Part shown: positions 1 through 64,000 of the stretch, one piece after another
Position numbering within the stretch: position 1 is the stretch's first letter
How the letters are laid out: the number at the start of each line of letters is the position of its first letter
NCBI GenBank assembly: GCA_021818475.1
Contig: JAKADZ010000002.1
Span: 64,536 to 128,535, forward strand
From: Nanobdellota archaeon
Lineage (GTDB): Archaea; Nanobdellota; Nanobdellia; Pacearchaeales; GW2011-AR1
Direction: 5' to 3'
DNA: 64,000 nt
The notes under the pieces: generated by a model
Databases searched by the model: none
Seen by the model: only the letters and a program-made list of their open reading frames with translations
What the model was told of the DNA's origin: nothing
Made by a program: the position numbers and the translations under genes

Positions 1-495
1 CATAATTGGCTTCTTCATCTGCTCTGCAATTTTTATAGCTTTTAATGCGTCTGTCAAAGCAGGCATTTCAGGATTTGTGACAACAATCAAATCATCAGCC
101 ATACCAATAACCGAAATAGCCTCGTTGCCAAGACCTGCAGCGCTGTCAACAATTATATATTCAGAGATTTTTTTGAAATCATCCTTAAAATCTTTGATTT
201 TTTCTGGTTTTATTTTTGCAAGTTCTTTTATTGAAAGAGAAGAAGGCATTATTTTAACCCCGGATTCATGTTCGTAAACTGCTTCAAATGCATCTGCCTT
301 GCCCTGCAAAACATGATTTAAACTGATAGGCACTTCAGGAGAGTTAAGATGAATACCCACATTTGGGGTCGTTAAATTACCGTCGATAACAAGAACATCC
401 TTGCCAAAATAATTAATTGCCGCGCCTAAATTTATTGCAGTAGTAGTTTTGCCTACTCCACCCTTTCCAGAAGTTATTACAATTATTCGTTTCAT
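1..495 (-). CDS. minD: MinD/ParA-family P-loop ATPase, N-terminal part (gene runs off the window start)
   Basis: Manual translation from ATG (complement of 493-495): MKRIIVITSGKGGVGKTTTAINLGAAINYFGKDVLVIDGN... It has the deviant Walker A KGGVGKT. It is absent from the ORF track because the window edge truncates it. Confidence 0.85.
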   Translation of the reverse strand, partial: MKRIIVITSGKGGVGKTTTAINLGAAINYFGKDVLVIDGNLTTPNVGIHLNSPEVPISLNHVLQGKADAFEAVYEHESGVKIMPSSLSIKELAKIKPEKIKDFKDDFKKISEYIIVDSAAGLGNEAISVIGMADDLIVVTNPEMPALTDALKAIKIAEQMKKPIM

Positions 496-506
496 TTTAA
501 TGAAGT

Positions 507-947
507 CTATGTAGAAAGAAATTGCTTAACCTTACTTATAAATTTTTCTAGCAAATCAGCATATTCCTTTAATTTTTCAAGATTTACGTTTATTTCTTTT
601 CCCTGATAGAAAATTCTGAGTTCAACATTTTTTCTGAACTCGCCGATTCTTTCCGTCCTCAGCTCTTTTATTTTTCTAAACATTTCATAAAGATCAATAA
701 CTTCCAAAAATTCCTTGTCTTTCTTGAAAAGTTCTCTGATAGCATTTATCTGTCCGACAGGATTTGTTGGGACTGAAGAAATTTTCTTTTTTTTCTTGGC
801 ATATTCGAGAATTGTTTCGATGCTGGTTTCAATCATTTTTCTCCATCGTAGAATCAGATTCATAATTACATCACACGTCTTCGTGTATTTTAAACTGACA
901 TATAGCAGATGGTCTGCGCTGATTTTTTCCTGAATTATTTCTTCCAT
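507..947 (-). CDS. hypothetical protein (146 aa, Lys/Glu-rich, helical)
   Basis: Longest ORF in the region and co-directional with its neighbours. The opposite-strand ORFs 715-933 and 909-1106 look like shadow ORFs. No motif recognised. Confidence 0.5.
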   Translation of the reverse strand: MEEIIQEKISADHLLYVSLKYTKTCDVIMNLILRWRKMIETSIETILEYAKKKKKISSVPTNPVGQINAIRELFKKDKEFLEVIDLYEMFRKIKELRTERIGEFRKNVELRIFYQGKEINVNLEKLKEYADLLEKFISKVKQFLST

Positions 948-1020
948 AAAACCTCACACCCCTTAGAAGTAAAATTTACTACGATGCTGGAGTATATATA
1001 TCTTTCTTTAAAAAGGGGTT

Positions 1021-1230
1021 TCTATCACCTCTTTTTTAAACAGTATTTGAAAATCAGTCATGAACAATATCTTAAAGGGAAAAACATATTAAAGAAAATC
1101 GATTAGGTGTTCTTTAGTTGAACCTTGCATTAAAATTTATCTCAATTAACAATTTTTCTTGACGGAGCGCCCTGACGAAGTCTGGCGCAGAGCGGTATTT
1201 ATTTCAAAAATTTCTGAAAGAAATTTTTGC
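1021..1230 (+). repeat. modular intergenic repeat, copy 1 (A motif, gattaggt module, attaacaattttt module, GC hairpin, D hairpin)
   Basis: tctatcacctctttttt at 1021-1037. ggagcgccctgacgaagtctggcgcagagc at 1164-1193. Perfect hairpin caaaaatttc-tgaaa-gaaatttttg at 1205-1229, identical to 21450-21474. Confidence 0.8.
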
Positions 1231-1250
1231 TATTTTATCTAAGAATAAAA

Positions 1251-1577
1251 TTAGCTTAATTTCATAATTGCATCAGCCAAATCGCCGGTTTCTTCAAGAG
1301 CTTTTTCTGCTTCTTTTTTTGAAGCGCCTGTTTTTTCCATAACGGTCTTAACATCTTCTTCAGAAAACTTTTCCCCCTCTTCTTCGGAAACATCACCGGA
1401 AATCTGGAAAGATTCCTGCCCCTGCATTTTTATCTTTACAACAGAAGGGTTGTTGATAACAATTTTACCGCCATCCTCTTTCTCGATTATAACTCTTGAA
1501 GAAGAAATTTCAGTTTGGTTTATCCCCATCTGCTTCATAACTGCCTGCATTTGTTTTGGATTAATTCCCGGAATCAT
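1251..1577 (-). CDS. nac: nascent polypeptide-associated complex protein (archaeal NAC, NAC + UBA-like C-terminus)
   Basis: 108 aa. Core is NPKQMQAVMKQMGI...IEKEDGGKIVINNPSVVKIKMQGQESFQISG. The C-terminus EEDVKTVMEKTGASKKEAEKALEETGDLADAIMKL is typical of archaeal NAC. Confidence 0.9.
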   Translation of the reverse strand: MIPGINPKQMQAVMKQMGINQTEISSSRVIIEKEDGGKIVINNPSVVKIKMQGQESFQISGDVSEEEGEKFSEEDVKTVMEKTGASKKEAEKALEETGDLADAIMKLS

Positions 1578-1606
1578 TTTATTTCATAGTATTTTTGTTT
1601 TTTAAA

Positions 1607-2482
1607 TTATCCTAACCTTTCCGCTATAATTCTGAATCTCAAATTATCTTCAATTTTGCTCTTGACAAAATCTTCAATATTTTTTCTTCCAGAATCCCTA
1701 AATCTAGAAAAATCAAGAACTTCAGAATTAGTCATTCTCAATAAAGAATAATTCAATCTCGGATTGCATTCAGAATGCTCTTCCTCCCTAATTTGTTCAA
1801 GGAGGTTATACATTTTTTTAGAATCAGAAAAGGATTTTTTCTGGGATAAAAGAAAATTGAGATACAGCAATCCAATAAATCCAAGCTCAAAACCGGAGGA
1901 AATATTCCTATTAAAAAAATTGAAAATTGAATAAGAAAATGATGCAAAAAGAATAAAATAATCCCTAATCTCTTTGGGAGCTTTAGTTAATGGGTATCTT
2001 TCTCCAAAATCAAGCGAATAAGCAAATGCTTCATGAGTAAGCCCAATTTTATTCATAAAAAAAGGGGAATACAGTTTAATTGCTCTATTCTCCCCCAACC
2101 TTGTTCTCACTGAGTGGATTAATTCATGTCTAAATATCTCTTTGTAACTATGATTAAAGAGTTCATAAGAAAGAATTTCATTTACTGAAACAATTGGAAT
2201 TCCTTGATTTTTATATCTTTTAACAGATGTTGTCCCCCCAGTTACCATTTTTCTACTCCAAGGAAGTTTAGCATAAGAACATGAAACCCAGTCAGGATAA
2301 GTCAAAAAATGCTTTTCAAAATCATCAAGTTCAGACGAAACTTCTATTTGATTTTTTCTTTTCGCTTTAAATTCATAAGCCGTATCTAAAAATCTATTTC
2401 CCCTTTCATAAAAATGAGTTTCATTTTCTCTAACCCTTGGAAGAACTCCTTTATGGTCAAGCTCGATTATTGATTGTTTCAT
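1607..2482 (-). CDS. hypothetical protein with HExxH (HELIH) zinc-metalloprotease-like motif and a hydrophobic region
   Basis: 291 aa. FRHELIHSVRT motif, with THEAFAY downstream. Hydrophobic stretch FILFASFSYSIFNFF...GFIGLLYLNFLL. Its start overlaps the stop of the upstream gene by 1 nt. Confidence 0.55.
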   Translation of the reverse strand: MKQSIIELDHKGVLPRVRENETHFYERGNRFLDTAYEFKAKRKNQIEVSSELDDFEKHFLTYPDWVSCSYAKLPWSRKMVTGGTTSVKRYKNQGIPIVSVNEILSYELFNHSYKEIFRHELIHSVRTRLGENRAIKLYSPFFMNKIGLTHEAFAYSLDFGERYPLTKAPKEIRDYFILFASFSYSIFNFFNRNISSGFELGFIGLLYLNFLLSQKKSFSDSKKMYNLLEQIREEEHSECNPRLNYSLLRMTNSEVLDFSRFRDSGRKNIEDFVKSKIEDNLRFRIIAERLG

Positions 2483-3132
2483 TAGAAACTAACAACTTTA
2501 ACTGAATTTAGTTTTTCAATTTCAGAACTAATTTCATCTTTTTTTCTTTTCTTTTTTTCAGTCTCTTTTAAATTAGAAGTTCTTATTTCTTCAGGGGCAT
2601 TAATTAGTTTATACATTAAAGAAGATAATACGTCAGAATTGTTAACTAATTCTTCTATAATCCTAACAGCAAATTTTTCAGAAAATTCAGGAGAAGATTT
2701 GCCGTTTATCACAGATAAATACTTCCTCCATTTCTTCCCAAAAGAAATTTTATCCCAAAAGAAGGAATAATCATGATGATAAAGAGAAATTCCTTCAATT
2801 TTATCATCTCTCTTAAATAAAATTCTGAAAAGATAATATTCTTGATAAGAATTAAGTGTTAAAGACAGGTCAGAATAACCTTCGGGTATTTTTGGAGGTA
2901 TTTCCTCACTATTCCATCTCGGTTTAGGGATATAGTCTTTTAACAGAAAAATATTGTCAATCGCAGTAGAAACTTTTTGTCTAATTAATTCCCGGTATTG
3001 AGTCATCAACTCTTCCTGTTCTCTTGCAATTTTTTGTCTTTCAGAGACGGAATCTTCAATTGTTCTTATTGTCTTTTCAACTTGCCCAGTTTCTGTATCC
3101 TTAAGTCTTTGAATATCTTCTTCAAGTCCCAT
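2482..3132 (-). CDS. hypothetical coiled-coil protein (216 aa)
   Basis: Long ORF translationally coupled to 1607-2482. No recognisable motif. Confidence 0.5.
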   Translation of the reverse strand: MGLEEDIQRLKDTETGQVEKTIRTIEDSVSERQKIAREQEELMTQYRELIRQKVSTAIDNIFLLKDYIPKPRWNSEEIPPKIPEGYSDLSLTLNSYQEYYLFRILFKRDDKIEGISLYHHDYSFFWDKISFGKKWRKYLSVINGKSSPEFSEKFAVRIIEELVNNSDVLSSLMYKLINAPEEIRTSNLKETEKKKRKKDEISSEIEKLNSVKVVSF

Positions 3133-3192
3133 GAAGAAACTATTAAGAAGCAGTTTAAAAATCTTTAGCCTGTTACTATTTTAGAATTAATA

Positions 3193-3351
3193 CTATTTTA
3201 CAAAAATACCCAAAGCTATTCTGAAAACAACTATCATAATAACAAATAGAACCACATGCGCAGGTTTAAGGTTAAATTTACTCTGATATTCTTCCTTGAA
3301 CTTTACAAGTCCGCCAAATCCTGAAGGGACATTTATTCCGCTGTCTGCCAT
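3193..3351 (-). CDS. secG: preprotein translocase subunit Sec61-beta (SecG-type), 52 aa
   Basis: Manual translation: MADSGINVPSGFGGLVKFKEEYQSKFNLKPAHVVLFVIMIVVFRIALGIFVK, ending in a TAG stop. The G-L-V-K-F motif followed by one C-terminal TM helix is the Sec61-beta architecture. It falls below the ORF-track length cutoff. Confidence 0.7.
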   Translation of the reverse strand: MADSGINVPSGFGGLVKFKEEYQSKFNLKPAHVVLFVIMIVVFRIALGIFVK

Positions 3352-3372
3352 TATAAGATTACAAAGATAAGG

Positions 3373-3382
3373 TATTTAAAAG
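3373..3382 (+). promoter_or_regulatory. TATA-box-like element upstream of valS
   Basis: tatttaaaag lies about 20-29 nt before the ATG at 3402. No Shine-Dalgarno is present, which is consistent with a leaderless transcript. Confidence 0.4.
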
Positions 3383-3401
3383 TTTCTTGATATAATATCT
3401 C

Positions 3402-5774
3402 ATGGCTGAGGAAACAAATCCTATGAAAGATATCGAAGAGAAATGGAAAAAATACTGGGAAGAGGAAGGAATTTACAAATTCAACCAAAAAACAAGGAAA
3501 AAAATTTATTCTGTTGATACGCCTCCTCCAACTGTTTCAGGAAGAATGCACATCGGGCATGCATTTTCATATTCGCAGAGCGATTTTATTGTAAGATTCA
3601 AAAGGATGATGGGAAATGAAGTATTCTATCCTTTCGGAACAGATGATAACGGACTTCCGACTGAAAGGCTTGTTGAAAAAAGCAAAGGAGTTCATGCAAA
3701 AGATATGCCCAGAAAAGAATTCATTAAATTATGTATGGAATTTTTAAAAGAGGAAATCCCAAAATTTATACAAGACTGGAAAAATATCGGGATAAGCTGC
3801 GACTGGAATATGAAATATTCTACCATCGACGACAATTCAAGAAAAGTTGCGCAGTGGTCTTTTCTTGATTTATACAAAAAAAACAGAATGTACCGAAAAG
3901 ACGCGCCTGCAATGTGGTGTCCTGAATGCAGAACAGGGGTAGCACAGGTTGAAGTTCAGGATAAAGAAATTGATTCTTTTTTTAACGATATACTTTTCAA
4001 AACAGGAAAAGAAGATTTGAAAATTGCGACAACACGTCCTGAATTGCTTCCTGCATGTGTTGCGGTTTTTTATCATCCCGAAGACAAAAGATACAAAAAA
4101 TATCAGGGAAAAAAAGCAAAAGTTCCATTGATGGATTTTGAAGTCCCAATTCTCGAAGACAAAAGAGTAGATATGAAAAAAGGAACAGGTATTGTTATGT
4201 GCTGCACATTTGGGGATCAGACAGATATGGAATGGCAAAAAGCTTACAACCTTCCGATAAAAATTGCAATATCCGAAAACGGAGAGATGTTGCCTATTGC
4301 GGGAAAATATAAAGGAATGAAAATAAAAGAAGCAAGAAAGGAGATTATCAAAGACCTGAAAGAAGCAGGACTTCTGACAAATCAGACTCCGATAAAACAT
4401 TTTGTTAATGTTCATGAAAGGTGCGGAACTGAAATTGAATTTGTAAAAAGCAAACAATGGTTTGTGAAATATCTTGATTTGAAAGAGGACTTATTGAAGT
4501 GGGGGGCAGAATTAAATTGGCATCCGCTGTTTATGAAAAACAGATACGATAATTGGGTAAAGGGATTGCAATGGGATTGGCTGATATCAAACCAGAGATA
4601 TTTCGGGGTTCCTTTCCCTGTATGGTATTGTGAAAAATGCGGTGAAGTTATTTTAGCAAAAGAAAGCCAGCTTCCCGTGGATCCTATAAAAGACAAACCT
4701 CCTGTAAGCAAATGTCCAAAGTGTAAATCAGAAAAAATAATTCCTGAAACAGATATTCTTAACACGTGGTTCACTTCTTCAATGTCTCCGAAACTTGCAG
4801 TTGAAAATGTAAAAGATGAGGAAACAAAGAAAAAATTATTCCCTATGAGTCTCCGTCCGCAGGCGCATGAGATAATTTCATTCTGGCTTTTTAATACAGT
4901 CGTAAAATCAAGACTGCATTTCAAAAAAAATCCATGGAAAGATGTTGCAATTTCAGGATTCGTTACAATGAAAGGAGAAAAAATGTCAAAGAGCAAAGGC
5001 AATGTAATCTCCCCGCAGGAGGTCATGGAAAAATTCGGGGCAGATGCATTAAGATACTGGGCAGCATCTTCAAAATTAGGCGAAGATTTTGATTATCAGG
5101 AAAAAGATTTGGTTACGGGAAAAAAATTAATTACAAAATTAATCAATGCTTCAAGATTTATTTTCATGAATTTAAAAGATTACAAAGGAGAAAAACCAAA
5201 AAAGCTGGAAGCAACAGATGAATTATTCCTGAATGAACTAAATAAGTTGATTGAAGGAGTTACGGAAGATTTTGAAAATTATGAATATTCATTGGCAAAA
5301 CAAAAAGTCGACCAATTTTTCTGGAGAGACTTCTGCGACAATTATCTGGAAATAGTCAAGAAAAGAGTTTATAACGGAAAAGGGAATGAAAAAATTTCCG
5401 CGCAATATGCTCTGTATAATTCATTATTAACAATACTAAAATTGTTCGCTCCGATAATCCCATTTATTACTGAAGAAATTTATCAGAACAATTTCAAAAC
5501 TTTTGAAAAAACAAAATCAATTCATATTTGTGAATGGCCGAAATACCAGAAAAAGAAAAAGATAGATGAAAATGAATGGAATTTAATGCTTGAGGTTATT
5601 TCAAAAATAAGACAGGAAAAATCAAACGCGAAAAAACCGATGAATGCCCAAATTATTTTGACAATTACAAAAGAGGACAATTCTTCATTAAAACTATTTT
5701 TAGAAGATTTAAAATCTGTTGCAAATGCTTCTGAAATTAAAGAAGGCAGTTTTAATGTTAAATTTGTCGAATGA
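3402..5774 (+). CDS. valS: valine--tRNA ligase
   Basis: 790 aa. Class I HIGH (RMHIGHAF) and KMSKS (KMSKSKGN) motifs. DTPPPTVSG...GTDDNGLPTE N-terminus and a CP1 editing region, as in archaeal ValRS. Confidence 0.9.
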   Translation: MAEETNPMKDIEEKWKKYWEEEGIYKFNQKTRKKIYSVDTPPPTVSGRMHIGHAFSYSQSDFIVRFKRMMGNEVFYPFGTDDNGLPTERLVEKSKGVHAKDMPRKEFIKLCMEFLKEEIPKFIQDWKNIGISCDWNMKYSTIDDNSRKVAQWSFLDLYKKNRMYRKDAPAMWCPECRTGVAQVEVQDKEIDSFFNDILFKTGKEDLKIATTRPELLPACVAVFYHPEDKRYKKYQGKKAKVPLMDFEVPILEDKRVDMKKGTGIVMCCTFGDQTDMEWQKAYNLPIKIAISENGEMLPIAGKYKGMKIKEARKEIIKDLKEAGLLTNQTPIKHFVNVHERCGTEIEFVKSKQWFVKYLDLKEDLLKWGAELNWHPLFMKNRYDNWVKGLQWDWLISNQRYFGVPFPVWYCEKCGEVILAKESQLPVDPIKDKPPVSKCPKCKSEKIIPETDILNTWFTSSMSPKLAVENVKDEETKKKLFPMSLRPQAHEIISFWLFNTVVKSRLHFKKNPWKDVAISGFVTMKGEKMSKSKGNVISPQEVMEKFGADALRYWAASSKLGEDFDYQEKDLVTGKKLITKLINASRFIFMNLKDYKGEKPKKLEATDELFLNELNKLIEGVTEDFENYEYSLAKQKVDQFFWRDFCDNYLEIVKKRVYNGKGNEKISAQYALYNSLLTILKLFAPIIPFITEEIYQNNFKTFEKTKSIHICEWPKYQKKKKIDENEWNLMLEVISKIRQEKSNAKKPMNAQIILTITKEDNSSLKLFLEDLKSVANASEIKEGSFNVKFVE

Positions 5775-5808
5775 CTAATTTTATAAATCGAAATTCTCTT
5801 TTGATGAT

Positions 5809-6897
5809 ATGCCAATGTCTAAGGACGAACTTGAAGAAGTTCTAAATGAACTTGAAAGCCACAAAGGAAGGCACACAGAACTGATTTCAGTTTACATTTC
5901 TGCAGGTTATGATGCAAATTCTGTGCAGAAGCAGCTGGAAGAAGAAAAATCTACTGCAAAGAATATCAAATCTACGACGACAAGAAATAATGTGATGGAT
6001 GCTCTTGATAAAATTATAAGGTATCTGAAAGGAATGAAAAGAACTCCGGATAACGGGCTTGCTTTGTTTGCAGGAAATATTTCAAAAGTTGAGGGGCAGA
6101 TGGATATGCAGTTGTGGATTATAGAACCGCCGATGCCTTTGAAAATAAGACTTTACAGATGTGATAAAGATTTTGTTCTTGAACCTCTCCAGGAACAATT
6201 GGAAGTTTCTGAAGTTTTCGGACTTTTGGTAATGGACAGGAAAGAAGCGACTATCGGATTGCTCGAGGGAAAAAGAATTGAGGTTATGCAGAAAATGACT
6301 TCCGGAGTTCCCAGCAAAATAAGAGCAGGAGGACAAAGTTCTCAAAGATTCCATAGAATTACAGAAGGACTGACAAAAGAATTTTACAAAAGAATTGCAG
6401 AAGAAATGAAAAAAATATTTTATGAAATGCCAAAGTTGAAAGGAATAATTGTCGGCGGACCAATTCCCACAAAAGATGAATTTCTCGACGGGGAATATCT
6501 TGCTACAAAACTTCAGGAAAAAGTTATAGGCAGAGTTGATATCGGAGGAAGTGATGAATCAGGACTGAAAGAACTTGTTGAAAAATCAAGAGATTTGCTT
6601 GCAGGACAGGAAATTATTCACGAAAAAAAAGTCTTGGAAAAATTCTTCGAAACTCTCGGAGAAAAACCAGACTTAGCTGCTTACAAACTTGAAGATGTAA
6701 AAAAAGCGCTCGAATACGGAGCAGTTGATACTTTGATAATTTCAAAAGAATATGACAAGCAGACTGCTCATGAACTTGTCGCGCTTGCAAAAGCAATTGA
6801 CTCAAACATTGAAATAGTTTCAACAGAAACAACAGAAGGCGAACAGTTCCTAAATCTTTCAGGAATCGGAGCTGTACTGAGATTTAAAGTTATGTAA
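5809..6897 (+). CDS. prf1: peptide chain release factor aRF1
   Basis: 362 aa with the NIKS motif (TAKNIKS) and GGQ motif (AGGQSSQRF). ATG at 5809; an alternative ATG lies at 5815. Confidence 0.93.
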   Translation: MPMSKDELEEVLNELESHKGRHTELISVYISAGYDANSVQKQLEEEKSTAKNIKSTTTRNNVMDALDKIIRYLKGMKRTPDNGLALFAGNISKVEGQMDMQLWIIEPPMPLKIRLYRCDKDFVLEPLQEQLEVSEVFGLLVMDRKEATIGLLEGKRIEVMQKMTSGVPSKIRAGGQSSQRFHRITEGLTKEFYKRIAEEMKKIFYEMPKLKGIIVGGPIPTKDEFLDGEYLATKLQEKVIGRVDIGGSDESGLKELVEKSRDLLAGQEIIHEKKVLEKFFETLGEKPDLAAYKLEDVKKALEYGAVDTLIISKEYDKQTAHELVALAKAIDSNIEIVSTETTEGEQFLNLSGIGAVLRFKVM

Positions 6898-6899
6898 TC

Positions 6900-7223
6900 T
6901 TACTTCTGAATATAATGACCAAAAAAATAAAGTAAACCATATAGAGTAGATCCAGTTATTATCCAACCGACTAAGGTGTATAGTCCCTCTTGATATTCAT
7001 TTACAAAATCTGAAATTTTTCTGACTAGTTTAGAATTTTGTTTTGGAACAATTTTTTCTTTGTCATATTGTTCAAAGATTGGGGGTATTTCTTCTTTACT
7101 TGCTCCAAGATATTCCATCGCTGAAGATAAGTGTTCTTTAGAATAAACTCCCTTTATTGTTCTATCGAATATAGCCTGAGCATCTTCTTCAGTGTATTCT
7201 AATTTTTCAGTTAGTCTATCCAT
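6900..7223 (-). CDS. hypothetical protein with C-terminal TM helix (107 aa)
   Basis: ORF with the hydrophobic tail LYTLVGWIITGSTLYGLLYFF. No motif recognised. Confidence 0.5.
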   Translation of the reverse strand: MDRLTEKLEYTEEDAQAIFDRTIKGVYSKEHLSSAMEYLGASKEEIPPIFEQYDKEKIVPKQNSKLVRKISDFVNEYQEGLYTLVGWIITGSTLYGLLYFFGHYIQK

Positions 7224-7290
7224 AAATTTTATTATTAGGACTTATTTTTTAAATCTTTCTAGTGATACCATTTTAAAGTTACATTAAACA

Positions 7291-7414
7291 TTATTATCAG
7301 ACAACTTCCTCTGGGGGCGGGCGATTTCGCGAGGACAAATTTCGGTTGTGGAGGGGTGGATGGCGGAGGATAAAAAATCGAGCGAAGTCGCTAGTTGGGC
7401 GGAAAAAAGTCGCT
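7291..7414 (+). repeat. modular intergenic repeat, copy 2 (long GC-rich E module)
   Basis: ctgggggcgggcgatttcgcgagg ... atcgagcgaagtcgctagttgggcgg. Shares the gcgatttcgcg and agcg-a/g-gtcgc..agttggg-y-gg blocks with copies at 27866, 28345, 35061, 53407 and 58905. Confidence 0.8.
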
Positions 7415-7417
7415 TAA

Positions 7418-7660
7418 TTATTTTTTCTTTCTTTTCAATAAGACTAAATTTAAAATTAAACCAATAATCGCCACACCAGTAATTATATAATTATAATTTA
7501 AAATTTTGAGCTGAGCAACATTTCTAAGATTTAGAACCATATTCACCAAACTATAAATTCCCGCACCAATCCAAAAACCCACCCCAAATTTGTACATCTC
7601 TTTTGTCCTTATCATAAATTGTACAAGACGAATTTGATTATAAATTCTTTTAAATCCCAT
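7418..7660 (-). CDS. small membrane protein (80 aa, 2 TM)
   Basis: Two hydrophobic helices (FGVGFWIGAGIYSLV; IITGVAIIGLILNLVLL). Confidence 0.5.
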   Translation of the reverse strand: MGFKRIYNQIRLVQFMIRTKEMYKFGVGFWIGAGIYSLVNMVLNLRNVAQLKILNYNYIITGVAIIGLILNLVLLKRKKK

Positions 7661-7698
7661 TTCAAAATCTTTAAAATATTACTTCTATTATTATCCTA

Positions 7699-8235
7699 AT
7701 GGATTCAACAAGCAAAACAATAGAGGAGATTGATGAAGCAAGAGAAAAAGAGGATTTGAAAAAACTCGAGGCAGTTTTTTTTGTGAGCGCGCGATTCCTT
7801 AATATGAGTGAATTAATTTCTCTGACTGATTTAAATCCGATTATAATTCAGGAATTAATTGAGAAGTTGCAGGAAAAATATGATAAATCAGAATCGGCAA
7901 TAGAAATTCTTGAAAAGAATGGGCTGTGGAAGATGGATGTTCGCCCTCAGTTTTATAATATAATTAACAAATTAGCCGGAGGAAAATCTGAATTCACAAA
8001 AGCAGAACAGGAAACATTGGGAATAATTGCATACAAGCAGCCCATTAAACAATCTGTAATAATAAAAATAAGGGGCAACAAGGCATATGAGCATATAAAG
8101 AAATTTGAAGATTTGCAGCTGATAAAAAAGAAAAAAATCGGCCACACAGAGGAATTGTCTTTGTCTGATGATTTTTATGATTATTTCACCTTTCAGGGAG
8201 AAAAGGATGTTTCTTTCAATGACAAAAATCCTTAA
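7699..8235 (+). CDS. scpB: segregation and condensation protein B (ScpB)
   Basis: 178 aa. LEAVFFVS... plus TKAEQETLGIIAYKQPIKQSVIIKIRGNKAYEHIKKFEDLQLI, the tandem winged-helix ScpB signature. Confidence 0.8.
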   Translation: MDSTSKTIEEIDEAREKEDLKKLEAVFFVSARFLNMSELISLTDLNPIIIQELIEKLQEKYDKSESAIEILEKNGLWKMDVRPQFYNIINKLAGGKSEFTKAEQETLGIIAYKQPIKQSVIIKIRGNKAYEHIKKFEDLQLIKKKKIGHTEELSLSDDFYDYFTFQGEKDVSFNDKNP

Positions 8236-8259
8236 AAACAAATAATCCTGAGAAAAATT

Positions 8260-9492
8260 ATGAAACTTTTGCCGATAATATATCTGATATACATGTTTTT
8301 CTCAATTTATTTTCTCTCGCTTTTCTTTATACTTTATGCGAAGAATAAAAAAAATTTATTCAATTACCCCGTAGCCAAAAAAGAATATACCGTTTCATTT
8401 GTCGTTCCGGCATATAATGAAGGGGAAACGATAAAAGATACGATAGAGCATATTTTTGCGGTGGATTACAAAAAAATTGAACAGGTAATAATAGTAAATG
8501 ATTGTTCAACTGACAACACAAAAGAAGTAGTGGAAGAGATGCAAAAAAAATATCCCAAATTAATTTTGATAAATAATGAAAAAAATCTCGGAAATGCAGC
8601 ACGTTCGAAAAATGTCGGGTTAAAACATGCAACAGGAGAACTCATTGCATTTGTCGATGCAGATAGTTATCCTGCAAAAGATTCTTTAAAAAAAATGATT
8701 GGTTTCTTTAATGATGAAAAAGTCGGGGCAGTAACCTGTCCGATTTTAGTGCGGGGAGGGAAGACATTTATTGAGAGACTTCAGGCAATAGAGTATAAAA
8801 TGATTGCATTTACAAGAAAACTTTTGGATTATGTAGATGCAATTTATGTGACTCCCGGACCTTTGGCAATTTACCGGAGGGAAGCAATAGAACAGGTCAA
8901 TGGTTTTGACGGGAACAATATGACTGAAGATATTGAAATCACGTGGAATTTAACTGCAAAAAATTGGGAAAGAAGAATGTGCCTGGCGACAGAAGTCACA
9001 ACAACAGCCCCGAATAAGTTCAAAGATTGGTATAAACAAAGAAGGAGATGGAGTATCGGGGGAGTTCAATGTGTTGCAAAATATAAAAAAGATTTTTTAA
9101 AAAAAGGGATGTTGGGAATGTTTGTTCTTCCGTTTTTTGTCGTCCAGTTTTTCCTCGGTCTTTTAGGGCTTTTAGTATTTTTTTATTTGCTTGCAACAGA
9201 CATAATTTCAAACTATCTTCTTCTGGGGTATTCCATACCCGCGGGAGTTCCGCTCTTAACAATTGACAGTTTATTTATCACTCCAACATTCTTGGATTAT
9301 CTGGGAGTAATACTTTTTATTGTGGGATTCGCATTCACAATGTTTGCATTGTCGATAATGAAAAAAAATGCATTGGAAAAGCAAAGTTTCTTCAGCCTGA
9401 TGTTTTTCTCTGTAGTTTACCTTTCAGTCTATCCTTTTATTACATTAAGTGGAGTATACAATTATTTTAAAGGGGGAAATAAATGGAGATAA
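8260..9492 (+). CDS. family 2 glycosyltransferase, membrane-integrated (processive-type)
   Basis: 410 aa. FVVPAYNE, DCSTDNT and VDADS (DxD) motifs plus the Q-R-R-R-W motif (KQRRRWSIGG). TM helices at both the N- and C-termini. Confidence 0.85.
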   Translation: MKLLPIIYLIYMFFSIYFLSLFFILYAKNKKNLFNYPVAKKEYTVSFVVPAYNEGETIKDTIEHIFAVDYKKIEQVIIVNDCSTDNTKEVVEEMQKKYPKLILINNEKNLGNAARSKNVGLKHATGELIAFVDADSYPAKDSLKKMIGFFNDEKVGAVTCPILVRGGKTFIERLQAIEYKMIAFTRKLLDYVDAIYVTPGPLAIYRREAIEQVNGFDGNNMTEDIEITWNLTAKNWERRMCLATEVTTTAPNKFKDWYKQRRRWSIGGVQCVAKYKKDFLKKGMLGMFVLPFFVVQFFLGLLGLLVFFYLLATDIISNYLLLGYSIPAGVPLLTIDSLFITPTFLDYLGVILFIVGFAFTMFALSIMKKNALEKQSFFSLMFFSVVYLSVYPFITLSGVYNYFKGGNKWR

Positions 9493-9493
9493 T

Positions 9494-10147
9494 ATGGCAA
9501 ATCAAAAATTTGCATTCTTGTATGCGCTGATTGCGACTTTAATAGTTTTCAATCTTGGAATTTTTATGGGTTATATGCTTGAGTCATCAAGGCTGGACAA
9601 AATAAATAATCTTTATTCAGATACTCAAATGGAACTTTTGGACCAGGTAGCACAGAGCGATGCTATGGGAATCCTGAATTTAAACTGTAATTTGCTGACT
9701 CAAGAAAATATACAGTTTGGAGACAAAATTTTCCAGGAAGCATTACAAATACAAAAATATGAAGATGCAAACAGGATTACAAGTGATATTATTTCAGAGC
9801 ATAAAAAATTTGACCTTCTCAGAGCTCTCTTCTGGATAAACAGTATGAAAATAAAACAAGAGTGCAATCCGAAATATCACGATGTTGTTTATTTCTACCA
9901 GTATAACAATCCTTCACTGGATCAGGAATCAAAACAAAAATTCTTTTCCAATGTTCTCTCAGATTTAAAACAGAAAGAAGGGGATAATATTATGCTTATT
10001 CCTCTGTCAGGAGACAATGATATTCCTTCGGTAAATCTGCTGGAAAAAGAGTATAACATCACAGAATTTCCCACAATACTCATTGACGAAAAAGTAAAGA
10101 TTACTGATATAAAAAATATGAGTGATATTGAGAAATATCTAAATTAG
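9494..10147 (+). CDS. membrane-anchored hypothetical protein (217 aa)
   Basis: Start placed at ATG 9494, directly after the GT2 stop (9490-9492). N-terminal TM FAFLYALIATLIVFNLGIFMGYML. Ends in a TAG stop. Confidence 0.55.
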   Translation: MANQKFAFLYALIATLIVFNLGIFMGYMLESSRLDKINNLYSDTQMELLDQVAQSDAMGILNLNCNLLTQENIQFGDKIFQEALQIQKYEDANRITSDIISEHKKFDLLRALFWINSMKIKQECNPKYHDVVYFYQYNNPSLDQESKQKFFSNVLSDLKQKEGDNIMLIPLSGDNDIPSVNLLEKEYNITEFPTILIDEKVKITDIKNMSDIEKYLN

Positions 10148-10196
10148 TATATCTCATCATAGAAATATTAAAAAAGAGAAATTATATATTTTGTTT

Positions 10197-10970
10197 ATGG
10201 CAGAATGTTTTAAATGCGGTGTTTCTGGTGAAAAAAGCAGGTTGCATGATGTTATCTCAAACAGAGGAATAGTGAAAATTTGCGATGAATGCGCCTCTTC
10301 TGAAAACTTGCCAACAGTCAAAAGAATTACAAAAGAACAGCTTGAAGAATCCCAGAAACAGAGGTCAATACGGGACAGGCTGACAAATATGAATAATCGA
10401 AATAGTATTCTGAAAAAAGAAGTTACATTAAGAGATATAATTGACAAAAATTTAAAGAAAAATCAGCCTCCTTCAGATTTAATTGAAAATTTTCACTGGA
10501 CGATTCAGAGAATTAAAAGAGCGAGAAAAATAACAAGGGAAGAATTTGCAAAAGCAATAGGAGAAAATGAAGCAACAATAAGAATGATTGAAAATGGATT
10601 TATCCCGAATAATGATTACAAACTGATAAACAAAATTGAAAGTTATCTAAAAGTTAGTCTAAGAAAATCAGGGGAGTCTGGATTTTCTGACCCTTCAATT
10701 AAAGAACCTTCAAGGAGATATATTCTTGACAACTCTCTTATTGAAAAAGAAGAACAAAAACCGAAGAAACTAAGTTTTAGCATTCCCGCAGCAAAAGAAC
10801 TGAAAATCAGCGATTTGAAAGAGATGAAAAAAAGGCAGGATACAGAATCCAAAAGACCTGAATCAAAGAAAGAACCAATAGACAGCTGGGAAAATGAATA
10901 CAGCCAGGATGATGAAAAATTCCTTGATGAACGTGAAGAATTCGATGATGACGATTTTGATGAGAAATAA
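10197..10970 (+). CDS. zinc-ribbon + XRE/MBF1-like helix-turn-helix protein with acidic tail
   Basis: N-terminal CFKCG...CDEC ribbon. HTH segment IKRARKITREEFAKAIGENEATIRMIENG. C-terminus EREEFDDDDFDEK. First ATG is at 10197; the track ORF starts at TTG 10191. Confidence 0.65.
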   Translation: MAECFKCGVSGEKSRLHDVISNRGIVKICDECASSENLPTVKRITKEQLEESQKQRSIRDRLTNMNNRNSILKKEVTLRDIIDKNLKKNQPPSDLIENFHWTIQRIKRARKITREEFAKAIGENEATIRMIENGFIPNNDYKLINKIESYLKVSLRKSGESGFSDPSIKEPSRRYILDNSLIEKEEQKPKKLSFSIPAAKELKISDLKEMKKRQDTESKRPESKKEPIDSWENEYSQDDEKFLDEREEFDDDDFDEK

Positions 10971-11019
10971 AACCCAACCGTTTTTGTTGAAAAAATCAAT
11001 TTTGTTTTTACAAATATTT

Positions 11020-11060
11020 GCGGACAGCGAAGCTGTCCAAGGGCGGGAGGGCAGGGGATA
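11020..11060 (+). repeat. repeat-family fragment: GAA-loop hairpin + G-quadruplex motif
   Basis: ggacagc-gaa-gctgtcc at 11022-11038, followed by gggcgggagggcagggg at 11041-11057. Confidence 0.7.
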
Positions 11061-11113
11061 AAAAACAAAATTGTAATAAGAGGATATTTTCAGCAAAAAT
11101 AACCCAATCGCAA

Positions 11114-11127
11114 CTTTTATAAATATA
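11114..11127 (+). promoter_or_regulatory. TATA-box-like element upstream of rpoL
   Basis: cttttataaatata lies 18-31 nt upstream of the ATG at 11145. Confidence 0.4.
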
Positions 11128-11144
11128 GTTTTAGATTTCTTTTT

Positions 11145-11408
11145 ATGGAAATGAATATTCTTAAGAATGAAAAGGAAGAACTTGAATTAGAAACAGACAG
11201 CCTGACAATTGCAGAAATTTTGAGAGTTTATCTTAACAAAGATTCTGACGTAACTTTCGCTGCATGGAAAAGAGAACATCCGACAAAAAAAACCACACTT
11301 CTTGTAAAGACAAAAGGCAAAACTGCAAAAAAAGCTATTGATGATGCAGTTTCTGCAATAACAAAAGACCTTGACAGAGTAGAAGCAGATTTCAAGAAAT
11401 TGAAGTAA
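11145..11408 (+). CDS. rpoL: DNA-directed RNA polymerase subunit L (Rpo11)
   Basis: 87 aa. LELETDSLTIAEILRVYLNKDSDVTFAAWKREHPTKKTTLLVKTKGKTAKKAIDDA matches the RpoL/Rpb11 pattern (V-x-F-A-x-Y/W-x-x-x-H-P). Confidence 0.8.
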   Translation: MEMNILKNEKEELELETDSLTIAEILRVYLNKDSDVTFAAWKREHPTKKTTLLVKTKGKTAKKAIDDAVSAITKDLDRVEADFKKLK

Positions 11409-11409
11409 A

Positions 11410-11829
11410 ATGAAAAATATTTCTTTTAAAGACAGATTAAAAATCCTAAGGGGAGAGTTAATTCCGCGAGATTCATCTTTTCTAGAAGAAATTTTAGGAA
11501 ACCACGTTATGCTTAAAGAATTTTCAGGGGCATGGGAAGAGGAAGGGATTTTTGTTAACGGTTGGGAAGGGTATATTTTCCTTTCAAGACATTATTCTGA
11601 TCCTGATCAAAACGGAAGAGGAAATATAATTCTTGCAAGAGAAATTTCTCAAGAGGATATTATTTATTTAACAAAAGAAAAAGAAAAATATTTGATACGA
11701 TTTATAAAAGGAGGACCGACAGCAGTTTATGACGAAGGGGATTTAGATGCAGGATTAAAAGAAGGATATTTTGTTTTTGATAAATTATTAAGCTGTTCAG
11801 GAATCTCTCAAATTAGAAGAGTTAACTAA
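11410..11829 (+). CDS. hypothetical protein (139 aa)
   Basis: ATG lies 1 nt after the rpoL stop, so the two are probably co-transcribed. No motif recognised. Confidence 0.5.
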   Translation: MKNISFKDRLKILRGELIPRDSSFLEEILGNHVMLKEFSGAWEEEGIFVNGWEGYIFLSRHYSDPDQNGRGNIILAREISQEDIIYLTKEKEKYLIRFIKGGPTAVYDEGDLDAGLKEGYFVFDKLLSCSGISQIRRVN

Positions 11830-11861
11830 AAAATTTATAAATATAAAAGATATACATTTAT

Positions 11862-12137
11862 ATGGCAAAAAAGGGTGAAAGAAAAGAAGCCTTATTCAAA
11901 ATTCTCGTTTTTATTATATCGGGAATAATTCTTAATGCATGGGCATACCTCATTGCAATAACCTGCACATTAAACTGGATTGGAACATTAATAAGCGGAA
12001 AAAGAAATAAAGATTTGGCGGAATTTTCAGAATACTTTAATACAGAATTATACAAATTTTCAAGGTATCTTACAGGAGTTTCAAATAAGAGACCTTTCCC
12101 TTTTTCAAAACTGGAAAGAATGAGCAGATTTGGATAA
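11862..12137 (+). CDS. small membrane protein, DUF4389-like (91 aa)
   Basis: Basic N-terminus, then FKILVFIISGIILNAWAYLIAITCTLNWIGTLISGKR and ...RPFPF, resembling DUF4389. Preferred over the overlapping minus ORF 11858-12241, which has no motif. Confidence 0.5.
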   Translation: MAKKGERKEALFKILVFIISGIILNAWAYLIAITCTLNWIGTLISGKRNKDLAEFSEYFNTELYKFSRYLTGVSNKRPFPFSKLERMSRFG

Positions 12138-12200
12138 ATCCAAATATCATTCGTCTCTAAGAGCCAAATGAAAGAATGAGCAGATTTGGATAAATCCAAA
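12114..12200 (+). repeat. 31-bp perfect direct repeat (12114-12144 and 12170-12200)
   Basis: gaaagaatgagcagatttggataaatccaaa occurs twice, 56 bp apart. Each copy contains the inverted repeat tttggat-aa-atccaaa. Copy 1 encodes the last 7 codons plus the stop of 11862-12137. Confidence 0.9.
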
Positions 12201-12239
12201 ACAATAATTCTTATATAATTCTTAATTATCTTCTTTTTC

Positions 12240-12980
12240 ATGGGTTTGGATAAAGTTGAAAAAATATCTACAGGAAGTTATGATTTAAATCGGTGGCTTT
12301 ATGGAGGGTATGAAAAAGGGATTATCACAATGATTGCCGGACCCCCGGGATCAGGAAAAACAAATATGGCCGTTCTTACTGCATGCAGCCAGGCGAAAAA
12401 AGGAAATAAAGTAATTTTTATGGATACTGAAGGGGGGTTTTCACCTGATAGAGTAAAACAAATAGTGGGGGAAAATTTTGAAGAAGTACTGAAAAATATC
12501 TTGTTAATAGAACCAAATAATTTTGAAGAACAAAAAAAACATTTTCAGACGTTGAATAATCAATTAAAAAAAGAACAAATAAGTTTAATTGTGATTGACA
12601 GCATGGCGATGCTTTATAGGTTAGAATTAGGGGATGCAAGAATCAAGGAAACTGATGAAGAAATAAAAAATATAAATCGTGAAGTTGCAAACCAGATGAA
12701 GATACTTGCAGAAATTTCAAAAAAACAAGATATTCCGATTATAATAACAAATCAGGTTTACAGCGGATTTCAATCAGAAGAGGACTGGAAAAAGGGGCTT
12801 GAAAGAGAAATGAATATTGTCGGCGGAGATTTATTTCAGTATTGGAGTAAATGCATAATTCAGTTAAGAAATGAAAAAGGAAAACGAAAAGCAATTTTGA
12901 TAAAACATAGAAGTTTGCCGGAAAAAGAAATGGGATTTGAAATCAAGAACGAAGGAATTTTCAAAAAGAGATGGATATAA
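12240..12980 (+). CDS. radB: DNA repair and recombination protein RadB
   Basis: 246 aa. STGSYDLNRWLYGGYEKGIITMIAGPPGSGKT (Walker A). Short RecA/RadA-family core without the RadA N-terminal domain. Confidence 0.85.
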   Translation: MGLDKVEKISTGSYDLNRWLYGGYEKGIITMIAGPPGSGKTNMAVLTACSQAKKGNKVIFMDTEGGFSPDRVKQIVGENFEEVLKNILLIEPNNFEEQKKHFQTLNNQLKKEQISLIVIDSMAMLYRLELGDARIKETDEEIKNINREVANQMKILAEISKKQDIPIIITNQVYSGFQSEEDWKKGLEREMNIVGGDLFQYWSKCIIQLRNEKGKRKAILIKHRSLPEKEMGFEIKNEGIFKKRWI

Positions 12981-12997
12981 AATAAAATTGAGGCGAT

Positions 12998-14203
12998 ATG
13001 GAAAGCATAAAGTTTGAAACAATAAAAAAAATCAGTGAAATTGGTTTTAGAAACAGAAATTTAAGGAATATTTCAAAATTAGACAGCAATTCTCCTCCGA
13101 GTGTTTTTATCGGCAGCAAATTAAAATATCCATTAGTCAATGTCGGAATCCTGTCTCCTTTGGAAAGAGAAGATAATGTTCAGATTTATGACGATGCAAA
13201 ATTCTGGGCGGAGAATAACTTAAAGATAGAAGATGTTTTAAGGTTAAGAAATGGTTTGTTAAATTCGCGATTTCAGTCAAATGTTCATGATTCAAGAACA
13301 GAAAAAAATTTTGTTCAGATGGCGCAGGAAATAGCAATCGCCTCTAATCCGGTAGATATCGAGATTGAATTAAAAAATAAATTGAATATGAACAGAAATC
13401 CGGACAAGGTCCTTACTCCCCACGGGATGAGTGCAGGATTAAAAAAAGCAAAGATAGTCAGCAATGTAAAAGTTCATCAGAAAGTTGACCGCGTGATAAA
13501 TGATGAAATCAAAGCAAATGAAGGTATCCAGATGCTTTACAAAAATGGATTTAATGAATACACCCTAAGCAAAATTCTCAGTGTCGGTGTTTTAGGGCTG
13601 AAAAAAAATAAAAAACTTGTTCCGACAAGATGGAGCATCACTGCAACAGATGACTCACTGGGAAAAGTTTTGATAAACAAAATAAAAGACTACCCCGTAA
13701 TTGAAAACTATGAATTATTTTTCGGGGAATTTTTGGGAAATCAATACCTGATAATGCTGTTTCCAAGAATTTGGAGCTATGAACTTTTTGAATTATATCT
13801 CCCAAAGAGTTCCTGGAATCCTTCTGATGAGATAAAAGCTTCAACGGATTACGAAAATTATGAAGGAAGAAAAGAATATGCCTATGCAACTGCCGGAGGA
13901 TATTATGCATCACGGCTTCCTATTGCGGAATATCTAAGTTCAATAAAAAAGCAGGCTTCTGCGCTGGTTATCCGAATTGAAACTCCAAGTTATTGGGCAG
14001 GTCTTGGAGTCTGGGTTGTCAGGGAAAGTGTCAGAAAAGCAATTGCAAAAAAAATGGAATTTACCGACGAAAAAGAACTTATGGAAAGTTCAAAAAAAGT
14101 AGGAAAGATAAAATATGGGTTTGATATTTCAGGAATTTTGTCAAAAAGTTTAATATTAAAAGAAAAAAGGGAGCAAAAATCTCTGAGAGATTTTTGGATT
14201 TAA
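12998..14203 (+). CDS. Nre-family DNA repair protein (DUF650/DUF651)
   Basis: 401 aa. PPSVFIGSKLKYPLVNVGILSP N-terminal signature and VPTRWSITATDD. Adjacent to radB. Confidence 0.7.
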   Translation: MESIKFETIKKISEIGFRNRNLRNISKLDSNSPPSVFIGSKLKYPLVNVGILSPLEREDNVQIYDDAKFWAENNLKIEDVLRLRNGLLNSRFQSNVHDSRTEKNFVQMAQEIAIASNPVDIEIELKNKLNMNRNPDKVLTPHGMSAGLKKAKIVSNVKVHQKVDRVINDEIKANEGIQMLYKNGFNEYTLSKILSVGVLGLKKNKKLVPTRWSITATDDSLGKVLINKIKDYPVIENYELFFGEFLGNQYLIMLFPRIWSYELFELYLPKSSWNPSDEIKASTDYENYEGRKEYAYATAGGYYASRLPIAEYLSSIKKQASALVIRIETPSYWAGLGVWVVRESVRKAIAKKMEFTDEKELMESSKKVGKIKYGFDISGILSKSLILKEKREQKSLRDFWI

Positions 14204-14245
14204 AGTAAAATAAAAAAGAAAAAATAAATTAAGAAAAGCAAAATC

Positions 14246-14275
14246 TTACTTTTTCTTTTTCTTTTTAGCTGCCAT
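14246..14275 (-). CDS. micro-ORF MAAKKKKKK (9 aa) behind a perfect Shine-Dalgarno
   Basis: Minus strand reads AAGGAGGTGATTAGATA-ATG GCA GCT AAA AAG AAA AAG AAA AAG TAA. It is part of a 39-nt perfect repeat (14254-14292 = 14452-14490). Confidence 0.3.
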   Translation of the reverse strand: MAAKKKKKK

Positions 14276-14428
14276 TATCTAATCACCTCCTTATAGGATT
14301 ATTATTTTAATGAATAAGAGTATATTAATTTTTTGTTAATAAAAACATAATGAAACAAGAATAGAAGAAGTTTGTGGGGATTAAATCCCCAAATAAAAAA
14401 ATAAAAATAAAACTAAGTAAGACTCACC

Positions 14429-14473
14429 TTACTTTTTTTTCTTTTTTGCTGTCTTTTTCTTTTTAGCTGCCAT
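14429..14473 (-). CDS. micro-ORF MAAKKKKTAKKKKK (14 aa) behind a perfect Shine-Dalgarno
   Basis: Second copy of the same SD + ATG GCA GCT AAA AAG... unit. Confidence 0.3.
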   Translation of the reverse strand: MAAKKKKTAKKKKK

Positions 14474-14670
14474 TATCTAATCACCTCCTTGCTAATAGTA
14501 AAAATAATTTTAGGAAGTATTTAAATGTTATTCTTTTTTCAAATTTTTTTGAAAAAAATATTTTTAGATCAAAAAATTTGTCGTCGGAAAAATAAAAAAT
14601 AAAAATTTATGATAAAAAATAAAAAAAATTTTGCTAAAAAAATGAAAAAAATAATAAAAAATATCAAAAA

Positions 14671-16986
14671 TTATTTGGATTCTAAATTTTCTTTATTTTT
14701 CTTTTCGTGATATTCTTCAAGCCTTTTTTTATTTGATTCACATTCTGAATTAAAGCAAAATATCCATGGGCGTTTGCCCTTGCTTAATCTCATCAGCATC
14801 GGGAATCCGCATGATTCACATATTTTATCAGTTTTTTTGATTATTCCGTTGGGTGGAAGTGAATAAGTTTTTTTGCATTCGGGATAAGCATCGCAAGCGA
14901 CAAAATAACGTCTTGTTTTTCTGGAATACATAATTGCAAGTGTTCCTTTTTTGCATGATGGGCACTGAATTAATTTATTTTCTTCTTTTTCTTTCTTCCA
15001 TTGCTCGCTTTCAGCATTAATAAGTTCATTTCCAATTTCTTTTCTGTTCTTTTGAAAATCTTTTGAAATGTCAATTATTGTCTCTTTTGCCTCTTCAACA
15101 ATCTTATTTTCTTTTTCTTTAAAATTTTCATGAACTTCCAGGATAGAATCCATCTCATTTTCAAATTTTCTTGTGAGTTTCTCGTCGATAATAACAGGAG
15201 AATATTTTTCCAGAGTTTCAATGAGAGAAATTCCAAGAGGAGTGGCTTCGATGCTCTTTTCTTTTATGTAACCTCTGTCATAAAGTGTTTCTATGATAGC
15301 TGCTCTTGTAGCTTTTGTCCCAAGATTTCTTTTTTCAAGTTCAGATACAATTGAAGCAGGCGAATATCTTTTTGGAGGCTGAGTTTCTTTTTCTTCTTTT
15401 CTCAAATCAGTAATCTTAACTTCCCCGTTAATATCCGGAAGACTTTCTTCTTTAATTTTATAAGGATAAATTTCAAGCCATGCTTTTTTTCTGACTTCTG
15501 AACCTTTTGCGCCAAAAGATAAATCTTCATATTTAGCAGTGATTGTTTTGTTGTCAATAACAGCATCATCACAGAACAAAGAAAGGAATCTCTTGACAAT
15601 TAATCCGTAAATCTTTTCCTCCTCACCTGAAATTACCTGAGATTCTCCAGTCGGATAAATTGAAGGGTGTGCTGAATCGGTTTTTTCCCCTTCAATCGGT
15701 TTTTTTCTTGTGATTAATCTTTCAGCATTATACTGTCGGGCAAGTTTTTCCAAAATTTCTTTGTAGTTGATTGAATCGGGAAGTTTTTGTGAGGAAGTTC
15801 TTGGATAAGAAATTAATCCCGCAAGGTACAAAGATTGCGCAATCTGAAGAGTCCTTGCTGGAGTAAGTCCATAGAGGCGATAAGCTTCCATTTGAAGTGA
15901 GGTCAGATTAAAAGGAGGATTGGGGGGAAGTTTTTCCTCTTTTTTTATTGTAGTTGCTGCCGCAGTCTTTCCGACGAGGTTTTCAAATTTATCAAGTTCT
16001 TTTTTATCAAAAATATCTTTATTGTATTTTAATTCAACTTCATGAGAATTTTTTATTTTGATAAAAACCTGCCAGTATTTTTCTGGTTTGAATCCCTGAA
16101 TTTTCCTTTCTCTCTGGACAATTAAATTTAATGCAGGACCCTGGACTCTTCCAACCGACATAATTTTAAACCGGCCCGCTTCTTTTATCGCGTTCATTAA
16201 TGCACGTGAAAGATTTATTCCGTAAAACCAATCAAGATAATGTCTTGTTTCTCCTGCAATTGCCTGCCCCCAATTTATGCTTGAACTTTTTGTATCATAA
16301 GCCTCATTCAGTTCAGGTTTTGTGAGCGTAGAATATTTCATTCTGTTTGCATCTTTTTGATTGCAGATAAAACGCATTACATTATATCCGATTACTTCCC
16401 CCTCGATATCATAGTCTGTTGCGATTGTTATGCTTCCTGCATTTTTTGCAAGGCTCAATAAAGTATCATAATACTTTTTTGTGAAGCTTCCGCCTTTTAT
16501 CATATAATTCGGAACCCAGGTTATATCAAAAACAGGAAATCCTGAACCTTTTTGCAGCTGTGTCAGAGTGAACAAATGGCCTACAGCACACGCAACAATT
16601 ATTTTTTTCCCTTTTCTGTTGACGTCATAATAAGTAATTCCGTGAAGAGATTCTTTTTTGGAGCTGCCCAGTGCATCTGCAATTTTCAAAGCAGCCTGCG
16701 GTTTTTCAGTTACAACCAATTCGTATCCTTCTTTTTTTAGGGAGATATTTGGAATTTCGTATTTTTTCATCGGAGCAGAAATTTTTTTCCTGACATTTTT
16801 TTTCACAACTTTCTTTTTTCTTGTCGCATTAATCTTCCTTTTCGGTTTTGAGATGACAGAAATATCAACGTCCATAGGCTTGTGTTCTTTCTCAACTGCA
16901 TATTTCACATCTTTGACATTAACCGGAAAATAATTCTCAGCTAAAGTTTCTTCTTTGCTCTTCTTGGCTTTTCGAGGCATATTCAT
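14671..16986 (-). CDS. topA: DNA topoisomerase I (type IA) with Lys-rich N-terminal extension and C-terminal zinc ribbons
   Basis: Toprim segments (LVVTEKPQAALKIA, ATDYDIEGE). Catalytic Tyr region GLISYPRTSS. Two Cys4 ribbons (CPSCKKG..CDAYPEC; CESCGFP..CFNSEC). The track ORF starts at TTG 16992; ATGs lie at 16986 and 16980. Confidence 0.9.
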   Translation of the reverse strand: MNMPRKAKKSKEETLAENYFPVNVKDVKYAVEKEHKPMDVDISVISKPKRKINATRKKKVVKKNVRKKISAPMKKYEIPNISLKKEGYELVVTEKPQAALKIADALGSSKKESLHGITYYDVNRKGKKIIVACAVGHLFTLTQLQKGSGFPVFDITWVPNYMIKGGSFTKKYYDTLLSLAKNAGSITIATDYDIEGEVIGYNVMRFICNQKDANRMKYSTLTKPELNEAYDTKSSSINWGQAIAGETRHYLDWFYGINLSRALMNAIKEAGRFKIMSVGRVQGPALNLIVQRERKIQGFKPEKYWQVFIKIKNSHEVELKYNKDIFDKKELDKFENLVGKTAAATTIKKEEKLPPNPPFNLTSLQMEAYRLYGLTPARTLQIAQSLYLAGLISYPRTSSQKLPDSINYKEILEKLARQYNAERLITRKKPIEGEKTDSAHPSIYPTGESQVISGEEEKIYGLIVKRFLSLFCDDAVIDNKTITAKYEDLSFGAKGSEVRKKAWLEIYPYKIKEESLPDINGEVKITDLRKEEKETQPPKRYSPASIVSELEKRNLGTKATRAAIIETLYDRGYIKEKSIEATPLGISLIETLEKYSPVIIDEKLTRKFENEMDSILEVHENFKEKENKIVEEAKETIIDISKDFQKNRKEIGNELINAESEQWKKEKEENKLIQCPSCKKGTLAIMYSRKTRRYFVACDAYPECKKTYSLPPNGIIKKTDKICESCGFPMLMRLSKGKRPWIFCFNSECESNKKRLEEYHEKKNKENLESK

Positions 16987-17083
16987 CCACAAGAATAAGT
17001 GTTTTTATAAGTCTTTAGTTTAAGAAGAAAAACATCTTTTACAAGATAATTATATTTAAATAAGAATATAGAATCTTTTTATT

Positions 17084-17617
17084 ATGGAAAAAGAATTTGA
17101 AGACGAATTCAATCTAAAAAAACAAACAAGTTATGCAATTTTTCTACAATTTAAAACTCCACAGGTTTCTGATTTAGCAATTCCTGATGCAACAAATATT
17201 AAGTATCTTGTAACAATTTCAGGGAGACTTATGAATGGAGAAGATATAAAACCAGAAGAGATAACTTGTGTAACTTCAAATCCTCGTTATAATCATTCAC
17301 AATATTGGAGAAAAGGAAAATTTTTTTCATCACTTTCTCCAAGAGTTTCCGAAGGAATAGAAAAAATATTGGAAGAATCTTATGATGAAAATTCTTTCTT
17401 AGAATTAATTATGTTTCACGGAGATATTCTTGGCAATGAATGGAATTATGGATTTGGAACATGGTACAGATTCAGAGAAGGAAAAAGAGAAAAAGTAGAA
17501 CGGGAAGTTAAACAATATTTCAATGAACAGGAATTGGGTGATTTTGATAAAATAGGAAATTTATTCCAGCCGTTTATAAGAAGAGTCATAGCACCTCATC
17601 CAAACAGAGAAGATTAA
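17084..17617 (+). CDS. hypothetical protein (177 aa)
   Basis: Clean ORF with a TATA-like atatttaaata about 30 nt upstream. A repeat A motif lies 27 nt after its stop. No motif recognised. Confidence 0.55.
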   Translation: MEKEFEDEFNLKKQTSYAIFLQFKTPQVSDLAIPDATNIKYLVTISGRLMNGEDIKPEEITCVTSNPRYNHSQYWRKGKFFSSLSPRVSEGIEKILEESYDENSFLELIMFHGDILGNEWNYGFGTWYRFREGKREKVEREVKQYFNEQELGDFDKIGNLFQPFIRRVIAPHPNRED

Positions 17618-17640
17618 AATTAAATCTCAAATTTTTCAAT

Positions 17641-17755
17641 TTTCTATCACCTCTTTTTCAGTCGAATTTAAAATATTAATAATTCTCACAGATTTTTCTC
17701 CAGTAATAATTTTTATCAGAAATTCTCCAGAGGATGGGCGGGTGGGAACGAGTTG
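17641..17755 (+). repeat. modular intergenic repeat, copy (A motif ... G-run module)
   Basis: ctatcacctcttttt at 17644-17658. About 50 nt are near-identical to 20543-20600 (tatcacctctttttca-n-tgaatttaaaatattaataa). gggcgggtggg at 17736-17746. Confidence 0.8.
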
Positions 17756-17779
17756 AAACAGAAAATAAATTAATTTAAA

Positions 17780-18391
17780 TTAAATCTCAAAAATCTTTTC
17801 CTTTCTTGCAACATTGATTACCTTTGTTTTTCCCATATATTCCTCCATACCTGCAGCTTCATGGATATGGGCAGTGATTAAAATATCCGGCTGAAATTCT
17901 TTTATTGCTTTAGTAACTGCCTTGCTTCCTGGAATTCCTGAAAATTCTGCCTTGCTTCCTTCAGGATGCATATGCGTAACCATAATCTGCTTTGGAGAAT
18001 TTTTAACAGTCTCGTGTCCTTTTTTTAATAAACTAAAAATTTCAGAATCTTTGATGGTGTTAATCCCCACATCAGCAGCACCTGCTCCGAAAATTCCCAG
18101 GTCATCTTTAAGAAAAGAATAACCGTGAATGTTTTTTGTATCCGGGTACATTTCTGCAAGAAAATCTGCCGTTGCGACAGACTCGTGATTTCCTGGAATC
18201 AAAAGGACCTGCTTCTTAGCTTTTACAAAGGGCCCGATTAAATTTTTAGTAGACTGCTCTGCAAAAGTTATATCTCCCGCTAAAATTACTAAGTCCACAT
18301 TTTCCTTCACTGCTTTTTCAGCAAGTTTCTTAACCAGTCCGGTATCTCCATGGATATCTCCTATCGCAAGTATTTTTGTTTTCTTTGACAT
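17780..18391 (-). CDS. metallophosphoesterase (calcineurin-like, YfcE/MJ0936-type)
   Basis: 203 aa with the motifs ILAIGDIHGD, LVILAGDITF, GNHE and MVTHMHP. Confidence 0.85.
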   Translation of the reverse strand: MSKKTKILAIGDIHGDTGLVKKLAEKAVKENVDLVILAGDITFAEQSTKNLIGPFVKAKKQVLLIPGNHESVATADFLAEMYPDTKNIHGYSFLKDDLGIFGAGAADVGINTIKDSEIFSLLKKGHETVKNSPKQIMVTHMHPEGSKAEFSGIPGSKAVTKAIKEFQPDILITAHIHEAAGMEEYMGKTKVINVARKEKIFEI

Positions 18392-18569
18392 AAAATTAAT
18401 AATATTCCTCCATTAATAAATATAAGTTCCGATTTAAATTTCGGGGATTTTTAAATATATTTTCTTATATCCATGCTACAAAAGATTTAAAAGTAAACTA
18501 CTATCTGAATATATACAATGAGAAGAAACTTTCCAAATAAGGGATTTTCTAACTCATTTTATAAATAAA

Positions 18570-18836
18570 ATGAAAGATAACTTTGACGTGTTTTTCCGAA
18601 GAAAACCCGCTTTGATGCTGGTTTCTTTGAAAAGAAATACACGAATAAGGTATGGTAGTGTTCTGGCTAAAGAAGTGGATTGCACTTACAGCCATGCAGT
18701 AAAAATACTGCAGACATTGGAAGACCTGAAGTTAGTTTTTTTCGAGAAAAAGGGGCGGATAAAGGTGATACAACTAACTAAGAAAGGCCGAGCAGTTGCA
18801 GACGCGATAGAAAATATCCAGCAGCTGATTAAGTAA
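18570..18836 (+). CDS. winged-helix transcriptional regulator (88 aa)
   Basis: RYGSVLAKEVDCTYSHAVKILQTLEDLKLVFFEKKGRIKVIQLTKKG shows the wHTH recognition-helix plus wing pattern. Confidence 0.65.
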   Translation: MKDNFDVFFRRKPALMLVSLKRNTRIRYGSVLAKEVDCTYSHAVKILQTLEDLKLVFFEKKGRIKVIQLTKKGRAVADAIENIQQLIK

Positions 18837-27559: not shown

Positions 27560-28204
27560 TTATATTTCCTCTTCCAACTTCTTAATTTTCATCCAGACTT
27601 TTTCAAACTTAGTGTTGGACTCATCAACGATTATTTTTAAAAAATTATCATCGACCAAAAGTTTTCCATCCTGAATTATTGGAAGTTCAATTTTTTCGCT
27701 TGCATTAAGTTCAACAATAAAATTTTTTTTAAGTTCAATAATTCCTGATTTTTTCCATCCCGCTAATTTTCCTTTTTCATAAATTTTTTCAGCATCTTCA
27801 AGTGTTTTGCATGCAATATGGAGAATGCACGGTTCGAATTTGAATTTAATATTTTTAATTCCCTTTTGGGTGGGCGAGCGATTTCGCGAAGGAAAGGTCA
27901 GTGACGAGTGAGCAGGGTCACGAGTTGGGTGGGAACTGGTTATAGAAATCAATTTTCCCAATTCATCTTTCAGTTCCTTAAATGAAATTTTATCGTGGGA
28001 AACAAAAACAAATAAGTTCTCTGCCTTTTTATCCTGGTCAATCATAAGTAAAACTCTTCCTGAACATGAAGAAGTGGTGTAATAATTTTCTAGAGAATTT
28101 ATCTTGTCGCATAAAGAAGAAATTTTCTCATCCCATTTTCCAATTGAAGATTTATCTTCTTTTGAGAGAATATCCTTTTTTCTCTGATTAAAATTGTCTT
28201 TCAT
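27560..28204 (-). CDS. taw3: tRNA wyosine-derivative methyltransferase Taw3/TYW3-like, carrying an in-frame repeat insertion
   Basis: NYYTTSSCSGRVLLM motif of the TYW3 family and ...FEPCILHIACKTLEDAEKIYEKGKLAGWKKSGI. Start placed at ATG 28204 (MKDNFNQRKK); the track ORF extends to 28297. Insert peptide is SHPTRDPAHSSLTFPSRNRSPTQKG. Confidence 0.75.
   Translation of the reverse strand: MKDNFNQRKKDILSKEDKSSIGKWDEKISSLCDKINSLENYYTTSSCSGRVLLMIDQDKKAENLFVFVSHDKISFKELKDELGKLISITSSHPTRDPAHSSLTFPSRNRSPTQKGIKNIKFKFEPCILHIACKTLEDAEKIYEKGKLAGWKKSGIIELKKNFIVELNASEKIELPIIQDGKLLVDDNFLKIIVDESNTKFEKVWMKIKKLEEEI
27862..27938 (+). repeat. GC-rich E module of the repeat family located inside the Taw3-like CDS
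   Basis: ccttttgggtgggcgagcgatttcgcgaaggaaaggtcagtgacgagtgagcagggtcacgagttgggtgggaact. ttgggtggg occurs at both ends (27866-27874 and 27925-27933). Confidence 0.9.
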
Positions 28205-28295
28205 AACAGAAAAATGAAAATGAAGGTTAATAAATTTATCAAGTCCTTTTTGAAGTAGAGTGTAACCAGTTGAACAAAGTTTACTTCTTAATTTC

Positions 28296-28435
28296 AATCA
28301 ATCCAAAAAATTCTGAAAGAATTTTTTGCTCTCTTTCTTTTTTGAGTAGGCAAGCGATTTCGCTAATAGAAATTAATTTCCCTTCGGGTGGGAGGGCGGG
28401 GATTAATGAGCGGGGTCGCGAATTGGGGGGAATTA
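28296..28435 (+). repeat. modular intergenic repeat, copy (D hairpin variant + E module with G-quadruplex motif)
   Basis: caaaaaattc-tgaaa-gaattttttg at 28304-28328. gtaggcaagcgatttcgct... gggtgggagggcgggg at 28386-28401. aatgagcggggtcgcgaattgggggg. Confidence 0.85.
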
Positions 28436-28509
28436 GTAATTAATATAAATTATTTTTTCTCCAATTTGGCTCGTTAGAGACGAATTGTATTAATTTAATA
28501 AATGAAAGG

Positions 28510-28537
28510 GAACGAAGTGAACTTTTGAACTTCGTTC
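28510..28537 (-). terminator. hairpin + T-rich tract just downstream of the MBL-fold gene
   Basis: gaacgaagt (28510-28518) pairs with acttcgttc (28529-28537) across a 10-nt loop. It lies 10 nt past the stop at 28548 and is followed on the minus strand by CCCUUUCAUUUAUU. Confidence 0.4.
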
Positions 28538-28547
28538 AAATAGGCAT

Positions 28548-29213
28548 TCATTTTTTCTCCAGAATTTTTGCATGAATTCCATTCTCTTCGCATAACTTCA
28601 CAAACTCTTCTGCATCTTCATTTGTTCCTATGATATTTGCATAATGCATCGGAATTGCAAGTGCAGGTTTTATCAGCTTAGCTGCTTCGGCAGCCTCTTC
28701 TGCATTCATCGTAAACTTTCCCCCTACAGGAAGAAGCGCGATAAATTGTTTATTCTGCTGATTATGTCCTGTAAGTTTCTGCATTTCAGGAATCAAATCA
28801 GTATCTCCTGCATGATAAATAATAACATCATTCATTTTGACAATATAACCAACCCATCCTTCTTCTTTAGGATGATATTGTTTGTCAAGGTTATATGCAG
28901 GCATAGTTGAAATTTTCAGTTCACCAAAACTAAGTTCCTGATTTGGCTCAACAATCTGAATATCTACCGGAACATCAAGTCGGGTAATTTTACTTTGTGA
29001 ATCCGCAGTAAGGACTATCTTGGTTCCTTTTTTAATGATATTTTTTATATCCGCAATACTGCAGTGATCATAATGACTGTGAGTAATAAGAATAATATCA
29101 GCTTTTTCAGAGTTTTCTTTTATATTAAAAGGGTCGATATAAATTATTCTGTGATTTTTTATTAAGAATCCGGAATGACCAAGCCACTGAATTTCTATTT
29201 CCCCTATGTTCAT
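28548..29213 (-). CDS. metallo-beta-lactamase-fold hydrolase (UPF0173-like)
   Basis: 221 aa. QWLGHSGF, ILITHSHYDHC (HxHxDH) and HAGDT motifs. Confidence 0.85.
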   Translation of the reverse strand: MNIGEIEIQWLGHSGFLIKNHRIIYIDPFNIKENSEKADIILITHSHYDHCSIADIKNIIKKGTKIVLTADSQSKITRLDVPVDIQIVEPNQELSFGELKISTMPAYNLDKQYHPKEEGWVGYIVKMNDVIIYHAGDTDLIPEMQKLTGHNQQNKQFIALLPVGGKFTMNAEEAAEAAKLIKPALAIPMHYANIIGTNEDAEEFVKLCEENGIHAKILEKK

Positions 29214-29257
29214 TGTAAAAATAATAAAAAATCATTTAAAAGGTTTTGGTATTCAAA

Positions 29258-30268
29258 TTATCTCTTAGATACGCTTATTCTATGTTTTGAAAAAAATCTG
29301 AATGTAAAAAATCCAAGCACAACAGCGACCAAAACTCCGGAAGAGATGAATACATTTGTTTTGTTGCTGAAGAAATTTCCAACTGCCCCGATAGGTCCTT
29401 TGATTACACTGCCAACTAAGTTAAAGAAATTTTGTTTAGATTGAGTTTGGGTTTCATTTACGATAGGAGAAGTGCAGGCTTGTGAAGTTTCAGGCATTCC
29501 TTCCTGAATTCCGCAATTATTTGAATCTGTACATGCCCTAACCTGAGTCCCGTTAATACATTCCTGCCAGTCACCACAATTCCAGTTAGGAGAACATGTG
29601 GGAGTTTGCTGAATTGCATCCGCAGTTGCTGTAGTTGAAGTGGTATCAGGAGTAGTAGTTGCACTTACACATTCATGAATTATTGAAGGTTCTGTTAAAG
29701 TAGTCCCGCAGGAATTTGAATCAGTACAGGTTCTTGTTTTATTGCCGTTTGTACAATCAGTCCAGTCCGTGCATGTCCAGTTTTCAACACAAGCAGAAGT
29801 GCAAGTCTGGCTTAACACAGGTTCATCATTTGTGGTCCCGCAGGAATTTGAATCAGTACAGGTTCTTGTCTGAGTTCCATCCGTGCAGTCAGTCCAGTCC
29901 GTGCATGCCCAGTTTTCAGCACAGGTTACAGTGGAATTTGTAGTATCTGTTGAATTTGTAACTGTGGAATTTAAATCAGTAGAATTAGTAATTGTGGAAT
30001 TTGTAGTATCTGTTGAATTTGTAACTGTGGAATTTAAATCAGTAGAATTAGTAATTGTGGAATTTGTAGTAGTTGAAGCTGATGCTACAGATAAATCAAC
30101 ACAAGTGTTATTGACCCATGAATAATTAGCTGCCTCGCATGAAGTCTGATTAGTGTAATCTGAAACTGCATAACCGGTAAACTTAAAATTAGACTGAAGA
30201 ATAATAACTCCGATAGCAAAAGCGAGTAGGATCAGAATTCCAAATTCATGTGCAAACCTCTTTTTCAT
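29258..30268 (-). CDS. secreted/membrane-anchored Cys-repeat surface protein rich in N-glycosylation sequons
   Basis: 336 aa. N-terminal signal/TM and C-terminal TM. Three copies of C-x-ENW-x-C-TDW-TDC-x-G-x-x-TRTCTDSNSCGT. Tandem NST-rich segment (TNSTITNSTDLNSTVTNSTDT, two copies). Confidence 0.75.
   Translation of the reverse strand: MKKRFAHEFGILILLAFAIGVIILQSNFKFTGYAVSDYTNQTSCEAANYSWVNNTCVDLSVASASTTTNSTITNSTDLNSTVTNSTDTTNSTITNSTDLNSTVTNSTDTTNSTVTCAENWACTDWTDCTDGTQTRTCTDSNSCGTTNDEPVLSQTCTSACVENWTCTDWTDCTNGNKTRTCTDSNSCGTTLTEPSIIHECVSATTTPDTTSTTATADAIQQTPTCSPNWNCGDWQECINGTQVRACTDSNNCGIQEGMPETSQACTSPIVNETQTQSKQNFFNLVGSVIKGPIGAVGNFFSNKTNVFISSGVLVAVVLGFFTFRFFSKHRISVSKR
29931..30071. repeat. 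perfect 63-bp tandem duplication (2.2 copies) inside the surface-protein gene
   Basis: 29931-29993 is identical to 29994-30056, followed by a partial third copy. The unit is a multiple of 3 and encodes 21 aa of N-x-T sequons. Confidence 0.95.
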
Positions 30269-30329
30269 ACGAATTAAAGAAAAAAACTATTTAAATATTT
30301 ATCGAAATTATTTATCTAAAAAGATAAGA

Positions 30330-32498
30330 TTATCTTTTCCTTTTCATTTCCCTTCTAATCTTCCTCTTATTTTTTCTTATTTCTTTTCTCTGCTTTCTAC
30401 TTAGTCCATTCTTAGCTCTTCTGTTATGAATAACTCTGATTAAAACAATTGCAAAAATTCCTGTTAAAATTGTTCCTATTAAGAATTTGAACTGTCCTGA
30501 TTTGTAAAATGAAACTGTGCATTTCCCATTGTCGCATGTGTCTGAGCAGTGGTCTGTTACAAGCCATGTTGCATTTCCTAAACATAATTGAACATTATTG
30601 TCCGCGCATCTTGCAGAATTTGGAAGGCAGTCATATTTGTTGAAGAAAATTGCGAAAGTCGAAAATCCAGGAGTTGAAGATTTGAAGTAATAAGCGTTGT
30701 CATCTTCGCCTGTATAATTTGTAATTAAAGGCGCCCAGCTTGAAGTTCCTGTCGGCATTCTGTAAACTGCAATATTTCCGACGATATCATTTTGCAAGAG
30801 CCAGTATCTGTTCGCTTTATGATGAAAAGTGATATTATTTTCTGCAAGGAAAGTTTTGTTTATTTTGAAATCTAAAGTTGCATTTAAAATGTCATTATAT
30901 TGAATTCCTAATGGTTCAATCTGAAATAACTGATACAATTTCCCTATAGGTAATCCGAATAATAAAAATTCAGTCTGGTCAACTTTAGTAATATTCATTG
31001 ATGCATTTTCAACAGACTTTTTCAGAATTAAAGTTATTCCTGTCAAATCCATTTTTGTATTATTTAATGTTATCTGAACAGGTTCTGAAGGAGCTACATT
31101 CATAATAGGTTTTGAAATTGTAACGCTTCCTCCACCGCCACCCCCACTCGGAGATTGAGGCGGAGCTACATGCCCCCCAGTAGAACAAGTTTGGGTTTCT
31201 GCAGGCTTGCCTGCAGTTGTTCCACAAGCATTTGCGTCAGTGCATGTTCTTGTTTGAATTCCTCCAGAACAATCTGACCAAGCAGAACAACCCCACGATT
31301 CAAAGCAGGGGTTTTGCAGGCTGATATTTGAAGCATTTAACTGATAAATGGTATCTCCTCCAAACATAATATTAAGTACTCCCGCATAAACATATCCTCC
31401 CCCAATAGAGATAGAGTTTCCATGACCTGTAGTGGTGTAATTTGCGATTTGCTGTGAAACATTTGAAGCATTTAACTGATAAATTTCATATGGGCCATTA
31501 TCACTACTAAAATAAACGTAGCCGTTTGAAACTGCTGGAGAAGAAGTTGAAAAACCGCTAATATTTGCGATTTGCTGTGAAACATTTGAAGCATTTAACT
31601 GATAAAAGTCATTGTAGTCTCCAATGTAAACGTAGCCGTTTGAAACTGCGGGGGAATAACTCAGACTGGCTCCAGAAGAATAATTTGCGATTTGCTGTGA
31701 AACATTTGAAGCATTTAACTGATAAAGATTATCTGCCCCTACATAAACGTAGCCGTTTGAAACTGCTGGAGAAGAAGGAACAGTATAAAGAGGTATCAAA
31801 TAATTTGCGATTTGCTGTGAAACATTTGAAGCATTTAACTGATAAATTATATATTTTACTGCTCCCTTAAGAGAACTAGAGACAGTAAAATAAACATAGC
31901 CGTTTGAAACTGCTGGAGAAGAAAATGTTTTTCCCCCAGTTGAAAAACTATTTACCATTTGTGAGATATTTGAAGCATTTAACTGATAAAAATTAAAATT
32001 AACAGAATCTCCAACATAAACATAGCCGTTTGAAACTGCTGGAGAATCAAAAGTATCAATTCCCCCAGAATAATTTGCGATTTGCTGTGAAACATTTGAA
32101 GCATTTAACTGATAAAGACCGTTAGAACCAAAGTATAAAAAACCATTTGCAATAACCGGAGAGGAGGAACATACAGCAGAATAATTTGCGATTTGCTGTG
32201 AAACATTTGAAGCATTTAACTGATAAAGATTATCTGCCCCTACATAAACGTAGCCGTTTGAAATTATAGATGGAGAAGGTATACTTGCTAAGGGATTAAA
32301 GGGAGTAGTAAAATTTGCATTGTTTAAATTAGGAATTACTGTAAAATTCTGCCCATCCCAAAAACTATGACCTAAAGTTCTTCCAAACATTAACCATTCA
32401 CTTGTCGAAGAAGAATCTGAACCCTGACTGGAAATAAATAAAATTAAAAATAATAAACATAATGCAAAAATAAAAAAAATAATCCCCTCTTTTTTCAT
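30330..32498 (-). CDS. large surface protein with ~10 PQQ-like beta-propeller repeats, one Cys-repeat module, C-terminal TM and basic tail
   Basis: 722 aa with a signal peptide. Repeats are of the form SPAVSNGYVYVG...YQLNASNVSQQIANYS. Also CFESWGCSAWSDCSGGIQTRTCTDANACGT, a Gly-rich linker, a TM helix and RRAKNGLSRKQRKEIRKNKRKIRREMKRKR. Confidence 0.8.
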   Translation of the reverse strand: MKKEGIIFFIFALCLLFLILFISSQGSDSSSTSEWLMFGRTLGHSFWDGQNFTVIPNLNNANFTTPFNPLASIPSPSIISNGYVYVGADNLYQLNASNVSQQIANYSAVCSSSPVIANGFLYFGSNGLYQLNASNVSQQIANYSGGIDTFDSPAVSNGYVYVGDSVNFNFYQLNASNISQMVNSFSTGGKTFSSPAVSNGYVYFTVSSSLKGAVKYIIYQLNASNVSQQIANYLIPLYTVPSSPAVSNGYVYVGADNLYQLNASNVSQQIANYSSGASLSYSPAVSNGYVYIGDYNDFYQLNASNVSQQIANISGFSTSSPAVSNGYVYFSSDNGPYEIYQLNASNVSQQIANYTTTGHGNSISIGGGYVYAGVLNIMFGGDTIYQLNASNISLQNPCFESWGCSAWSDCSGGIQTRTCTDANACGTTAGKPAETQTCSTGGHVAPPQSPSGGGGGGSVTISKPIMNVAPSEPVQITLNNTKMDLTGITLILKKSVENASMNITKVDQTEFLLFGLPIGKLYQLFQIEPLGIQYNDILNATLDFKINKTFLAENNITFHHKANRYWLLQNDIVGNIAVYRMPTGTSSWAPLITNYTGEDDNAYYFKSSTPGFSTFAIFFNKYDCLPNSARCADNNVQLCLGNATWLVTDHCSDTCDNGKCTVSFYKSGQFKFLIGTILTGIFAIVLIRVIHNRRAKNGLSRKQRKEIRKNKRKIRREMKRKR
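31321..32270. repeat. array of near-identical intragenic repeats (44-nt perfect core, 6 full + 2 partial copies)
   Basis: atttgcgatttgctgtgaaacatttgaagcatttaactgataaa occurs at 31440, 31563, 31683, 31803, 32073 and 32184. Partial copies lie at 31324 and 31957. Confidence 0.95.
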
Positions 32499-32531
32499 AA
32501 ATATTTAAGTTTAAATCAATTTAAAAATTGT

Positions 32532-33563
32532 TCATTTTCCAAGAATATTTTCCTTAAATTTCTCAAAATCTTTTTTCATAAATCTTGCTCCCGAAGCCCT
32601 TGGATGTCCTCCGCCATTTGCATTCTCAAGACCTTCAATTCCTTTTTTCATCAAAACATTCATGTCTTCCTTACCCCCATTACTTCTTGAGCTGACTTTG
32701 TAATAATCAGGATTATCCAGCTGCGGGGAAACAAATATAAAACTTTTGTCAGGCTGCTCTAAAGAAAGTATAGTGGTTACAATGGAAGTGACCCCATATT
32801 TTGGGGTAGCAAAATAAAAATAAAGATTTTTTTCCGGATAATATTCTGCATCTTTTCTGAAAGAGTCAACAAATTTTGCAATTTCAGAATCAATAATCTT
32901 CCGGTATTTTCCAAAACTTCTTAATTTATTCTTTTTTATAAGATTAAAGATTTTCTTTTCTTTACCTGCAAAATAAACCAAAGAAGAGGAAATATTCTTT
33001 GACCATTCTCCTGGTTCAGAATCGTGAATATTTTCTTTAGTCACATTTGGATAATGTTGCTGAATAAATCTAAAGTTAAATTCATCATTAAAAGAAAATT
33101 CAGAAACCATTGTGGCGCAGACAAGCCATTCCAGTCTGCTTAAATCATATATTTCTTTAGACAAGTCATAAATTGTAAACGCTGCACAATCTGGAGTTTT
33201 TGTTTTTATAATATTCTTCCCTTTTATTTCATAAGGATGATGATCAATTAAGAAAGTATCAAATTTTTTTCTTAATTCCTCAAAGCCAGCCATATCAGAA
33301 TTTACACTCAAGTCGCAAAGAATAACTTTATTGATTTTTTTTCTGGATAATTCTGGAAAAAGTTCTTCAAATAATCCAACTTTAAGCTGGACAAATTTCA
33401 AATCTTTGATTTTTCTTTTTTTATAATGTAATAATTTATCAAGAAGAACTGCAGATGCAACACCATCTAAATCATTATGGGCCAATACAGCAATTTTGTC
33501 TGTTTTTTTTATCCCATTAATATAATCCAAAAATTCTTTCTTGCTTCCTATTGAATATTCCAA
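32532..33563 (-). CDS. DHH/DHHA1 phosphoesterase (RecJ/NrnA-like)
   Basis: Motifs AHNDLDGVASA, FLIDHHP and GGGHPRASG. The longest ORF starts at TTG 33653 but overlaps gatA by 89 nt. I prefer TTG 33563, 1 nt after the gatA stop and behind aaggag. The start is uncertain. Confidence 0.75.
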   Translation of the reverse strand: MEYSIGSKKEFLDYINGIKKTDKIAVLAHNDLDGVASAVLLDKLLHYKKRKIKDLKFVQLKVGLFEELFPELSRKKINKVILCDLSVNSDMAGFEELRKKFDTFLIDHHPYEIKGKNIIKTKTPDCAAFTIYDLSKEIYDLSRLEWLVCATMVSEFSFNDEFNFRFIQQHYPNVTKENIHDSEPGEWSKNISSSLVYFAGKEKKIFNLIKKNKLRSFGKYRKIIDSEIAKFVDSFRKDAEYYPEKNLYFYFATPKYGVTSIVTTILSLEQPDKSFIFVSPQLDNPDYYKVSSRSNGGKEDMNVLMKKGIEGLENANGGGHPRASGARFMKKDFEKFKENILGK

Positions 33564-33564
33564 T

Positions 33565-34947
33565 TTATTCTCCTTTTCGACGACTTCCTGCCGTCGGGTT
33601 GCTGGAGTTGGGAAGAACCCGCTGGAGGTTAACCTTTTCAAAGCTTCTTGCAATCTGAAATAATTTTTGTTCGTTTAATTTTTCACAGATAATCTGCATT
33701 CCTATGGGGATTTTATCAATTTCCCCCGCAGGTATGCTGATAGCACAGTCCCCTGATAAATTAATGGGGGAAGTTAATGCATCATATTGGAACATTTCCT
33801 CAATTGAAATTTTCTCTCCGATTTTATGGGGAAGCCTTGGAACAGTCGGGCAGATTAAACAATCAAACTTCCTGAAAGTTTTTTTGAATTCTTCCTCAAT
33901 TAACTTCCTTGCTTTCAGAGCAAGATGATAATATCTTCCTGCATGTTCTGCCTTGCTTATTTCACTTCCACCCAAAATTCTTCTCAAAACTTCAGGTCCG
34001 CATGCTTCTTCAATTTTTTTCCCGAATCTTCTGCCATCAAGTCTTCTTGTACATGAAAAAAATTCAGTATAAACAATTGGAAAATAAGTTGCAACAGCAA
34101 AATCGATGTATTCTAATTTTATTTTTTCCGATTTCCACTTATATTTTTTAACAGTTTCCTCAATTTTTTTGTCAATTAAATTCTGAATTCGCAGGTCATT
34201 TATTTTAAAATCCAAAATTCCTATTTTAATATCTCGCGGAACTTCTTCAACTTCTTTGAGATTAATATTACTGCCCAAACTAATTGCATCTTTTTCATCT
34301 TTTCCTTTGATAATATCGAATAAAAGTGCGGCATCAGAAACATTTTTTGCAATCGGCCCGACCTGATCTAAACTCATGCTCATGTCAATTAAACCGTATC
34401 TTGAAACACTCCCGTAGCTTGGTTTTAATCCTACAACTCCGCAATGAGATGCAGGAACTCTTATGCTTCCGCCGGTATCGCTTCCTAAGGACATATCGCA
34501 AAAATCTGCAGAAACACTCGCGCAGCTTCCGGATGAACTTCCTCCCGCAACTAGTCCTAATGATTTTGGATTATTCGTCGCACCAAACGCAGAAGTTTCT
34601 CCGCTCCAGCCGCATGCAAATTCATCGCAGTTTGCCATTCCGATAATTAATCCGTCTTCCTCTTTTATTTTTTTTATAACTTCTGCATCGTAAGGAGATT
34701 TATAATTTTCCAAAACTTTGCTTCCGCATGATGCATGCAATCCAAGAACATTTATGTTAGCTTTAACAGCAATTATTTTTCCTGCAAGTTTTCCCGCTTT
34801 CTTTTTCTTGATTTTCTCATCAATCAGCTTCGCTTCTTCCATCGCATTAGGATTTATCTCAAGAATTGCATTTATTCTGTTTCCGCTTTTATTATGCATT
34901 TCAATCTGATTCAAGTATGTTTGAAGTCGTTCTTGTGTCGTTACCAT
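33565..34947 (-). CDS. gatA: Asp/Glu-tRNA amidotransferase subunit A
   Basis: 460 aa with the amidase signature (GGSSSGSCASV, ANCDEFACG, GSDTGGSIRVPAS). Confidence 0.92.
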   Translation of the reverse strand: MVTTQERLQTYLNQIEMHNKSGNRINAILEINPNAMEEAKLIDEKIKKKKAGKLAGKIIAVKANINVLGLHASCGSKVLENYKSPYDAEVIKKIKEEDGLIIGMANCDEFACGWSGETSAFGATNNPKSLGLVAGGSSSGSCASVSADFCDMSLGSDTGGSIRVPASHCGVVGLKPSYGSVSRYGLIDMSMSLDQVGPIAKNVSDAALLFDIIKGKDEKDAISLGSNINLKEVEEVPRDIKIGILDFKINDLRIQNLIDKKIEETVKKYKWKSEKIKLEYIDFAVATYFPIVYTEFFSCTRRLDGRRFGKKIEEACGPEVLRRILGGSEISKAEHAGRYYHLALKARKLIEEEFKKTFRKFDCLICPTVPRLPHKIGEKISIEEMFQYDALTSPINLSGDCAISIPAGEIDKIPIGMQIICEKLNEQKLFQIARSFEKVNLQRVLPNSSNPTAGSRRKGE

Positions 34948-35312
34948 TTCTTTTTCTCCGCAATTATAAAATCTTTATTTGCTTCTGGTGCATTTTCAAA
35001 CATTATTCTCTTGTCAAGTTCGCAGATTTTTGAAGTTTCGCGAATAGAATTATTTCCCCGTTGGGTGGGCGAGCGATTTCGCGAAGTTGAGGTCAGTGTT
35101 ATGTGAGCGGGGTCGGGAGTTGGGTGGGAATTAATGAGCGAAACAGAATTTTCTTCCCTTTCAAATTTTTCCCGTTCAATTGAATTATCAACTTCAATCT
35201 TTTGTTTAATCTGAGAAAGTTTCTTGGAGAAAGAATCAATTATAGAATCAACCTGTTTCTTTACTTCTTCCTTTTCTTTATCAGACATTTGTCGCCATAA
35301 AAAATCATCCAT
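34941..35312 (-). CDS. gatC: GatC-like amidotransferase subunit C carrying an in-frame repeat insertion
   Basis: Overlaps the gatA start by 7 nt. The C-terminus ...RIMFENAPEANKDFIIAEKK resembles the GatC L-x-N-A-P...F-x-V-P tail. Insert peptide is SHPTPDPAHITLTSTSRNRSPTQRG. Confidence 0.55.
   Translation of the reverse strand: MDDFLWRQMSDKEKEEVKKQVDSIIDSFSKKLSQIKQKIEVDNSIEREKFEREENSVSLINSHPTPDPAHITLTSTSRNRSPTQRGNNSIRETSKICELDKRIMFENAPEANKDFIIAEKKKW
35055..35140 (+). repeat. GC-rich E module of the repeat family located inside the GatC-like CDS
   Basis: tccccgttgggtgggcgagcgatttcgcgaagttgaggtcagtgttatgtgagcggggtcgggagttgggtgggaattaatgagcg. ttgggtggg occurs at 35061-35069 and 35120-35128, the same 59-nt spacing as in the Taw3 copy. 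Confidence 0.9.
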
Positions 35313-35342
35313 ATTAAACTAAATAATAAAGGGTATAAAAAA

Positions 35343-35699
35343 TTAGTTATTTGCAATATGTCTTCTTATATCTTCCTCGTTATGTTCTTTTTTCACGCCA
35401 AAAACTGCTTCAAATAATTCCCCATTCTTTTTTCCGTCACTATAAGATTCTGCAAATTTCTTCCCGTATTTCTGAATAAATTCCATAAAAGCTCTTTCCT
35501 TGCCGATATCAAAACCCAGTCTTTTTGATTCCATAAATTTGTAATCATAAATTAAAATCATCTGCTCTGCCATACGGTCATCAATTTGAATGTAGGGAAT
35601 TAATTCTCGAAGAATGCACCAGTTCCCCCCATTACAGCTTCCATCATTCATGCATGAAGCATCTTTCAATAAATCTTCCAATATCTCTTTATGTATCAT
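35343..35699 (-). CDS. hypothetical protein (118 aa, Cys-containing N-terminus)
   Basis: ORF only. No motif recognised. Confidence 0.5.
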   Translation of the reverse strand: MIHKEILEDLLKDASCMNDGSCNGGNWCILRELIPYIQIDDRMAEQMILIYDYKFMESKRLGFDIGKERAFMEFIQKYGKKFAESYSDGKKNGELFEAVFGVKKEHNEEDIRRHIANN

Positions 35700-35761
35700 A
35701 AAATAATTTAATGCTAAAAACTATTTAAATGTTATTATTCTAGAGTAGTTATATCATAGAA

Positions 35762-37090
35762 TTATGGAGTTAATCTATCACGATCTCTTGGGAACATTGT
35801 TGCTTCTTTAACATTGTCAAGTCCGCAGATTTTTTGTGTGATTCTTTCAAGTCCAATACTCCATCCTGCATGAGGGGGTGCGCCGTATCTGAAAGAATCA
35901 ATATAAGATTCAAAATTCTTTGGATTAAGTCCTTTCATTTTTATTCTCTTGATTAACAATTCAGGAAGATGAATTCTCTGCCCGCCTGAAGTAATTTCAA
36001 CACCCAGATATAAAGCATCAAATCCCTCGCTGACTTTGCTGTCTTCTTTTTCATCTTTAGGCATAATGTAAAACGGCTTTAATGATGATGGCCACGAATG
36101 TGTAAAAACAAGATCTCCGGGATACATTTCACAAAGTTTAATTTCCTGTTCGGGAGTAAAGTCTTCTCCAAGTTTTCCACCAACTTTTTTTATTGCTTCC
36201 TCATAACTAAGATAAATTCCTTTCGGAACTTTCAAATTCTTAATCCCCAAAATTTCAAGTTCTTTCTTGCATTTCTCGAGAACAGTTTGAACAATATCTG
36301 CAACAACTTCTTCTTCCTCTTTCATAACTTCAAATTGATTTTTGAAAGCTACTTCAATGTCCATTTGCCTTATTTCATTAATATGTCTAGTAGTATTATG
36401 TTTCTCTGCTCTCCAAACAGGAGTAATAGTAAAAACTTTTTCCATGGAACAGGCAAGCATTTGCTTGTATAACTGAGGGGACTGAGCAAGATAAGCTTTC
36501 TTTTCAAAATACTGGACAGGGAACAGTTCTGTTCCTCCTTCAGATGCAGCTGAAATTATGCAGGGTGGCTGGATTTCCAAAAATCCTTTTTTGTAAAAAT
36601 GTTCTCTGAAAGTATTCTCTATCACATTCTGAATTTTAAAAATTGCCTGTGTTTTTCTTCTGTGAAAATCCAAAAATCTGTAATCAAGTCTCTTCGGCAA
36701 TTCCGTCTTTGAATTTTCAGAAACATCAATAAGCAAATCTTCTGCTTTATTAAGAATTTCAATTTTTGTTGGAGAAATTTCTTTTCCTCCTGGAGCCTGC
36801 TTTGAATCTTTAACTTCTCCTGAGATATACACTACTGACTCTCTTGAAATCTTGTCTATGATTTCAAAAATTTTCTTGTCAACTTCACCTTCAACAGCAG
36901 TTACCTGAATTTCTCCTGAGATATCAGATAAGATAAGAAATTTTATTTTCCCTAAAGCACGGGTATTTTTCACCCATCCTGCAAGTTCAACTTCCTTCTT
37001 CTTTCCGCTGAAAACTTCTGAAATTGAAATACGATTTTGCATTAAAAAATTACATAATCGGGATTTATTAGGTTTTTGGTAATTTTCCAT
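35762..37090 (-). CDS. aspS: aspartate--tRNA ligase (archaeal type, probably non-discriminating)
   Basis: 442 aa. OB-fold N-terminus (VELAGWVKNTRALGKIKFLILSDISGEIQV) and class II motif 3 (YGAPPHAGWSIGLERI). The non-discriminating call is inferred from the neighbouring gatCAB. Confidence 0.9.
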   Translation of the reverse strand: MENYQKPNKSRLCNFLMQNRISISEVFSGKKKEVELAGWVKNTRALGKIKFLILSDISGEIQVTAVEGEVDKKIFEIIDKISRESVVYISGEVKDSKQAPGGKEISPTKIEILNKAEDLLIDVSENSKTELPKRLDYRFLDFHRRKTQAIFKIQNVIENTFREHFYKKGFLEIQPPCIISAASEGGTELFPVQYFEKKAYLAQSPQLYKQMLACSMEKVFTITPVWRAEKHNTTRHINEIRQMDIEVAFKNQFEVMKEEEEVVADIVQTVLEKCKKELEILGIKNLKVPKGIYLSYEEAIKKVGGKLGEDFTPEQEIKLCEMYPGDLVFTHSWPSSLKPFYIMPKDEKEDSKVSEGFDALYLGVEITSGGQRIHLPELLIKRIKMKGLNPKNFESYIDSFRYGAPPHAGWSIGLERITQKICGLDNVKEATMFPRDRDRLTP

Positions 37091-37123
37091 TAGATTTTTA
37101 AATCAAAATTATTTTCGGAAAAT

Positions 37124-37675
37124 ATGACAAATCCATGGCATGATATTGAAGTTGGAGATAGAGCTCCTGAAATAATAAATGCGGTAATAGAAATTCCAAA
37201 AGATTCGACGGTAAAATATGAACTTGATAAAAAAACAGGATTGCTAAAGATGGACAGATTCCTTTATTCTGCAGTCCATTATCCCGGAGATTACGGATTC
37301 ATTCCCCAGACACTATGGGATGACAGGGACCCGCTCGATATTATTATATTAACAGGCAGACCGCTCTACCCAATGACGCTAGTAAAAGCCAGAGTCATAG
37401 GAGTTCTGAGGATGATAGACAGTGGGGAAAAAGATGACAAAATAATCGCAGTTTACAACGATGATCCGCGATACAAAGAAATAGAAGATGTCAAACATGC
37501 CCCTTCCCATACAATTGCAGAATTAAGACATTTCTTTGAAACTTACAAGCATCTTCAGGGAAAAAAATGCGAAATACTGGAAGTTCTCGGAAAAGATTCA
37601 GCATTCAAAGATATTGAAAGAGCAAAAAAGATGTATGAAGAAAAATATGGAAAAAAGAATAATTCATCTCTCTAA
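37124..37675 (+). CDS. ppa: inorganic pyrophosphatase (family I)
   Basis: 183 aa. VIEIPKDSTVKYELDK, YPGDYGFIPQT, DRDPLD and DDKIIAV motifs. Confidence 0.92.
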   Translation: MTNPWHDIEVGDRAPEIINAVIEIPKDSTVKYELDKKTGLLKMDRFLYSAVHYPGDYGFIPQTLWDDRDPLDIIILTGRPLYPMTLVKARVIGVLRMIDSGEKDDKIIAVYNDDPRYKEIEDVKHAPSHTIAELRHFFETYKHLQGKKCEILEVLGKDSAFKDIERAKKMYEEKYGKKNNSSL

Positions 37676-39115
37676 TAATTTCTTTATAATTCCCATAACT
37701 TCTCCGCCATTAATTCGGCCTTTCATTTCTTTCATTACCAATCCCATATAAGCATTCTCAGAAAGTCCTGGTTTTTCCTTTATAATTTTCAGAATTTCCT
37801 CTTCAACATTCCCGTCATGTTTCTTGAACTCGATTGCTTTTTCCATAGATTCCCCGTTAACAATTTTTTCCAGAACAAGTTTAATCTGTTCCCGTGAAAT
37901 TTTATTGTCTCTCAAAGATTCAGCAATAAAAATCAAAACATCTTTATTCAAGATTTCTTCAACTTCATTCAGTGATTTTTTTTCATGTGAAGCAATCTCC
38001 TTTGGAAAAACAAGCATGAGTTTTGCCATCAAAGTTGGTTCATTAAAAATATCAAGAAGTTCTTTGAATTCCTCAATTTTGTTATGCTTGAATAAAAGTT
38101 TAATCATTTCTTCATTAAGCCCTATTTTTTCGAGCCCTTTTTCAATATCTTCCCTCAGTTCAGGAAGGGTTTTCTTTGCTTCATTAATCATGTCTCTTGA
38201 AATCTTCAGCAGAGGCAAATCAGTTTCGGGGTACATTCTTGCCGCTCCAGGCAAAGGTCTAAGAAATTCAGTTGTTCCGTCGGGAAGAGCATTTCTGACT
38301 TCAGGTTTTACATATTCTTTTTTCTCAATAATGTCAAGTTGCCTTTTTATTTCAGTATTTATCGTCTGAACCATCATCGCCGGATCCTGAAATCCTTTTA
38401 TTTCAACTCTCTCTCCGTTTTTTATTGAAAGATTCAAATCCTGTCTTATTGTCCCAATCCCCCTTTTAACCTTGCAGCTTCGAAGAACTTTTCCAAGATA
38501 TAATGCAACTTCCTTGACCTGCTCAGGATCTTTCATATCCGGGGAAGTGGCTATCTCCACAAGAGGGATGCCAAGCCTGTCCAGCCTAAAAATACTTGAA
38601 TCTTTTTTTCTTTCAATTATCCTTGCGGCATCTTCTTCAAGACAAATGCTTTGAATTCCGACTCGGCCGGATTTTGTAACAATCCATCCATCATGTGCAA
38701 TCAAAACAGTCCTCTGAAATCCTGAAGTGTTGCTGCCGTCGATAACTGTCTTCCTCATAATCTGGGTGACGGGAAGAATTCTTGCGTTCAGCATGATTGC
38801 AACATGAAGGGCAATTTGCAAGGCTTCCTGATTAATTTCATAAGGAGGCATTTCATCAAGCTCAACAAGACAGGTTGTATCATAACCTTCGTAAATAAAT
38901 TCTTTTTCTTTTTCTGCCTCGTGTTTTGCAGCAATATCAATTTCCCCGCTTTCTCCCGCAACCACATGAAGTTTTCTCTTCACTTTAAAGTCTGGTTCAT
39001 CCTGTCTTAAAACTGAAAGACAATTGCAGAATAATTTTTTAGTGTCTAGCTGCTGATGAATTTCAAGCCCTGATTTGAACCCGATTTTATCATAGTTAAT
39101 TTTCTCTTCAGTCAT
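37664..39115 (-). CDS. gatE: Glu-tRNA(Gln) amidotransferase subunit E (short form)
   Basis: 483 aa. GLEIHQQLDTKKLFCNC, VVAGESGEIDIAAKHE, TCLVELDEMPP and VIDGSNTSGFQRT are GatE-specific blocks. It appears shorter than the GatE proteins I recall (about 600 aa). Confidence 0.8.
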   Translation of the reverse strand: MTEEKINYDKIGFKSGLEIHQQLDTKKLFCNCLSVLRQDEPDFKVKRKLHVVAGESGEIDIAAKHEAEKEKEFIYEGYDTTCLVELDEMPPYEINQEALQIALHVAIMLNARILPVTQIMRKTVIDGSNTSGFQRTVLIAHDGWIVTKSGRVGIQSICLEEDAARIIERKKDSSIFRLDRLGIPLVEIATSPDMKDPEQVKEVALYLGKVLRSCKVKRGIGTIRQDLNLSIKNGERVEIKGFQDPAMMVQTINTEIKRQLDIIEKKEYVKPEVRNALPDGTTEFLRPLPGAARMYPETDLPLLKISRDMINEAKKTLPELREDIEKGLEKIGLNEEMIKLLFKHNKIEEFKELLDIFNEPTLMAKLMLVFPKEIASHEKKSLNEVEEILNKDVLIFIAESLRDNKISREQIKLVLEKIVNGESMEKAIEFKKHDGNVEEEILKIIKEKPGLSENAYMGLVMKEMKGRINGGEVMGIIKKLLER

Positions 39116-39159
39116 AAATTATTAAGAAGAAAAGAGTTTATTAAATTTTAGAATTAATC

Positions 39160-39915
39160 CTAAGGGTTATATGCTTTTTTTACAGAATTTAAAAGTTCAG
39201 GGAAAAATTTTTCAACAATAGGAATTTCCTCTTTTCTTAGGTTGAGGGAATATTTGCTGATAAAATCCAGATAACTCAAAATTAATTCCTGGGAGGATGA
39301 AGAATGTTGTCTAAACAGATTTCCTAATTTATCCGTATCAATGGAAGGGAGTTCAGGCTTATAAAATGGAGCAAGCAATATGTTTAAACTATCAACGGCA
39401 TCTTTCCCATAGAACCTATTTTTAAGAATAGATCTTCTTGCTTTTAGAGTAATCAAAAATTCAGGGGAAATAGAAGTAAGGTTGCCGGTTTCAAAAGAAA
39501 ATCTTCGGGCATCCTGCTCAAAGCTTTCAGGAATTTTCCATCCATGAGTTTCGTCTATATCAAACCCCACCGGAATCCCTTGATATTCTAAAAATACATC
39601 TCCGTAATCTGTTGTCTGAAAAAGTTCTGCCCCAAATCGCTGATAAAGTAAATTCAATCCTTCTTCATTGGTAGTACAATCCAAATCGTTGCTTGTTCTT
39701 CTCATTTTTCTAAAACCAAGAATTTTGGAGCATGCACAAAATCCCCCCATTACAATTAAGTTTCCTTCAGAAATTTCATCAAGTTCAGTCATAGCTCTGA
39801 TTAAATAATCTTCATCAAAATGTTGTTTGCCATACTCGTCAAGTCTTTTTCGTCCAAGTTCTTTCCTTTGAATTTTCATGGAAGAACAAAGTTTAGTCAA
39901 TTTTGATTTTTCCAT
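39160..39915 (-). CDS. putative nucleotidyltransferase (AbiEii/DUF1814-like motif)
   Basis: 251 aa. VMGGFCACSKILGFRKMRRTSNDLDCTT resembles the GG-x-A...R-x-T/S-x-D-L/I-D nucleotidyltransferase motif. The assignment is tentative. Confidence 0.4.
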   Translation of the reverse strand: MEKSKLTKLCSSMKIQRKELGRKRLDEYGKQHFDEDYLIRAMTELDEISEGNLIVMGGFCACSKILGFRKMRRTSNDLDCTTNEEGLNLLYQRFGAELFQTTDYGDVFLEYQGIPVGFDIDETHGWKIPESFEQDARRFSFETGNLTSISPEFLITLKARRSILKNRFYGKDAVDSLNILLAPFYKPELPSIDTDKLGNLFRQHSSSSQELILSYLDFISKYSLNLRKEEIPIVEKFFPELLNSVKKAYNP

Positions 39916-39944
39916 TTTATTTTTTGCTTATTCGGATTTGAAAT

Positions 39945-40748
39945 TTATTTCTCAAAAATATCAATACAGGCAGAAGAAATTTTTAAATCACCGAGAATTT
40001 CGTCTAACCCGGTATTAATCTTGCTTGCACAGTAATTATAAAATTCTCTTTGTCCATCCAGATCCCTTTTCTCATAAGCAGGAAATGTTTTACAAAGCAG
40101 TCTAAGATAATATTTTGCTTCTCCTGCAGGAATGATTACTGGGGGCAATCCTTCGCCATATAAAATTCTGTCCTGGATAAGCCTGAATGTTCTTTTGTTG
40201 CCTTCATCAAAAGGTTGAATAGCTGCACCTTCTAAGTGCCATGTTATCGCTGCTTCTAAAAAATCATCTGAAAAATTTTCTCGGATAGATTCATCAGCTT
40301 TCTGCATTCTCTCCTGAATTTCTTCCGGTTCAGCAGGACTATAATCATCGCAGTTCAGAGTAACTCTATCAGTCCTAAAACCAAAATGTTTTTTTGAGCC
40401 TCCAAGAACCAAAGAATTTAATGATTTAACAATCTCAAAATCATCTTTATTAATATCCTCTATCAAACTTTCGGAAAGCATTGGATTAACAAGATAATTC
40501 CATCCGTTATGCATACTCTGAATCCCTTTTGTTGATAATTTTTTCAGAGTTTTTTGGGATTTATTTTCGAGATATAAACTTCTTCTTAATTCAGGATTCT
40601 CTATCCAGAAAGAAAACACATCTCCGATAGTTCGGAGCTCTTTTATTATCTTTCTTCTTCTTGTTTCGTAACATTGAGGATGATCTCTGATTCTGTCAGC
40701 TTTCTCAGAAATTTCTCTTCTTAAAATAGGATCAATATATTTTTGCAT
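39945..40748 (-). CDS. Fic/Doc-family protein with degenerate core motif (Gln in place of catalytic His)
   Basis: 267 aa. IQPFDEGNKRTFRL aligns with the Fic motif H-P-F-x-[DE]-G-N-G-R-x-x-R, with H to Q and G to K (Doc-like K). Confidence 0.6.
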   Translation of the reverse strand: MQKYIDPILRREISEKADRIRDHPQCYETRRRKIIKELRTIGDVFSFWIENPELRRSLYLENKSQKTLKKLSTKGIQSMHNGWNYLVNPMLSESLIEDINKDDFEIVKSLNSLVLGGSKKHFGFRTDRVTLNCDDYSPAEPEEIQERMQKADESIRENFSDDFLEAAITWHLEGAAIQPFDEGNKRTFRLIQDRILYGEGLPPVIIPAGEAKYYLRLLCKTFPAYEKRDLDGQREFYNYCASKINTGLDEILGDLKISSACIDIFEK

Positions 40749-40811
40749 TATTTAACAGAACCTTCAATATTATTTAAATTCTTCTATTGTAACCTCTTTA
40801 TAGTTATTACA

Positions 40812-41204
40812 TTAAACAATTCTTACTATTTCTCCATTTTTATCAAGCTCAATAAAATGGGTTAATTTTCCGCTGACGTAATCAGGACACTGATTTTCCG
40901 GGAGATTATCTTCTGCCGTTCTTGGAACATGGACTAAATCAACGGCATAATTATCACATGTTCCCAAACATTGTGAATTTTTTTCCTGTTTAAAATTGTC
41001 GAATAAATAATTAGCGCATGAAATTAAATGTTGTTGTTCAAGAACATCTTCAGGTGTTGAAACAGGATTTCCATGCTGAACCCAGACTCCCCGTGAATCT
41101 TTTACCCAGCCATCTTCCTGCATTCTGAAGAATAAAAAAATTCCAAATATGATTAAAAGAAAAATTCCCGCAACCCAATACACCTTCTTTATTTTTGGCT
41201 TCAT
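40812..41204 (-). CDS. membrane-anchored Cys-containing hypothetical protein (130 aa)
   Basis: N-terminal TM VYWVAGIFLLIIFGIFLFF. Its ATG overlaps the gatD stop (ATGA). Confidence 0.5.
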   Translation of the reverse strand: MKPKIKKVYWVAGIFLLIIFGIFLFFRMQEDGWVKDSRGVWVQHGNPVSTPEDVLEQQHLISCANYLFDNFKQEKNSQCLGTCDNYAVDLVHVPRTAEDNLPENQCPDYVSGKLTHFIELDKNGEIVRIV

Positions 41205-42484
41205 TCCTCTAATCGGTTATTAAGCTCTCCCGAAATATTCTCTAGCATTTTTTCTTTAATAATTTTCTTAGTCTTCTTCCACTCATCATGCCCCAAAACC
41301 CAGCCCAGTTTTACAAATGCAGTTTCACTCAGCATATCTTCTAGATAAATTACTCCTGTTCCCAAAACTTCTCTTCCACTCGAATAAACAAGAGGATCAG
41401 TTCTGCCGTAGATGCACTGGCTTGCAGCACAGACAATAATTCCTTTTTTCTGAACCTCTTTTAATTTCTGAATCCATGATTCTCTGGCCTCTTTTGCAGG
41501 AGCGTCCCCAATGCCAAATAATTCCAAAACTATTCCTTTGTATCCTTTCCTCACATAATAATCCAGAATATCCGGACTCTGTCCGGGATAAATTTTAACA
41601 AGTGCAACTTTCTCTTCGAATTTGTAATCTAAAATTGCTTTGTTCTTATTTCTTAATTTCCATTCAGAAATTCGCTCTATTTTGTCAGGAAAAATTTTTG
41701 CAAATGGCTTGTCATTCACAACTTTAAATGCATCTCTCCGTGAAGTGTGAAGTTTTCTGACTTTTGTTCCGGGCATAGCATAGCAATAATCATCATTTGA
41801 GGAAGCATGTCCGACGAGAGAAACCTCTGCAATATCAGAAACAGCAACTAAACTCGCACATTGCAAATTTAAATCTGCGTCGCTGCTTGCTCTGTCTATG
41901 CTTCTCTGTGAATAAGTAAGAACAACCGGCTTGTTTAGATTTTTAATAAAAAAACTCAAAGCTGAAGAGGTATAATGCAGAGTATCAGTCCCATGAGTAA
42001 TTATTACTCCCTGAATATTATTATCATTCAATGAATCCACAGTTAATTTCGCAATTTTCTGCCAGTCCTTAAAATCCATTGCGCTGGAATCTTTTAGAAA
42101 AGGAACTTCCACCTTGGAAATATTTACTTTATCAAAAATTTTCGGAAATGTTTTAAATAAATCCTCGGGGGTTTTTATCGGGGAAACTCCTCCTGTTCTG
42201 TAATCCATTTTCGAAGCGATTGTCCCTCCGGTAATAATGAGAGCAACATTTTTTTTCTCAGGGTCTTTTTTGATCTCAAAAGGTTTTTCTTTCTCTTCTT
42301 TATTTTTTTTCATAAGAACAATTTTCAAAACATCTTTTTTGTTGAATCCGATGTTATATCCAGAATCAAGTTTGAGCATAACAATCCCTGTTTCAGGACT
42401 GTCAAGCAAAACTCCTTCATAAATTAATTTTGTAAGATGAACTTCAACGTAATCTCCGGGTTTAACTCCAGTTTTTTCCATCAA
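41201..42484 (-). CDS. gatD: Glu-tRNA(Gln) amidotransferase subunit D
   Basis: 427 aa. N-terminal barrel domain plus an asparaginase-like domain (ALIITGGTIASK, ITHGTDTL). Confidence 0.9.
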   Translation of the reverse strand: MMEKTGVKPGDYVEVHLTKLIYEGVLLDSPETGIVMLKLDSGYNIGFNKKDVLKIVLMKKNKEEKEKPFEIKKDPEKKNVALIITGGTIASKMDYRTGGVSPIKTPEDLFKTFPKIFDKVNISKVEVPFLKDSSAMDFKDWQKIAKLTVDSLNDNNIQGVIITHGTDTLHYTSSALSFFIKNLNKPVVLTYSQRSIDRASSDADLNLQCASLVAVSDIAEVSLVGHASSNDDYCYAMPGTKVRKLHTSRRDAFKVVNDKPFAKIFPDKIERISEWKLRNKNKAILDYKFEEKVALVKIYPGQSPDILDYYVRKGYKGIVLELFGIGDAPAKEARESWIQKLKEVQKKGIIVCAASQCIYGRTDPLVYSSGREVLGTGVIYLEDMLSETAFVKLGWVLGHDEWKKTKKIIKEKMLENISGELNNRLEE

Positions 42485-42519
42485 TCAGAGAGAGTAGAGA
42501 AATATAAAAAACTTCTTGT

Positions 42520-42783
42520 TTATACAAACCCCATAAGTCCGGTTTCCAATTTTTTAAATTTGGTTATCTTTCCGTTTTTTATTCCTTTCTGAATTTCATC
42601 AAAAGATTGATACTCCACAGAAAAAGAGCGGTCTTTCATTGAACGATTCATAAAAATGTTCATGTTCTCATTAATACAGTAAACTTCCCCTTCATTTGTG
42701 ACATAACCCCCCTGTTTGATAATTTCCTGATTGCAAAACTGGCAATAAAATCTTTCATTCTTCTGAAATAAAAACTTAAACAT
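42520..42783 (-). CDS. small hypothetical protein (87 aa)
   Basis: ORF with CQFC...C residues. No confident motif. Confidence 0.4.
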   Translation of the reverse strand: MFKFLFQKNERFYCQFCNQEIIKQGGYVTNEGEVYCINENMNIFMNRSMKDRSFSVEYQSFDEIQKGIKNGKITKFKKLETGLMGFV

Positions 42784-42857
42784 TTACCAAAAAAATGTTA
42801 ATAATTTTTAAATGTTTATATACAAAATTTAATAAATTAAAATAAATTCAAGAATAG

Positions 42858-44219
42858 ATGGTAAAAATAGGATTGGAAATTCATGGTTATATAAACACAG
42901 GTGAAAAACTTTTCTGCAGATGCAAAACAGTTCATGGGTTAAAATTTTCAGAACCAAATACAAATATCTGCCCGATTTGCACAGGACAACCTGGAGCGAA
43001 GCCGATGCTTCCGAATAAATCAGCAATTGACAAATCAATTCAGATAGGCCTTATATTAAACTGCAAGATAAATCCAAAATTAATCTGGCAAAGGAAACAT
43101 TATGACTGGCCTGACCTTCCAAAAGGATACCAAAATACAATTTCAGGAGCTCATGCAAAAACTACGGGAGAAAACGGAGAGTTTATGGGAATAAAAATAA
43201 GGGAGATTCATCTTGAAGAAGACCCCGCCGCATGGAATCCAAAAACAGGGGAAATAGATTACAACCGTTCTGGTTCACCATTAATTGAAATTGTAACAGA
43301 GCCCGATTTCTCTTCGGCGGAACAGGTAATTGACTGGCTTAAACAATTAGTCTTAACTTTAAGTTATATAAAAGTATTTGATAAAAAATCAGGGATAAAA
43401 GCAGATGTGAATATTTCTCTTCCTGAATTAAAGGGAGAAAGAGTCGAAGTAAAAAATATCAATTCACTGAAAAATATCAAAACTGCAATAGAGTTCGAGA
43501 TAAGCAGACAAAAAACAGATGTTCCAAAGGTTCAGGAAACAAGAATGTTTGATGAATCAAAAGGAGCAACATTAAAAATGCGAAGCAAAGAACAGGCAGA
43601 AGATTACAGATTCATTTCAGATCCGGATTTGCCTGCAATAATAATTGAAAAATCAAGAGTAGAAAAAATAAAATCTGCAATTCCTGAAACCCCTCAGGAA
43701 AAACTAAAAAAGCTGATTAAAAAATATAACATTGAAAAAAAATATGCCGAGATTCTTACTAAAAAAATTGATATTGCAGAATTTTTCGAAAAAATTATTG
43801 AGAAAGCAAACCCTAAGATTGCATCACAGTGGACAACAATTGAACTTCTTAGCGTTTTGAATTACAACAAAAAAGAATTTGAAGATGTTGAAATTTCTCC
43901 CGAGCATTTCATTGAACTTTTGAAATTAATTGAAAATAAAAAAATTACAGAATTAAAAGCAAAAGAAATTCTAAGAAGCTGGAAAGAAAAATCTTCATCT
44001 CCTGCAAAAGAAGCAGAAAGCAGTTCAAAAATTTCTTCAGAAGGAGAAATTGAAAAAGTTGCAAAAAAAATAATCAAAGAAAATTCAAATGCAGTAAAAG
44101 ATTTCAGGGCAGGAAAATCAGAATCTTTAAATTTCCTGATAGGAAAAGTCATGCAAAAAACAAATAAGCGCGCAGATTTCAAAACAGCTAGGGAAGTTTT
44201 GGAAAAATTATTAAGATAA
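42858..44219 (+). CDS. gatB: Asp/Glu-tRNA amidotransferase subunit B
   Basis: 453 aa. IGLEIHGYINTGEKLFCRC, PNTNICPICTGQPGAKPMLPN, HYDWPDLPKGYQNT and a YqeY-like tail. Confidence 0.9.
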   Translation: MVKIGLEIHGYINTGEKLFCRCKTVHGLKFSEPNTNICPICTGQPGAKPMLPNKSAIDKSIQIGLILNCKINPKLIWQRKHYDWPDLPKGYQNTISGAHAKTTGENGEFMGIKIREIHLEEDPAAWNPKTGEIDYNRSGSPLIEIVTEPDFSSAEQVIDWLKQLVLTLSYIKVFDKKSGIKADVNISLPELKGERVEVKNINSLKNIKTAIEFEISRQKTDVPKVQETRMFDESKGATLKMRSKEQAEDYRFISDPDLPAIIIEKSRVEKIKSAIPETPQEKLKKLIKKYNIEKKYAEILTKKIDIAEFFEKIIEKANPKIASQWTTIELLSVLNYNKKEFEDVEISPEHFIELLKLIENKKITELKAKEILRSWKEKSSSPAKEAESSSKISSEGEIEKVAKKIIKENSNAVKDFRAGKSESLNFLIGKVMQKTNKRADFKTAREVLEKLLR

Positions 44220-44228
44220 TTTAATATT

Positions 44229-44625
44229 TTATCACCTCTTTTTTATTTAAGAAGTTGGATTTAATCTGTTTTATTTTGTTGGGATTTCATTTGAGTTTTT
44301 TCTCCTTAACAATTTTTCCGGCGTAGCGTCGTGTCTGAAAGCCGACACAAAGCAATCAATAATAAAAAAAGAAAGGATAAAATTTTTCTTCCCTCTTCGG
44401 ATGTGCGAGCGTTTGCACAAGTGATAACTTTCCTCTTGGGGCGGGGGCGGGAAGAAAATTCCCTTGAATATGAGAAACTTCGCGAGTAGAAACATTTTCC
44501 CTTCGGGCGTGAGGGGGGGAATAAATGAGCGAAGTCGCGAATGAAATTCTATTAAATAAATTTACTCCATAAAAAAATATTCCTTTGGGGAGGGCGGGTG
44601 GGAACGGGTAGAATAAGGCAAGAAA
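44229..44625 (+). repeat. largest cluster of the modular repeat (A motif, hairpin module, several E-type GC modules, G-quadruplex motif)
   Basis: ttatcacctctttttt at 44229-44244. gtgtc-tgaaagcc-gacac hairpin. gatgtgcgagcgtttgcac. ggggcgggggcggg at 44438-44451. aatgagcgaagtcgcgaatg. ggggagggcgggtggg at 44587-44602. Confidence 0.85.
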
Positions 44626-44636
44626 GAAAATAAAAT

Positions 44637-44828
44637 TTATTTCTTTAGAACAAGACAAGTATAATAATCCTCACATAAATCACAACTTTTCCCTGGACGA
44701 TAACATCTTGGCTCAGGTTTATCTTTTTCTTCTTGCTGTTCCGAAGATGCAAGTGCTTTATCTGACCACATCCATCTTTCCCGTGCATCTAAAAAAGAAG
44801 AAAGTTCTCTGTAATTTTCTTTTCCCAT
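44637..44828 (-). CDS. small Cys-rich hypothetical protein (63 aa)
   Basis: ORF with a CYRPGKSCDLCEDYYTC C-terminus. No motif recognised. Confidence 0.4.
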   Translation of the reverse strand: MGKENYRELSSFLDARERWMWSDKALASSEQQEEKDKPEPRCYRPGKSCDLCEDYYTCLVLKK

Positions 44829-44990
44829 TTGGGTAAAATAATCTTCCGATTTTTAAAGATTATTGTGATAAAAATTCCTTTTAAGTTACGATTAAAAAAA
44901 TTTCCTTTGGGTTTTCTACCACATTAGGTTCTTTCCGAATTTCTATGCGGAATGGGTAAGTTTCTACTCTCACTTTTTTCAAAAGAACCC

Positions 44991-45009
44991 ATGAGCCCAC
45001 GAGGAATTG
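44991..45009 (-). repeat. duplicated 3' fragment of tRNA-Arg (19 nt, identical to 45164-45182)
   Basis: atgagcccacgaggaattg is repeated exactly, covering the T-loop/T-stem/acceptor 3' strand plus 1 nt. The two copies are separated by 154 bp. Confidence 0.9.
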
Positions 45010-45079
45010 GGCCTCACGTTCGCTCGACCTAATTCATCTTTTTCAAATCCGAATTAAACCCAAGAGTTCAATTCAAATA

Positions 45080-45135
45080 GATTAATTTTGTTTTCAACAT
45101 CAGGCTTGACCACAAATTCAAGGGGAAAATGAGTG
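45080..45135 (+). repeat. repeat-family fragment between tRNA-Arg and its duplicated 3' end
   Basis: gattaattttgttttcaacatcaggcttgaccacaaattcaaggggaaaatgagtg is collinear with 58862-58911 (gattaggttgtcttcaacaggcttgaccacactttcaaggggaaaatgtgtg). Confidence 0.8.
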
Positions 45136-45164
45136 TAAAGAAACCGTGTAGGTTTCGTTCATTA

Positions 45165-45236
45165 TGAGCCCACGAGGAATTGAACCCCGATCAACCGGTC
45201 CGAAGCCGATTGTTCTATCCGTTAAACTATGGGCCC
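45165..45236 (-). tRNA. tRNA-Arg (anticodon UCG)
   Basis: Manual fold, 72 nt: acceptor GGGCCCA/UGGGCUC, D arm GUUU-AACGGAUA-GAAC, anticodon arm AUCGG-CUUCGGA-CCGGU, variable UGAU, T arm CGGGG-UUCAAUU-CCUCG, discriminator A. CCA is not encoded. Confidence 0.9.
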
Positions 45237-45286
45237 ATAAAAAGTAGAGGAATAAGGTTTTTATATGTTATTTGCATACTAAAAAA

Positions 45287-46150
45287 ATGGCATTAAAGAG
45301 GCATCACAAAATAATTATCGGTGGAGTCAGTTTTTTGGTAATTTTATTCATGATAACGAGCACTCTTTTTATGTATATGATTTTTACTAAACAAACAACA
45401 GATTATAATGAATTAAATCAAAAAATAATAAATCTCCAGACTGATACTCAGACAAAATTCAACAGTGTCTCAGATAATTTAAGAAGCCTCGAAAATCAGT
45501 CTCAATACCTCGGTTCACAGTTTGGTTCATTGGATACAGAAATGACAAAGTTAAAAGCTTCCACAAGTTCAGATTTCTCTGGGATAATAGACAATGCAGT
45601 TAAATCTGTAGTCACAATAAAAACTGATTTAGGCCAGGGTTCTGGTTTTGTAATTGCCAATGGAGGTTATGTTGTTACAAATGAACATGTTATGGAAGGG
45701 GCAACAGCTGCAGTGATAATAACTTATGATGGGAAACAGCACCGTGTTGCAATAATCAATGATGATCCAACAATGGATATTGCATTATTAAAAATGGATG
45801 ATACTAGTTATCCTTCCTTAGAATTAGGAGATTCTGATACAGTTCAGGTAGGGGAAAAAGTAATTGCGATAGGAAATCCTCTTGGGCTGCAATTCTCTGT
45901 ATCTGAAGGAATAGTTTCTGCAGTTCATAGAGAAGGAGAAAACCAATTGGATGCATATATCCAGACTGATGCATCGCTAAATCCTGGAAATTCCGGTGGT
46001 CCGTTGATAGATGTAAATGGCAAAGTGATAGGTATAAATAACTTCAAATTAAGCAATAGCGAGAATATAGGATTTGCGCTCGAATCAAATTATATTAAAA
46101 GTACGGTTAATAATCTTGCACAGAAATCCTTGGGACAAACATTAATATAA
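45287..46150 (+). CDS. membrane-anchored trypsin-like serine protease (HtrA/S1C-like, no obvious PDZ)
   Basis: ATG at 45287; the track ORF starts at TTG 45272. N-terminal TM. GSGFVIANGGYVVTNEHV (His), DIALLK (Asp), GNSGGPL (Ser). Confidence 0.85.
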   Translation: MALKRHHKIIIGGVSFLVILFMITSTLFMYMIFTKQTTDYNELNQKIINLQTDTQTKFNSVSDNLRSLENQSQYLGSQFGSLDTEMTKLKASTSSDFSGIIDNAVKSVVTIKTDLGQGSGFVIANGGYVVTNEHVMEGATAAVIITYDGKQHRVAIINDDPTMDIALLKMDDTSYPSLELGDSDTVQVGEKVIAIGNPLGLQFSVSEGIVSAVHREGENQLDAYIQTDASLNPGNSGGPLIDVNGKVIGINNFKLSNSENIGFALESNYIKSTVNNLAQKSLGQTLI

Positions 46151-46186
46151 ATTCTTATAAACTCTGAAATTTTAAATAATAGTCTG

Positions 46187-47161
46187 ATGGAATTGGAAAA
46201 AACAATTTTAGATCCAGAAAAAGGATTTGGTTTGGTTCTTTCTGGTGGAGGAGCCTGGGGGGCATATGAAGCAGGAGTAATAAAATGCCTTGACGAAGCA
46301 GGAATAAAATTTGAAGTAATATCAGGAACTTCTGCGGGTTCTCTGAATGCAGCTTTGACTGCAGCAGGAAAAATCCCAGATATGATAAGAATTTGGGAAA
46401 CTATCTCACCAAATAAAGTTTTAAAATTTACCCCTAAAAATTTAATGCATGGGGCAATAATGGATAATACTCCCCTGGAAAAACTTATCAGGGAAGAGAT
46501 TAAAAAAGAGGATGCAGACAAAATCATAAATTCCCCTACAAGATTAGTCATTGTCTCATCATGCCTGCAGGATAAAAAAGAAATAACTGAAACTGATTTT
46601 AAAAATTATGAGCAGATTGTGGAATCGCTGCTTTCATCATGCACAATTCCGCTTACATTTAAGCCAAGGGAATATCACAGTCAGGGAAGTGTAGTCCAGC
46701 GTGTCGATGGAGGGATAATTAATAATTTTCCTCTGGATGAAGCGATACAGAACAGCAGGTGCAAAAACTTTTTTTCTGTCTCATTATTTCCTCACAATTT
46801 ACAGCAGGGAGCGGATTATCATTATAATGATTTTCTCCATATAGGTATGAGAACCCTGGAAATAATGTTTACCAATTCTTATTTAAGGGAAATTTCAGAT
46901 GTAAAAGAAAAAATAAACCTTGCATATAAGTTAAAAGAAATAATTGAACCTGGAATTTTTAGGGGAAAGAAAAAAAGAAAAAAAGCAGATGAATTATACA
47001 GGCAATACGAAAGATATGATGACATGCAGATAGTTGAAATTAATCCCGTGGAAGAATTTCCTGGAGGGGTTTTGGATTTTATGTCTGAAAAAACAAAAAA
47101 GATGATGAATCAGGGTTATGAAGATGCATTAAAGACTCTGGAAAGAGTAAAAATAGTTTAA
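46187..47161 (+). CDS. patatin-like phospholipase
   Basis: 324 aa. SGGGAWGAYEAG oxyanion loop, GTSAG nucleophile elbow and VDGG (Asp of the dyad). Confidence 0.85.
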   Translation: MELEKTILDPEKGFGLVLSGGGAWGAYEAGVIKCLDEAGIKFEVISGTSAGSLNAALTAAGKIPDMIRIWETISPNKVLKFTPKNLMHGAIMDNTPLEKLIREEIKKEDADKIINSPTRLVIVSSCLQDKKEITETDFKNYEQIVESLLSSCTIPLTFKPREYHSQGSVVQRVDGGIINNFPLDEAIQNSRCKNFFSVSLFPHNLQQGADYHYNDFLHIGMRTLEIMFTNSYLREISDVKEKINLAYKLKEIIEPGIFRGKKKRKKADELYRQYERYDDMQIVEINPVEEFPGGVLDFMSEKTKKMMNQGYEDALKTLERVKIV

Positions 47162-47167
47162 CAGTAA

Positions 47168-47180
47168 TTTTAAATATATA
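47168..47180 (+). promoter_or_regulatory. TATA-box-like element upstream of proS
   Basis: ttttaaatatata lies 17-29 nt upstream of the ATG at 47197. Confidence 0.4.
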
Positions 47181-47196
47181 ATTTCTATAAAATAAT

Positions 47197-48639
47197 ATGG
47201 AAAAATCTCAGGAAGGATTAACTGTAAAGAAAGATGAAAATTTCAGTGAATGGTATACGCAATTGATAGAAAAAGCAGAGCTAGCTGATCTAAGGTATAA
47301 CATTAAAGGATTCTTAGTATTCCAACCTTGGTCTGTACTTTCTATGGAGAAGATGTTTTCTTCAATGGAAAAAGTTTTACAAAGAAAGGGGCATTCTCCT
47401 TATTTCTTTCCAACACTAATTCCAGAAAATAATTTAAAAAAAGAGAGTTCACACATTAAAGGATTCACACCCGAAGTATTTTGGGTAACTCAGGGAGGGG
47501 ATAATGTTCTTGAAGAAAAATTTGCTTTAAGACCCACAAGTGAAACTGCATTTTATCAAATGTTTTCTTTGTGGATTAGAAGTTATAAAGAATTACCATT
47601 TAAAACTTATCAAAGAGCAAATATATTTAGACATGAAACAAAAGCAACACGTCCATTTTTAAGAAGTAGAGAATTTCATTGGATTGAAACACATTGTGCT
47701 CATGCTTCAAAAGAAGATGCAATGTCTCAAGTGAAAGAAGATATGGAAACCACAAAAGAAGTTTTACATGATATTTTTGGATTACCTTTTATGTTTTTTG
47801 AAAGACCTTCTTGGGATAAATTTCCTGGAGCAGAAAAAACTTTTGCAGCAGATGTTTTAAATCCAGACGGGAAAGTTGTTCAGCAACCCTCAACTCATAT
47901 TTTAAAACAAGAATTTCCAAGAGCGTTTGGAGTAACATTTAAAGATAAAAATGGAGAAGAAAAAACAGTTTGGACAACCTGTTATGGTCCAGCGATATCA
48001 AGAATATTCGCAAGTGTGATGATTGTTCATGGAGATGACAAGGGATTAAAATTTCCTTGGGATATTGCTCCATTGCAAGTTGTAATTATCCCAATAAATG
48101 AAGAAGTAAAACAAAAAGCGGAAAAATTAAAATTAGAAATAGAAAAATTCGCTTCTGTAAAAATTGACTATTCAGATAAGCGCCCAGGAGAAAAATTCAA
48201 TTATTGGGAAATGAAAGGGGTTCCAATAAGAATAGATTTAGGATTGAAAGATTTGGAAAATAAAAAAATAACTGTATTTAGAAGAGACTTAGATAAAAAA
48301 GAAGTTGTTAGTGAATCCGAACTTATTAAAAAAATAAAAAAAATTTCAGAAGAAATAACAAAAAATTTAACAAAGAAAGCAGATAATCTTTTCAATAATA
48401 AAATAAAAGATGCAAAAAATATTAAAGAAATTAAAAAAATAATAGAGGAGGGAGGAATTGCAAGATGCAATTTTTGCTCTGTAGAAAAAGAGGGAGAAAA
48501 ATGTGCAGAAATAATCGAAAAAGAAACAGGAGCCCAAGTGAGGGGAACAAAATTAGATGAAAAACAAAAACCAAACGGAAAATGTGCAATATGTGGAAAA
48601 CCTGCTCATAACATAGTTTATATTGCTAAATCATATTAA
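47197..48639 (+). CDS. proS: proline--tRNA ligase (archaeal/eukaryotic type)
   Basis: 480 aa. FSEWYTQLIEKAEL start, motif 2 IFRHETKATRPFLRSREF, class IIa anticodon-binding domain (APLQVVIIPI) and a C-terminal Cys cluster ending ...YIAKSY. Confidence 0.92.
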   Translation: MEKSQEGLTVKKDENFSEWYTQLIEKAELADLRYNIKGFLVFQPWSVLSMEKMFSSMEKVLQRKGHSPYFFPTLIPENNLKKESSHIKGFTPEVFWVTQGGDNVLEEKFALRPTSETAFYQMFSLWIRSYKELPFKTYQRANIFRHETKATRPFLRSREFHWIETHCAHASKEDAMSQVKEDMETTKEVLHDIFGLPFMFFERPSWDKFPGAEKTFAADVLNPDGKVVQQPSTHILKQEFPRAFGVTFKDKNGEEKTVWTTCYGPAISRIFASVMIVHGDDKGLKFPWDIAPLQVVIIPINEEVKQKAEKLKLEIEKFASVKIDYSDKRPGEKFNYWEMKGVPIRIDLGLKDLENKKITVFRRDLDKKEVVSESELIKKIKKISEEITKNLTKKADNLFNNKIKDAKNIKEIKKIIEEGGIARCNFCSVEKEGEKCAEIIEKETGAQVRGTKLDEKQKPNGKCAICGKPAHNIVYIAKSY

Positions 48640-48727
48640 TTAGAGGGGGAGGTAGTTTAAGATAAAACATATATCATGGAGATATAAAATCTAGAATCAT
48701 TTCCTAGCCTCCCCATAATTAAAAAAA

Positions 48728-50164
48728 ATGACTTTCCAACTTAATCCAACAATATCATTAATTTTTTTGGGTTCACTTACCCTAATAACAGTAGGGTTAA
48801 TTCTTTTACTTTCTAAAAAATATAAAAATAATTTAGACAACTTTTTAGTTTCAGGAAGAAATATTAGTGGGGTTACGGGTGCATTTTCCGTTGCAGTAAC
48901 ATGGGTCTGGGCTCCAGCATTGTTAGTTTCTTCACAACAAGCATTTGAGAAAGGGCTACCTGGAGCTTTTTGGTTCATAATTCCTAACACATTAGCTTTA
49001 ATCTTAATTGGAACACTTATTAGTAAATTAAAAAAAAGGATGCCTAAAGGATTTACCCTTCCTCAATTTATAAAAGAGAATTTAGGGAAAAAGAATCATA
49101 TTTTATACATTAGCATCATATTGTTAGTACAAATATACTCAATTATTATTCATCTAACTGCAATATTATTAATCTTGTCTCCTCTATTAAATATAAGTAA
49201 AACAAGTATAATGATAATTCTTGCAATGATATTTTTATTGCTTGCATCAATAAGGGGAATTAGGTCTTCTTTCTTTTCAGATTGGGTTAAATTTATTTTT
49301 ATATTTATTATCGTTTTATTTATAGTTCCCTTAACCATCTACTTATCAGGAGGATTATCATCTATCTTAGGGGGAATAGGAGGAACAAGTGGAAAATTTA
49401 CAAATATTTTTGATTGGAGTGTATTCTTAACATTTGGAATTGCAATTAGTATTTCATTATTATCAGGGGCAACAATTGACCAACAATTATGGCAAAGAGC
49501 ATTTTCTATAAAAGAGGGGAAAGAAAAAAAAGCGTTTTACATTGGAGCAATTCTTTTCTTTTTAATCCCCTTACTTTTATCTTTATTAGGGTTTATTGCA
49601 GCAAACAAAACTTTAAATTTATCTATTTTAAATAGCCAATTAGCAGGATATGATGTAATCTTAAATTATCTTCCAAATGTACTAATATTAATTTTTATAT
49701 CTTCCTTAATGATAAGTTTATTTGCTGCGGGAGCTTCAGCATTATGTGCAGCGAGTTCTGTTTTCACCATAGACATTTATTCAACATATATTAATTCAAA
49801 AGCGTCAGAAAAGAAAAAATTATTTGTTGGTAGAAGTTCTATGATCTTAATACTTCTTCTTGGGATGATGATTGCATTTATTCCAAATATTCAAATTGTG
49901 TACTTAGTTCTATTAATAGGTTCTATACGAGGAGCATTGCTTATTCCAACTATTGTTGCCATTTATAAAGAAAAAATCTCAAGCAAATATTTTTTTATAA
50001 GTTCAGTTTTAGGAATCTTATTTGGATTACCCTTATTCATTTTAGGGACAATTGTCAAAAATCCAATTTTATCCAGCATTGGTGCTCTCCTTTCAGTAGG
50101 GATTAGCTCGATAATAATATTAATTTCTTTAAAATTAAAAAAATATTCAAATAAATATGGTTAA
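48728..50164 (+). CDS. sodium:solute symporter family transporter
   Basis: 478 aa, about 13 TM. FLVSGRNISGVTGAFSVAVTWVWAPALLVSSQQAFEKGLPGAFWF is typical of the SSS family N-terminal region. Substrate unknown. Confidence 0.8.
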   Translation: MTFQLNPTISLIFLGSLTLITVGLILLLSKKYKNNLDNFLVSGRNISGVTGAFSVAVTWVWAPALLVSSQQAFEKGLPGAFWFIIPNTLALILIGTLISKLKKRMPKGFTLPQFIKENLGKKNHILYISIILLVQIYSIIIHLTAILLILSPLLNISKTSIMIILAMIFLLLASIRGIRSSFFSDWVKFIFIFIIVLFIVPLTIYLSGGLSSILGGIGGTSGKFTNIFDWSVFLTFGIAISISLLSGATIDQQLWQRAFSIKEGKEKKAFYIGAILFFLIPLLLSLLGFIAANKTLNLSILNSQLAGYDVILNYLPNVLILIFISSLMISLFAAGASALCAASSVFTIDIYSTYINSKASEKKKLFVGRSSMILILLLGMMIAFIPNIQIVYLVLLIGSIRGALLIPTIVAIYKEKISSKYFFISSVLGILFGLPLFILGTIVKNPILSSIGALLSVGISSIIILISLKLKKYSNKYG

Positions 50165-51533
50165 TTATTCCACATTTTTAAAATTATTAAAGGAAGCGGG
50201 AATATTGGATTATACCTATCCAGTAAGGGGAGATATTGTTTGGTTACCTTATGGAGTCAAATTAATGCAATTATTTAAAGAAAATATAATCTCTTTAATA
50301 GAAAAAGAAGGGTATGAAGGATACGACTTCCCAATTCTCATGCAAGGAAACTATTTAAGACAAGTAAGTAAAAAGGTTAGTAATTTTTTAGATAATGTTT
50401 TTTGGATAAAAGATAAAGATTTATTTATTAAACCAACAGGAGAATATTCAATATACCCTATGTTCCATAGATGGATTAAAACTCAAAAAGATTTACCCCT
50501 CCGGATATATCAAATAGGATCTTTTTTTAGGCCAATTAAAAATTGTGATAAATTATTTAACCTTCAAGAAAGGCATTATTTTTTTGAAGGTCATGTTGCA
50601 ACAAAAAATGAAAAAGAATGTGAAGAAGAATTTAACAAAGCAAAAAAAATTAATGAGAATATTTTTAGGTTATTAGCAATCCCCGTTCTAAAATCAGAAA
50701 GACCTTTATCTACTAATAAACCGGTTTCCAAAAAGACAATAGGATATGATACATTGTTATATATAAATAAAACCTTGCAAGTAGGGGCAGTTTACCTACA
50801 GTCAGATATTCATTCGAAAATGTTTGATATAAAATTTACTGATAAAGACAATCAAAAAAAATATACCCATCAGATAACTTGGGGATCCTCAGAACGTTTA
50901 GTATTTGCTAGTCTTATGAGTACTATAATAAATGGAGAATTAAATATTATTCCAAGAATTGCTCCTTATCAGATAGTAATCATTCCTATAATAAAAAGGG
51001 GAAAATTTAAAGAAATTAACTCTTTTTGCGAAAAATTAAATAAAAAAATTATTTCTTCAGGATTCAGAAGTTATATAGACTATTCAGATATACCTATCGG
51101 AAAAAAATTTCATGAATGGGGGGTAAAAGGAATTCCATTAAGAATCGATATTGGAGAAAAAGAGATTAAAGAAAAAAAGTTTTCAATATACTCGAAATAT
51201 CTAGAAGTTAAGGAAAAGTATTCATTTAATGAATTATCTTCCTCAAGAATAAACCAATTCTTAAATAAGATAGAAGAAAATATGATCAAAACAAATGAAG
51301 AAAATTTTAAAAAAAAGATAAAAACTATACAATCCATTAAAGGAATAAAAGAGAAACAGAAGGATTATCCTATTTTAAAATTTCCATTAGATTATGATAA
51401 CTCTTTAGTTAAGGAGATTGAAAAAGATTATTCTGGAGAGATACTAGGTTTTGAAAAAAATATTTCAGAAGAGAAATGCATTTTTACGGGTAAATTAACC
51501 AATTATTTAGTTTATTTTTCTAGAAGAATATAA
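50157..51533 (+). CDS. divergent ProRS paralog (class IIa aaRS-like, degenerate catalytic motifs)
   Basis: 458 aa, collinear with ProRS: WLPYGVKLMQLF, IKPTGEYSIYPMF, LPLRIYQIGSFFRP, ITWGSSERLVF, APYQIVIIPI. It lacks the motif-2 Glu, the C-terminal Cys cluster and the terminal Tyr. Its start overlaps the transporter stop by 8 nt. Confidence 0.7.
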   Translation: MVNYSTFLKLLKEAGILDYTYPVRGDIVWLPYGVKLMQLFKENIISLIEKEGYEGYDFPILMQGNYLRQVSKKVSNFLDNVFWIKDKDLFIKPTGEYSIYPMFHRWIKTQKDLPLRIYQIGSFFRPIKNCDKLFNLQERHYFFEGHVATKNEKECEEEFNKAKKINENIFRLLAIPVLKSERPLSTNKPVSKKTIGYDTLLYINKTLQVGAVYLQSDIHSKMFDIKFTDKDNQKKYTHQITWGSSERLVFASLMSTIINGELNIIPRIAPYQIVIIPIIKRGKFKEINSFCEKLNKKIISSGFRSYIDYSDIPIGKKFHEWGVKGIPLRIDIGEKEIKEKKFSIYSKYLEVKEKYSFNELSSSRINQFLNKIEENMIKTNEENFKKKIKTIQSIKGIKEKQKDYPILKFPLDYDNSLVKEIEKDYSGEILGFEKNISEEKCIFTGKLTNYLVYFSRRI

Positions 51534-51661
51534 ACAGTCCGGTCAAGGAAAAGAAATGCGTTGTTTGCGGAAAACAGGCAGATTATTGGGGGTATGTGGG
51601 GAAAACCTACTAAAGAGGAATAATAAGCAAGATTTATAAATAAATTCTAAAGAATAAAAAT

Positions 51662-52627
51662 ATGAAGTTGTATCAAAAATTAGCCGCAGGAGTATTATCA
51701 TTAGCAATGATGTATCAAACTGGTTGCGGACTTTCTGAACGGGCAAAGGAAGATGAAGCAAAATTTAGAAGAGAAGAGTCTGCAATTGTTAAAATGATTG
51801 AAAATGAAAGCCCCTTCTCACAAACTCCTGTTGAAGCTCCTTATAAGAAAGAAGAAAGTAAAAAATGGTATGAGAATGAAGAACATTATCCATTTATAAT
51901 CAATCAAAAAGGAGATGTAATCTATACAAAAGCAGAAGGGCCATTTTCTCCTAATAGTTTATATCTTGCTTCCAAGGGGGAAGAAAAAAATTCTCGAGAA
52001 ATTGCAAAAGATGTTAGCATACTAAAGAATTATCTCTATTCAACAAATTTTAGAGATAAAGAAAATCCGGATATATACTGGTTTACTGATTCCCCATTTT
52101 TAAAGAATGTCAAGTTAATGTATTTAAAAAATGAAGAAGGAACTTTTGTTCAAAAAGGTCCTTTACTTTCTGCAGGAGATTATTTTAGCAGAGGAGGAGA
52201 TGCAGATTACTTAGATTTAGGAGACATAAATGGAGACGGAAGATTAGACCTAGTTTATAATGATTTTATAAAAGTAGGGAATAGAAAAATGAATGTAATA
52301 AGTGCTTTAATAGGAAAAGAAGACGGAGGATTTGATAAAAAAATTCTTTATTATCTAGGAGAGAAAAAACTTGAAGGATTGATTGCAAGAGATGTCGATA
52401 ATGACGGGGACTCAGATTTAATTTTTAAATTGGAAGGAGATGACAATCATCTTTTCGGTTTGGAAAATCAAACTAAAAAAAATAATTCTCCATTAGTTTT
52501 TCAAGATGGATTTAGGGAAAAAATTGAAAGCGGAAATAATACCGTAAATATAGCTGCTATAACGGTACTGTTTAATACAATCCGTATAATGAACACGGTT
52601 TATATGACTACACATATTGGAAGATAA
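51662..52627 (+). CDS. putative lipoprotein with FG-GAP/VCBS-like repeats
   Basis: 321 aa. Signal peptide ending LAMMYQTGC. DLGDINGDGRLDLVYND and ARDVDNDGDSDLIFK are Ca-binding FG-GAP-like repeats. Confidence 0.65.
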   Translation: MKLYQKLAAGVLSLAMMYQTGCGLSERAKEDEAKFRREESAIVKMIENESPFSQTPVEAPYKKEESKKWYENEEHYPFIINQKGDVIYTKAEGPFSPNSLYLASKGEEKNSREIAKDVSILKNYLYSTNFRDKENPDIYWFTDSPFLKNVKLMYLKNEEGTFVQKGPLLSAGDYFSRGGDADYLDLGDINGDGRLDLVYNDFIKVGNRKMNVISALIGKEDGGFDKKILYYLGEKKLEGLIARDVDNDGDSDLIFKLEGDDNHLFGLENQTKKNNSPLVFQDGFREKIESGNNTVNIAAITVLFNTIRIMNTVYMTTHIGR

Positions 52628-52699
52628 ATTTTAGAAGTTATTTATTTCTAGAAAACATATTAGAAATTTCTCAATAGGAGAAGCTTACTCTAAGAAAAG

Positions 52700-52825
52700 C
52701 TATTCTGCTATTAAGTTCAATTCGTCTTCTAGTCTAAGAGTCATTGCCATAATCCGGCTTAACTCCTGTTCCAGAACCTCTTTTTCAGGGTTGTATTCTC
52801 TTTTTTCTAATTTATTTTTTTCCAT
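52700..52825 (-). CDS. possible small ORF (41 aa, MEKNKLEKREYNPEKEVLEQELSRIMAMTLRLEDELNLIAE)
   Basis: Manual translation only, in an otherwise empty 900-bp gap. Confidence 0.2.
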   Translation of the reverse strand: MEKNKLEKREYNPEKEVLEQELSRIMAMTLRLEDELNLIAE

Positions 52826-53170
52826 TTTGATTTATCAGGTTTCTTGTCTAAATTGGAAGCAGAAAAACTCAATCAATTCAGGCAGGAAAAACACTGAATT
52901 AATATGAGGGTTTAATTGAAGTGTAAACTATAATACACAAATTACTCTTCATAAAGTTTGTATTATTTTTCACTTGCATAAAAAAGAAAACAAAAGTTTC
53001 TTTTTATAGTTTTCGTAGTTGAAATCTCTGCAATAAAATTTATAAAGGGGAAGGAAAATAAGGATATTATGAATGATGAAGAATACATTAATATGAGATT
53101 AAAAGAGGGGAGATAGACTGAAAAACCAGTATACAAATTAAGAGCTTCAGACTTTATCCCAATAGTTGGA

Positions 53171-53320
53171 ATGATAAATCGGATTGAAAGGCAGTATAGT
53201 GAAAAAGAGCAGCCAGGATTAGACAATGAGAAATACTTTATCAGGAATGCTGCTTTAACTGCATACAACTTTGCATTCTTAACCGGGCTCGGGGGACTTG
53301 CTGCTTTATTAGTTAAATAA
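53171..53320 (+). CDS. possible small membrane protein (49 aa; an 83-codon frame if the in-frame TAG at 53114 is read through)
   Basis: MINRIERQYSEKEQPGLDNEKYFIRNAALTAYNFAFLTGLGGLAALLVK. A repeat A-motif variant (ttatcgcctcttttt) begins 6 nt after its stop, as for other + strand genes. Confidence 0.3.
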   Translation: MINRIERQYSEKEQPGLDNEKYFIRNAALTAYNFAFLTGLGGLAALLVK

Positions 53321-53325
53321 TTACT

Positions 53326-53485
53326 TTATCGCCTCTTTTTTAAAACATATTTGCAGTTAATTCTAATTAACCAACAGATTTTTCCCTCATTAACAAATTT
53401 TCCCTCGGGGGTGGGCGAGAGTTTTCGCAATGCCAGTAAATTTTTGAATGCATTTGCGAGGGCTCGAGTTGGGCGGGAACAAGTA
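53326..53485 (+). repeat. modular intergenic repeat, copy (A-motif variant, attaacaaatttt module, long E module)
   Basis: ttatcgcctcttttt at 53326-53340. gggggtgggcgagagttttcgcaatg...tttgcgagggctcgagttgggcgggaac at 53407-53480. Confidence 0.8.
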
Positions 53486-53539
53486 AGGGTTTAAGTGGTA
53501 AATAATAAATAAATACAAACGTGGATTAAAAACAGATTA

Positions 53540-54577
53540 TTAAATTTCTTTTTCTAAATTTTCCCGGAATCTTTCCAAATCTTCAATTTTTACCTGAGCG
53601 CCGACTGCATTTTCATGTCCGCCGCCAGTCGCTCCTTCTATATCTTTGATTGATTTTAGAATAAGCTCTTTTACATTTTTTCCACGGGCAGAAATATTTG
53701 CTTTTATTCCCGTAGTATAAATTACAATAATTATTTTTTTTGGAAAAGTATAAGAAAGTTCATTGGACAAATCTGCGCTGATGCTTAAATCTCCGGAATA
53801 CTGGAATAACAAAAGTTTATTATTGTCTGCAAGAAGTTTGGCTTTATCAAATAGCTTGTCATATTTTCTTGAGATTTGCTTAAATCTGGTGTGCATTTCT
53901 CTATTTTTTCCAGTTTCTTCAAGAACTTCATAGGGCGTTTTAACTTCCTCAAAAAATTTCAGCATTTTCATTACATTAGTAATTCTATCTTTGAGCCCGA
54001 AACACATCATTTTCACAATGCGCCCAATTTGAGATTTATAATAAATGTCAAATGCCTCTTTTGATTTAATTGCAAGATCAGGATACATTTTGTAAAAGTC
54101 AGGATAAAAATCAGGAACAAATCTGTCAAATACACAGCCAAGAACTGCAATCCACATATCTTCTTTTTTATTTGCAACCTGATTGCACAAATAAGTAACG
54201 GGAGCATTCTTCTTGGGATTTTTCATGGCCGGATTATAATAATTAACAAAGTCTGGAACTTTCAGCCCATCAATTTTATGGTGGTCTATCCAGACAATAG
54301 GGATGTTAAAATTTCTTGCTTCTTCGAAGAAAGCAGAAGAAACAACTGGTTTGTCTAAAATAAAGATATAATCAGAATTAAACTCGCTGACTCTTCTGAA
54401 ATATTCTTCAGTCATTTCAGGAAAAGATTTTATAGCAACTCCCTTGCCTCGTTTAATATATCTCTGCAGCAGAAGAAAAGAACATAATCCATCAGGGTCA
54501 TTGTCAAAGAAGAAAACAGGATTTTGCGCCTTCTCAAGGTGTTCTCTGATTTCTTTAACCTGTTTTTTAGTTAACAT
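53540..54577 (-). CDS. DHH/DHHA1 phosphoesterase (second RecJ-like paralog)
   Basis: ATG at 54577 (MLTKKQVKEIREHL); the track ORF starts at TTG 54637. Motifs FFFDNDPDGLCS, WIDHHK and GGGHENAVGA. Confidence 0.8.
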   Translation of the reverse strand: MLTKKQVKEIREHLEKAQNPVFFFDNDPDGLCSFLLLQRYIKRGKGVAIKSFPEMTEEYFRRVSEFNSDYIFILDKPVVSSAFFEEARNFNIPIVWIDHHKIDGLKVPDFVNYYNPAMKNPKKNAPVTYLCNQVANKKEDMWIAVLGCVFDRFVPDFYPDFYKMYPDLAIKSKEAFDIYYKSQIGRIVKMMCFGLKDRITNVMKMLKFFEEVKTPYEVLEETGKNREMHTRFKQISRKYDKLFDKAKLLADNNKLLLFQYSGDLSISADLSNELSYTFPKKIIIVIYTTGIKANISARGKNVKELILKSIKDIEGATGGGHENAVGAQVKIEDLERFRENLEKEI

Positions 54578-54652
54578 AAGAAAAAGAGCAGGCTTTATTA
54601 TATAAGGTTTTGGAACCGAGAGATTTAAAAATATCAAGTTTTCTAAAGAAGA

Positions 54653-55339
54653 ATGGGAAAAACAAGATTAAAGATAAATAAAGAAATACCAGAAATTCGC
54701 TTAGATGACTGGATAAAAAAACATGACTTCGAAATTAGGAAGATTATGGACCTTGAGGAGGTTAGTTTAAATTATACAAAAGAAATTCTTGATGACTTTA
54801 AAAGAACGATAGCCCGAATGGAGCAAGACTTAGATTATCCGTTGCCCATGGAAGATAAACAAATTATATTTGAAAAGAGAGAGAATTTACAAGCCTCAAG
54901 TTATGAAGAAATAATTGAGGAAATAAAAACATACGGGAAAGTTATTTCTCGTGCAGCAGTTTGTGATAGATTAAAAGACGGAACCTTTTTAATAAGACAA
55001 GGAATTTCTGAAAAAGGAAGTTACCTTCCAAAACATTTGGTTTTAGAATATTTATCACATGAATTCGGGCATACTTTAGGAAATTGTATAGAAGATGTAC
55101 TAGATGAAGAACTAAAGGCATATACTTTTGCGTCATTATTCTTTAAGTATTATAACGGAAAATCTCTTTATTCAACATTCACAAATAAACAAAAGGAGGA
55201 TATTCACCGCCGAGCATTAAGAGAACTGGGAAAAATATTGCGGGCAGGAATTTCTGAAGAAACAATTATCTCTCATTTGATTAAGGAAAAGTTTGGAAAA
55301 GCAAAACCAACTGATTTGTTCAAATTTCTTATGAACTAA
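54653..55339 (+). CDS. hypothetical protein with HExxH (HEFGH) motif
   Basis: 228 aa. YLSHEFGHTLGNCIEDVLDEELKAY could be a gluzincin-like site. Otherwise unrecognised. Confidence 0.5.
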   Translation: MGKTRLKINKEIPEIRLDDWIKKHDFEIRKIMDLEEVSLNYTKEILDDFKRTIARMEQDLDYPLPMEDKQIIFEKRENLQASSYEEIIEEIKTYGKVISRAAVCDRLKDGTFLIRQGISEKGSYLPKHLVLEYLSHEFGHTLGNCIEDVLDEELKAYTFASLFFKYYNGKSLYSTFTNKQKEDIHRRALRELGKILRAGISEETIISHLIKEKFGKAKPTDLFKFLMN

Positions 55340-56391
55340 AAATTCTCTTTAATTTCAGTTTCTAATTTTTTGTATCCAAAAAAGTCAGTTGTATAGTTAT
55401 ATGCTCCTGCGTTCAGGAAAACAATTTTATCTCCAACTTTTATGTTTTTGTTTAATCTGACTTTATATCTAAAAATATCATCTCTCGTTGGGGAATTCCC
55501 TTTTATCAAAAAATAGCTTCCTTCCTCGTTTTCAGAAAGTTCTCCTTCAACCAGCATTTTAGTCTCAGTTAAAATTGTATCAAGAGCACAGTTGTAAATA
55601 GTGGTATTAAGAATTAAATTATTATCATATTTTTGAATTATTTCTGCTGCAAGTTTAATGCAAGGAGCAGCAAGGAATCTTCCGGGCTCAATAATTGTTT
55701 CAATCCCTTTTTCATCAAGCCATTTTTTTGTTTCCTTTAATTTTGAAAAAATGTATTTAAATGAATCAGGATTTGAATTTCTGTAAATACTGGGAATTCC
55801 CCCTCCTAAATTTACAAAATCTATTCTGTCAAAACTCTCTTCAGTCAAAGAATCTTTCAGTTCATCAATAATTTCCCACTCGGAAGTGTTTTGAGATTTT
55901 CGGTGGAGATTAATTCCAAGTTTATTTATTAGAGGATTATTTTTTATTTTAGAGATTAATTCATTGACTTTTGATGAAGGCATACCATAAACAAAATATT
56001 TCCCCGTCCCGATTCTATGCTCCTGAAATTTCATCCTTAAAGAAAGATTAATTTCTGTTTTTGTTTTCTCAATAAGGCTTAAAATTCTTTCAAAATCAAC
56101 TTCATTATCAACAACAAAATTTCTTACTCCTTTATTCAAAATTTCTTTTAGTTCTTCCTCAGATTCTGCCTGGGTAAAAAACCAGATTTTAAATTTGTCT
56201 TTTATCATTTCAATTTCTTCTTCAGCATGAATTGAAAAGTCAACATTTTTTCCTTCGGGCAAATTCTGGATTATATCCCCAACAATTCTATTTGTTTTAT
56301 AAGAGTAAGAAATTTTCATTCCTATTTCTTCGAGGCTTTTTATCTGTTCTTTCAGGATTTTTTTAGATAAAATAAATTTAGCTTCGCTCAT
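55336..56391 (-). CDS. PLP-dependent decarboxylase, Orn/DAP/Arg decarboxylase family (fold III)
   Basis: 351 aa. YSYKTN (PLP Lys), NLGGGIPS and EPGRFLAAP motifs. Its ATG overlaps the dys stop (ATGA). Confidence 0.75.
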   Translation of the reverse strand: MSEAKFILSKKILKEQIKSLEEIGMKISYSYKTNRIVGDIIQNLPEGKNVDFSIHAEEEIEMIKDKFKIWFFTQAESEEELKEILNKGVRNFVVDNEVDFERILSLIEKTKTEINLSLRMKFQEHRIGTGKYFVYGMPSSKVNELISKIKNNPLINKLGINLHRKSQNTSEWEIIDELKDSLTEESFDRIDFVNLGGGIPSIYRNSNPDSFKYIFSKLKETKKWLDEKGIETIIEPGRFLAAPCIKLAAEIIQKYDNNLILNTTIYNCALDTILTETKMLVEGELSENEEGSYFLIKGNSPTRDDIFRYKVRLNKNIKVGDKIVFLNAGAYNYTTDFFGYKKLETEIKENF

Positions 56392-57326
56392 TTCAATAAT
56401 CCTTCTTTTTTCATTTTTTCGAGAACACTGCTCATTATGAGAGGAAAAGTTATTGAAACATCTCCGATAACTGTAGCAGCTTCTCCGTCATCTTTTATTT
56501 TTCCCCATGATTTTGCTTCCTGTGTCGTAGCCCCCGACATAGAGCCGGAACTTGAATGCGAAGTTGTAAGATAAACTGCATAATCAAAACCTCCTGAAAG
56601 CAAAGCAGCAAAGATTGCATAATGTTTTGAGATGCTCCCTCCTAAGGAGATTAATCCTTTTTTCTCATCAAAACTTAAATCAACAGTTATTCTCTCCATA
56701 TCTTTTATGACATCAACAACAAAATCAGGATGTTTTTGCTGGAACATATATAACTGAAAACCAAAAGAAGAATCTGCAATTCCTGGGCAATAAATAGGAA
56801 TATTATTTTTAGCTGCCTGAAATAAAACTGAATTATTATCGTTTAGCATCATTCCTATTTCATAAATTAATTCAGAAGAGGAAATTCTTTTTTTCTTCTC
56901 ATAAATTTTTTCTAAAAGTTCAGTCATCTTATCTTCAAATTTCATGTAACCCGAAGTATGGATTAACAAATTGCCAACTCTGTTTTCCCCGCGTTCATGC
57001 ATTGAAACATCATCAGCATTAAAATTAGTTATTTCAAAATTTTCTCCAAGAGATTTTATGATATCTTCCTCAATCGAACCGGAAGTGGTTACGAGAATAT
57101 TTGGAATATTTAATTCGCATAATTGTGCAAAAAATCCTCTCAATCCAGAAGTCGCCATGTTAGAAGTAAATGTAAGAAAAATCCTTGCATTTGTTCTTTT
57201 CATTTTCATAATTACTTTGACTGCTTCAGAAAGTTCTGTCGCCTGATAGCCGACAGAGCCGAGACTATCAACGAGCGCCTCAACAGACATACCTTCAGAC
57301 CATAAAAAATCTTTGACTAATTTCAT
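56388..57326 (-). CDS. dys: deoxyhypusine synthase
   Basis: 312 aa. IFLTFTSNMATSGLRG, NILVTTSGSIEEDI and LISLGGSISKH blocks are typical of DHS. Confidence 0.88.
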   Translation of the reverse strand: MKLVKDFLWSEGMSVEALVDSLGSVGYQATELSEAVKVIMKMKRTNARIFLTFTSNMATSGLRGFFAQLCELNIPNILVTTSGSIEEDIIKSLGENFEITNFNADDVSMHERGENRVGNLLIHTSGYMKFEDKMTELLEKIYEKKKRISSSELIYEIGMMLNDNNSVLFQAAKNNIPIYCPGIADSSFGFQLYMFQQKHPDFVVDVIKDMERITVDLSFDEKKGLISLGGSISKHYAIFAALLSGGFDYAVYLTTSHSSSGSMSGATTQEAKSWGKIKDDGEAATVIGDVSITFPLIMSSVLEKMKKEGLLK

Positions 57327-57480
57327 TTTAGAAAAAGCACAGCTACACTTATTGTTTTGGAATCGGAATCGCCAAAATAGTGTAATCGCTCTGCATAAAA
57401 AAACTAAAATAAGGTCATTTTTAAATCTTCCTCAAGAAATATTCAAAGTTCTAAAGACATAAGTTTCAGGCGAGTCAATC

Positions 57481-58233
57481 CTAACTTGCTCTCCTAACTG
57501 CCCTTACCCCGAGAGCGGAAAACTGATTAGAGGGAATCCTGCTGCAAATGAGGCTAACCCACTCGGGATCAGCAACGAACCTAGCGACTGAATTATTATC
57601 GCTTCGCGAATACCAATAATATAAATTTCCTGATTTAATTTTTTTATTTGGAAGTCCTTGTTTTGTATGAGAGTTATCTAAATAATCTTCCAAAGAAATT
57701 CCCGGCTCTTTATCTTTCATTAGAGTATCTCTATCAAGAATGTTTGAACTTCTTGGAACAAGATTTCCATTTGAATCTAAAATATGATTATAATTAATTA
57801 CTAAATCTTTTCCGTTTGTTTTAAAATAAGCATCAATCCATTCTGCTCTCTGAGGATTTCTTACTTCGGTAATTTCTTTGTAAATATCTTGGTGATTTAT
57901 TTTGCAATATTTCAAGAACTCAATAAACTCAGGAAGAATCAACATTCTTTCATTATTTGCCTGAAGAAGTTTATGGCAATCAAACCAATTTTCTCCTAAA
58001 CAAGTTCTTTCTTTTGCAACATAAAGATTTATTGAAGGAACATAAATAAAACGATTATCTTTTTGAAGAGAAGTATGTCTTTCTAATATCTCTTTTACTC
58101 TCTCTTGATTTAATCTTAAACTTGGATCAGAACAAACTTCCTGAATAAATGATAAATCTTCTCCTTGAGATAAGAAATCTCTGATTATCTCTCTTTCTGT
58201 CTGATAAGTTTCAGTTAATTCTTCAGTTTGCAT
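57481..58233 (-). CDS. hypothetical protein (250 aa) with a GC-rich 3' end
   Basis: Clean ORF with no motif recognised. The last ~40 codons (57481-57610) are visibly GC-richer than the rest. Confidence 0.5.
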   Translation of the reverse strand: MQTEELTETYQTEREIIRDFLSQGEDLSFIQEVCSDPSLRLNQERVKEILERHTSLQKDNRFIYVPSINLYVAKERTCLGENWFDCHKLLQANNERMLILPEFIEFLKYCKINHQDIYKEITEVRNPQRAEWIDAYFKTNGKDLVINYNHILDSNGNLVPRSSNILDRDTLMKDKEPGISLEDYLDNSHTKQGLPNKKIKSGNLYYWYSRSDNNSVARFVADPEWVSLICSRIPSNQFSALGVRAVRRAS

Positions 58234-58360
58234 TCTATTACCTGATTAATCTTATTTAAAAAACTTTCTAATGTAACTTCTTAAAAGTTATAACAATAAA
58301 GAGGTTATTAATAACTTTTTTAGATTAACAAAATTTTCAATAATATCAAAAAAAGGGTAA

Positions 58361-58391
58361 CTTTTTCCCTCAGGGTGGGCGGGTGGGACTG
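58361..58391 (+). repeat. repeat-family fragment: short E module = G-quadruplex motif
   Basis: ctttttccctcagggtgggcgggtgggactg, with gggtgggcgggtggg at 58373-58387. Confidence 0.75.
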
Positions 58392-58494
58392 ATGAAGGAT
58401 GAAAATTTTCTAGAATTGATGTGCGATTTAACAAATAATAAAAATATAGTTCTACTACAAAAATCTTTTTAAATGGAAATTTTATAGAAATTGT

Positions 58495-58680
58495 ATGAAT
58501 AAATGGATTGAAATTTTGTTTGGATTGATTCTTCTGAACGGAGCAATCTTCACTTGGATGACAAATTTCTGGGCATTAGGTGACGCCGCATTGACTTTCT
58601 TCAAGGGCGGATTGGTTTGGATGGTTATCCTTTTAGGGTTTGTTTTTATCGTTCTTGGAATTAGCGACCTTAAAGATTAA
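58495..58680 (+). CDS. small membrane protein (61 aa, 2 TM)
   Basis: IEILFGLILLNGAIFTW and LVWMVILLGFVFIVLGI hydrophobic helices. Confidence 0.5.
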   Translation: MNKWIEILFGLILLNGAIFTWMTNFWALGDAALTFFKGGLVWMVILLGFVFIVLGISDLKD

Positions 58681-58682
58681 TC

Positions 58683-58992
58683 AGGCTTAACCAAAAAGGA
58701 AAACGGGTTAGATTATTTTAGTTAGTTCAAACACAAATTCAGGAAAGTTTAAACAAAAATTTAAGGAATTTCTTTATTAACAAATTTCCAAACAGAGCGC
58801 CTTGACGAATGTCTGGCGCGAAGCAATCAACATCAAAATTTCAGGGAAATTTTTAAGAAAGGATTAGGTTGTCTTCAACAGGCTTGACCACACTTTCAAG
58901 GGGAAAATGTGTGCGAGCGATTTCGCGGAAGTGAGGCCAGTGATATGCAAGCGAGGTCGCGAGTTGAGAAAACCGATTAGGTTGTCTTCAAC
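58683..58992 (+). repeat. modular intergenic repeat cluster (GC hairpin module, D hairpin variant, gattaggt module twice, long E module)
   Basis: agagcgccttgacgaatgtctggcgcgaagc. aaaatttc-agg-gaaatttt at 58835-58853. gattaggttgtcttcaac at 58862-58879 and again at 58975-58992. gtgtgcgagcgatttcgcggaagtgaggccagtgatatgcaagcgaggtcgcgagttgag. Confidence 0.85.
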
Positions 58993-59596
58993 TTAATAAA
59001 GCAATTAATGTCCCTTCAATAATTCCGGCAACAAGAAGAAGAGGGATTATTATTAACAGAAATACTTTTAGTGATTTTATCATATAATCTCTGAAAGATT
59101 GAAGTTTCTTTTTCTGGAATATGAAAGTTCCCATTTTTAACCCCAACCCAAGTGAAATAAAAACTGCGGGCAGTTCAAAAATTCCGTGGGGAAGAATTCT
59201 CCAGAGAGTCAAAAACCCGTCAGCTTTAACGCTTAAAAGTGAGACAAATCCAAGCATATAACCGTTTGCAATTGCACTTATGAGAGGAAAAATTCCCAGG
59301 ATTGTTCCAAAAACAATCACTAATAAAGTACTCTTAAGATTATTTGAAATTATAAACTGAATAAGCTGCATTTGGGACATCCCTGCAGTTTGCTTGACCA
59401 AATCCTGTATGAAAGAAATTATTTTTGTGTAAATAAATTGCGGAGCAGGTATAAAATAAGCAAAAAAAACAAAAAAGAAAAAAATCCCTATTGAAGCATA
59501 AATAAATTTTTTAGATTCTTTAATATACTTCCAGCTGTCTTTGTATTCTTCAGAAAGGCTGAATCCTTTCCTCTTTTTTTTTGTTTTTTTTACCAT
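58988..59596 (-). CDS. SpoIIM/DUF95-family membrane protein
   Basis: 202 aa, multi-TM. ILPHGIFELPAVFISLGLGLKMG is the family signature. Confidence 0.7.
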   Translation of the reverse strand: MVKKTKKKRKGFSLSEEYKDSWKYIKESKKFIYASIGIFFFFVFFAYFIPAPQFIYTKIISFIQDLVKQTAGMSQMQLIQFIISNNLKSTLLVIVFGTILGIFPLISAIANGYMLGFVSLLSVKADGFLTLWRILPHGIFELPAVFISLGLGLKMGTFIFQKKKLQSFRDYMIKSLKVFLLIIIPLLLVAGIIEGTLIALLS

Positions 59597-60255
59597 CAGT
59601 GAAAATATTGTCTTATATATTGAGTCTTATTCTTATATTTTTTTCTCAGATAAAATCCGTATCCAATCCCTGCAACAAATCCCCCCAGATGTGCTGTATT
59701 CCCAATAGGAATATTTCCAAGCGAAGAAATCATCCATAATAAAACAAGCATCATAGGTGCAGCATATTTCATTTTAATGGGGATAGGAATAAACATCATA
59801 TAAACAGAAAGATCCGGGGTTAAAACCATTAAAAGTCCTGTAAGCCCGAATAATGCCCCTGATGCTCCGACGGCATAACTGTTGAAATCAGAGGGGAAAA
59901 TAAAGCTCAAAGCAACAAAAGAAATTCCTGCGAATAATCCTGAAAGGAGATAAAAATTAAGGTATCTTTTTTTTCCGATTATCTTCTCTGTAAAAGCTCC
60001 GAGAAAAAGAAGTGAAATCATATTTGCAAAAATATGAAAAAATCCTGCATGCATAAACATGCTTGTTAAAAAAGTCCAGATGTAAAAATGATTGATTATA
60101 TTTGCAGGTTTTAATGCAATATAATCCAGAAAGTTAGGATTAATTAAAAGGATAATGGAGAAAAGAATAAAACATATTACATTTACAATAACCAGCAGTA
60201 AAGTGATATTAAAATCAAATAATCCTCTCCTCTTCTTTACAGAGTAAAAATTCAT
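59596..60255 (-). CDS. rhomboid-family intramembrane serine protease
   Basis: 219 aa. HAGFFHIFANM, GASGALFGL (catalytic Ser) and AHLGGFVAG (catalytic His). Confidence 0.88.
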   Translation of the reverse strand: MNFYSVKKRRGLFDFNITLLLVIVNVICFILFSIILLINPNFLDYIALKPANIINHFYIWTFLTSMFMHAGFFHIFANMISLLFLGAFTEKIIGKKRYLNFYLLSGLFAGISFVALSFIFPSDFNSYAVGASGALFGLTGLLMVLTPDLSVYMMFIPIPIKMKYAAPMMLVLLWMISSLGNIPIGNTAHLGGFVAGIGYGFYLRKKYKNKTQYIRQYFH

Positions 60256-60953
60256 TTTTTACTTTTAGTTTTTTTAACAGATTTTTTTGATGGCTTTGCA
60301 GATTTCTTCACCTTTGCTTTTTCTTTTTTTGGAGCATTTTTGGCTTTCTCTGCTTTTTTCTTTTCTTTTTCCTTCTTGGCTAATCTCTCTTCTTTTTTCA
60401 TCTCTTTTGCTTTCTTTTTTTCAACTTTTTCTTTTTCAATCTTAATTTCATCGTCGACAGATTCAAGCTCTTTTCTCAGCTTATCCAGTTCTTTGTTATA
60501 CTCTTTTATTGCCGGGGAATTATCTTTTCTGGAAACTATATTCCCGCATTCATTGCAGATAAAATTATGCACTAATGCAGTTTCTTCATTAAATTCAATA
60601 TTGCAGGTTTCACAGGTGTAAAATTCTTTTGTCTCCCTGCTTTTTATCTGATGTTGCACCTGCTCCATTTGTTTCAGGATCGCTTCTCTTAGGAATTCTA
60701 AACTTTTCATGACTTCAATTTTCCAGAAATAAGTATACCATCCTTTTCTCTTGTCTTTCTTTCTTATGAATGAAACAAGCCCTTCATCTGAAATTTTGTA
60801 GAGGATATTTCTCGTCTGATTTATTGTAAGATTTAGTTTTTTTGCAATAAGAAATTCATTGACATATTTCTCCCCGTCGAGTAAATCTACTATCTGTTCG
60901 GCCTGTTTTCCTGCTATGGAAGTCACAATTTCAGTAAGAAGTTTTTTGAGCAT
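60252..60953 (-). CDS. tfe: transcription factor E (TFE alpha) with Lys-rich C-terminal tail
   Basis: 233 aa. Winged helix (FLIAKKLNLTINQTRNILYKISDEGLVSFIRKKD), zinc ribbon (CETCN...CNECG) and a KKEKEKKKAEKAK tail. Confidence 0.85.
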   Translation of the reverse strand: MLKKLLTEIVTSIAGKQAEQIVDLLDGEKYVNEFLIAKKLNLTINQTRNILYKISDEGLVSFIRKKDKRKGWYTYFWKIEVMKSLEFLREAILKQMEQVQHQIKSRETKEFYTCETCNIEFNEETALVHNFICNECGNIVSRKDNSPAIKEYNKELDKLRKELESVDDEIKIEKEKVEKKKAKEMKKEERLAKKEKEKKKAEKAKNAPKKEKAKVKKSAKPSKKSVKKTKSKK

Positions 60954-61190
60954 AATTTTAATAAAAAAAAGTCAAATAAATATCTTTCGGTTCCGTGAAG
61001 CAGAAAGAATAAGAGAATTATTCTCGGTTTAGGTTTAGTTTCCTGGCTAAAATGAATGAAAAAAATGTTCTGTTTTTTGATTTCGGTTCAAAAATTTCTG
61101 GGCAAGCATGGAGATTTTACGCATTTTTATTAGATTAAAAAAACATTTTTAAACCTATATTACATATTATATATTAGAGTATATATTCAA

Positions 61191-61739
61191 ATGGCACTAT
61201 TCAAAAAAAAAGAGGAGAGTAAACCAGAAGGGATTCCAAAACTTCCTGATTTAAAATTGGCAGAGCCACCTATTCTTCCGGAACTTCCGGAGATGAAAAA
61301 AGACGATGAAGATTATGATAATGAAAAAATTTCTCAGCTCCCAAGTTTTCCTCCTGGAACTTTAGGGGATAAGTTTTCGCAGTATAATATTAAAGATGCT
61401 GTATCAGGGAAAAAAGAAGAAGCAGAAGAAGTTGAGGAAGATAATCAGAAGATGCAGAAAACTCCCTTAAAAGAAGAAAAAAGAACAATGTTTTATCAAA
61501 CTCCTGAAAAAGTAAAAGAAGAGGAACCAATTTTTATAAGGATAGACAAATTTGAAGAAGGTTCAAAAACATTTGACGAAGCAAAAAAACAAATTTCAGC
61601 AATAGAAGGAATGTTTGAAGAGCTGAAAAAAGTCAAAGAAGACGAAGAAAAAGAATTAAAAAATTTTGAAGAAGAATTAAGAGAAATAAAAGAAAAACTT
61701 GAAAAAATTGATGAAAATATTTTTTCTAAAGTAGGTTAA
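61191..61739 (+). CDS. hypothetical acidic coiled-coil protein (182 aa)
   Basis: ORF with a TATA-like region upstream. No motif recognised. Confidence 0.5.
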   Translation: MALFKKKEESKPEGIPKLPDLKLAEPPILPELPEMKKDDEDYDNEKISQLPSFPPGTLGDKFSQYNIKDAVSGKKEEAEEVEEDNQKMQKTPLKEEKRTMFYQTPEKVKEEEPIFIRIDKFEEGSKTFDEAKKQISAIEGMFEELKKVKEDEEKELKNFEEELREIKEKLEKIDENIFSKVG

Positions 61740-61740
61740 A

Positions 61741-62094
61741 ATGGAACAAAAGAGCCCGATTTATTTCCGAATAGGTTATGATGAATCAATTGAATCAAAA
61801 AAAGGTGTATTGTCTTCAGAAGTTTCTTTGCTTAATCTGATTAAGATAATTAAAAGATACAATTTAATCCGGCTCGAGGAATTTAAAATAAAAACCGAGA
61901 TTTCCAGAGCAATAAAAAAATTGGATTTGGAGATGAAAAAAACAAAATCATCTTTCCCGTTTTTTAAGGTGCCAAAAACAAAAAAAAGAGAAACATATGA
62001 AAAAAGAACTGTCGGAACAAAGGAAAAAGTTGATATTAATTTAGAGGCCGAACTTAGGGAAATACAGGAAAAATTGAATTCTCTTAACAGATAA
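61741..62094 (+). CDS. hypothetical protein (117 aa)
   Basis: ATG lies 1 nt after the previous stop, so the two are probably co-transcribed. No motif recognised. Confidence 0.5.
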   Translation: MEQKSPIYFRIGYDESIESKKGVLSSEVSLLNLIKIIKRYNLIRLEEFKIKTEISRAIKKLDLEMKKTKSSFPFFKVPKTKKRETYEKRTVGTKEKVDINLEAELREIQEKLNSLNR

Positions 62095-62100
62095 CAAAAA

Positions 62101-62110
62101 TTTTTAAAAT
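62101..62110 (+). promoter_or_regulatory. TATA-box-like element upstream of alaS
   Basis: tttttaaaat lies 20-29 nt upstream of the ATG at 62130. Confidence 0.35.
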
Positions 62111-62129
62111 ACTTCTTCCTGAATTTTGT

Positions 62130-63827
62130 ATGGACAGAAAAGAATTAATAAAAAAATTCATTGATTTTTTCAAATCAAAGGGGCACAGGGAAATTCAGAA
62201 TTCCAGTCTGATTCCGGAAAATGATCCAACTGTTCTGTTTACAACTGCAGGAATGCATCCTCTTGTCCCATATCTCCTTGGCCAAAAACATCCCCAGGGA
62301 AAACTTTTGGTAAATGTTCAGAAATGCGTCAGAACAGATGATATAGATGAAGTCGGAGATGAAACACACCACACATTTTTTGAGATGATGGGGGATTGGA
62401 GTCTTGGAGATTATTTTAAGGAGGGGGCAATTACGAACTCATTTGAATTTCTGACTAAAATATTAAAAATCCCGAAAGAGAAAATTTCAGTAACTTGTTT
62501 TGAGGGGGATAAAGATGCCCCAAGAGATGATGAATCTGCAGAAATCTGGAAAAAATTAAGTATAAACAAAATAAAATTCCTCCCAAAAAAAGATAACTGG
62601 TGGGGGCCGGCAGGAAAAACAGGACCTTGCGGGCCTGATACAGAAATGTTTGTGAACAATGTTGAAATATGGAATGATGTTTTCATGCAGTACAATAAAA
62701 CCGAAGAAGGAAAATTCTCCCCTCTCGCTCAAAAAAATGTTGATACCGGAATGGGTGTTGAAAGAACACTTGCAATTCTTAATAAGTTAGATGATAATTA
62801 TCTTACAGACTGTTTTCTTCCGATAATAAATTCAATTGAAAAGGAATCAGACAAAACATACGGAAAAAATGAAAAAGATACAAAGGCAATGAGAATTATT
62901 GCAGACCACATTAAAGCATCAATTTTTATTTTGGGAGACGGGATTGTCCCTGGAAATAAAGAGCAAGGCTACATTTTAAGAAGATTGATAAGAAGAGCAA
63001 TACGGTACGCAAAAGATTTAGGGGAAAAATTTTCCGTTGAGGAAGTAGCAAAACCAGTTTTTGAAATTTACTCGGACTATGAACATTTAAAGAAAAATAA
63101 AAATAAGATTCTGGATGAATTAAAGAGGGAAGAAATTAAATTTCTGGAGACTCTTGAAAAAGGGATGAATATCTTCGAAAAATTAACAAAGGGCAAAAAA
63201 GAAATTGACTGCAAAGATGCTTTCCTTTTATATCAGAGTTATGGATTTCCTGTAGAAATGATTGAAGAAGAATGCAAAAAAAGGAAGATAAAATTCTCTA
63301 TAGAAAAATTTGAAAAAGAGTGCAAAGTTCATCAGGAACTTTCACGGACAGCAACTGCAGGAAAATTTAAATCAGGCCTGGCAGATGAATCATTGCAAAC
63401 AACAAAATTGCACACTGCTTCGCATTTGCTTTTAGCAGCATTAAGAATCGTATTAAAAGATAAAGAAATTATTCAAAAAGGAAGTAATATAACTCCGGAG
63501 AGATTAAGATTGGATTTTAATTTCCCGAGAAAACTTACCGATGAAGAAATCAAAAAAACAGAAGATTTAGTTAATAAGCAAATTCAAAAATCTTGTGAAG
63601 TTATAAGGCAGGAAATGCCAATCAAAGAAGCAAAAGAAAAAGGAGCAAGGGGTTCATTTGATTCAAAATACGGAGAAAATGTTTCAGTTTATACGGTAGA
63701 AGATTTCTCCAAAGAGATTTGCGCAGGCCCTCATGTAAAAAATACTTGTGAACTTGGACATTTCAAAATATTAAAAGAAGAATCTTCTTCATCAGGAGTC
63801 AGGAGAATTAAAGCAGTTGTGGAATAA
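62130..63827 (+). CDS. alaS: alanine--tRNA ligase, compact bacterial-like form (no C-Ala domain)
   Basis: 565 aa. FFKSKGHREIQNSSLIPENDPTVLFTTAGMHPLVPY, QKCVRTDDIDEVGDETHHTFFEMMGDWSLGDYFK, GPCGPDTEMF, VDTGMGVERT and RIIADHIKA. Editing-site HTASHLL and CAGPHV. Ends GVRRIKAVVE. Confidence 0.88.
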   Translation: MDRKELIKKFIDFFKSKGHREIQNSSLIPENDPTVLFTTAGMHPLVPYLLGQKHPQGKLLVNVQKCVRTDDIDEVGDETHHTFFEMMGDWSLGDYFKEGAITNSFEFLTKILKIPKEKISVTCFEGDKDAPRDDESAEIWKKLSINKIKFLPKKDNWWGPAGKTGPCGPDTEMFVNNVEIWNDVFMQYNKTEEGKFSPLAQKNVDTGMGVERTLAILNKLDDNYLTDCFLPIINSIEKESDKTYGKNEKDTKAMRIIADHIKASIFILGDGIVPGNKEQGYILRRLIRRAIRYAKDLGEKFSVEEVAKPVFEIYSDYEHLKKNKNKILDELKREEIKFLETLEKGMNIFEKLTKGKKEIDCKDAFLLYQSYGFPVEMIEEECKKRKIKFSIEKFEKECKVHQELSRTATAGKFKSGLADESLQTTKLHTASHLLLAALRIVLKDKEIIQKGSNITPERLRLDFNFPRKLTDEEIKKTEDLVNKQIQKSCEVIRQEMPIKEAKEKGARGSFDSKYGENVSVYTVEDFSKEICAGPHVKNTCELGHFKILKEESSSSGVRRIKAVVE

Positions 63828-63836
63828 TATTAGTTT

Positions 63837-64000
63837 TTATCAATTCTTTTTGGGTTGGGTTAAACTTAAGGTTAAAGCCCGCCAGAATTTACTTCATTAA
63901 CAATTTTTCTCGGAAATTTTTTCTTCACGCGAACTAAGTGAGTGTGCGACGGAAAATTCCTGTTTCCAGTCTTCGAAGGCAGGAAAAATTTTATTAATCC
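63837..64000 (+). repeat. modular intergenic repeat, copy (A-motif variant, attaacaattttt module, GC modules), cut by the window end
   Basis: ttatcaattcttttt at 63837-63851, 10 nt after the alaS stop. cattaacaatttttctc. cacgcgaactaagtgagtgtgcgacgg. Inverted repeat ttcctg...caggaa. Confidence 0.7.

Follow-up and report, generated by a model that had tools for sequence, protein, structure and literature searches.

A dispersed, hairpin-forming repeat as the probable source of a translated insert in gatC and taw3 of a DPANN archaeon

How did two different genes, gatC and taw3 (TYW3), come to encode the same peptide of about 25 residues? Both lie in the window analysed here, a 64-kb (64,000 nt) stretch of a DPANN archaeal contig, and a first-pass annotation had attributed the shared peptide to a single DNA repeat exonized in both genes rather than to a common protein domain. 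The peptide is read in the frame of each gene, as SHPTPDPAHITLTSTSRNRSPTQRG in GatC and SHPTRDPAHSSLTFPSRNRSPTQKG in TYW3. As had been claimed, it stems from copies of the same repeat: the two peptides are identical at 19 of 25 residues (76%) and the DNA copies are 84% identical over 81 nt (E 1e-17). The common frame adds no further evidence; it is forced, since the gatC copy is open in that frame only (stops occur in 5 of its 6 frames), while the TYW3 copy is stop-free in 2 of 6. In our view a dispersed, non-coding, hairpin-forming repeat was probably inserted into gatC, where it is now translated as a disordered loop of 38 residues, and the same has probably occurred in taw3. The features discussed below are collected in Table 1.

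Table 1. Genes, inserts and repeat copies in the window (M, core module; F, the second small hairpin, in which M is seated)
Feature	Position	Strand	Description
taw3/TYW3	27560..28204	-	214 aa from the called ATG; Pfam TYW3, 157 bits; ORF reaches 28297
TYW3 insert	27858..27938	+	81 nt, 27 codons; F plus M, outer inverted repeat missing
M core of the TYW3 insert	27875-27925	+	
gatA	33565..34947	-	amidase, 460 aa; Pfam Amidase, 372 bits; 88% identical to the L003 orthologue
gatC	34941..35312	-	divergent DPANN-type GatC, 123 aa, carries the insert; ORF ends ...FENAPEANKDFIIAEKKKW
gatB	42858..44219	+	Pfam GatB_N/GatB_Yqey, read on L001; with it all three GatCAB genes are in the window
Whole inserted block of gatC	about 35037..35150	+ (hairpin, G.U strand)	114 nt, 38 codons; NSVSLINSHPTPDPAHITLTSTSRNRSPTQRGNNSIRE
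Peptide segment of the gatC block	within translated 35037-35150 of GatC		EENSVSLINSHPTPDPAHITLTSTSR
Outer inverted repeat in gatC, left arm	35035..35041	+	GTTTCGC; perfect complement of 35138-35144
F in gatC, left half	35053..35069	+	TTTCCCC-G-TTGGGTGGG
Core module M in gatC	35070..35120	+	51 nt: C-GA-GCGATTTCGC, 24-nt loop, GCGGGGTCGG-GA-G-T; CM R1 73.7 bits
F in gatC, right half	35120..35130	+	TTGGGTGGGAA; GGGAA pairs with TTCCC of the left half
Outer inverted repeat in gatC, right arm	35138..35144	+	GCGAAAC
Intergenic copy with long loop	7315..7403	+	CM 25.9 bits
Intergenic copy just upstream of TYW3	28348..28431	+	CM 24.9 bits; M-type stems enclose the F hairpin
Two adjacent degenerate copies downstream of gatB	44386..44550 (about 44386-44452; 44468-44550)	+	13.5 bits for 44468-44550
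Intergenic F+M-type copy	53413..53477	+	CM 24.9 bits; compensated stem changes
F-only copy	58362..58388	+	TTTTTCCCTCAGGGTGGG-C-GGGTGGGA; tandem GGGTGGG, core missing
Intergenic bare M copy	58911..58972	+	CM 79.3 bits; best match to the cross-genome consensus; 96% identical to the L006 copy

The argument depends in the first place on the 123-aa ORF being gatC. Its GatC-like tail and the 7-nt overlap of its stop with the gatA start (ATGGTAA), both described at the outset, are confirmed by the ORF coordinates, and the doubt that had been voiced about its identity is answered by homologues, a profile match and synteny, all of which support GatC. We found 54 GatC homologues of 77-103 aa (most of them 83-85), several with precomputed PF02686 matches or JGI GatC names, and the profile of this family matches Aquifex GatC (3h0l_C, E 3.6e-4) over residues 18-87, nearly its full length. 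The gene order AspRS-x-gatC-gatA is conserved, being the same in L003, L058 and L059, and membership of the family is thus indicated by homology as well as by the position next to gatA. No second gatC was detected by tblastn in the 64-kb window. The neighbouring gatA has an in-frame, GC-rich insertion of its own, about 58 nt long and located before the stop (about 33580-33637); it is unrelated to the repeat, to which it has no significant similarity, and no other copy of it occurs within the window.

An extent of 35055-35140, as given initially, is too small for the gatC insert. Measured against orthologues the insertion comprises 114 nt, with boundaries that are uncertain by a few nt: DNA alignments with gatC of L003, L004, L058 and L059 have a clean gap of this length, and the corresponding 38 residues are absent from all 54 homologues in the protein alignment. 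L003, a syntenic 19-kb relative, contains zero copies of the repeat. The block is predicted to be translated from the minus strand, opposite to the hairpin strand, which we argue because the frame is preserved and stops are absent. Alignment to the Aquifex GatC profile places the insert after MREDE, that is, in the extended linker directly after the REDE-equivalent and before the NAPE motif. In an AF2 model of the GatC monomer, helix 3-42 has block-mean pLDDT values of 80-94 while residues 55-97 stay below 50, so the insert is modelled as a disordered loop in a place that the fold tolerates. The TYW3 insert is missing from the orthologue and from four solved TYW3 structures, appearing as a 27-aa gap in the L003 protein and in PDB 2qg3/2drv, and it is located between two conserved, aligned halves of the protein; an AF2 model built from a two-sequence alignment (mean pLDDT 36.7) is uninformative on this insert.

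The repeat is small, GC-rich and nested, in the AT-rich genome of a DPANN-type archaeon. In this lineage F reads TTCCC...GGGTGGG / GGGTGGGAA, with M seated between the two GGGTGGG, and in gatC an outer inverted repeat of 7 bp encloses both M and F, an architecture that matches the copies c28 and c44b. TTGGGTGGG is found at 27866 and 27925 in TYW3 and at 35061 and 35120 in gatC, and occurs five times in the window against 0.22 expected from shuffles. The positions and the identical 59-nt spacing of these pairs had been read correctly from the sequence, but the pair does not mark the ends of the element: the spacing arises because a tandem GGGTGGG is split by the 51-nt core (7+1+51 = 59). For the same motif we also rejected a 9-bp target duplication, since a tandem GGGTGGG is present even in the F copy that lacks the core. 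A further match, at 22379 on the minus strand, is ordinary coding sequence of a 221-aa ORF and not a copy of the repeat.

The stem of M has 10 bp and is complete on the plus strand only, where it includes G.U pairs; the mean folding energy is -14.6 kcal/mol on this strand and -7.1 on the minus strand, and folds of the mRNA strand contain opposed C.A mismatches in a 3x3 or 2x2 internal loop. When 11 copies are aligned, 95.9% of the stem cells are paired, the outer pair covaries (C-G/U-A) and the three positions facing UUU are always A or G. Covariation is modest, with one double change and a score that 6 of 500 shuffles reach, in a set where the left arm of M was fixed by the search pattern. 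Taken singly, the copies give weak folding z-scores (0.11 to -2.1; the gatC copy, at 0.11, folds no better than shuffled sequence), so that it is the alignment which carries the case for structure. The 51-nt core is exactly 17 codons long and stop-free in 4 of 6 frames. No Rfam family was assigned to any copy, either at the gathering threshold on the whole window or at E up to 10 on 58100-59100, and likenesses to a tRNA T-arm, a K-turn, a C/D-box, an integron attC site and a bulge-helix-bulge (BHB) motif were dropped by eye, as the defining features are absent.

At least eight copies are present in the 64 kb, all on the plus strand. A CM match at 21748-21800 is a duplicated tRNA fragment and not the module. 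The repeat is indeed dispersed, as first described, and its core also occurs outside this genome: M is found with unrelated flanks in other DPANN contigs (L005, L006, L008, L021, L023/L033, L029, L037 and L045). The contexts are unlike each other and include the spacer of an Fe-S operon, a position upstream of a tRNA and, in L006, the inside of a Pfam-confirmed YhbY gene, where the core lies in frame, in a loop, and is read in another frame than in gatC and TYW3. Among the metagenome matches, 38 of 46 are due to chance and lie in GC-rich bacterial DNA; a scan of viral_contigs gave one match, again by chance, in DNA of 66% GC.

Most genic copies elsewhere are 17-codon inserts, present or absent, in the leaders of pilin-like genes belonging to type IV pilus clusters. 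The clusters of L053 and L055 have two copies each and that of L054 has one, always just before the leader Gly. Here the leader residues contributed by the module are rich in K and R and end in RNRS-G, a hydrophobic helix comes next, and the genes adjoin T2SSE and two T2SSF genes; RtcB and archease genes are found next to the pilus clusters as well. The module-bearing proteins P0059-P0078 of other loci conform to the class III signal peptide pattern (basic leader, Gly at -1, hydrophobic helix, T2SSE/T2SSF cluster), and we call them pilin-like on the basis of this pattern and context because the match to Pfam Pilin_N is weak (E 0.11). One of the genes has a 51-nt presence/absence polymorphism between orthologues, a clean indel that fits insertion and precise deletion alike. 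An orthologous leader devoid of the module reads MVINMNNKKG/WIEIVEAF and other orthologues have decayed copies, from which it follows that the module is dispensable in pilin genes; processing of the leader would presumably remove the peptide that it encodes there. The window itself contains no module-bearing pilin-like gene. In all host genes the copies seen run antisense to the hairpin strand, contain no stop in the host frame and measure a multiple of 3 (51, 81 or 114 nt). They occupy tolerant sites, namely the GatC linker, the loop between the TYW3 halves, the YhbY loop and the leader of pilin-like proteins.

A comparison of substitutions by codon position points to constraint on the nucleotide sequence and not on the peptide. 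The variable columns of the core are distributed 7/7/7 over the codon phases, and the differences among four orthologous pilin genes fall 6/3/4 on the three codon positions inside the core, compared with 2/1/7 just downstream. Not even third codon positions vary in the arms of M when paralogues and lineages are compared, and the Arg codons of the core are all CGN though CGN makes up 15.6% of Arg codons here, while the residue opposite the stem varies between P, L, S and F, that is, any YYN codon. Between TYW3 and its counterpart in L056 the insert has 3 differences in 81 nt (3.7%) and the rest of the gene 67 in 561 (11.9%), most TYW3 differences being at third positions; the insert has changed less than the synonymous sites of the gene that carries it. 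The gatC flanks, about 80% identical to orthologues, differ from L058 at 10/8/24 first, second and third positions. Judged by these patterns, the host genes gatC and TYW3 remain under purifying selection, and the insert evolves under nucleotide-level rather than peptide-level constraint.

How such a repeat might have reached these sites can be outlined as follows. The element would spread as a selfish, non-autonomous unit whose strand-specific hairpin, as single-stranded DNA or as RNA, is recognized by an enzyme with its gene elsewhere. Selection would then purge insertions that break the frame, introduce a stop or place the more stable G.U hairpin in the mRNA, and the extra peptide itself would be functionless. 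Pfam reveals no transposase or other mobilizing enzyme among 20 further ORFs scanned in the window, nor is there one in the gene tables of the compared loci. A target-site duplication is absent from the gatC, pilin and other junctions; a candidate at the YhbY site (8/9 match) was not accepted, being AT-rich and offset from the junction. Tentatively, the 51-nt core may be a mobile element adapted to life inside the ORFs of genome-reduced DPANN, moved seamlessly by a hairpin-recognizing enzyme, which accumulates in pilin-like leaders and occasionally in loops of gatC, taw3 and yhbY. The 17-codon length, the four open frames and the stem formed on one strand only are what suggest such an adaptation. 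An mRNA that carries the core in antisense would stay translatable, given that a strong stem forms on just one strand.

In a stronger version of this reading, the conserved hairpin could have been co-opted as a regulatory site common to pilin genes. The fact that the nucleotide sequence is strongly conserved from lineage to lineage, and that the module recurs just before the Gly of pilin-like leaders, could also mean a host function, the element then not being purely selfish. M might be, although we regard it as rather doubtful, a functional nucleic-acid element, such as a hairpin bound by a regulator or an RNA-binding protein or an antisense or terminator-like RNA, whose home is the 5′ end of pilin-like genes. 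The copies in gatC and taw3 would be by-products or would place these genes under the same control, and mobility would be compatible with either. The invariance of the arms at third codon positions, the strand-specific G.U pairing with its covarying outer pair, the conservation of the TYW3 insert beyond host synonymous sites and the constant pre-Gly place in L053, L054 and L055 would all be accounted for in this manner, as would a T-run that follows the stem on the hairpin strand in pilin genes. However, the module is dispensable in the pilin genes, the T-run can equally be just the Lys codons of the signal-peptide N-region, no Rfam family matches, and the contexts of the copies are unrelated and have no common theme.

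A less probable view is that the insertion inactivated gatC and that the ORF is a pseudogene which has not yet decayed. The insert does separate the conserved REDE-like and NAPE motifs, GatD and GatE are also present, and Pfam GatC gives the intact ORF 18.3 bits, under its cut-off of 23. Yet deletion of the insert from the sequence, after which the profile aligns continuously (10-78 to 2-64/66), raises the score to 20.9 bits only, still under 23, and weak scores are found throughout the family, insert or no insert. Furthermore, the frame is intact, the flanks show the third-position excess of changes described above, the gene is translationally coupled to the highly conserved gatA, and the parallel insert in TYW3 has survived about 11% divergence of the gene in DNA under purifying selection, being retained in a second strain from another sample (L056).

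A true protein module, selected for a peptide function in both GatC and Taw3, is very unlikely as the origin of the 25 shared residues. The 76% peptide identity and the use of the same frame in many pilin-like leaders would be expected of a module, but the segment is missing in the 54 GatC homologues, the TYW3 orthologue and the solved structures, its loop is predicted to be disordered, YhbY uses a different frame of the same DNA, and neither the lack of a third-position excess of substitutions nor the P/L/S/F variation opposite the stem agrees with selection on the peptide. Indeed, an hmmsearch of 1.84e9 representatives for the shared peptide as a domain returned this GatC and two chance matches in repetitive bacterial proteins. 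The two tests that had been set for the exonization of a repeat, namely the identity of the ORF as gatC and the occurrence of the peptide as a domain in proteins without the repeat, have thus both failed to refute it.

Archaeal BHB introns occur in protein-coding genes (cbf5) and are an example of a structured insert inside an archaeal ORF. We give equally little credence to removal of the block at the RNA level in such an intron-like fashion, which would leave the mature proteins normal. The insert is GC-rich and structured, the archaeon has an intron-containing tRNA, and RtcB and archease are encoded near pilus clusters; but the mRNA strand offers opposed C.A internal loops in place of the BHB geometry of two staggered 3-nt bulges on either side of a 4-bp helix, the sequences at the junctions vary from host to host, and a spliced element would need neither the lengths of 3n nor the absence of stops in the host frame that all genic copies display. 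Finally, although the repeat is multi-copy and the window comes from a metagenome assembly, a chimeric contig that places the repeat inside genes artificially is scarcely conceivable, given that 8 contigs from different samples all encode the identical 123-aa protein, that L001 and L002 share the same junctions, that the TYW3 insert recurs in a diverged strain from another sample and that both inserts keep the frame.

The inserted, presumably translated repeat finds its closest parallel in the Rickettsia palindromic elements (RPEs), short dispersed palindromes that lie in frame in unrelated housekeeping genes, are translated, are compatible with the fold and are absent as peptides from orthologues; they also occur between genes, and no transposase is known for them (PMC10969869). 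A palindromic insert lying in frame in gatC, TYW3, YhbY and pilin-like genes and absent from orthologues is of the same kind. It contrasts with RPEs in residing in a DPANN archaeon instead of an alphaproteobacterium, in its 51-nt core (RPEs measure about 100-150 nt), in its nested architecture with M in F in an outer inverted repeat, in a stem that needs G.U pairs and is therefore strand-asymmetric, with every genic copy antisense to the hairpin strand, and in its many copies in pilin-like leaders; there is no sequence similarity. The element is an RPE-like variant in archaea.

Being small, multi-copy and structured, the repeat also resembles ERIC, BOX, Correia/NEMIS and the MITEs of Anabaena, Coxiella, Sulfolobus and Halobacterium, which are small and non-autonomous and occasionally give rise to in-frame fusions (PMC10969869). 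In contrast to MITEs, neither terminal inverted repeats with a target-site duplication nor a parent IS were found here, at the junctions and among the 20 window ORFs scanned. The palindromes of REP/BIME-RAYT and IS200/IS605 systems are strand-specific imperfect hairpins without target duplication and with seamless presence or absence, as are the 51-nt indel and the uniform plus orientation seen here. REPs measure 20-40 nt and bear a GTAG or CGTC tag (PMC3733652). They are extragenic, whereas the present repeat has a CGAG flank, a unit length of 51 nt and a loop of 24 nt that is conserved, and a Y1 transposase was not seen, so that this resemblance is a lead only. Where the module meets a class III (type IV prepilin) signal peptide, it adds 17 optional codons to the leader and is not the signal itself; DPANN type IV filament loci typically show such a leader together with T2SSE and T2SSF (bioRxiv 10.64898/2026.04.22.720090).

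The translated insertion of selfish palindromic repeats, best documented in Rickettsia, would thus also take place in DPANN archaea. DPANN genomes have almost no intergenic space, and for this reason coding regions may be the main landing ground for such elements. At this locus one can check, in a concrete case, how essential translation genes acquire new protein loops from non-coding DNA. It is also a warning for annotation, in that weak GatC or TYW3 profile scores and odd shared peptides can stem from repeats. Through the 51-nt core conserved in pilin-like leaders, a new mobilization enzyme or a regulatory hairpin might come to light.

The 123-aa ORF that overlaps the start of the 460-aa amidase/GatA ORF by 7 nt had been read in the first-pass annotation as a GatC carrying an exonised repeat, an identification that holds. 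A search of 5.8 billion proteins returned 54 homologues of 77-103 aa (most 83-85 aa), several of them carrying PF02686 or a GatC name, with up to 82% identity outside a single 38-residue gap. The family profile matches Aquifex GatC (3h0l_C) over nearly its full length (E 3.6e-4) and places the gap directly after the MREDE-equivalent and before NAPE. Once the 38 residues are deleted, the Pfam GatC alignment is continuous (2-64 of 66, 20.9 bits), with a score below the cut-off of 23 bits as is typical of this divergent GatC family. No second gatC exists within the 64-kb window, where gatB is present. The window is AT-rich (~32% GC) and archaeal in its gene content (NAC, aRF1, Nre, TYW3, GatD/GatE and an intron-containing tRNA).

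At the DNA level the gatC insert corresponds to a clean 114-nt gap (~35037-35150) in alignments with the orthologous loci L003, L004, L058 and L059; the closest empty site reads GAAGAA/GGCGGAGAT, with no visible target duplication. L003 is syntenic with the window over 19 kb and its GatA is 88% identical, yet it contains zero copies of the repeat, and its gatC and TYW3 genes encode 84 and 187 aa. Relative to L003, the window's TYW3 (identified by Pfam, 157 bits) has an insert of 27 aa (81 nt) in the unaligned stretch between two conserved halves matching PDB 2qg3 and 2drv. The module is indeed shared: the GatC peptide SHPTPDPAHITLTSTSRNRSPTQRG and the TYW3 peptide SHPTRDPAHSSLTFPSRNRSPTQKG agree in 19 of 25 residues, and the underlying DNA reaches 84% identity across 81 nt. 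An assembly artefact is excluded because the same 123-aa GatC is encoded on 8 contigs from different samples and the TYW3 insert recurs in a second strain (P0058/L056, 94% amino acid identity). The insertion is real, stop-free and of a length divisible by three, and it persists across strain divergence. In the AF2 model of GatC, the N-terminal helix is confident, with pLDDT averaging 80-94 over blocks of 10 residues, and the insert is coil with pLDDT <50.

The segment that GatC and TYW3 have in common is no protein domain. It is absent from all homologues, and a profile hmmsearch of 1.84 billion cluster representatives retrieved only the window GatC and two chance matches in repetitive bacterial proteins. 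This agrees with the earlier preference for an exonised repeat over domain homology, and judging from sequence comparison the gatC block is probably a translated repeat insertion.

The anatomy of the repeat differs from the one first proposed. Five matches to the motif TTGGGTGGG are present where 0.22 would be expected. Four of them form two pairs with a spacing of 59 nt; the fifth, at 22379, is ordinary coding sequence. The identical spacing in the two genes was correctly noted, but the motifs do not mark the repeat ends. In both copies a 51-nt core module M, C-GA-GCGATTTCGC followed by a 24-nt loop and GCGRRRTCGC-GA-G(T), lies exactly between the two GGGTGGG of a second small hairpin F, whose stand-alone form reads TTTCCC-N4-GGGTGGG-C-GGGTGGGA. 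The equal spacing therefore follows from this arrangement (7+1+51), and TTGGGTGGG, belonging to F split by M, is neither an element end nor a target duplication. The gatC-copy spacers resemble c28 (the copy at 28348) and c44b (one of two adjacent copies), where M-type stems enclose an F hairpin. Searches with nhmmer, blastn and a covariance model located the further copies.

Repeat-related features of the window
Feature	Position	Strand	Remark
gatC ORF	34941..35312	-	123 aa, C-terminal end ...FENAPEANKDFIIAEKKKW
Outer inverted repeat in gatC	GTTTCGC 35035-41, GCGAAAC 35138-44		perfect 7 bp, encloses F+M
Repeat copy	7315-7403	+	
Repeat copy c28	28348-28431	+	
Repeat copies	44468-44550 and ~44386-44452	+	
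Repeat copy	53413-53477	+	
Core-less F copy	58362-58388	+	
Repeat copy	58911-58972	+	

The module is read in the same frame in gatC and TYW3, as had been noticed, an agreement that does not support a selected peptide. Stops occur in five of six frames of the 114-nt copy and in four of six of the 81-nt copy, so that the frame used is the only minus-strand frame open in both; by sequence, the shared frame is a survivorship filter. The intragenic inserts (51, 81 and 114 nt) are all divisible by three, which argues against removal of the block at the RNA level. Every window copy has its G•U hairpin on the plus strand. The DNA pattern turned up six copies within genes (gatC, TYW3, YhbY and three pilin-like genes), and each of these genes runs antisense to the hairpin strand. 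Nothing forces this placement on the bare core, which is free of stops in two of the three sense-strand frames as well; between genes of an Fe-S operon, one copy has the sense orientation. We infer either that a stable hairpin is selected against in mRNA or that insertion is strand-specific, six cases being too few to choose.

The constraint on the core, to judge from its substitutions, is not on the peptide. The comparison by codon position gave no peptide-type pattern, the variable columns outside the search pattern being distributed 7/7/7 across 11 copies. Differences among four orthologous pilin genes fall 6/3/4 on the three positions of the 17 core codons and 2/1/7 on those of the next 12 codons. 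The arms ACTCGCGAC and CCGCGAAATCGCTCG are invariant, third positions included, although for the left arm the search pattern itself imposed this in most DNA copies. Every core Arg is CGN, which accounts for only 15.6% of Arg codons in window genes. The codon opposite the stem UUU encodes P, L, S or F, i.e. any YYN codon, and the opposite strand has only A or G there, so that A-U or G•U pairs are kept. The outermost stem pair covaries between C-G and U-A, with 95.9% of cells pairing. Mean fold energy is −14.6 kcal/mol for the plus strand versus −7.1 for the mRNA-sense strand; folding z-scores of single copies are weak. Both host genes show the signature of continued purifying selection, with gatC flank differences of 10/8/24 by codon position and, between the window and strain L056, 67 of 561 TYW3 sites differing outside the insert, mostly at third positions, against 3 of 81 within it.

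Other genomes also have the core: scans for its pattern were matched exactly in AT-rich DPANN-type contigs (L005, a Nanoarchaeia MAG; L006, a Woesearchaeota MAG; L008, L021, L023/L033, L029, L037 and L045), and the genuine matches all score 73-84 bits with the covariance model; the remaining 38 metagenome matches are chance occurrences in GC-rich DNA. The L006 copy is 96% identical to window copy 58911 with unrelated flanks. Its host is a YhbY/CRM gene confirmed by Pfam, in which it is read in a different frame (NSRPRLHNTGLTSAKSL); when the copy is deleted, the domain aligns over a greater length. Longer ORFs of L008, L021 and L029 have the core close to their 5′ ends, read in the same frame as in GatC and TYW3. 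L045 carries two inverted module copies ~40 nt apart (450-516, 554-615), one AT-decayed, reminiscent of paired REP (BIME-like) layouts.

A search with concatenated peptide variants, biased to two frames, found ~20 proteins starting M..KK-TRD[P/S/F/L]AR.TLTLLPRNRS-G followed by a hydrophobic helix, with at least seven different mature parts. They are assigned as pilin-like from their sequence pattern and context (the Pfam Pilin_N match is weak, E 0.11). Three of them could be placed on contigs, where they cluster with genes for a T2SSE ATPase and two T2SSF platform proteins, as has been described for type IV filament loci of DPANN archaea (bioRxiv 10.64898/2026.04.22.720090); the covariance model finds 1-2 module copies per cluster. 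The orthologous leaders of L055 (MVINMNNKKG/WIEIVEAF) and L053 (MVIRMNKK[TRDPARSSLALLPRNRS]G/WIEIVEAF) differ by exactly this 51-nt unit, cleanly present or absent between flanks that are almost the same and show no duplication; this could be an insertion or a precise deletion. Further pilin-like orthologues hold decayed or partly duplicated remnants. In L054 (1778-2383, 9237-9995, 10001-10504) these are decayed or tandem partial copies (AIFLTKNRK twice; PRNRRTRD...PRNRSG with a second GCGATTTCGCGG arm), as if the module had repeatedly inserted, duplicated and decayed at one position. In three genomes the type IV pilus cluster with module-bearing genes has archease and RtcB (RNA ligase) genes behind it (L053:10498-12326, L054:10509-13198, L055:13624-16710), probably as conserved synteny.

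Several other features were noted. The gatC/gatA overlap (ATGGTAA, 34941-34947) is specific to the window's lineage; in L058 (6253-6270) and L059 the two genes are separated by a short spacer and gatA starts differently, so that ~8-10 nt was lost here in the window. The GatC homologue P0028 (98 aa) has a different insertion of 14 residues, PLTSSSLTSQTKEK, at another position in its first half; more than one site in GatC may thus be open to insertions. Just before its stop, gatA holds a discrete GC-rich insertion of ~58 nt (33580-33637, minus strand) adding 20 residues (NLQRVLPNSSNPTAGSRRKGE) absent from L058 and L003, the third in-frame GC-rich insert in this neighbourhood; it is not significantly similar to M or F and is the only copy within the window. 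Between gatC and gatA, L003 carries an additional ORF of 123 aa (8925-9296), and after gatA a Metallophos gene (10609-11334); the window has neither, so that the gatC/gatA neighbourhood was rearranged besides gaining repeats. The AT-rich palindrome AAAAATTTCTGAAAGAAATTTTTGC occurs at about five sites (1199, 21444, 27517, 28298, 57026), two of them immediately downstream and upstream of TYW3. The 5′-end sequence ACCAGGCTGAGCTACGGAGTCAT of the intron-containing tRNA gene (21573-21666, minus strand) is repeated at 21746-21768 and partly at 21849-21865; the region (21573-21870) looks like attachment-site duplications left by integrating elements. Tandem repeats of ~111-144 nt at 31300-32300 are protein repeats within a 722-aa ORF (30330-32498, faint PQQ-like matches) instead of mobile DNA.

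Among known systems, the Rickettsia palindromic elements come closest; they are likewise palindromic repeats translated in frame within unrelated genes at fold-compatible positions (PMC10969869). The window repeat differs from them in domain of life, size, nested architecture, G•U strand asymmetry, a length of exactly 17 codons and how often it resides in pilin-like leaders. It lacks the target duplication of MITEs, none being found at the insertion junctions, the GTAG/CGTC tag of REP sequences and BHB geometry. No transposase was present among 20 scanned window ORFs or among the genes tabulated for the loci compared. The intragenic copies are located in a linker, loop or leader. The repeat may be selfish and non-autonomous, its strand-specific hairpin being recognised by an enzyme whose gene lies elsewhere, and the GatC loop would be a tolerated passenger; given how strongly its nucleotides are conserved, the hairpin may also have a function for the host.

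Follow-up and report, generated by a model that had tools for sequence, protein, structure and literature searches.

A short non-coding insertion at the 3' boundary of a tRNA-Arg(UCG) gene in a DPANN archaeon, with the end of the gene duplicated around it

We describe here a stretch of 64,000 nucleotides from a Nanobdellota archaeon (hereafter the window), in which 154 bp of non-coding DNA lies exactly at the 3' boundary of the tRNA-Arg(UCG) gene and is bracketed by two perfect copies of the last 19 bp of its target. Comparison with related genomes indicates a real insertion, with the outlying ‘orphan’ copy corresponding to the displaced original end of the tRNA gene. The event is recent and still polymorphic, and comparable small insertions recur at the same gene in two other lineages and at the tRNA-Lys gene of the window. 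The window has a GC content of 33% and two tRNA genes, one of them with an intron in the anticodon loop, which marks the genome as archaeal; homologues of the genes neighbouring the insertion are labelled Pacearchaeota or Nanoarchaeota (DPANN) by their sources. Coordinates are collected in Table 1.

Table 1. Features of the window discussed in the text; positions are those of the whole stretch, and the strand is left blank where none applies
Feature	Position	Strand	Basis or remark
tRNA-Lys(CUU), intron of ~19-21 nt in the anticodon loop	21573-21666	-	Rfam search
tRNA-Lys 5' end plus 2 upstream nt, three copies	21644-21864		21644-21668 (in gene), 21742-21766 (25 bp), 21849-21864 (16 bp)
GatB-like	42858-44219	+	gene order
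63-aa Cys-rich ORF	44637-44828	-	gene order
Module H, left arm (44914-44930), then 42-column hairpin interruption (44931-44972)	44914-44972		L024 and L036 lack the interruption
Right arm of hairpin module H, forming the ancestral 3' flank of the tRNA	44973-44990		18/18 against the flank of the intact tRNA in L024
Distal orphan 19-bp copy (displaced original tRNA end)	44991-45009		adjoins ancestral flank
Insert, non-coding, 37% GC, stops in six frames	45010-45163		154 bp; no Rfam family, no terminal inverted repeats
Insert, left part, with imperfect hairpin at ~45045-45078	45010-45079		no relative of the sequence found
gattaattttgttttcaac, counterpart of the 18-bp repeat preceding M at 58862-58879	45080-45098	+	alignment
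Module M, TCAGGCTTGACCACAAATTCAAGGGGAAAATG plus hairpin GAAACC/GGTTTC at 45140-45156	45100-45163	+	homologous copies: 58880-58913, L036 545-605, L022
Gene-proximal 19-bp copy, C56-A73 plus 1 nt	45164-45182		exact match
tRNA-Arg(UCG), intact, without intron	45165-45236	-	Rfam RF00005, 59.2 bits
S1C/HtrA-like protease	45287-46150	+	gene order
Patatin	46187-47161	+	gene order
ProRS	47197-48639	+	gene order
Second M copy, GC-rich core nested inside	58862-58992		18-bp exact repeat (58862-58879 / 58975-58992) brackets 95 bp

The exact 19-mer, ATGAGCCCACGAGGAATTG, occurs twice in the whole 64 kb, once within the intact gene and once as the orphan; allowing up to three mismatches adds no further match in the 64 kb (shuffled sequences lead one to expect none), and the next best partial match to the tRNA-Arg anywhere in the window is 12 nt long. 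Read along the tRNA, the repeat begins at C56 of the T-loop and extends past the discriminator base A73 to include one nucleotide of trailer, and identity is perfect over these 19 bp and absent directly outside them. ARAGORN, for its part, calls the tRNA-Arg(TCG) at 45164-45237 on the minus strand. Both the extent of the repeat and the 154-bp spacing had been noted in the original prediction and are borne out here; one copy plus the insert makes a unit of 173 bp. The arrangement is 100% identical in at least seven independent assemblies (ENA and Logan), so an assembly artefact is ruled out, and with zero matches expected by chance the notion of a fortuitous repeat is likewise refuted. Nor is the 19-mer just another dispersed repeat module, given the absence of any other match in the 64 kb and the few loci returned by wider scans; among 185,579 species genomes there was a single match, in an unrelated bacterium, beside a tRNA-Lys gene.

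Evidence for a real insertion comes from the DNA to the left of the orphan copy. The sequence CTTTTTTCAAAAGAACCC (44973-44990) is matched at 18 of 18 positions in two relatives, L024 (Ga0334722_10002073) and L036 (ERZ27249449), whose GatB and protease are 89% and 75% identical to those of the window; it adjoins the intact tRNA-Arg end directly in L024 and with 4 nt between in L036, and the similarity of the window to both relatives ends right after the 19-mer. Since the flank of the orphan meets an intact tRNA in these genomes, their sites are evidently unoccupied, and we take the orphan to be the original tRNA end, displaced. In the closest relatives, L027 (protease 84%) and L025 (82%), the tRNA end is likewise single. 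The original prediction had anticipated such empty sites, and the situation that it set against its own proposal, the same arrangement throughout the relatives with no empty site, was not seen in any of these four. The flank itself belongs to a hairpin module, H, with computed arms at 44927-44934 and 44982-44989; the interruption of ~42 bp within it (44931-44972) has a possible 4-bp CTTT duplication, and would then be a further, nested small insertion.

That the insertion is still polymorphic follows from the way in which contigs end in one metagenome. In the Logan assembly of sample SRR13299515, contig _359160 corresponds to window 43437-45009 and stops at the last base of the distal repeat, and contig _125973 corresponds to window 45164-47256 and begins at the first base of the proximal repeat; contigs from SRR13300764, SRR13240876 and SRR13241953 read through the locus (43434-47256, 43437-47256 or 43437-47310). 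Logan graphs are built with k=31, so that a 19-bp repeat alone cannot break a contig, and breaks after 45009 and before 45164 lead one to expect a second path that runs from the left flank through the 19-mer into the body of the tRNA, in other words an empty site; the alternative of a tandem or circular junction would shift the left break to ~45020. Contig ends flush with the repeat edges thus imply that an empty-site allele coexists in the population of this sample, as the original prediction had hoped for in metagenomes, whichever presumed direction, gain or loss, the change took there.

No terminal inverted repeats were found in the 154 bp of the insert, and no Rfam family or second tRNA-like match; T-loop-like 9-mers within it, considered as possible scars of older events, proved to be at chance level, with many 9-12-mers matching elsewhere in the window. 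Its right 64 bp, flush with the tRNA-proximal repeat, form a module that we call M, which is laid out as TCAGGCTTGACC.....TTCAAGGGGAAAATG followed by a hairpin. The hairpin changes in sequence among copies and keeps its pairing, with arms GAAACC/GGTTTC in the insert, AAGAAACC/GGTGTCTT in L036 and GAGAAAACC/GGTTGTCTTC at 58.9 kb. M is present twice in the window and once each in L036 and L022. The copy in the distant L022 sits downstream of tRNA-Arg in the same orientation; in L036 (538-612, compared with window 42849-42870) a copy of 61 bp has been cleanly inserted at the start codon of GatB, with ATGGTTA, a duplication of 7 bp, flanking it, and the window provides the empty site for this insertion.

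A resemblance between part of the insert and a dispersed repeat copy at 58.86 kb had been pointed out beforehand and is confirmed, with 82% identity over 51 bp between 45085-45135 and 58863-58913 (E 2e-8). The wider link that was drawn from it, between the repeat family and the insertion, stands in part: the insert does share module M, but the GC-rich core of the family, CGAGCGATTTCGCG...GAGCGGGGTCGCGAGTTGGGTGGG, is absent from 45010-45163, which matches only the M part beside one core copy, and the other short inserts have no sequence in common with it. Across the six inserts, M is the only shared sequence, with no other significant similarity; an ACGGT found 17-18 nt past the tRNA end in the three Arg inserts was noticed by eye alone and is too weak a signal to build on. 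At the second M copy, the 18-bp repeat that brackets the 95 bp is GATTAGGTTGTCTTCAAC; a SpoIIM-like gene on the minus strand has a stop codon, 58988-58990, that overlaps it, and in the relative L018 an H hairpin module occupies this same place. Other intergenic copies of the GC-rich repeat lie at 7300-7405, 28335-28435, 44378-44605, 53400-53480 and 58909-58966. Two more (27848-27948 and 35043-35143) sit inside minus-strand ORFs, in frame and with no stops, in a manner that resembles Rickettsia palindromic elements; the ORFs concerned are a TYW3-like gene (...TSSHPTRDPAHSSLTFPSRNRSPTQKG...) and a small ORF (...NSHPTPDPAHITLTSTSRNRSPTQRG...). The G-rich strand of the repeat has G-quadruplex-type runs such as GGGTGGG.

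The genes beyond the tRNA had been suggested as accessory cargo, a suggestion that does not survive comparison. An S1C protease flanks tRNA-Arg in all relatives, as a syntenic core neighbour, and L027, whose tRNA end is not duplicated, has the patatin gene as well; the two genes are moreover located 5' of the tRNA and not within the bracketed DNA. The patatin gene is older than the insertion event. It is restricted to the window and the L027 lineage, and the ProRS of the window is 37% identical to those of L024, L036 and L031, with neighbouring proteins at 75-89%. We suggest that 46187-48639, 5' of the tRNA, has been replaced or acquired as a block. The tRNA-Arg exons of the window, L017-L027, L031, L036 and L038 fall into two types, distinguished by compensatory changes in the acceptor and D-stem, and the introns measure 0, 15, 16, 26, 44, 52, 71 or 82 nt; neither exon type nor intron tracks protein similarity. 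L024 and L036, for instance, have GatB proteins that are 96% identical, yet differ in tRNA-Arg type and in intron (71 vs 15 nt). We suggest that alleles have been exchanged at the tRNA-Arg locus.

Searches for a recombinase or a carrier gave a consistent picture. Pfam searches revealed no integrase, transposase or Cas1 among the neighbours within ~10 kb (for which precomputed Pfam lists were used) or among 30 further ORFs of the window, all of at least 140 aa and 9 of them without any Pfam match; a PF00589-type match was equally absent from the scanned ORFs. The 173-bp unit holds no ORF, and an SSV-type split integrase is rejected by six-frame translation of the circularised unit, which meets stops everywhere. 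The integrase genes for which the original prediction proposed to search were therefore not found in the scanned ORFs, and of its proposed attL/attR footprint we retain the insertion bracketed by a duplicated tRNA 3' segment, and not the mediation by an integrase, neither integrase nor carrier having come to light. Viral contigs, which it proposed to screen for the 19-mer, were covered as well. IMG/VR, INPHARED and PLSDB, in which DPANN elements are scarce, yielded no relevant match to an attP-bearing carrier; querying viral contigs with the 19-mer, a degenerate 18-mer, the M motif and two pieces of the insert returned nothing, or chance matches in GC-rich phage genes; and in a BLAST search of 44880-45240 against phages and plasmids only the tRNA matched. 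The insert is not a virus or an island.

The window is not alone in having its tRNA-Arg end duplicated. A scan of JGI metagenomes with the 19-mer found seven loci, and among the lineages concerned two others, L017 and L019, have a 3'-end duplication of their own at tRNA-Arg(UCG), each independent of that in the window. Over the scope considered here (both tRNAs of the window, and tRNA-Arg in 13 lineages), the tRNA-Arg end is duplicated in 3 of 13 distinct lineages and the orphan piece is absent from the other 10. The second tRNA of the window also carries small insertions at a gene end, in this case the 5' end of tRNA-Lys, where the copies cover -2 to +23 (25 bp) and -2 to +14 (16 bp), with an H-like hairpin between the fragments at 21810-21846. 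In L045 the intact tRNA-Lys is directly preceded by CTTTTTAATCTC.TTTTCTAA.GAT, which in the window is found beyond the most distal fragment. As the native promoter flank lies outside the distal copy, new units are added gene-proximally, and the topology is the same as at tRNA-Arg, with the native flank displaced and the newest unit beside the gene. Contig ends were uninformative at this locus (the break falls at 21827, away from the repeat edges).

All of these repeats are perfect and short-range, with repeat and insert lengths (in bp) of 19/154 in the window tRNA-Arg, 24/46 in L017, 26/60 in L019, and 25/73 and 16/82 at tRNA-Lys; distant tRNA-end fragments were not found in the 64 kb. The outer edge of the repeat falls at the gene boundary each time (Arg 0, +1, +3; Lys -2, -2) and the inner edge varies. 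Exact short-range repeats number 42 in the window, vs 0.3 expected, and most are in coding tandem repeats. The larger part of this count stems from 29700-32300, where long in-frame tandem repeats with units of ~111-135 bp occupy minus-strand ORFs (29258-30268 and 30330-32498) that probably encode surface proteins. A motif like GATGTTYGAGWAGAGAATATAGATA stands upstream of several genes, including in the native tRNA-Lys promoter region (L045 ~2840-2930 and 3530-3560; window ~21905-21930), and may be promoter-associated. A dispersed perfect hairpin, CAAAAATTTCTGAAAGAAATTTTTG, terminator-like in character, occurs at 1205-1240, 21450-21485, 27517-27561 and 28304-28339, with one copy just downstream of tRNA-Lys and another adjoining a GC-rich repeat copy.

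Taking these findings together, we tentatively propose a model of miniature insertion at a gene boundary, which duplicates its target and is carried out by machinery encoded elsewhere. A piece of 154 bp of non-coding DNA, in part the lineage's own module M, would enter exactly at the 3' boundary of tRNA-Arg. We envisage a break with staggered cuts, of which one would lie in the T-loop and the other 1 nt beyond the discriminator, and filling-in of both overhangs around the inserted DNA. The last 19 bp of the target were thereby duplicated and the gene stayed intact, with a hairpin and T-run as the new 3' flank of the tRNA and the old end, together with its flank, displaced by 173 bp. In effect this would act like transposase or casposase-type integration with a very small substrate, and loss of the unit by recombination of the 19-bp copies could give rise to the empty allele. 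The insertion with its exact boundaries, the displaced ancestral flank, the polymorphism, the recurrence and the lack of recombinase genes among the scanned ORFs are observed; what we infer is how the staggered cut is made and by which enzyme, and whether the polymorphic sample reflects gain or loss.

Perfect repeats and polymorphism point to recent events that began small, and direct insertion with target duplication fits this recency and these sizes as well as the gene-proximal addition at tRNA-Lys and the copy of M at GatB. Against this reading stand the variable duplication lengths of 7, 16, 19, 24, 25 and 26 bp, where a single transposase or Cas1 gives a fixed length, the lack of terminal inverted repeats in the insert, and M as the only sequence shared among inserts, so that no defined element emerges. 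An attP that mimics the tRNA end would equally place the repeat edges at the tRNA boundary, which counts against the target-duplication reading, and this reading is further weakened in that the empty allele is deduced from contig ends and not from direct reads. On balance we nonetheless lean, with some hesitation, towards target-duplicating insertion ahead of the scar of an integrated element. More speculatively still, and with considerable doubt, we raise the prospect that Pacearchaeota may possess a still-active and hitherto undescribed route that adds non-coding cassettes of ~40-150 bp exactly at tRNA 3' or 5' ends and at the start codons of ORFs, with the terminal 7-26 bp duplicated so that the gene survives, units placed gene-proximally as in CRISPR spacer acquisition, and no recognisable integrase, transposase or Cas1 nearby.

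The main competitor, possible though on the unlikely side, is that a tyrosine-integrase element (a virus, a plasmid or an island) entered tRNA-Arg and was later trimmed to 154 bp by internal deletion, with the repeats as its attL/attR scar, or else that a non-autonomous, CIME-like cassette was moved in trans. Such a scar would account for the canonical position (T-loop to 3' end), for the rebuilt tRNA with an orphan that adjoins native flank, for the empty-site allele implied by the contig ends, and for repeats that end at the tRNA boundary; tRNA-Arg has moreover been struck in three lineages, with the inner edge in the T-arm each time, the tandem tRNA-Lys fragments resemble tandem accretion, and archaeal precedents exist in PYG1 (PMC9897764) and in the tRNA-Thr of Caldiarchaeum (PMC3293823). 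It must, however, contend with scanned ORFs of the window and flanks that include no integrase, and with the viral and plasmid collections, in which no attP-bearing sequence was found. The five tRNA-linked units, all of 70-173 bp, are too small to act as double-stranded circular substrates, and with repeats that are perfect, and one of them polymorphic, there would have been little time for five independent shrinkages from kilobase size; host-type repeat modules within the inserts sit equally poorly with this explanation.

We regard as improbable, though worth setting out, a second alternative, in which the flank of a foreign Pacearchaeota genome was captured through one homologous and one illegitimate joint at the conserved tRNA. 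The product expected of this, a donor flank beside the gene and a duplicated gene end, agrees with repeat edges that fall where conservation between lineages stops, namely at the gene boundary, with an exon type and intron length (0-82 nt) at tRNA-Arg that are incongruent with protein similarity, as in a locus that exchanges alleles, and with the presence of M downstream of tRNA-Arg, in the same orientation, in L022. The inserted flanks also look functional, since tRNA-Arg is followed by a hairpin and T-run and tRNA-Lys is preceded by a BRE/TATA-like stretch. Homology-anchored capture, however, usually removes recipient DNA instead of duplicating it, no donor flank was found that is collinear with the full 154 bp, and M at the GatB start of L036 has an identity of 7 bp only. 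Far less probable again is that a local tandem duplication arose long ago and then diverged, or that the orphan is a second 3' piece with a function, such as a split-tRNA half or a processing signal. The insert and the old flank do both carry a hairpin of the H/M family downstream of a tRNA end, but identity of 100% over 19 bp and none thereafter, absence of the arrangement from the closest relatives (L027, L025, L024 and L036) and polymorphism within one population all speak against duplication, and the orphan has no 5' acceptor partner and no second Rfam tRNA-like match to go with it. A split or permuted archaeal tRNA was rejected likewise, as the full tRNA is present and the orphan is missing in 10 of 13 lineages.

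If the inserts are only trimmed attachment-site scars, the finding is routine, and would record that recombination has hot spots at tRNA-Arg(UCG) and tRNA-Lys(CUU) in a DPANN lineage about which little is known. The perfect repeats, the polymorphism and the consistently tiny sizes suggest that the inserts have been small since they arose. If so, they point to a mechanism by which ultra-small archaeal genomes remodel the promoters and terminators of their essential genes, and would bear on the disruption of tRNA genes, the gain of fragments, and swaps of alleles and introns.

Among known systems of small or cassette-like DNA, MITEs are recognised by terminal inverted repeats, by a short duplication of fixed length and by numerous near-identical copies. 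Modules M and H and the GC-rich core recall both MITEs and Rickettsia palindromic elements in being small, non-coding, multi-copy and intergenic; a MITE is nevertheless rejected for the insert, which has no terminal inverted repeats, recurs only in its M part and belongs to a set with duplications of varying length. CIMEs, known from Streptococcus, are cis-mobilisable, att-flanked cassettes without recombination genes, kilobase-sized derivatives of ICEs for which the integrases are known. As in CIMEs, att-like repeats here bracket DNA that has no integrase of its own, but nothing comparable to a kilobase ICE derivative was found at these loci. Casposons carry a cas1 gene, end in terminal inverted repeats and produce a duplication whose length is fixed at 14-15 bp. 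They and CRISPR acquisition share with the present case a defined site, often a tRNA 3' end, and duplication of the target, and new tRNA-Lys units are added beside a fixed end much as spacers are beside the leader; with duplications of 16-26 bp (7 at GatB), no inverted repeats and no Cas1 seen in the scanned ORFs, the present case nonetheless departs from integration of the casposon or Cas1 type.

The closest likeness is with archaeal elements that target tRNA genes. SSV1 integrates in the tRNA-Arg gene of Sulfolobus. In Pyrococcus yayanosii the element PYG1 is enclosed by 44-bp repeats (PMC9897764). As with these two elements, a repeat of the 3' part of the tRNA brackets foreign DNA, one copy completes the gene, the other adjoins the old flank, and relatives are empty; elements of this type, though, have repeats of ~44 bp around 9-23 kb with an integrase, as against 19 bp around 154 non-coding bp here, with no integrase in the scanned ORFs of the 64 kb. 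The duplication of a tRNA end around an insertion thus has the topology of archaeal element scars and of the Caldiarchaeum tRNA-Thr locus, but neither an integrase, among the scanned ORFs, nor a gene-bearing insert was found. At the tRNA-Thr of Caldiarchaeum subterraneum, a 5' fragment, a recombinase-bearing insert and heterogeneity of alleles and introns have been described (Sugahara et al. 2012, PMC3293823). The insert in that case is 1.8 kb long, recombinase-coding and multi-copy (PMC3293823), compared with 46-154 bp of non-coding DNA here; the two cases nevertheless have in common heterogeneity within a population at a single tRNA locus, an end fragment beside a complete gene, and a changing intron content.

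Follow-up and report, generated by a model that had tools for sequence, protein, structure and literature searches.

Why should an archaeal genome carry, beside a normal prolyl-tRNA synthetase (ProRS) gene, a transporter and a second ProRS-like gene, and is the second protein a decaying duplicate, a spare synthetase, or something else? The genes in question are in a 64,000-nt stretch of DNA from a Nanobdellota archaeon (assembly GCA_021818475.1, contig JAKADZ010000002.1, positions 64,536 to 128,535), referred to here in its entirety as the window. An initial annotation, made from the sequence alone, described a canonical proS, a sodium-solute symporter (SSS) family transporter, and a “degenerate” ProRS paralog with lost catalytic and C-terminal residues, and suggested a non-canonical function such as sensing, sequestration, or amino-acid ligation, perhaps with proline or an analog as the transported solute. 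The observation itself was confirmed: the three ORFs are exactly as described, on the same strand, with the transporter and the paralog overlapping by 8 nt (ATGGTTAA). The interpretation was only partly supported, and two features were missed, an RNA gene in the 88-nt space between proS and the transporter and a short reading frame following the paralog.

Features of the locus, in window coordinates.
Coordinates	Strand	Feature	Length	Remarks
47197..48639	+	Canonical E-type (archaeal/eukaryotic-type) prolyl-tRNA synthetase, proS	480 aa	
48646..48715	+	Atypical tRNAPro-like RNA gene		Begins 6 nt after the proS stop and ends 12 nt before the SSS-family transporter start
48728..50164	+	SSS-family (PF00474) secondary transporter of a DUR3-like subfamily	478 aa	
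50157..51533	+	ProRS-like protein, type-1 member of an uncharacterized ProRS-derived family	458 aa	Overlaps the transporter ORF by 8 nt
51524..51613	+	Mini-ORF with a canonical E-type ProRS C-terminal tail		−1 frame, overlaps the paralog stop; no ATG, GTG, or TTG start codon

The first gene is the housekeeping enzyme. It scores 482.6 bits on TIGR00408 (cutoff 437), has all three Pfam domains, including ProRS-C, and retains all published ligand-contact residues, the CxxC...CxxC cluster, and the terminal Tyr. The third protein is collinear with it over its full length (29% identity, E = 1e-55) and has tRNA-synt_2b and HGTP_anticodon domains plus a weak ProRS-C hit, but scores only 277 bits on TIGR00408, below the cutoff. 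The residue claims of the initial annotation held on alignment: the motif-2 and motif-3 Arg are kept, the motif-2 Glu is lost (FRPI), the Zn-Cys cluster is reduced to a single Cys, and the protein ends in RRI rather than Tyr.

The paralog is nevertheless not degenerate. Compared with its counterpart at the locus L001 (75% paralog identity, same 8-nt overlap), it is under purifying selection, with a dN/dS of 0.19 across a dS of about 0.8, and is more conserved than the adjacent proS, which is only 58.6% identical to its L001 ortholog (dN/dS 0.31). The identical protein occurs in several independent samples. It is confidently predicted to fold as a full ProRS (AF2 pLDDT 95.3, pTM 0.92; Foldseek TM 0.96 and rmsd 1.6 Å to 1NJ1). 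An exhaustive profile search placed it in an unnamed ProRS-like family of at least 68 clusters at 50% identity, found in DPANN archaea, CPR bacteria, and Clostridia, and monophyletic in 100 of 100 neighbor-joining bootstraps. The family signature is P(T/S)GE ... FRxx without Glu ... RPxx(G/T)N(K/N)PV ... YxQ ... GxSxR ... RR-x at the C-terminus, with R125, E144, Y213, and R457 invariant and N187 present in 95% of members. A decaying duplicate or annotation artifact, for which only the several missing canonical motifs could be cited, is therefore refuted by the selection and family data, there being family-specific invariant residues across both archaea and bacteria.

Two conditions that would have counted against the proposal had been named beforehand: retention of the full ProRS catalytic set on proper alignment, and absence of the transporter-paralog pair elsewhere. 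Neither was found. Using the published ligand contacts of TgPRS (PMC9974123), the amino-acid anchoring residues and both class-II arginines are kept by the family (R470 and E489 at 100%, the TxE Glu at 85%, R594 at 81%), while the adenine and ATP contacts and the pocket Phe and His are not: E472, R481, F485, and F534 are lost, H560 becomes Tyr in 100% of members, and N187, a Gln, and the C-terminal R457 are gained. The pair is conserved elsewhere, including at large distance: at L001 and L002, with the same gene order and overlap; at L021/L022/L025, in a bacterial host (49% SSS-family transporter and 35% paralog identity), where the order is tRNA-Pro(UGG), transporter, ProRS-like gene, PaaK-like ligase, and P-type ProRS; and as a transporter-ProRS-like pair at L026. 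A non-canonical paralog functionally coupled to an importer is thus supported.

Family members recurrently adjoin importers of three unrelated kinds: SSS in the window clade, L021, and L026; NMT1-type ABC in L003, L009, L011, L012, L016, L019, L023, and others; and Peripla_BP_6 in L030 and L037. Canonical ProRS is adjacent in three lineages, with three ProRS architectures: E-type in the window and L001, P-type without INS (two copies) in L014, and P-type with INS in L021. These associations, and the residue losses, bear on the possibility that the paralog is a second genuine ProRS isoform charging ordinary tRNAPro with proline, for example a stress-tolerant, high-affinity, or inhibitor-resistant copy. 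Dual systems do exist, such as Bacillus thuringiensis ProRS1 (P-type) and ProRS2 (E-type) (PMC11229370); in L014 and L021 an E-type-derived protein likewise sits beside a P-type enzyme; some sources annotate family members as proline-tRNA ligase; and some members sit beside other aminoacyl-tRNA synthetase (aaRS) genes (IleRS in L009, CysRS in L012). However, BtProRS2 keeps all catalytic motifs and the terminal Tyr and charges normal tRNAPro, while the protein described here fails the ProRS equivalog model and lacks residues conserved at 96–100% in canonical ProRS (E472, R481, F534), as well as H560 and the terminal Tyr. The family is also old and monophyletic rather than a set of recent resistance variants, and is rare in species-representative genomes. 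An isoform would not explain the recurring importer linkage or the dedicated tRNA-like gene, and this reading is considered very unlikely.

The transporter gives no specific support for proline. It scores 52 bits on PF00474 but only 23 bits on the PutP equivalog model, against a cutoff of 515; its best solved relatives are DUR3 urea/H+ symporters (E = 1e-26, against 1.7e-9 for the choline transporter and 1e-5 for vSGLT), and it resembles DUR3 urea/polyamine symporters, though only distantly. Membership in PF00474 and a length of about 480 aa are what it shares with DUR3-type and PutP-type transporters. It is 81% identical to the L001 copy (dN/dS 0.12). Homologs at 40–57% identity occur in many phyla, one at 41% in an Arthrobacter NRPS cluster; the 49% homolog in L021 again lies directly upstream of a ProRS-like gene.

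The proS-transporter spacer holds a tRNAPro-like cloverleaf. Its acceptor stem is GGGGAGG/CCTCCCC with discriminator A73; the D arm (GTTT-AAGATA-AAAC) lacks G18G19; the anticodon loop (C-A-U-G-G-A-G) gives anticodon UGG with A33 in place of U33 and a pairable C32/G38; the T arm (CTAGA-ATCATTT-CCTAG) lacks a T-Psi-C sequence; and no CCA is encoded. The element is unique in the window and about 90% identical between the window and L001, although coding dS is about 1. L001 has A34 (anticodon AGG), all archaeal copies have A33, and G35/G36 are invariant. It was missed by ARAGORN and by the Rfam tRNA model even at E ≤ 10, but is homologous to the tRNA-Pro(UGG) called by both upstream of the bacterial operon in L021/L022/L025. 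The cloverleaf is 96.4% paired, with five compensatory pairs against zero to one in slid controls, and a covariance model built for it finds only these six copies, at 89–98 bits, with ordinary tRNAs scoring 42 or less. The L021 tRNA might, however, simply be that bacterium's ordinary tRNAPro(UGG).

Its position suggests another possibility, that this is a regulatory module: a cis-acting tRNA mimic in the transporter leader, bound by the ProRS-like protein as a ligand-sensing pseudo-synthetase (or by the canonical ProRS itself) to tune translation of the importer according to proline or tRNAPro status. The thrS operator, a tRNAThr anticodon-arm mimic bound by ThrRS, is likewise a tRNA-shaped element next to a start codon in a class-IIa synthetase locus, and HisZ is a regulatory HisRS paralog with a degraded catalytic site that may still bind the amino acid. 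The 12-nt distance to the start codon fits such a mimic equally well; also in favor are the lack of an encoded CCA, the invariant G35/G36, a degraded ATP site with amino-acid-anchoring residues kept, and a host that is probably an auxotroph dependent on import (inferred from gene content). On the other hand, in L021 the homologous RNA is a free-standing tRNA gene 74 nt upstream of a different ORF; the acceptor and T stems are perfectly maintained with compensatory changes, which a mimic of the anticodon arm would not require; most family members (type 2) have no such element; HisZ lacks the anticodon-binding domain; and the enzymes among family partners (an S9-type hydrolase, a PaaK-like ligase, PEP-utilizers proteins) suggest a pathway rather than a switch. 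A regulatory role is regarded as unlikely, but not excluded.

The mini-ORF following the paralog encodes KNINSPVKEKKCVVCGKQADYWGYVGKTY and then a stop, including exactly the CxxC and terminal Tyr (CxxC…GKTY) “lost” from the paralog (KKCVVCGKQADYWGYVGKTY). It is intact in L001 and L002, in the same frame and at the same junction, but absent from other family loci. Differences fall at third codon positions (2/4/10), with pN about 0.14 and pS about 0.82; the stop is kept as TAA or TGA, the one linker indel is in-frame, and homology ends at the tail's stop.

This tail could restore the terminal Tyr that stabilizes the aminoacylation site (PMC11229370), which would suit a re-specified synthetase forming a natural orthogonal pair with the tRNA-like RNA. 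In this view the ProRS-like enzyme still forms an acyl-adenylate, binding ATP in a non-canonical way, and loads an imported proline analog or other polar amino acid onto the RNA, for non-ribosomal transfer or for deliberate insertion at CCN codons. Retention of the TxE loop and of both class-II arginines fits a still-active, non-canonical adenylating enzyme; the side-chain pocket is remodeled (Phe to Lys, His to Tyr, Leu to Gln), as expected for changed amino-acid specificity; and the gene is translationally coupled to the transporter and accompanied by a dedicated tRNA gene. There is a precedent in ProRSx/tRNAProA of Streptomyces (Vargas-Rodriguez et al., 2021, as reviewed in PMC9437257), a paralog coexisting with the housekeeping ProRS and genetically paired with its own unusual tRNAPro-derived gene. 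ProRSx, however, is bacterial (P-type) in origin and catalytically intact, and its tRNA carries an Ala anticodon, while here the protein derives from E-type ProRS with a rebuilt ATP and proline pocket, the RNA keeps a Pro anticodon (UGG or AGG) but lacks U33 and the D-loop and T-loop consensus, and an importer is part of the unit. The adenine-specific contacts (the motif-2 Glu and the stacking Phe) and the fully conserved loop Arg are lost, with no conserved replacement even within the type-1 (SSS- or proS-linked) subtype, and the motif-3 Arg is Ser in L026 and Lys in L014. Nor does this model explain why a canonical ProRS is adjacent in three lineages, and A33, the absence of T-Psi-C, and the A34 variant argue against ribosomal use. 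It remains possible, if doubtful.

What the analysis establishes is a conserved cassette of four parts (an atypical tRNAPro-like RNA, an SSS importer, a ProRS-derived protein with a rebuilt active site, and a clade-specific canonical-tail mini-ORF) next to the housekeeping proS, and an old, monophyletic protein family repeatedly linked to solute importers and, in the subtype present here, to a canonical ProRS. Any activity, RNA binding, or substrate is inferred from sequence and predicted structure alone. It is judged somewhat more likely than not that the protein acts on the 3′ end of the dedicated tRNAPro-like RNA and not in housekeeping translation.

A more specific mechanism is preferred only tentatively. 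The RNA keeps G35/G36, A73, and G1-C72, the archaeal tRNAPro identity set (G35/G36 and C72/A73 are archaeal ProRS identity elements; PMC11229370), and would be charged with proline by the adjacent canonical ProRS. The ProRS-like protein would dock on the same RNA through its retained anticodon-binding triad (D308, G315, K317); type-1 members keep D-G-K, whereas type-2 members (ABC- or BP6-linked) have Glu replaced by Arg. Its putative pocket would still anchor an alpha-amino or imino acid through the TxE loop, the motif-2 Arg, and E144, but, with adenine and ATP contacts lost and N187, K188, Y213, Q215, and R457 as its presumed new lining, would transfer or condense the prolyl group with the solute imported by the translationally coupled transporter. 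The missing G18G19 and T-Psi-C, A33, variable base 34, and pairable C32/G38 would keep the RNA out of ribosomal decoding. This model does not explain the −1-frame tail; the three importer types do not point to one substrate; and since type-2 members have neither a tRNA-like gene nor an adjacent ProRS, the mechanism may not generalize to the whole family.

Other aaRS-derived enzymes have changed acceptor or substrate, with an aaRS catalytic fold recruited to non-translational chemistry, including AsnA, the SerRS-like amino acid:carrier-protein ligases, and EpmA/PoxA (PMC9437257). Cyclodipeptide synthases have also lost ATP binding and use pre-charged aminoacyl-tRNA, and the proposed reaction would be a class-II counterpart of these. 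Those enzymes shed the anticodon-binding domain, and the class-II examples retain canonical ATP-binding motifs, while this family keeps the entire three-domain ProRS architecture and loses the adenine contacts; no class-II enzyme is known to use aminoacyl-tRNA in this way. As to function, the initial suggestions of sensing, sequestration, or ligation remain hypotheses, with the tRNA-like gene moving the balance toward tRNA-linked chemistry. The conserved package of abnormal tRNAPro-like RNA, solute importer, and synthetase look-alike, which also occurs in bacteria and whose protein belongs to a large uncharacterized family, points to an undescribed, non-housekeeping, tRNA-linked reaction on an imported compound.

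The three reading frames described in the initial annotation, a prolyl-tRNA synthetase gene, a sodium:solute symporter gene and a third gene collinear with the first, are present exactly as described, and its observation therefore holds; its interpretation, of a degenerate synthetase paralog recruited to a non-canonical function alongside its transporter, was supported only in part, and the locus is considerably richer than the initial annotation allowed. The first of the three frames is a bona fide E-type ProRS, scoring 482.6 bits on the TIGR00408 (proS_fam_I) model against a curated equivalog cutoff of 437 and containing all three Pfam domains. The second encodes an SSS-family transporter (PF00474). 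The third overlaps it by the 8 nt ATGGTTAA and is collinear with the neighboring ProRS over its whole length (29% identity, E = 1e-55), but reaches only 277.1 bits on TIGR00408; other members of the family to which it belongs score 227–280 bits. Coordinates of these and other features are collected in the table below.

Coordinates of features in the window and in related loci (positions are those of each locus)
Locus	Feature	Coordinates	Strand
Window	tRNA-Lys(CUU) with an intron 3' of the anticodon	21573-21666	-
Window	Cluster of tRNA-dependent amidation genes with AspRS	33565-44219	
Window	Canonical E-type ProRS (proS)	47197-48639	
Window	tRNAPro-like RNA	48646-48715	
Window	SSS-family transporter (SSF)	48728-50164	
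Window	ProRS-like paralog	50157-51533	
Window	-1-frame mini-ORF (tail)	51524-51613	+
Window	AlaRS	62130-63827	
L001	Canonical proS	1400-2863	
L001	-1-frame mini-ORF (tail)	5798-5854	
L002	-1-frame mini-ORF (tail)	4009-4065	
L014 (Clostridia MAG GCA_017938255.1)	Two tandem INS-less bacterial-type ProRS genes	5301-6599 and 6743-8008	
L019 (archaeal MAG GCA_053535375.1)	Array of five NMT1-type solute-binding-protein genes around the ProRS-like operon	2217-16344	
L019	PEP-utilizers swivel-domain protein	6974-7999	
L020	PEP-utilizers swivel-domain protein	46-1071	
L030	PEP-utilizers swivel-domain protein	4739-5068	
L037	PEP-utilizers swivel-domain protein	6198-6530	
L041 (Arthrobacter sp. PAMC25284, CP080382.1)	NRPS cluster with SSF homolog	4778-14685	

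The window, part of a 128.7-kb NCBI contig, is AT-rich (about 32% GC) and archaeal in content: it has an intron-containing tRNA-Lys(CUU), found by Rfam but missed by ARAGORN, and encodes GatD/GatE, Cdc48, and a DHH/RecJ-like protein. A DPANN affiliation is an inference only. A dense cluster of tRNA-dependent amidation genes (GatA-like amidase, GatE-like, GatD, and GatB) lies together with AspRS, and the AlaRS, at only 565 aa, may be truncated or split.

The paralog is under selection. A related locus, designated L001, has the same gene order and the same 8-nt overlap. Synonymous divergence between the two is near saturation (dS 0.8–1.0), yet the paralog is 75% identical (dN 0.15, dN/dS 0.19) and the transporter 81% (dN 0.12, dN/dS 0.12). 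The canonical proS, at similar dS, evolves faster at the protein level, with only 59% identity (dN 0.32, dN/dS 0.31). An AlphaFold2 model built with a family alignment has pLDDT 95.3 and pTM 0.92, and by Foldseek superposes over its full length on M. thermautotrophicus ProRS (1NJ1) with TM 0.96 and rmsd 1.6 Å; with the Pfam hits, this gives the three-domain architecture of E-type ProRS (class-II core, class-IIa anticodon-binding domain, and C-terminal domain), as predicted from sequence. Simple decay is all but excluded.

A word-indexed homology search with the paralog found only two close relatives, and with the paralog or with a 57-sequence family alignment returned almost only canonical ProRS; it was an exhaustive profile search that revealed a graded series of hits well above canonical ProRS. 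A motif table of the 150 best hits separates 68 sequences with a shared derived signature from 84 canonical ProRSs, and on 130 full-length sequences the two groups are split in 100 of 100 bootstraps, although the tree is a neighbor-joining (NJ) one with crude distances and is unrooted. The window protein has all of the signature residues: R125, E144, N187, Y213, Q/H215, and a penultimate C-terminal Arg. A scan of genome contigs with a four-sequence alignment found nothing, and a motif-based DNA pattern found a single Aenigmatarchaeota MAG, so that the distribution described here is not a broad taxonomic census and includes no cultured host; a custom DNA pattern applied to metagenomes gave 18 loci. 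Source names are inconsistent: “aminoacyl-tRNA ligase-related protein” (Aenigmatarchaeota), “hypothetical protein” (Candidatus Yanofskybacteria and Buchananbacteria), and “proline-tRNA ligase” (Clostridia). No curated model names the family, and we found no paper describing it; the only ProRS paralog in the review literature is ProRSx (PMC9437257).

Active-site changes were assessed from the ligand contacts published for T. gondii ProRS (TgPRS; PMC9974123), mapped by alignment with an offset of +330 anchored on K474–T477 (PMC12152171), and therefore rest on sequence position. The family keeps the TxE loop (Thr or Ser 84%, Glu 85%), the motif-2 Arg (R470, 100%), E489 (100%), H491 (78%), and the motif-3 Arg (R594, 81%). 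It loses the motif-2 Glu (E472, canonical 96%); the loop Arg R481 (canonical 100%); the adenine-stacking F485; the pocket F534 (canonical 99%, now Lys in 56% or another polar residue); H560, which H-bonds the proline carboxylate and is now Tyr in 100% of members; and the terminal Tyr. It gains N187 (95%), Y213 (100%), Q215 or H215 (96%), G427 (97%), and a penultimate C-terminal Arg (98%). In the window protein itself R470, R594, the TxE loop, E489, and H491 are kept, while E472 is Ile, R481 is Asn, and F485 is Arg, all three positions being variable family-wide, and F534 is Lys, T558 is Ala, and H560 is Tyr; neither the ATP-pocket set nor the proline-pocket set of E-type ProRS is complete. That the protein is a second true ProRS is considered very unlikely. 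Motif-1 Pro59 is retained, so dimerization is plausible. We infer that an alpha-amino-acid binding site persists, that canonical adenine recognition does not, and that a new polar and cationic constellation has been installed.

Genomic context was compared across 41 uniformly annotated loci (L-numbers), supplemented by Pfam and NCBIfam scans. In almost every independent lineage the family member lies beside a solute importer, but the importers are non-orthologous: an SSS symporter in the window clade, in L021/L022/L025, and in L026; NMT1/SsuA-type ABC systems in L003/L004, L009/L010, L011, the CPR clade (L012 and relatives), L016 (Aenigmatarchaeota), L019, and L023/L033; and a LivJ-like Peripla_BP_6 (BP6) binding protein in L030 and L037. 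In L019, an array of five NMT1-type solute-binding-protein genes, most of them paired with a TrmB-family regulator, surrounds the ABC, PEP-utilizers, and ProRS-like operon. Other recurrent neighbors are a ~265-aa S9/S15/S33-like alpha/beta-hydrolase; phosphohistidine “swivel” (PEP-utilizers) domain proteins, encoded right next to ProRS-like genes of the ABC- or BP6-linked subtype in L019, L020, L030, and L037; a PaaK-like ligase (L021); and other aaRS genes. In L030 and L037 the swivel-domain protein is followed by a ~370-aa protein with no Pfam, NCBIfam, or PDB match, which is unrelated to the L019 PEP-utilizers protein. Six CPR/Parcubacteria loci (L012, L027, L028, L031, L032, and L034) share an arrangement of ProRS-like, CysRS, and tRNA-Cys(GCA) genes with a divergent operon of NMT1 binding protein, S9-like hydrolase, ABC ATPase, and permease; L009 and L010 have IleRS upstream, and L037 has tRNA-Val(UAC) immediately upstream of the ProRS-like gene.

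A canonical ProRS is adjacent in three unrelated lineages, with three different architectures: E-type in the window and L001; two INS-less P-type copies directly upstream of the family member in L014, the second overlapping it by 8 nt (TIGR00409 at 356 and 419 bits, against a cutoff of 307); and P-type with INS in L021. The adjacency therefore cannot be a remnant of tandem duplication. The possibility that this family supplies the sole ProRS of CPR or DPANN lineages was considered and is rejected for the window, L001, L014, and L021, where a canonical ProRS is adjacent; elsewhere, judging from the rarity of the family rather than from whole genomes, it is unlikely.

The initial annotation had not recorded an RNA in the 88-nt proS–SSF spacer, which is about 90% identical between the window and L001, far above neutral expectation, and contains a GGGGAGG…CCTCCCC pair unique in the window. 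ARAGORN does not call a tRNA here, nor did it find one in a first set of 10 loci, which at first spoke against a dedicated tRNA; Rfam gave no match of any kind to the spacer even at E ≤ 10, and no riboswitch or T-box was found in 11 family loci. In L021, L022, and L025, however, both ARAGORN and Rfam call a tRNA-Pro(UGG) just upstream of the SSF operon (52.5 bits on RF00005 in L021), and this is visibly homologous to the window element. On the six-sequence alignment, a cloverleaf with 7/4/5/5-bp stems is paired in 96.4% of cells, with five pairs showing double (compensatory) changes against 0–1 when partners are slid. A covariance model finds only these six copies, at 89–98 bits, while ordinary tRNAs score 42 or less.

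The window RNA has G1-C72 and A73, the archaeal tRNAPro acceptor identity, whereas the bacterial copy has C1-G72/A73, the bacterial identity (PMC11229370). G35 and G36 are invariant. It has neither G18G19 nor T-Psi-C (the D loop is AAGATA and the T loop ATCATTT), A33 replaces U33, C32 and G38 could potentially pair, and the anticodon is UGG in the window but AGG in L001. By inference, these features argue for recognition by a ProRS-type anticodon-binding domain and against a decoding role. In line with this, the family has two subtypes that track genomic context: type 1 members, from SSF/tRNA-like or proS-linked loci, keep the canonical anticodon-domain triad D-G-K and end in RR[ILM]; type 2 members, from ABC- or BP6-linked loci, have the canonical Glu replaced by Arg, often lose the Gly, have FRPH or FRPT at motif 2, and end in RR[ACS]xSP. 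As in the ProRSx system, a paralog is encoded beside its own atypical tRNAPro-derived gene and coexists with a housekeeping ProRS; ProRSx, however, is a bacterial-type, catalytically intact enzyme whose tRNA has an Ala anticodon, while the protein here is E-type derived with a rebuilt active site. A regulatory device made up of a tRNA mimic and a sensor is a further, rather unlikely, reading of the element.

The annotated paralog has one Cys in place of the C-terminal Zn-binding cluster and ends in RRI rather than the conserved terminal Tyr. Directly after its stop codon, the -1 frame encodes KNINSPVKEKKCVVCGKQADYWGYVGKTY followed by a stop (CVVCGK…GKTY), which is the canonical CxxCGK…Tyr terminus that the paralog's own C-terminus lacks. 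The same ORF is intact at the same junction in L001 and in L002, a further related locus. Several features point to selection on coding sequence: differences concentrate at third codon positions (2/4/10), pN is about 0.14 against pS of about 0.82, the stop is kept as TAA or TGA, the only indel is in-frame, and homology ends at the tail's stop. The frame has no ATG, GTG, or TTG, however, and there is no canonical -1 slippery heptamer at the paralog stop, although an ATA codon overlaps it (ATATAA). The tail is selected as coding sequence, and its expression may be by -1 frameshifting or by termination-reinitiation. Between the window and L002, the proS–SSF–paralog block is 95–96% identical at the protein level, but the tail is only 72% identical at the nucleotide level and the downstream DNA cannot be aligned, suggesting a recombination breakpoint at the paralog stop, the 3' edge of the cassette, and possible cassette mobility.

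The transporter belongs to the sodium:solute symporter superfamily (52 bits on PF00474, against a gathering cutoff of 22.8, covering the full-length profile), but it scores only 23.4 bits on the Na+/proline symporter PutP model (TIGR02121), against an equivalog cutoff of 515.5. Its best solved relatives are DUR3 symporters (E = 1e-26). Homologs at 40–57% identity occur in many phyla. In cultured Arthrobacter sp. PAMC25284 a 41% homolog, with no ProRS-like neighbor, lies inside an NRPS cluster with a DegT aminotransferase, a PhyH-family hydroxylase, two C-A-T modules, a PPTase nearby, and a phage-type integrase; this is a second pairing of the subfamily with amino-acid-activating enzymes.

The composition and conservation of the cassette, the family membership of the paralog, purifying selection on it, its rebuilt active site, the tRNA-shaped RNA, and the correlations with genomic context we regard as demonstrated by these comparisons. 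Function is inferred from sequence alone, and it seems somewhat more likely than not that the protein works on the dedicated RNA rather than in housekeeping translation. Of the specific mechanisms, we tentatively prefer an ATP-independent step on the tRNAPro-like RNA after it is charged with proline by the adjacent ProRS, as this would explain the lost adenine site, the retained amino-acid anchors, the ProRS adjacency, and the non-decoding RNA. A re-specified synthetase that loads the imported amino acid is possible but less favored, and some other mechanism may apply.

More speculatively, and doubtfully on present evidence, the cassette could be a naturally mobile, cross-domain, tRNA-dependent small-molecule module, made up of a non-decoding tRNAPro-like carrier RNA, a ProRS-derived enzyme that no longer uses ATP but works on the charged 3' end (or charges it with an imported non-canonical amino acid), and the importer that supplies the co-substrate. 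The type 2 members, linked to ABC or BP6 importers, S9 hydrolases, PEP-utilizers proteins, and CysRS, IleRS, or tRNAVal, would then be a radiation of such enzymes with different RNA and solute specificities in CPR and DPANN organisms, and the window clade would express the canonical ProRS tail by -1 frameshifting or reinitiation, giving two isoforms.

Paralogs of aaRSs are a main source of new tRNA-dependent and amino-acid-activating chemistry, yet only one ProRS paralog, ProRSx, has been described. An aaRS paralog with a dedicated tRNA is thus already on record; what differs here is the importer, the remodeled catalytic site, and membership in a previously undescribed ProRS-derived family with its own invariant active-site residues, a cross-domain distribution in organisms that live by import (CPR, DPANN), and unusually clear genomic partners: importers of three unrelated classes and, in the subtype present here, a dedicated non-canonical tRNAPro-like RNA and the housekeeping ProRS. 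If the protein uses pre-charged tRNA or loads a non-canonical amino acid, it would be either the first class-II counterpart of aminoacyl-tRNA-utilizing enzymes or a natural orthogonal pair that comes with its own transporter, the latter being of interest for genetic-code engineering. The selected -1-frame tail would add a rare archaeal recoding case.
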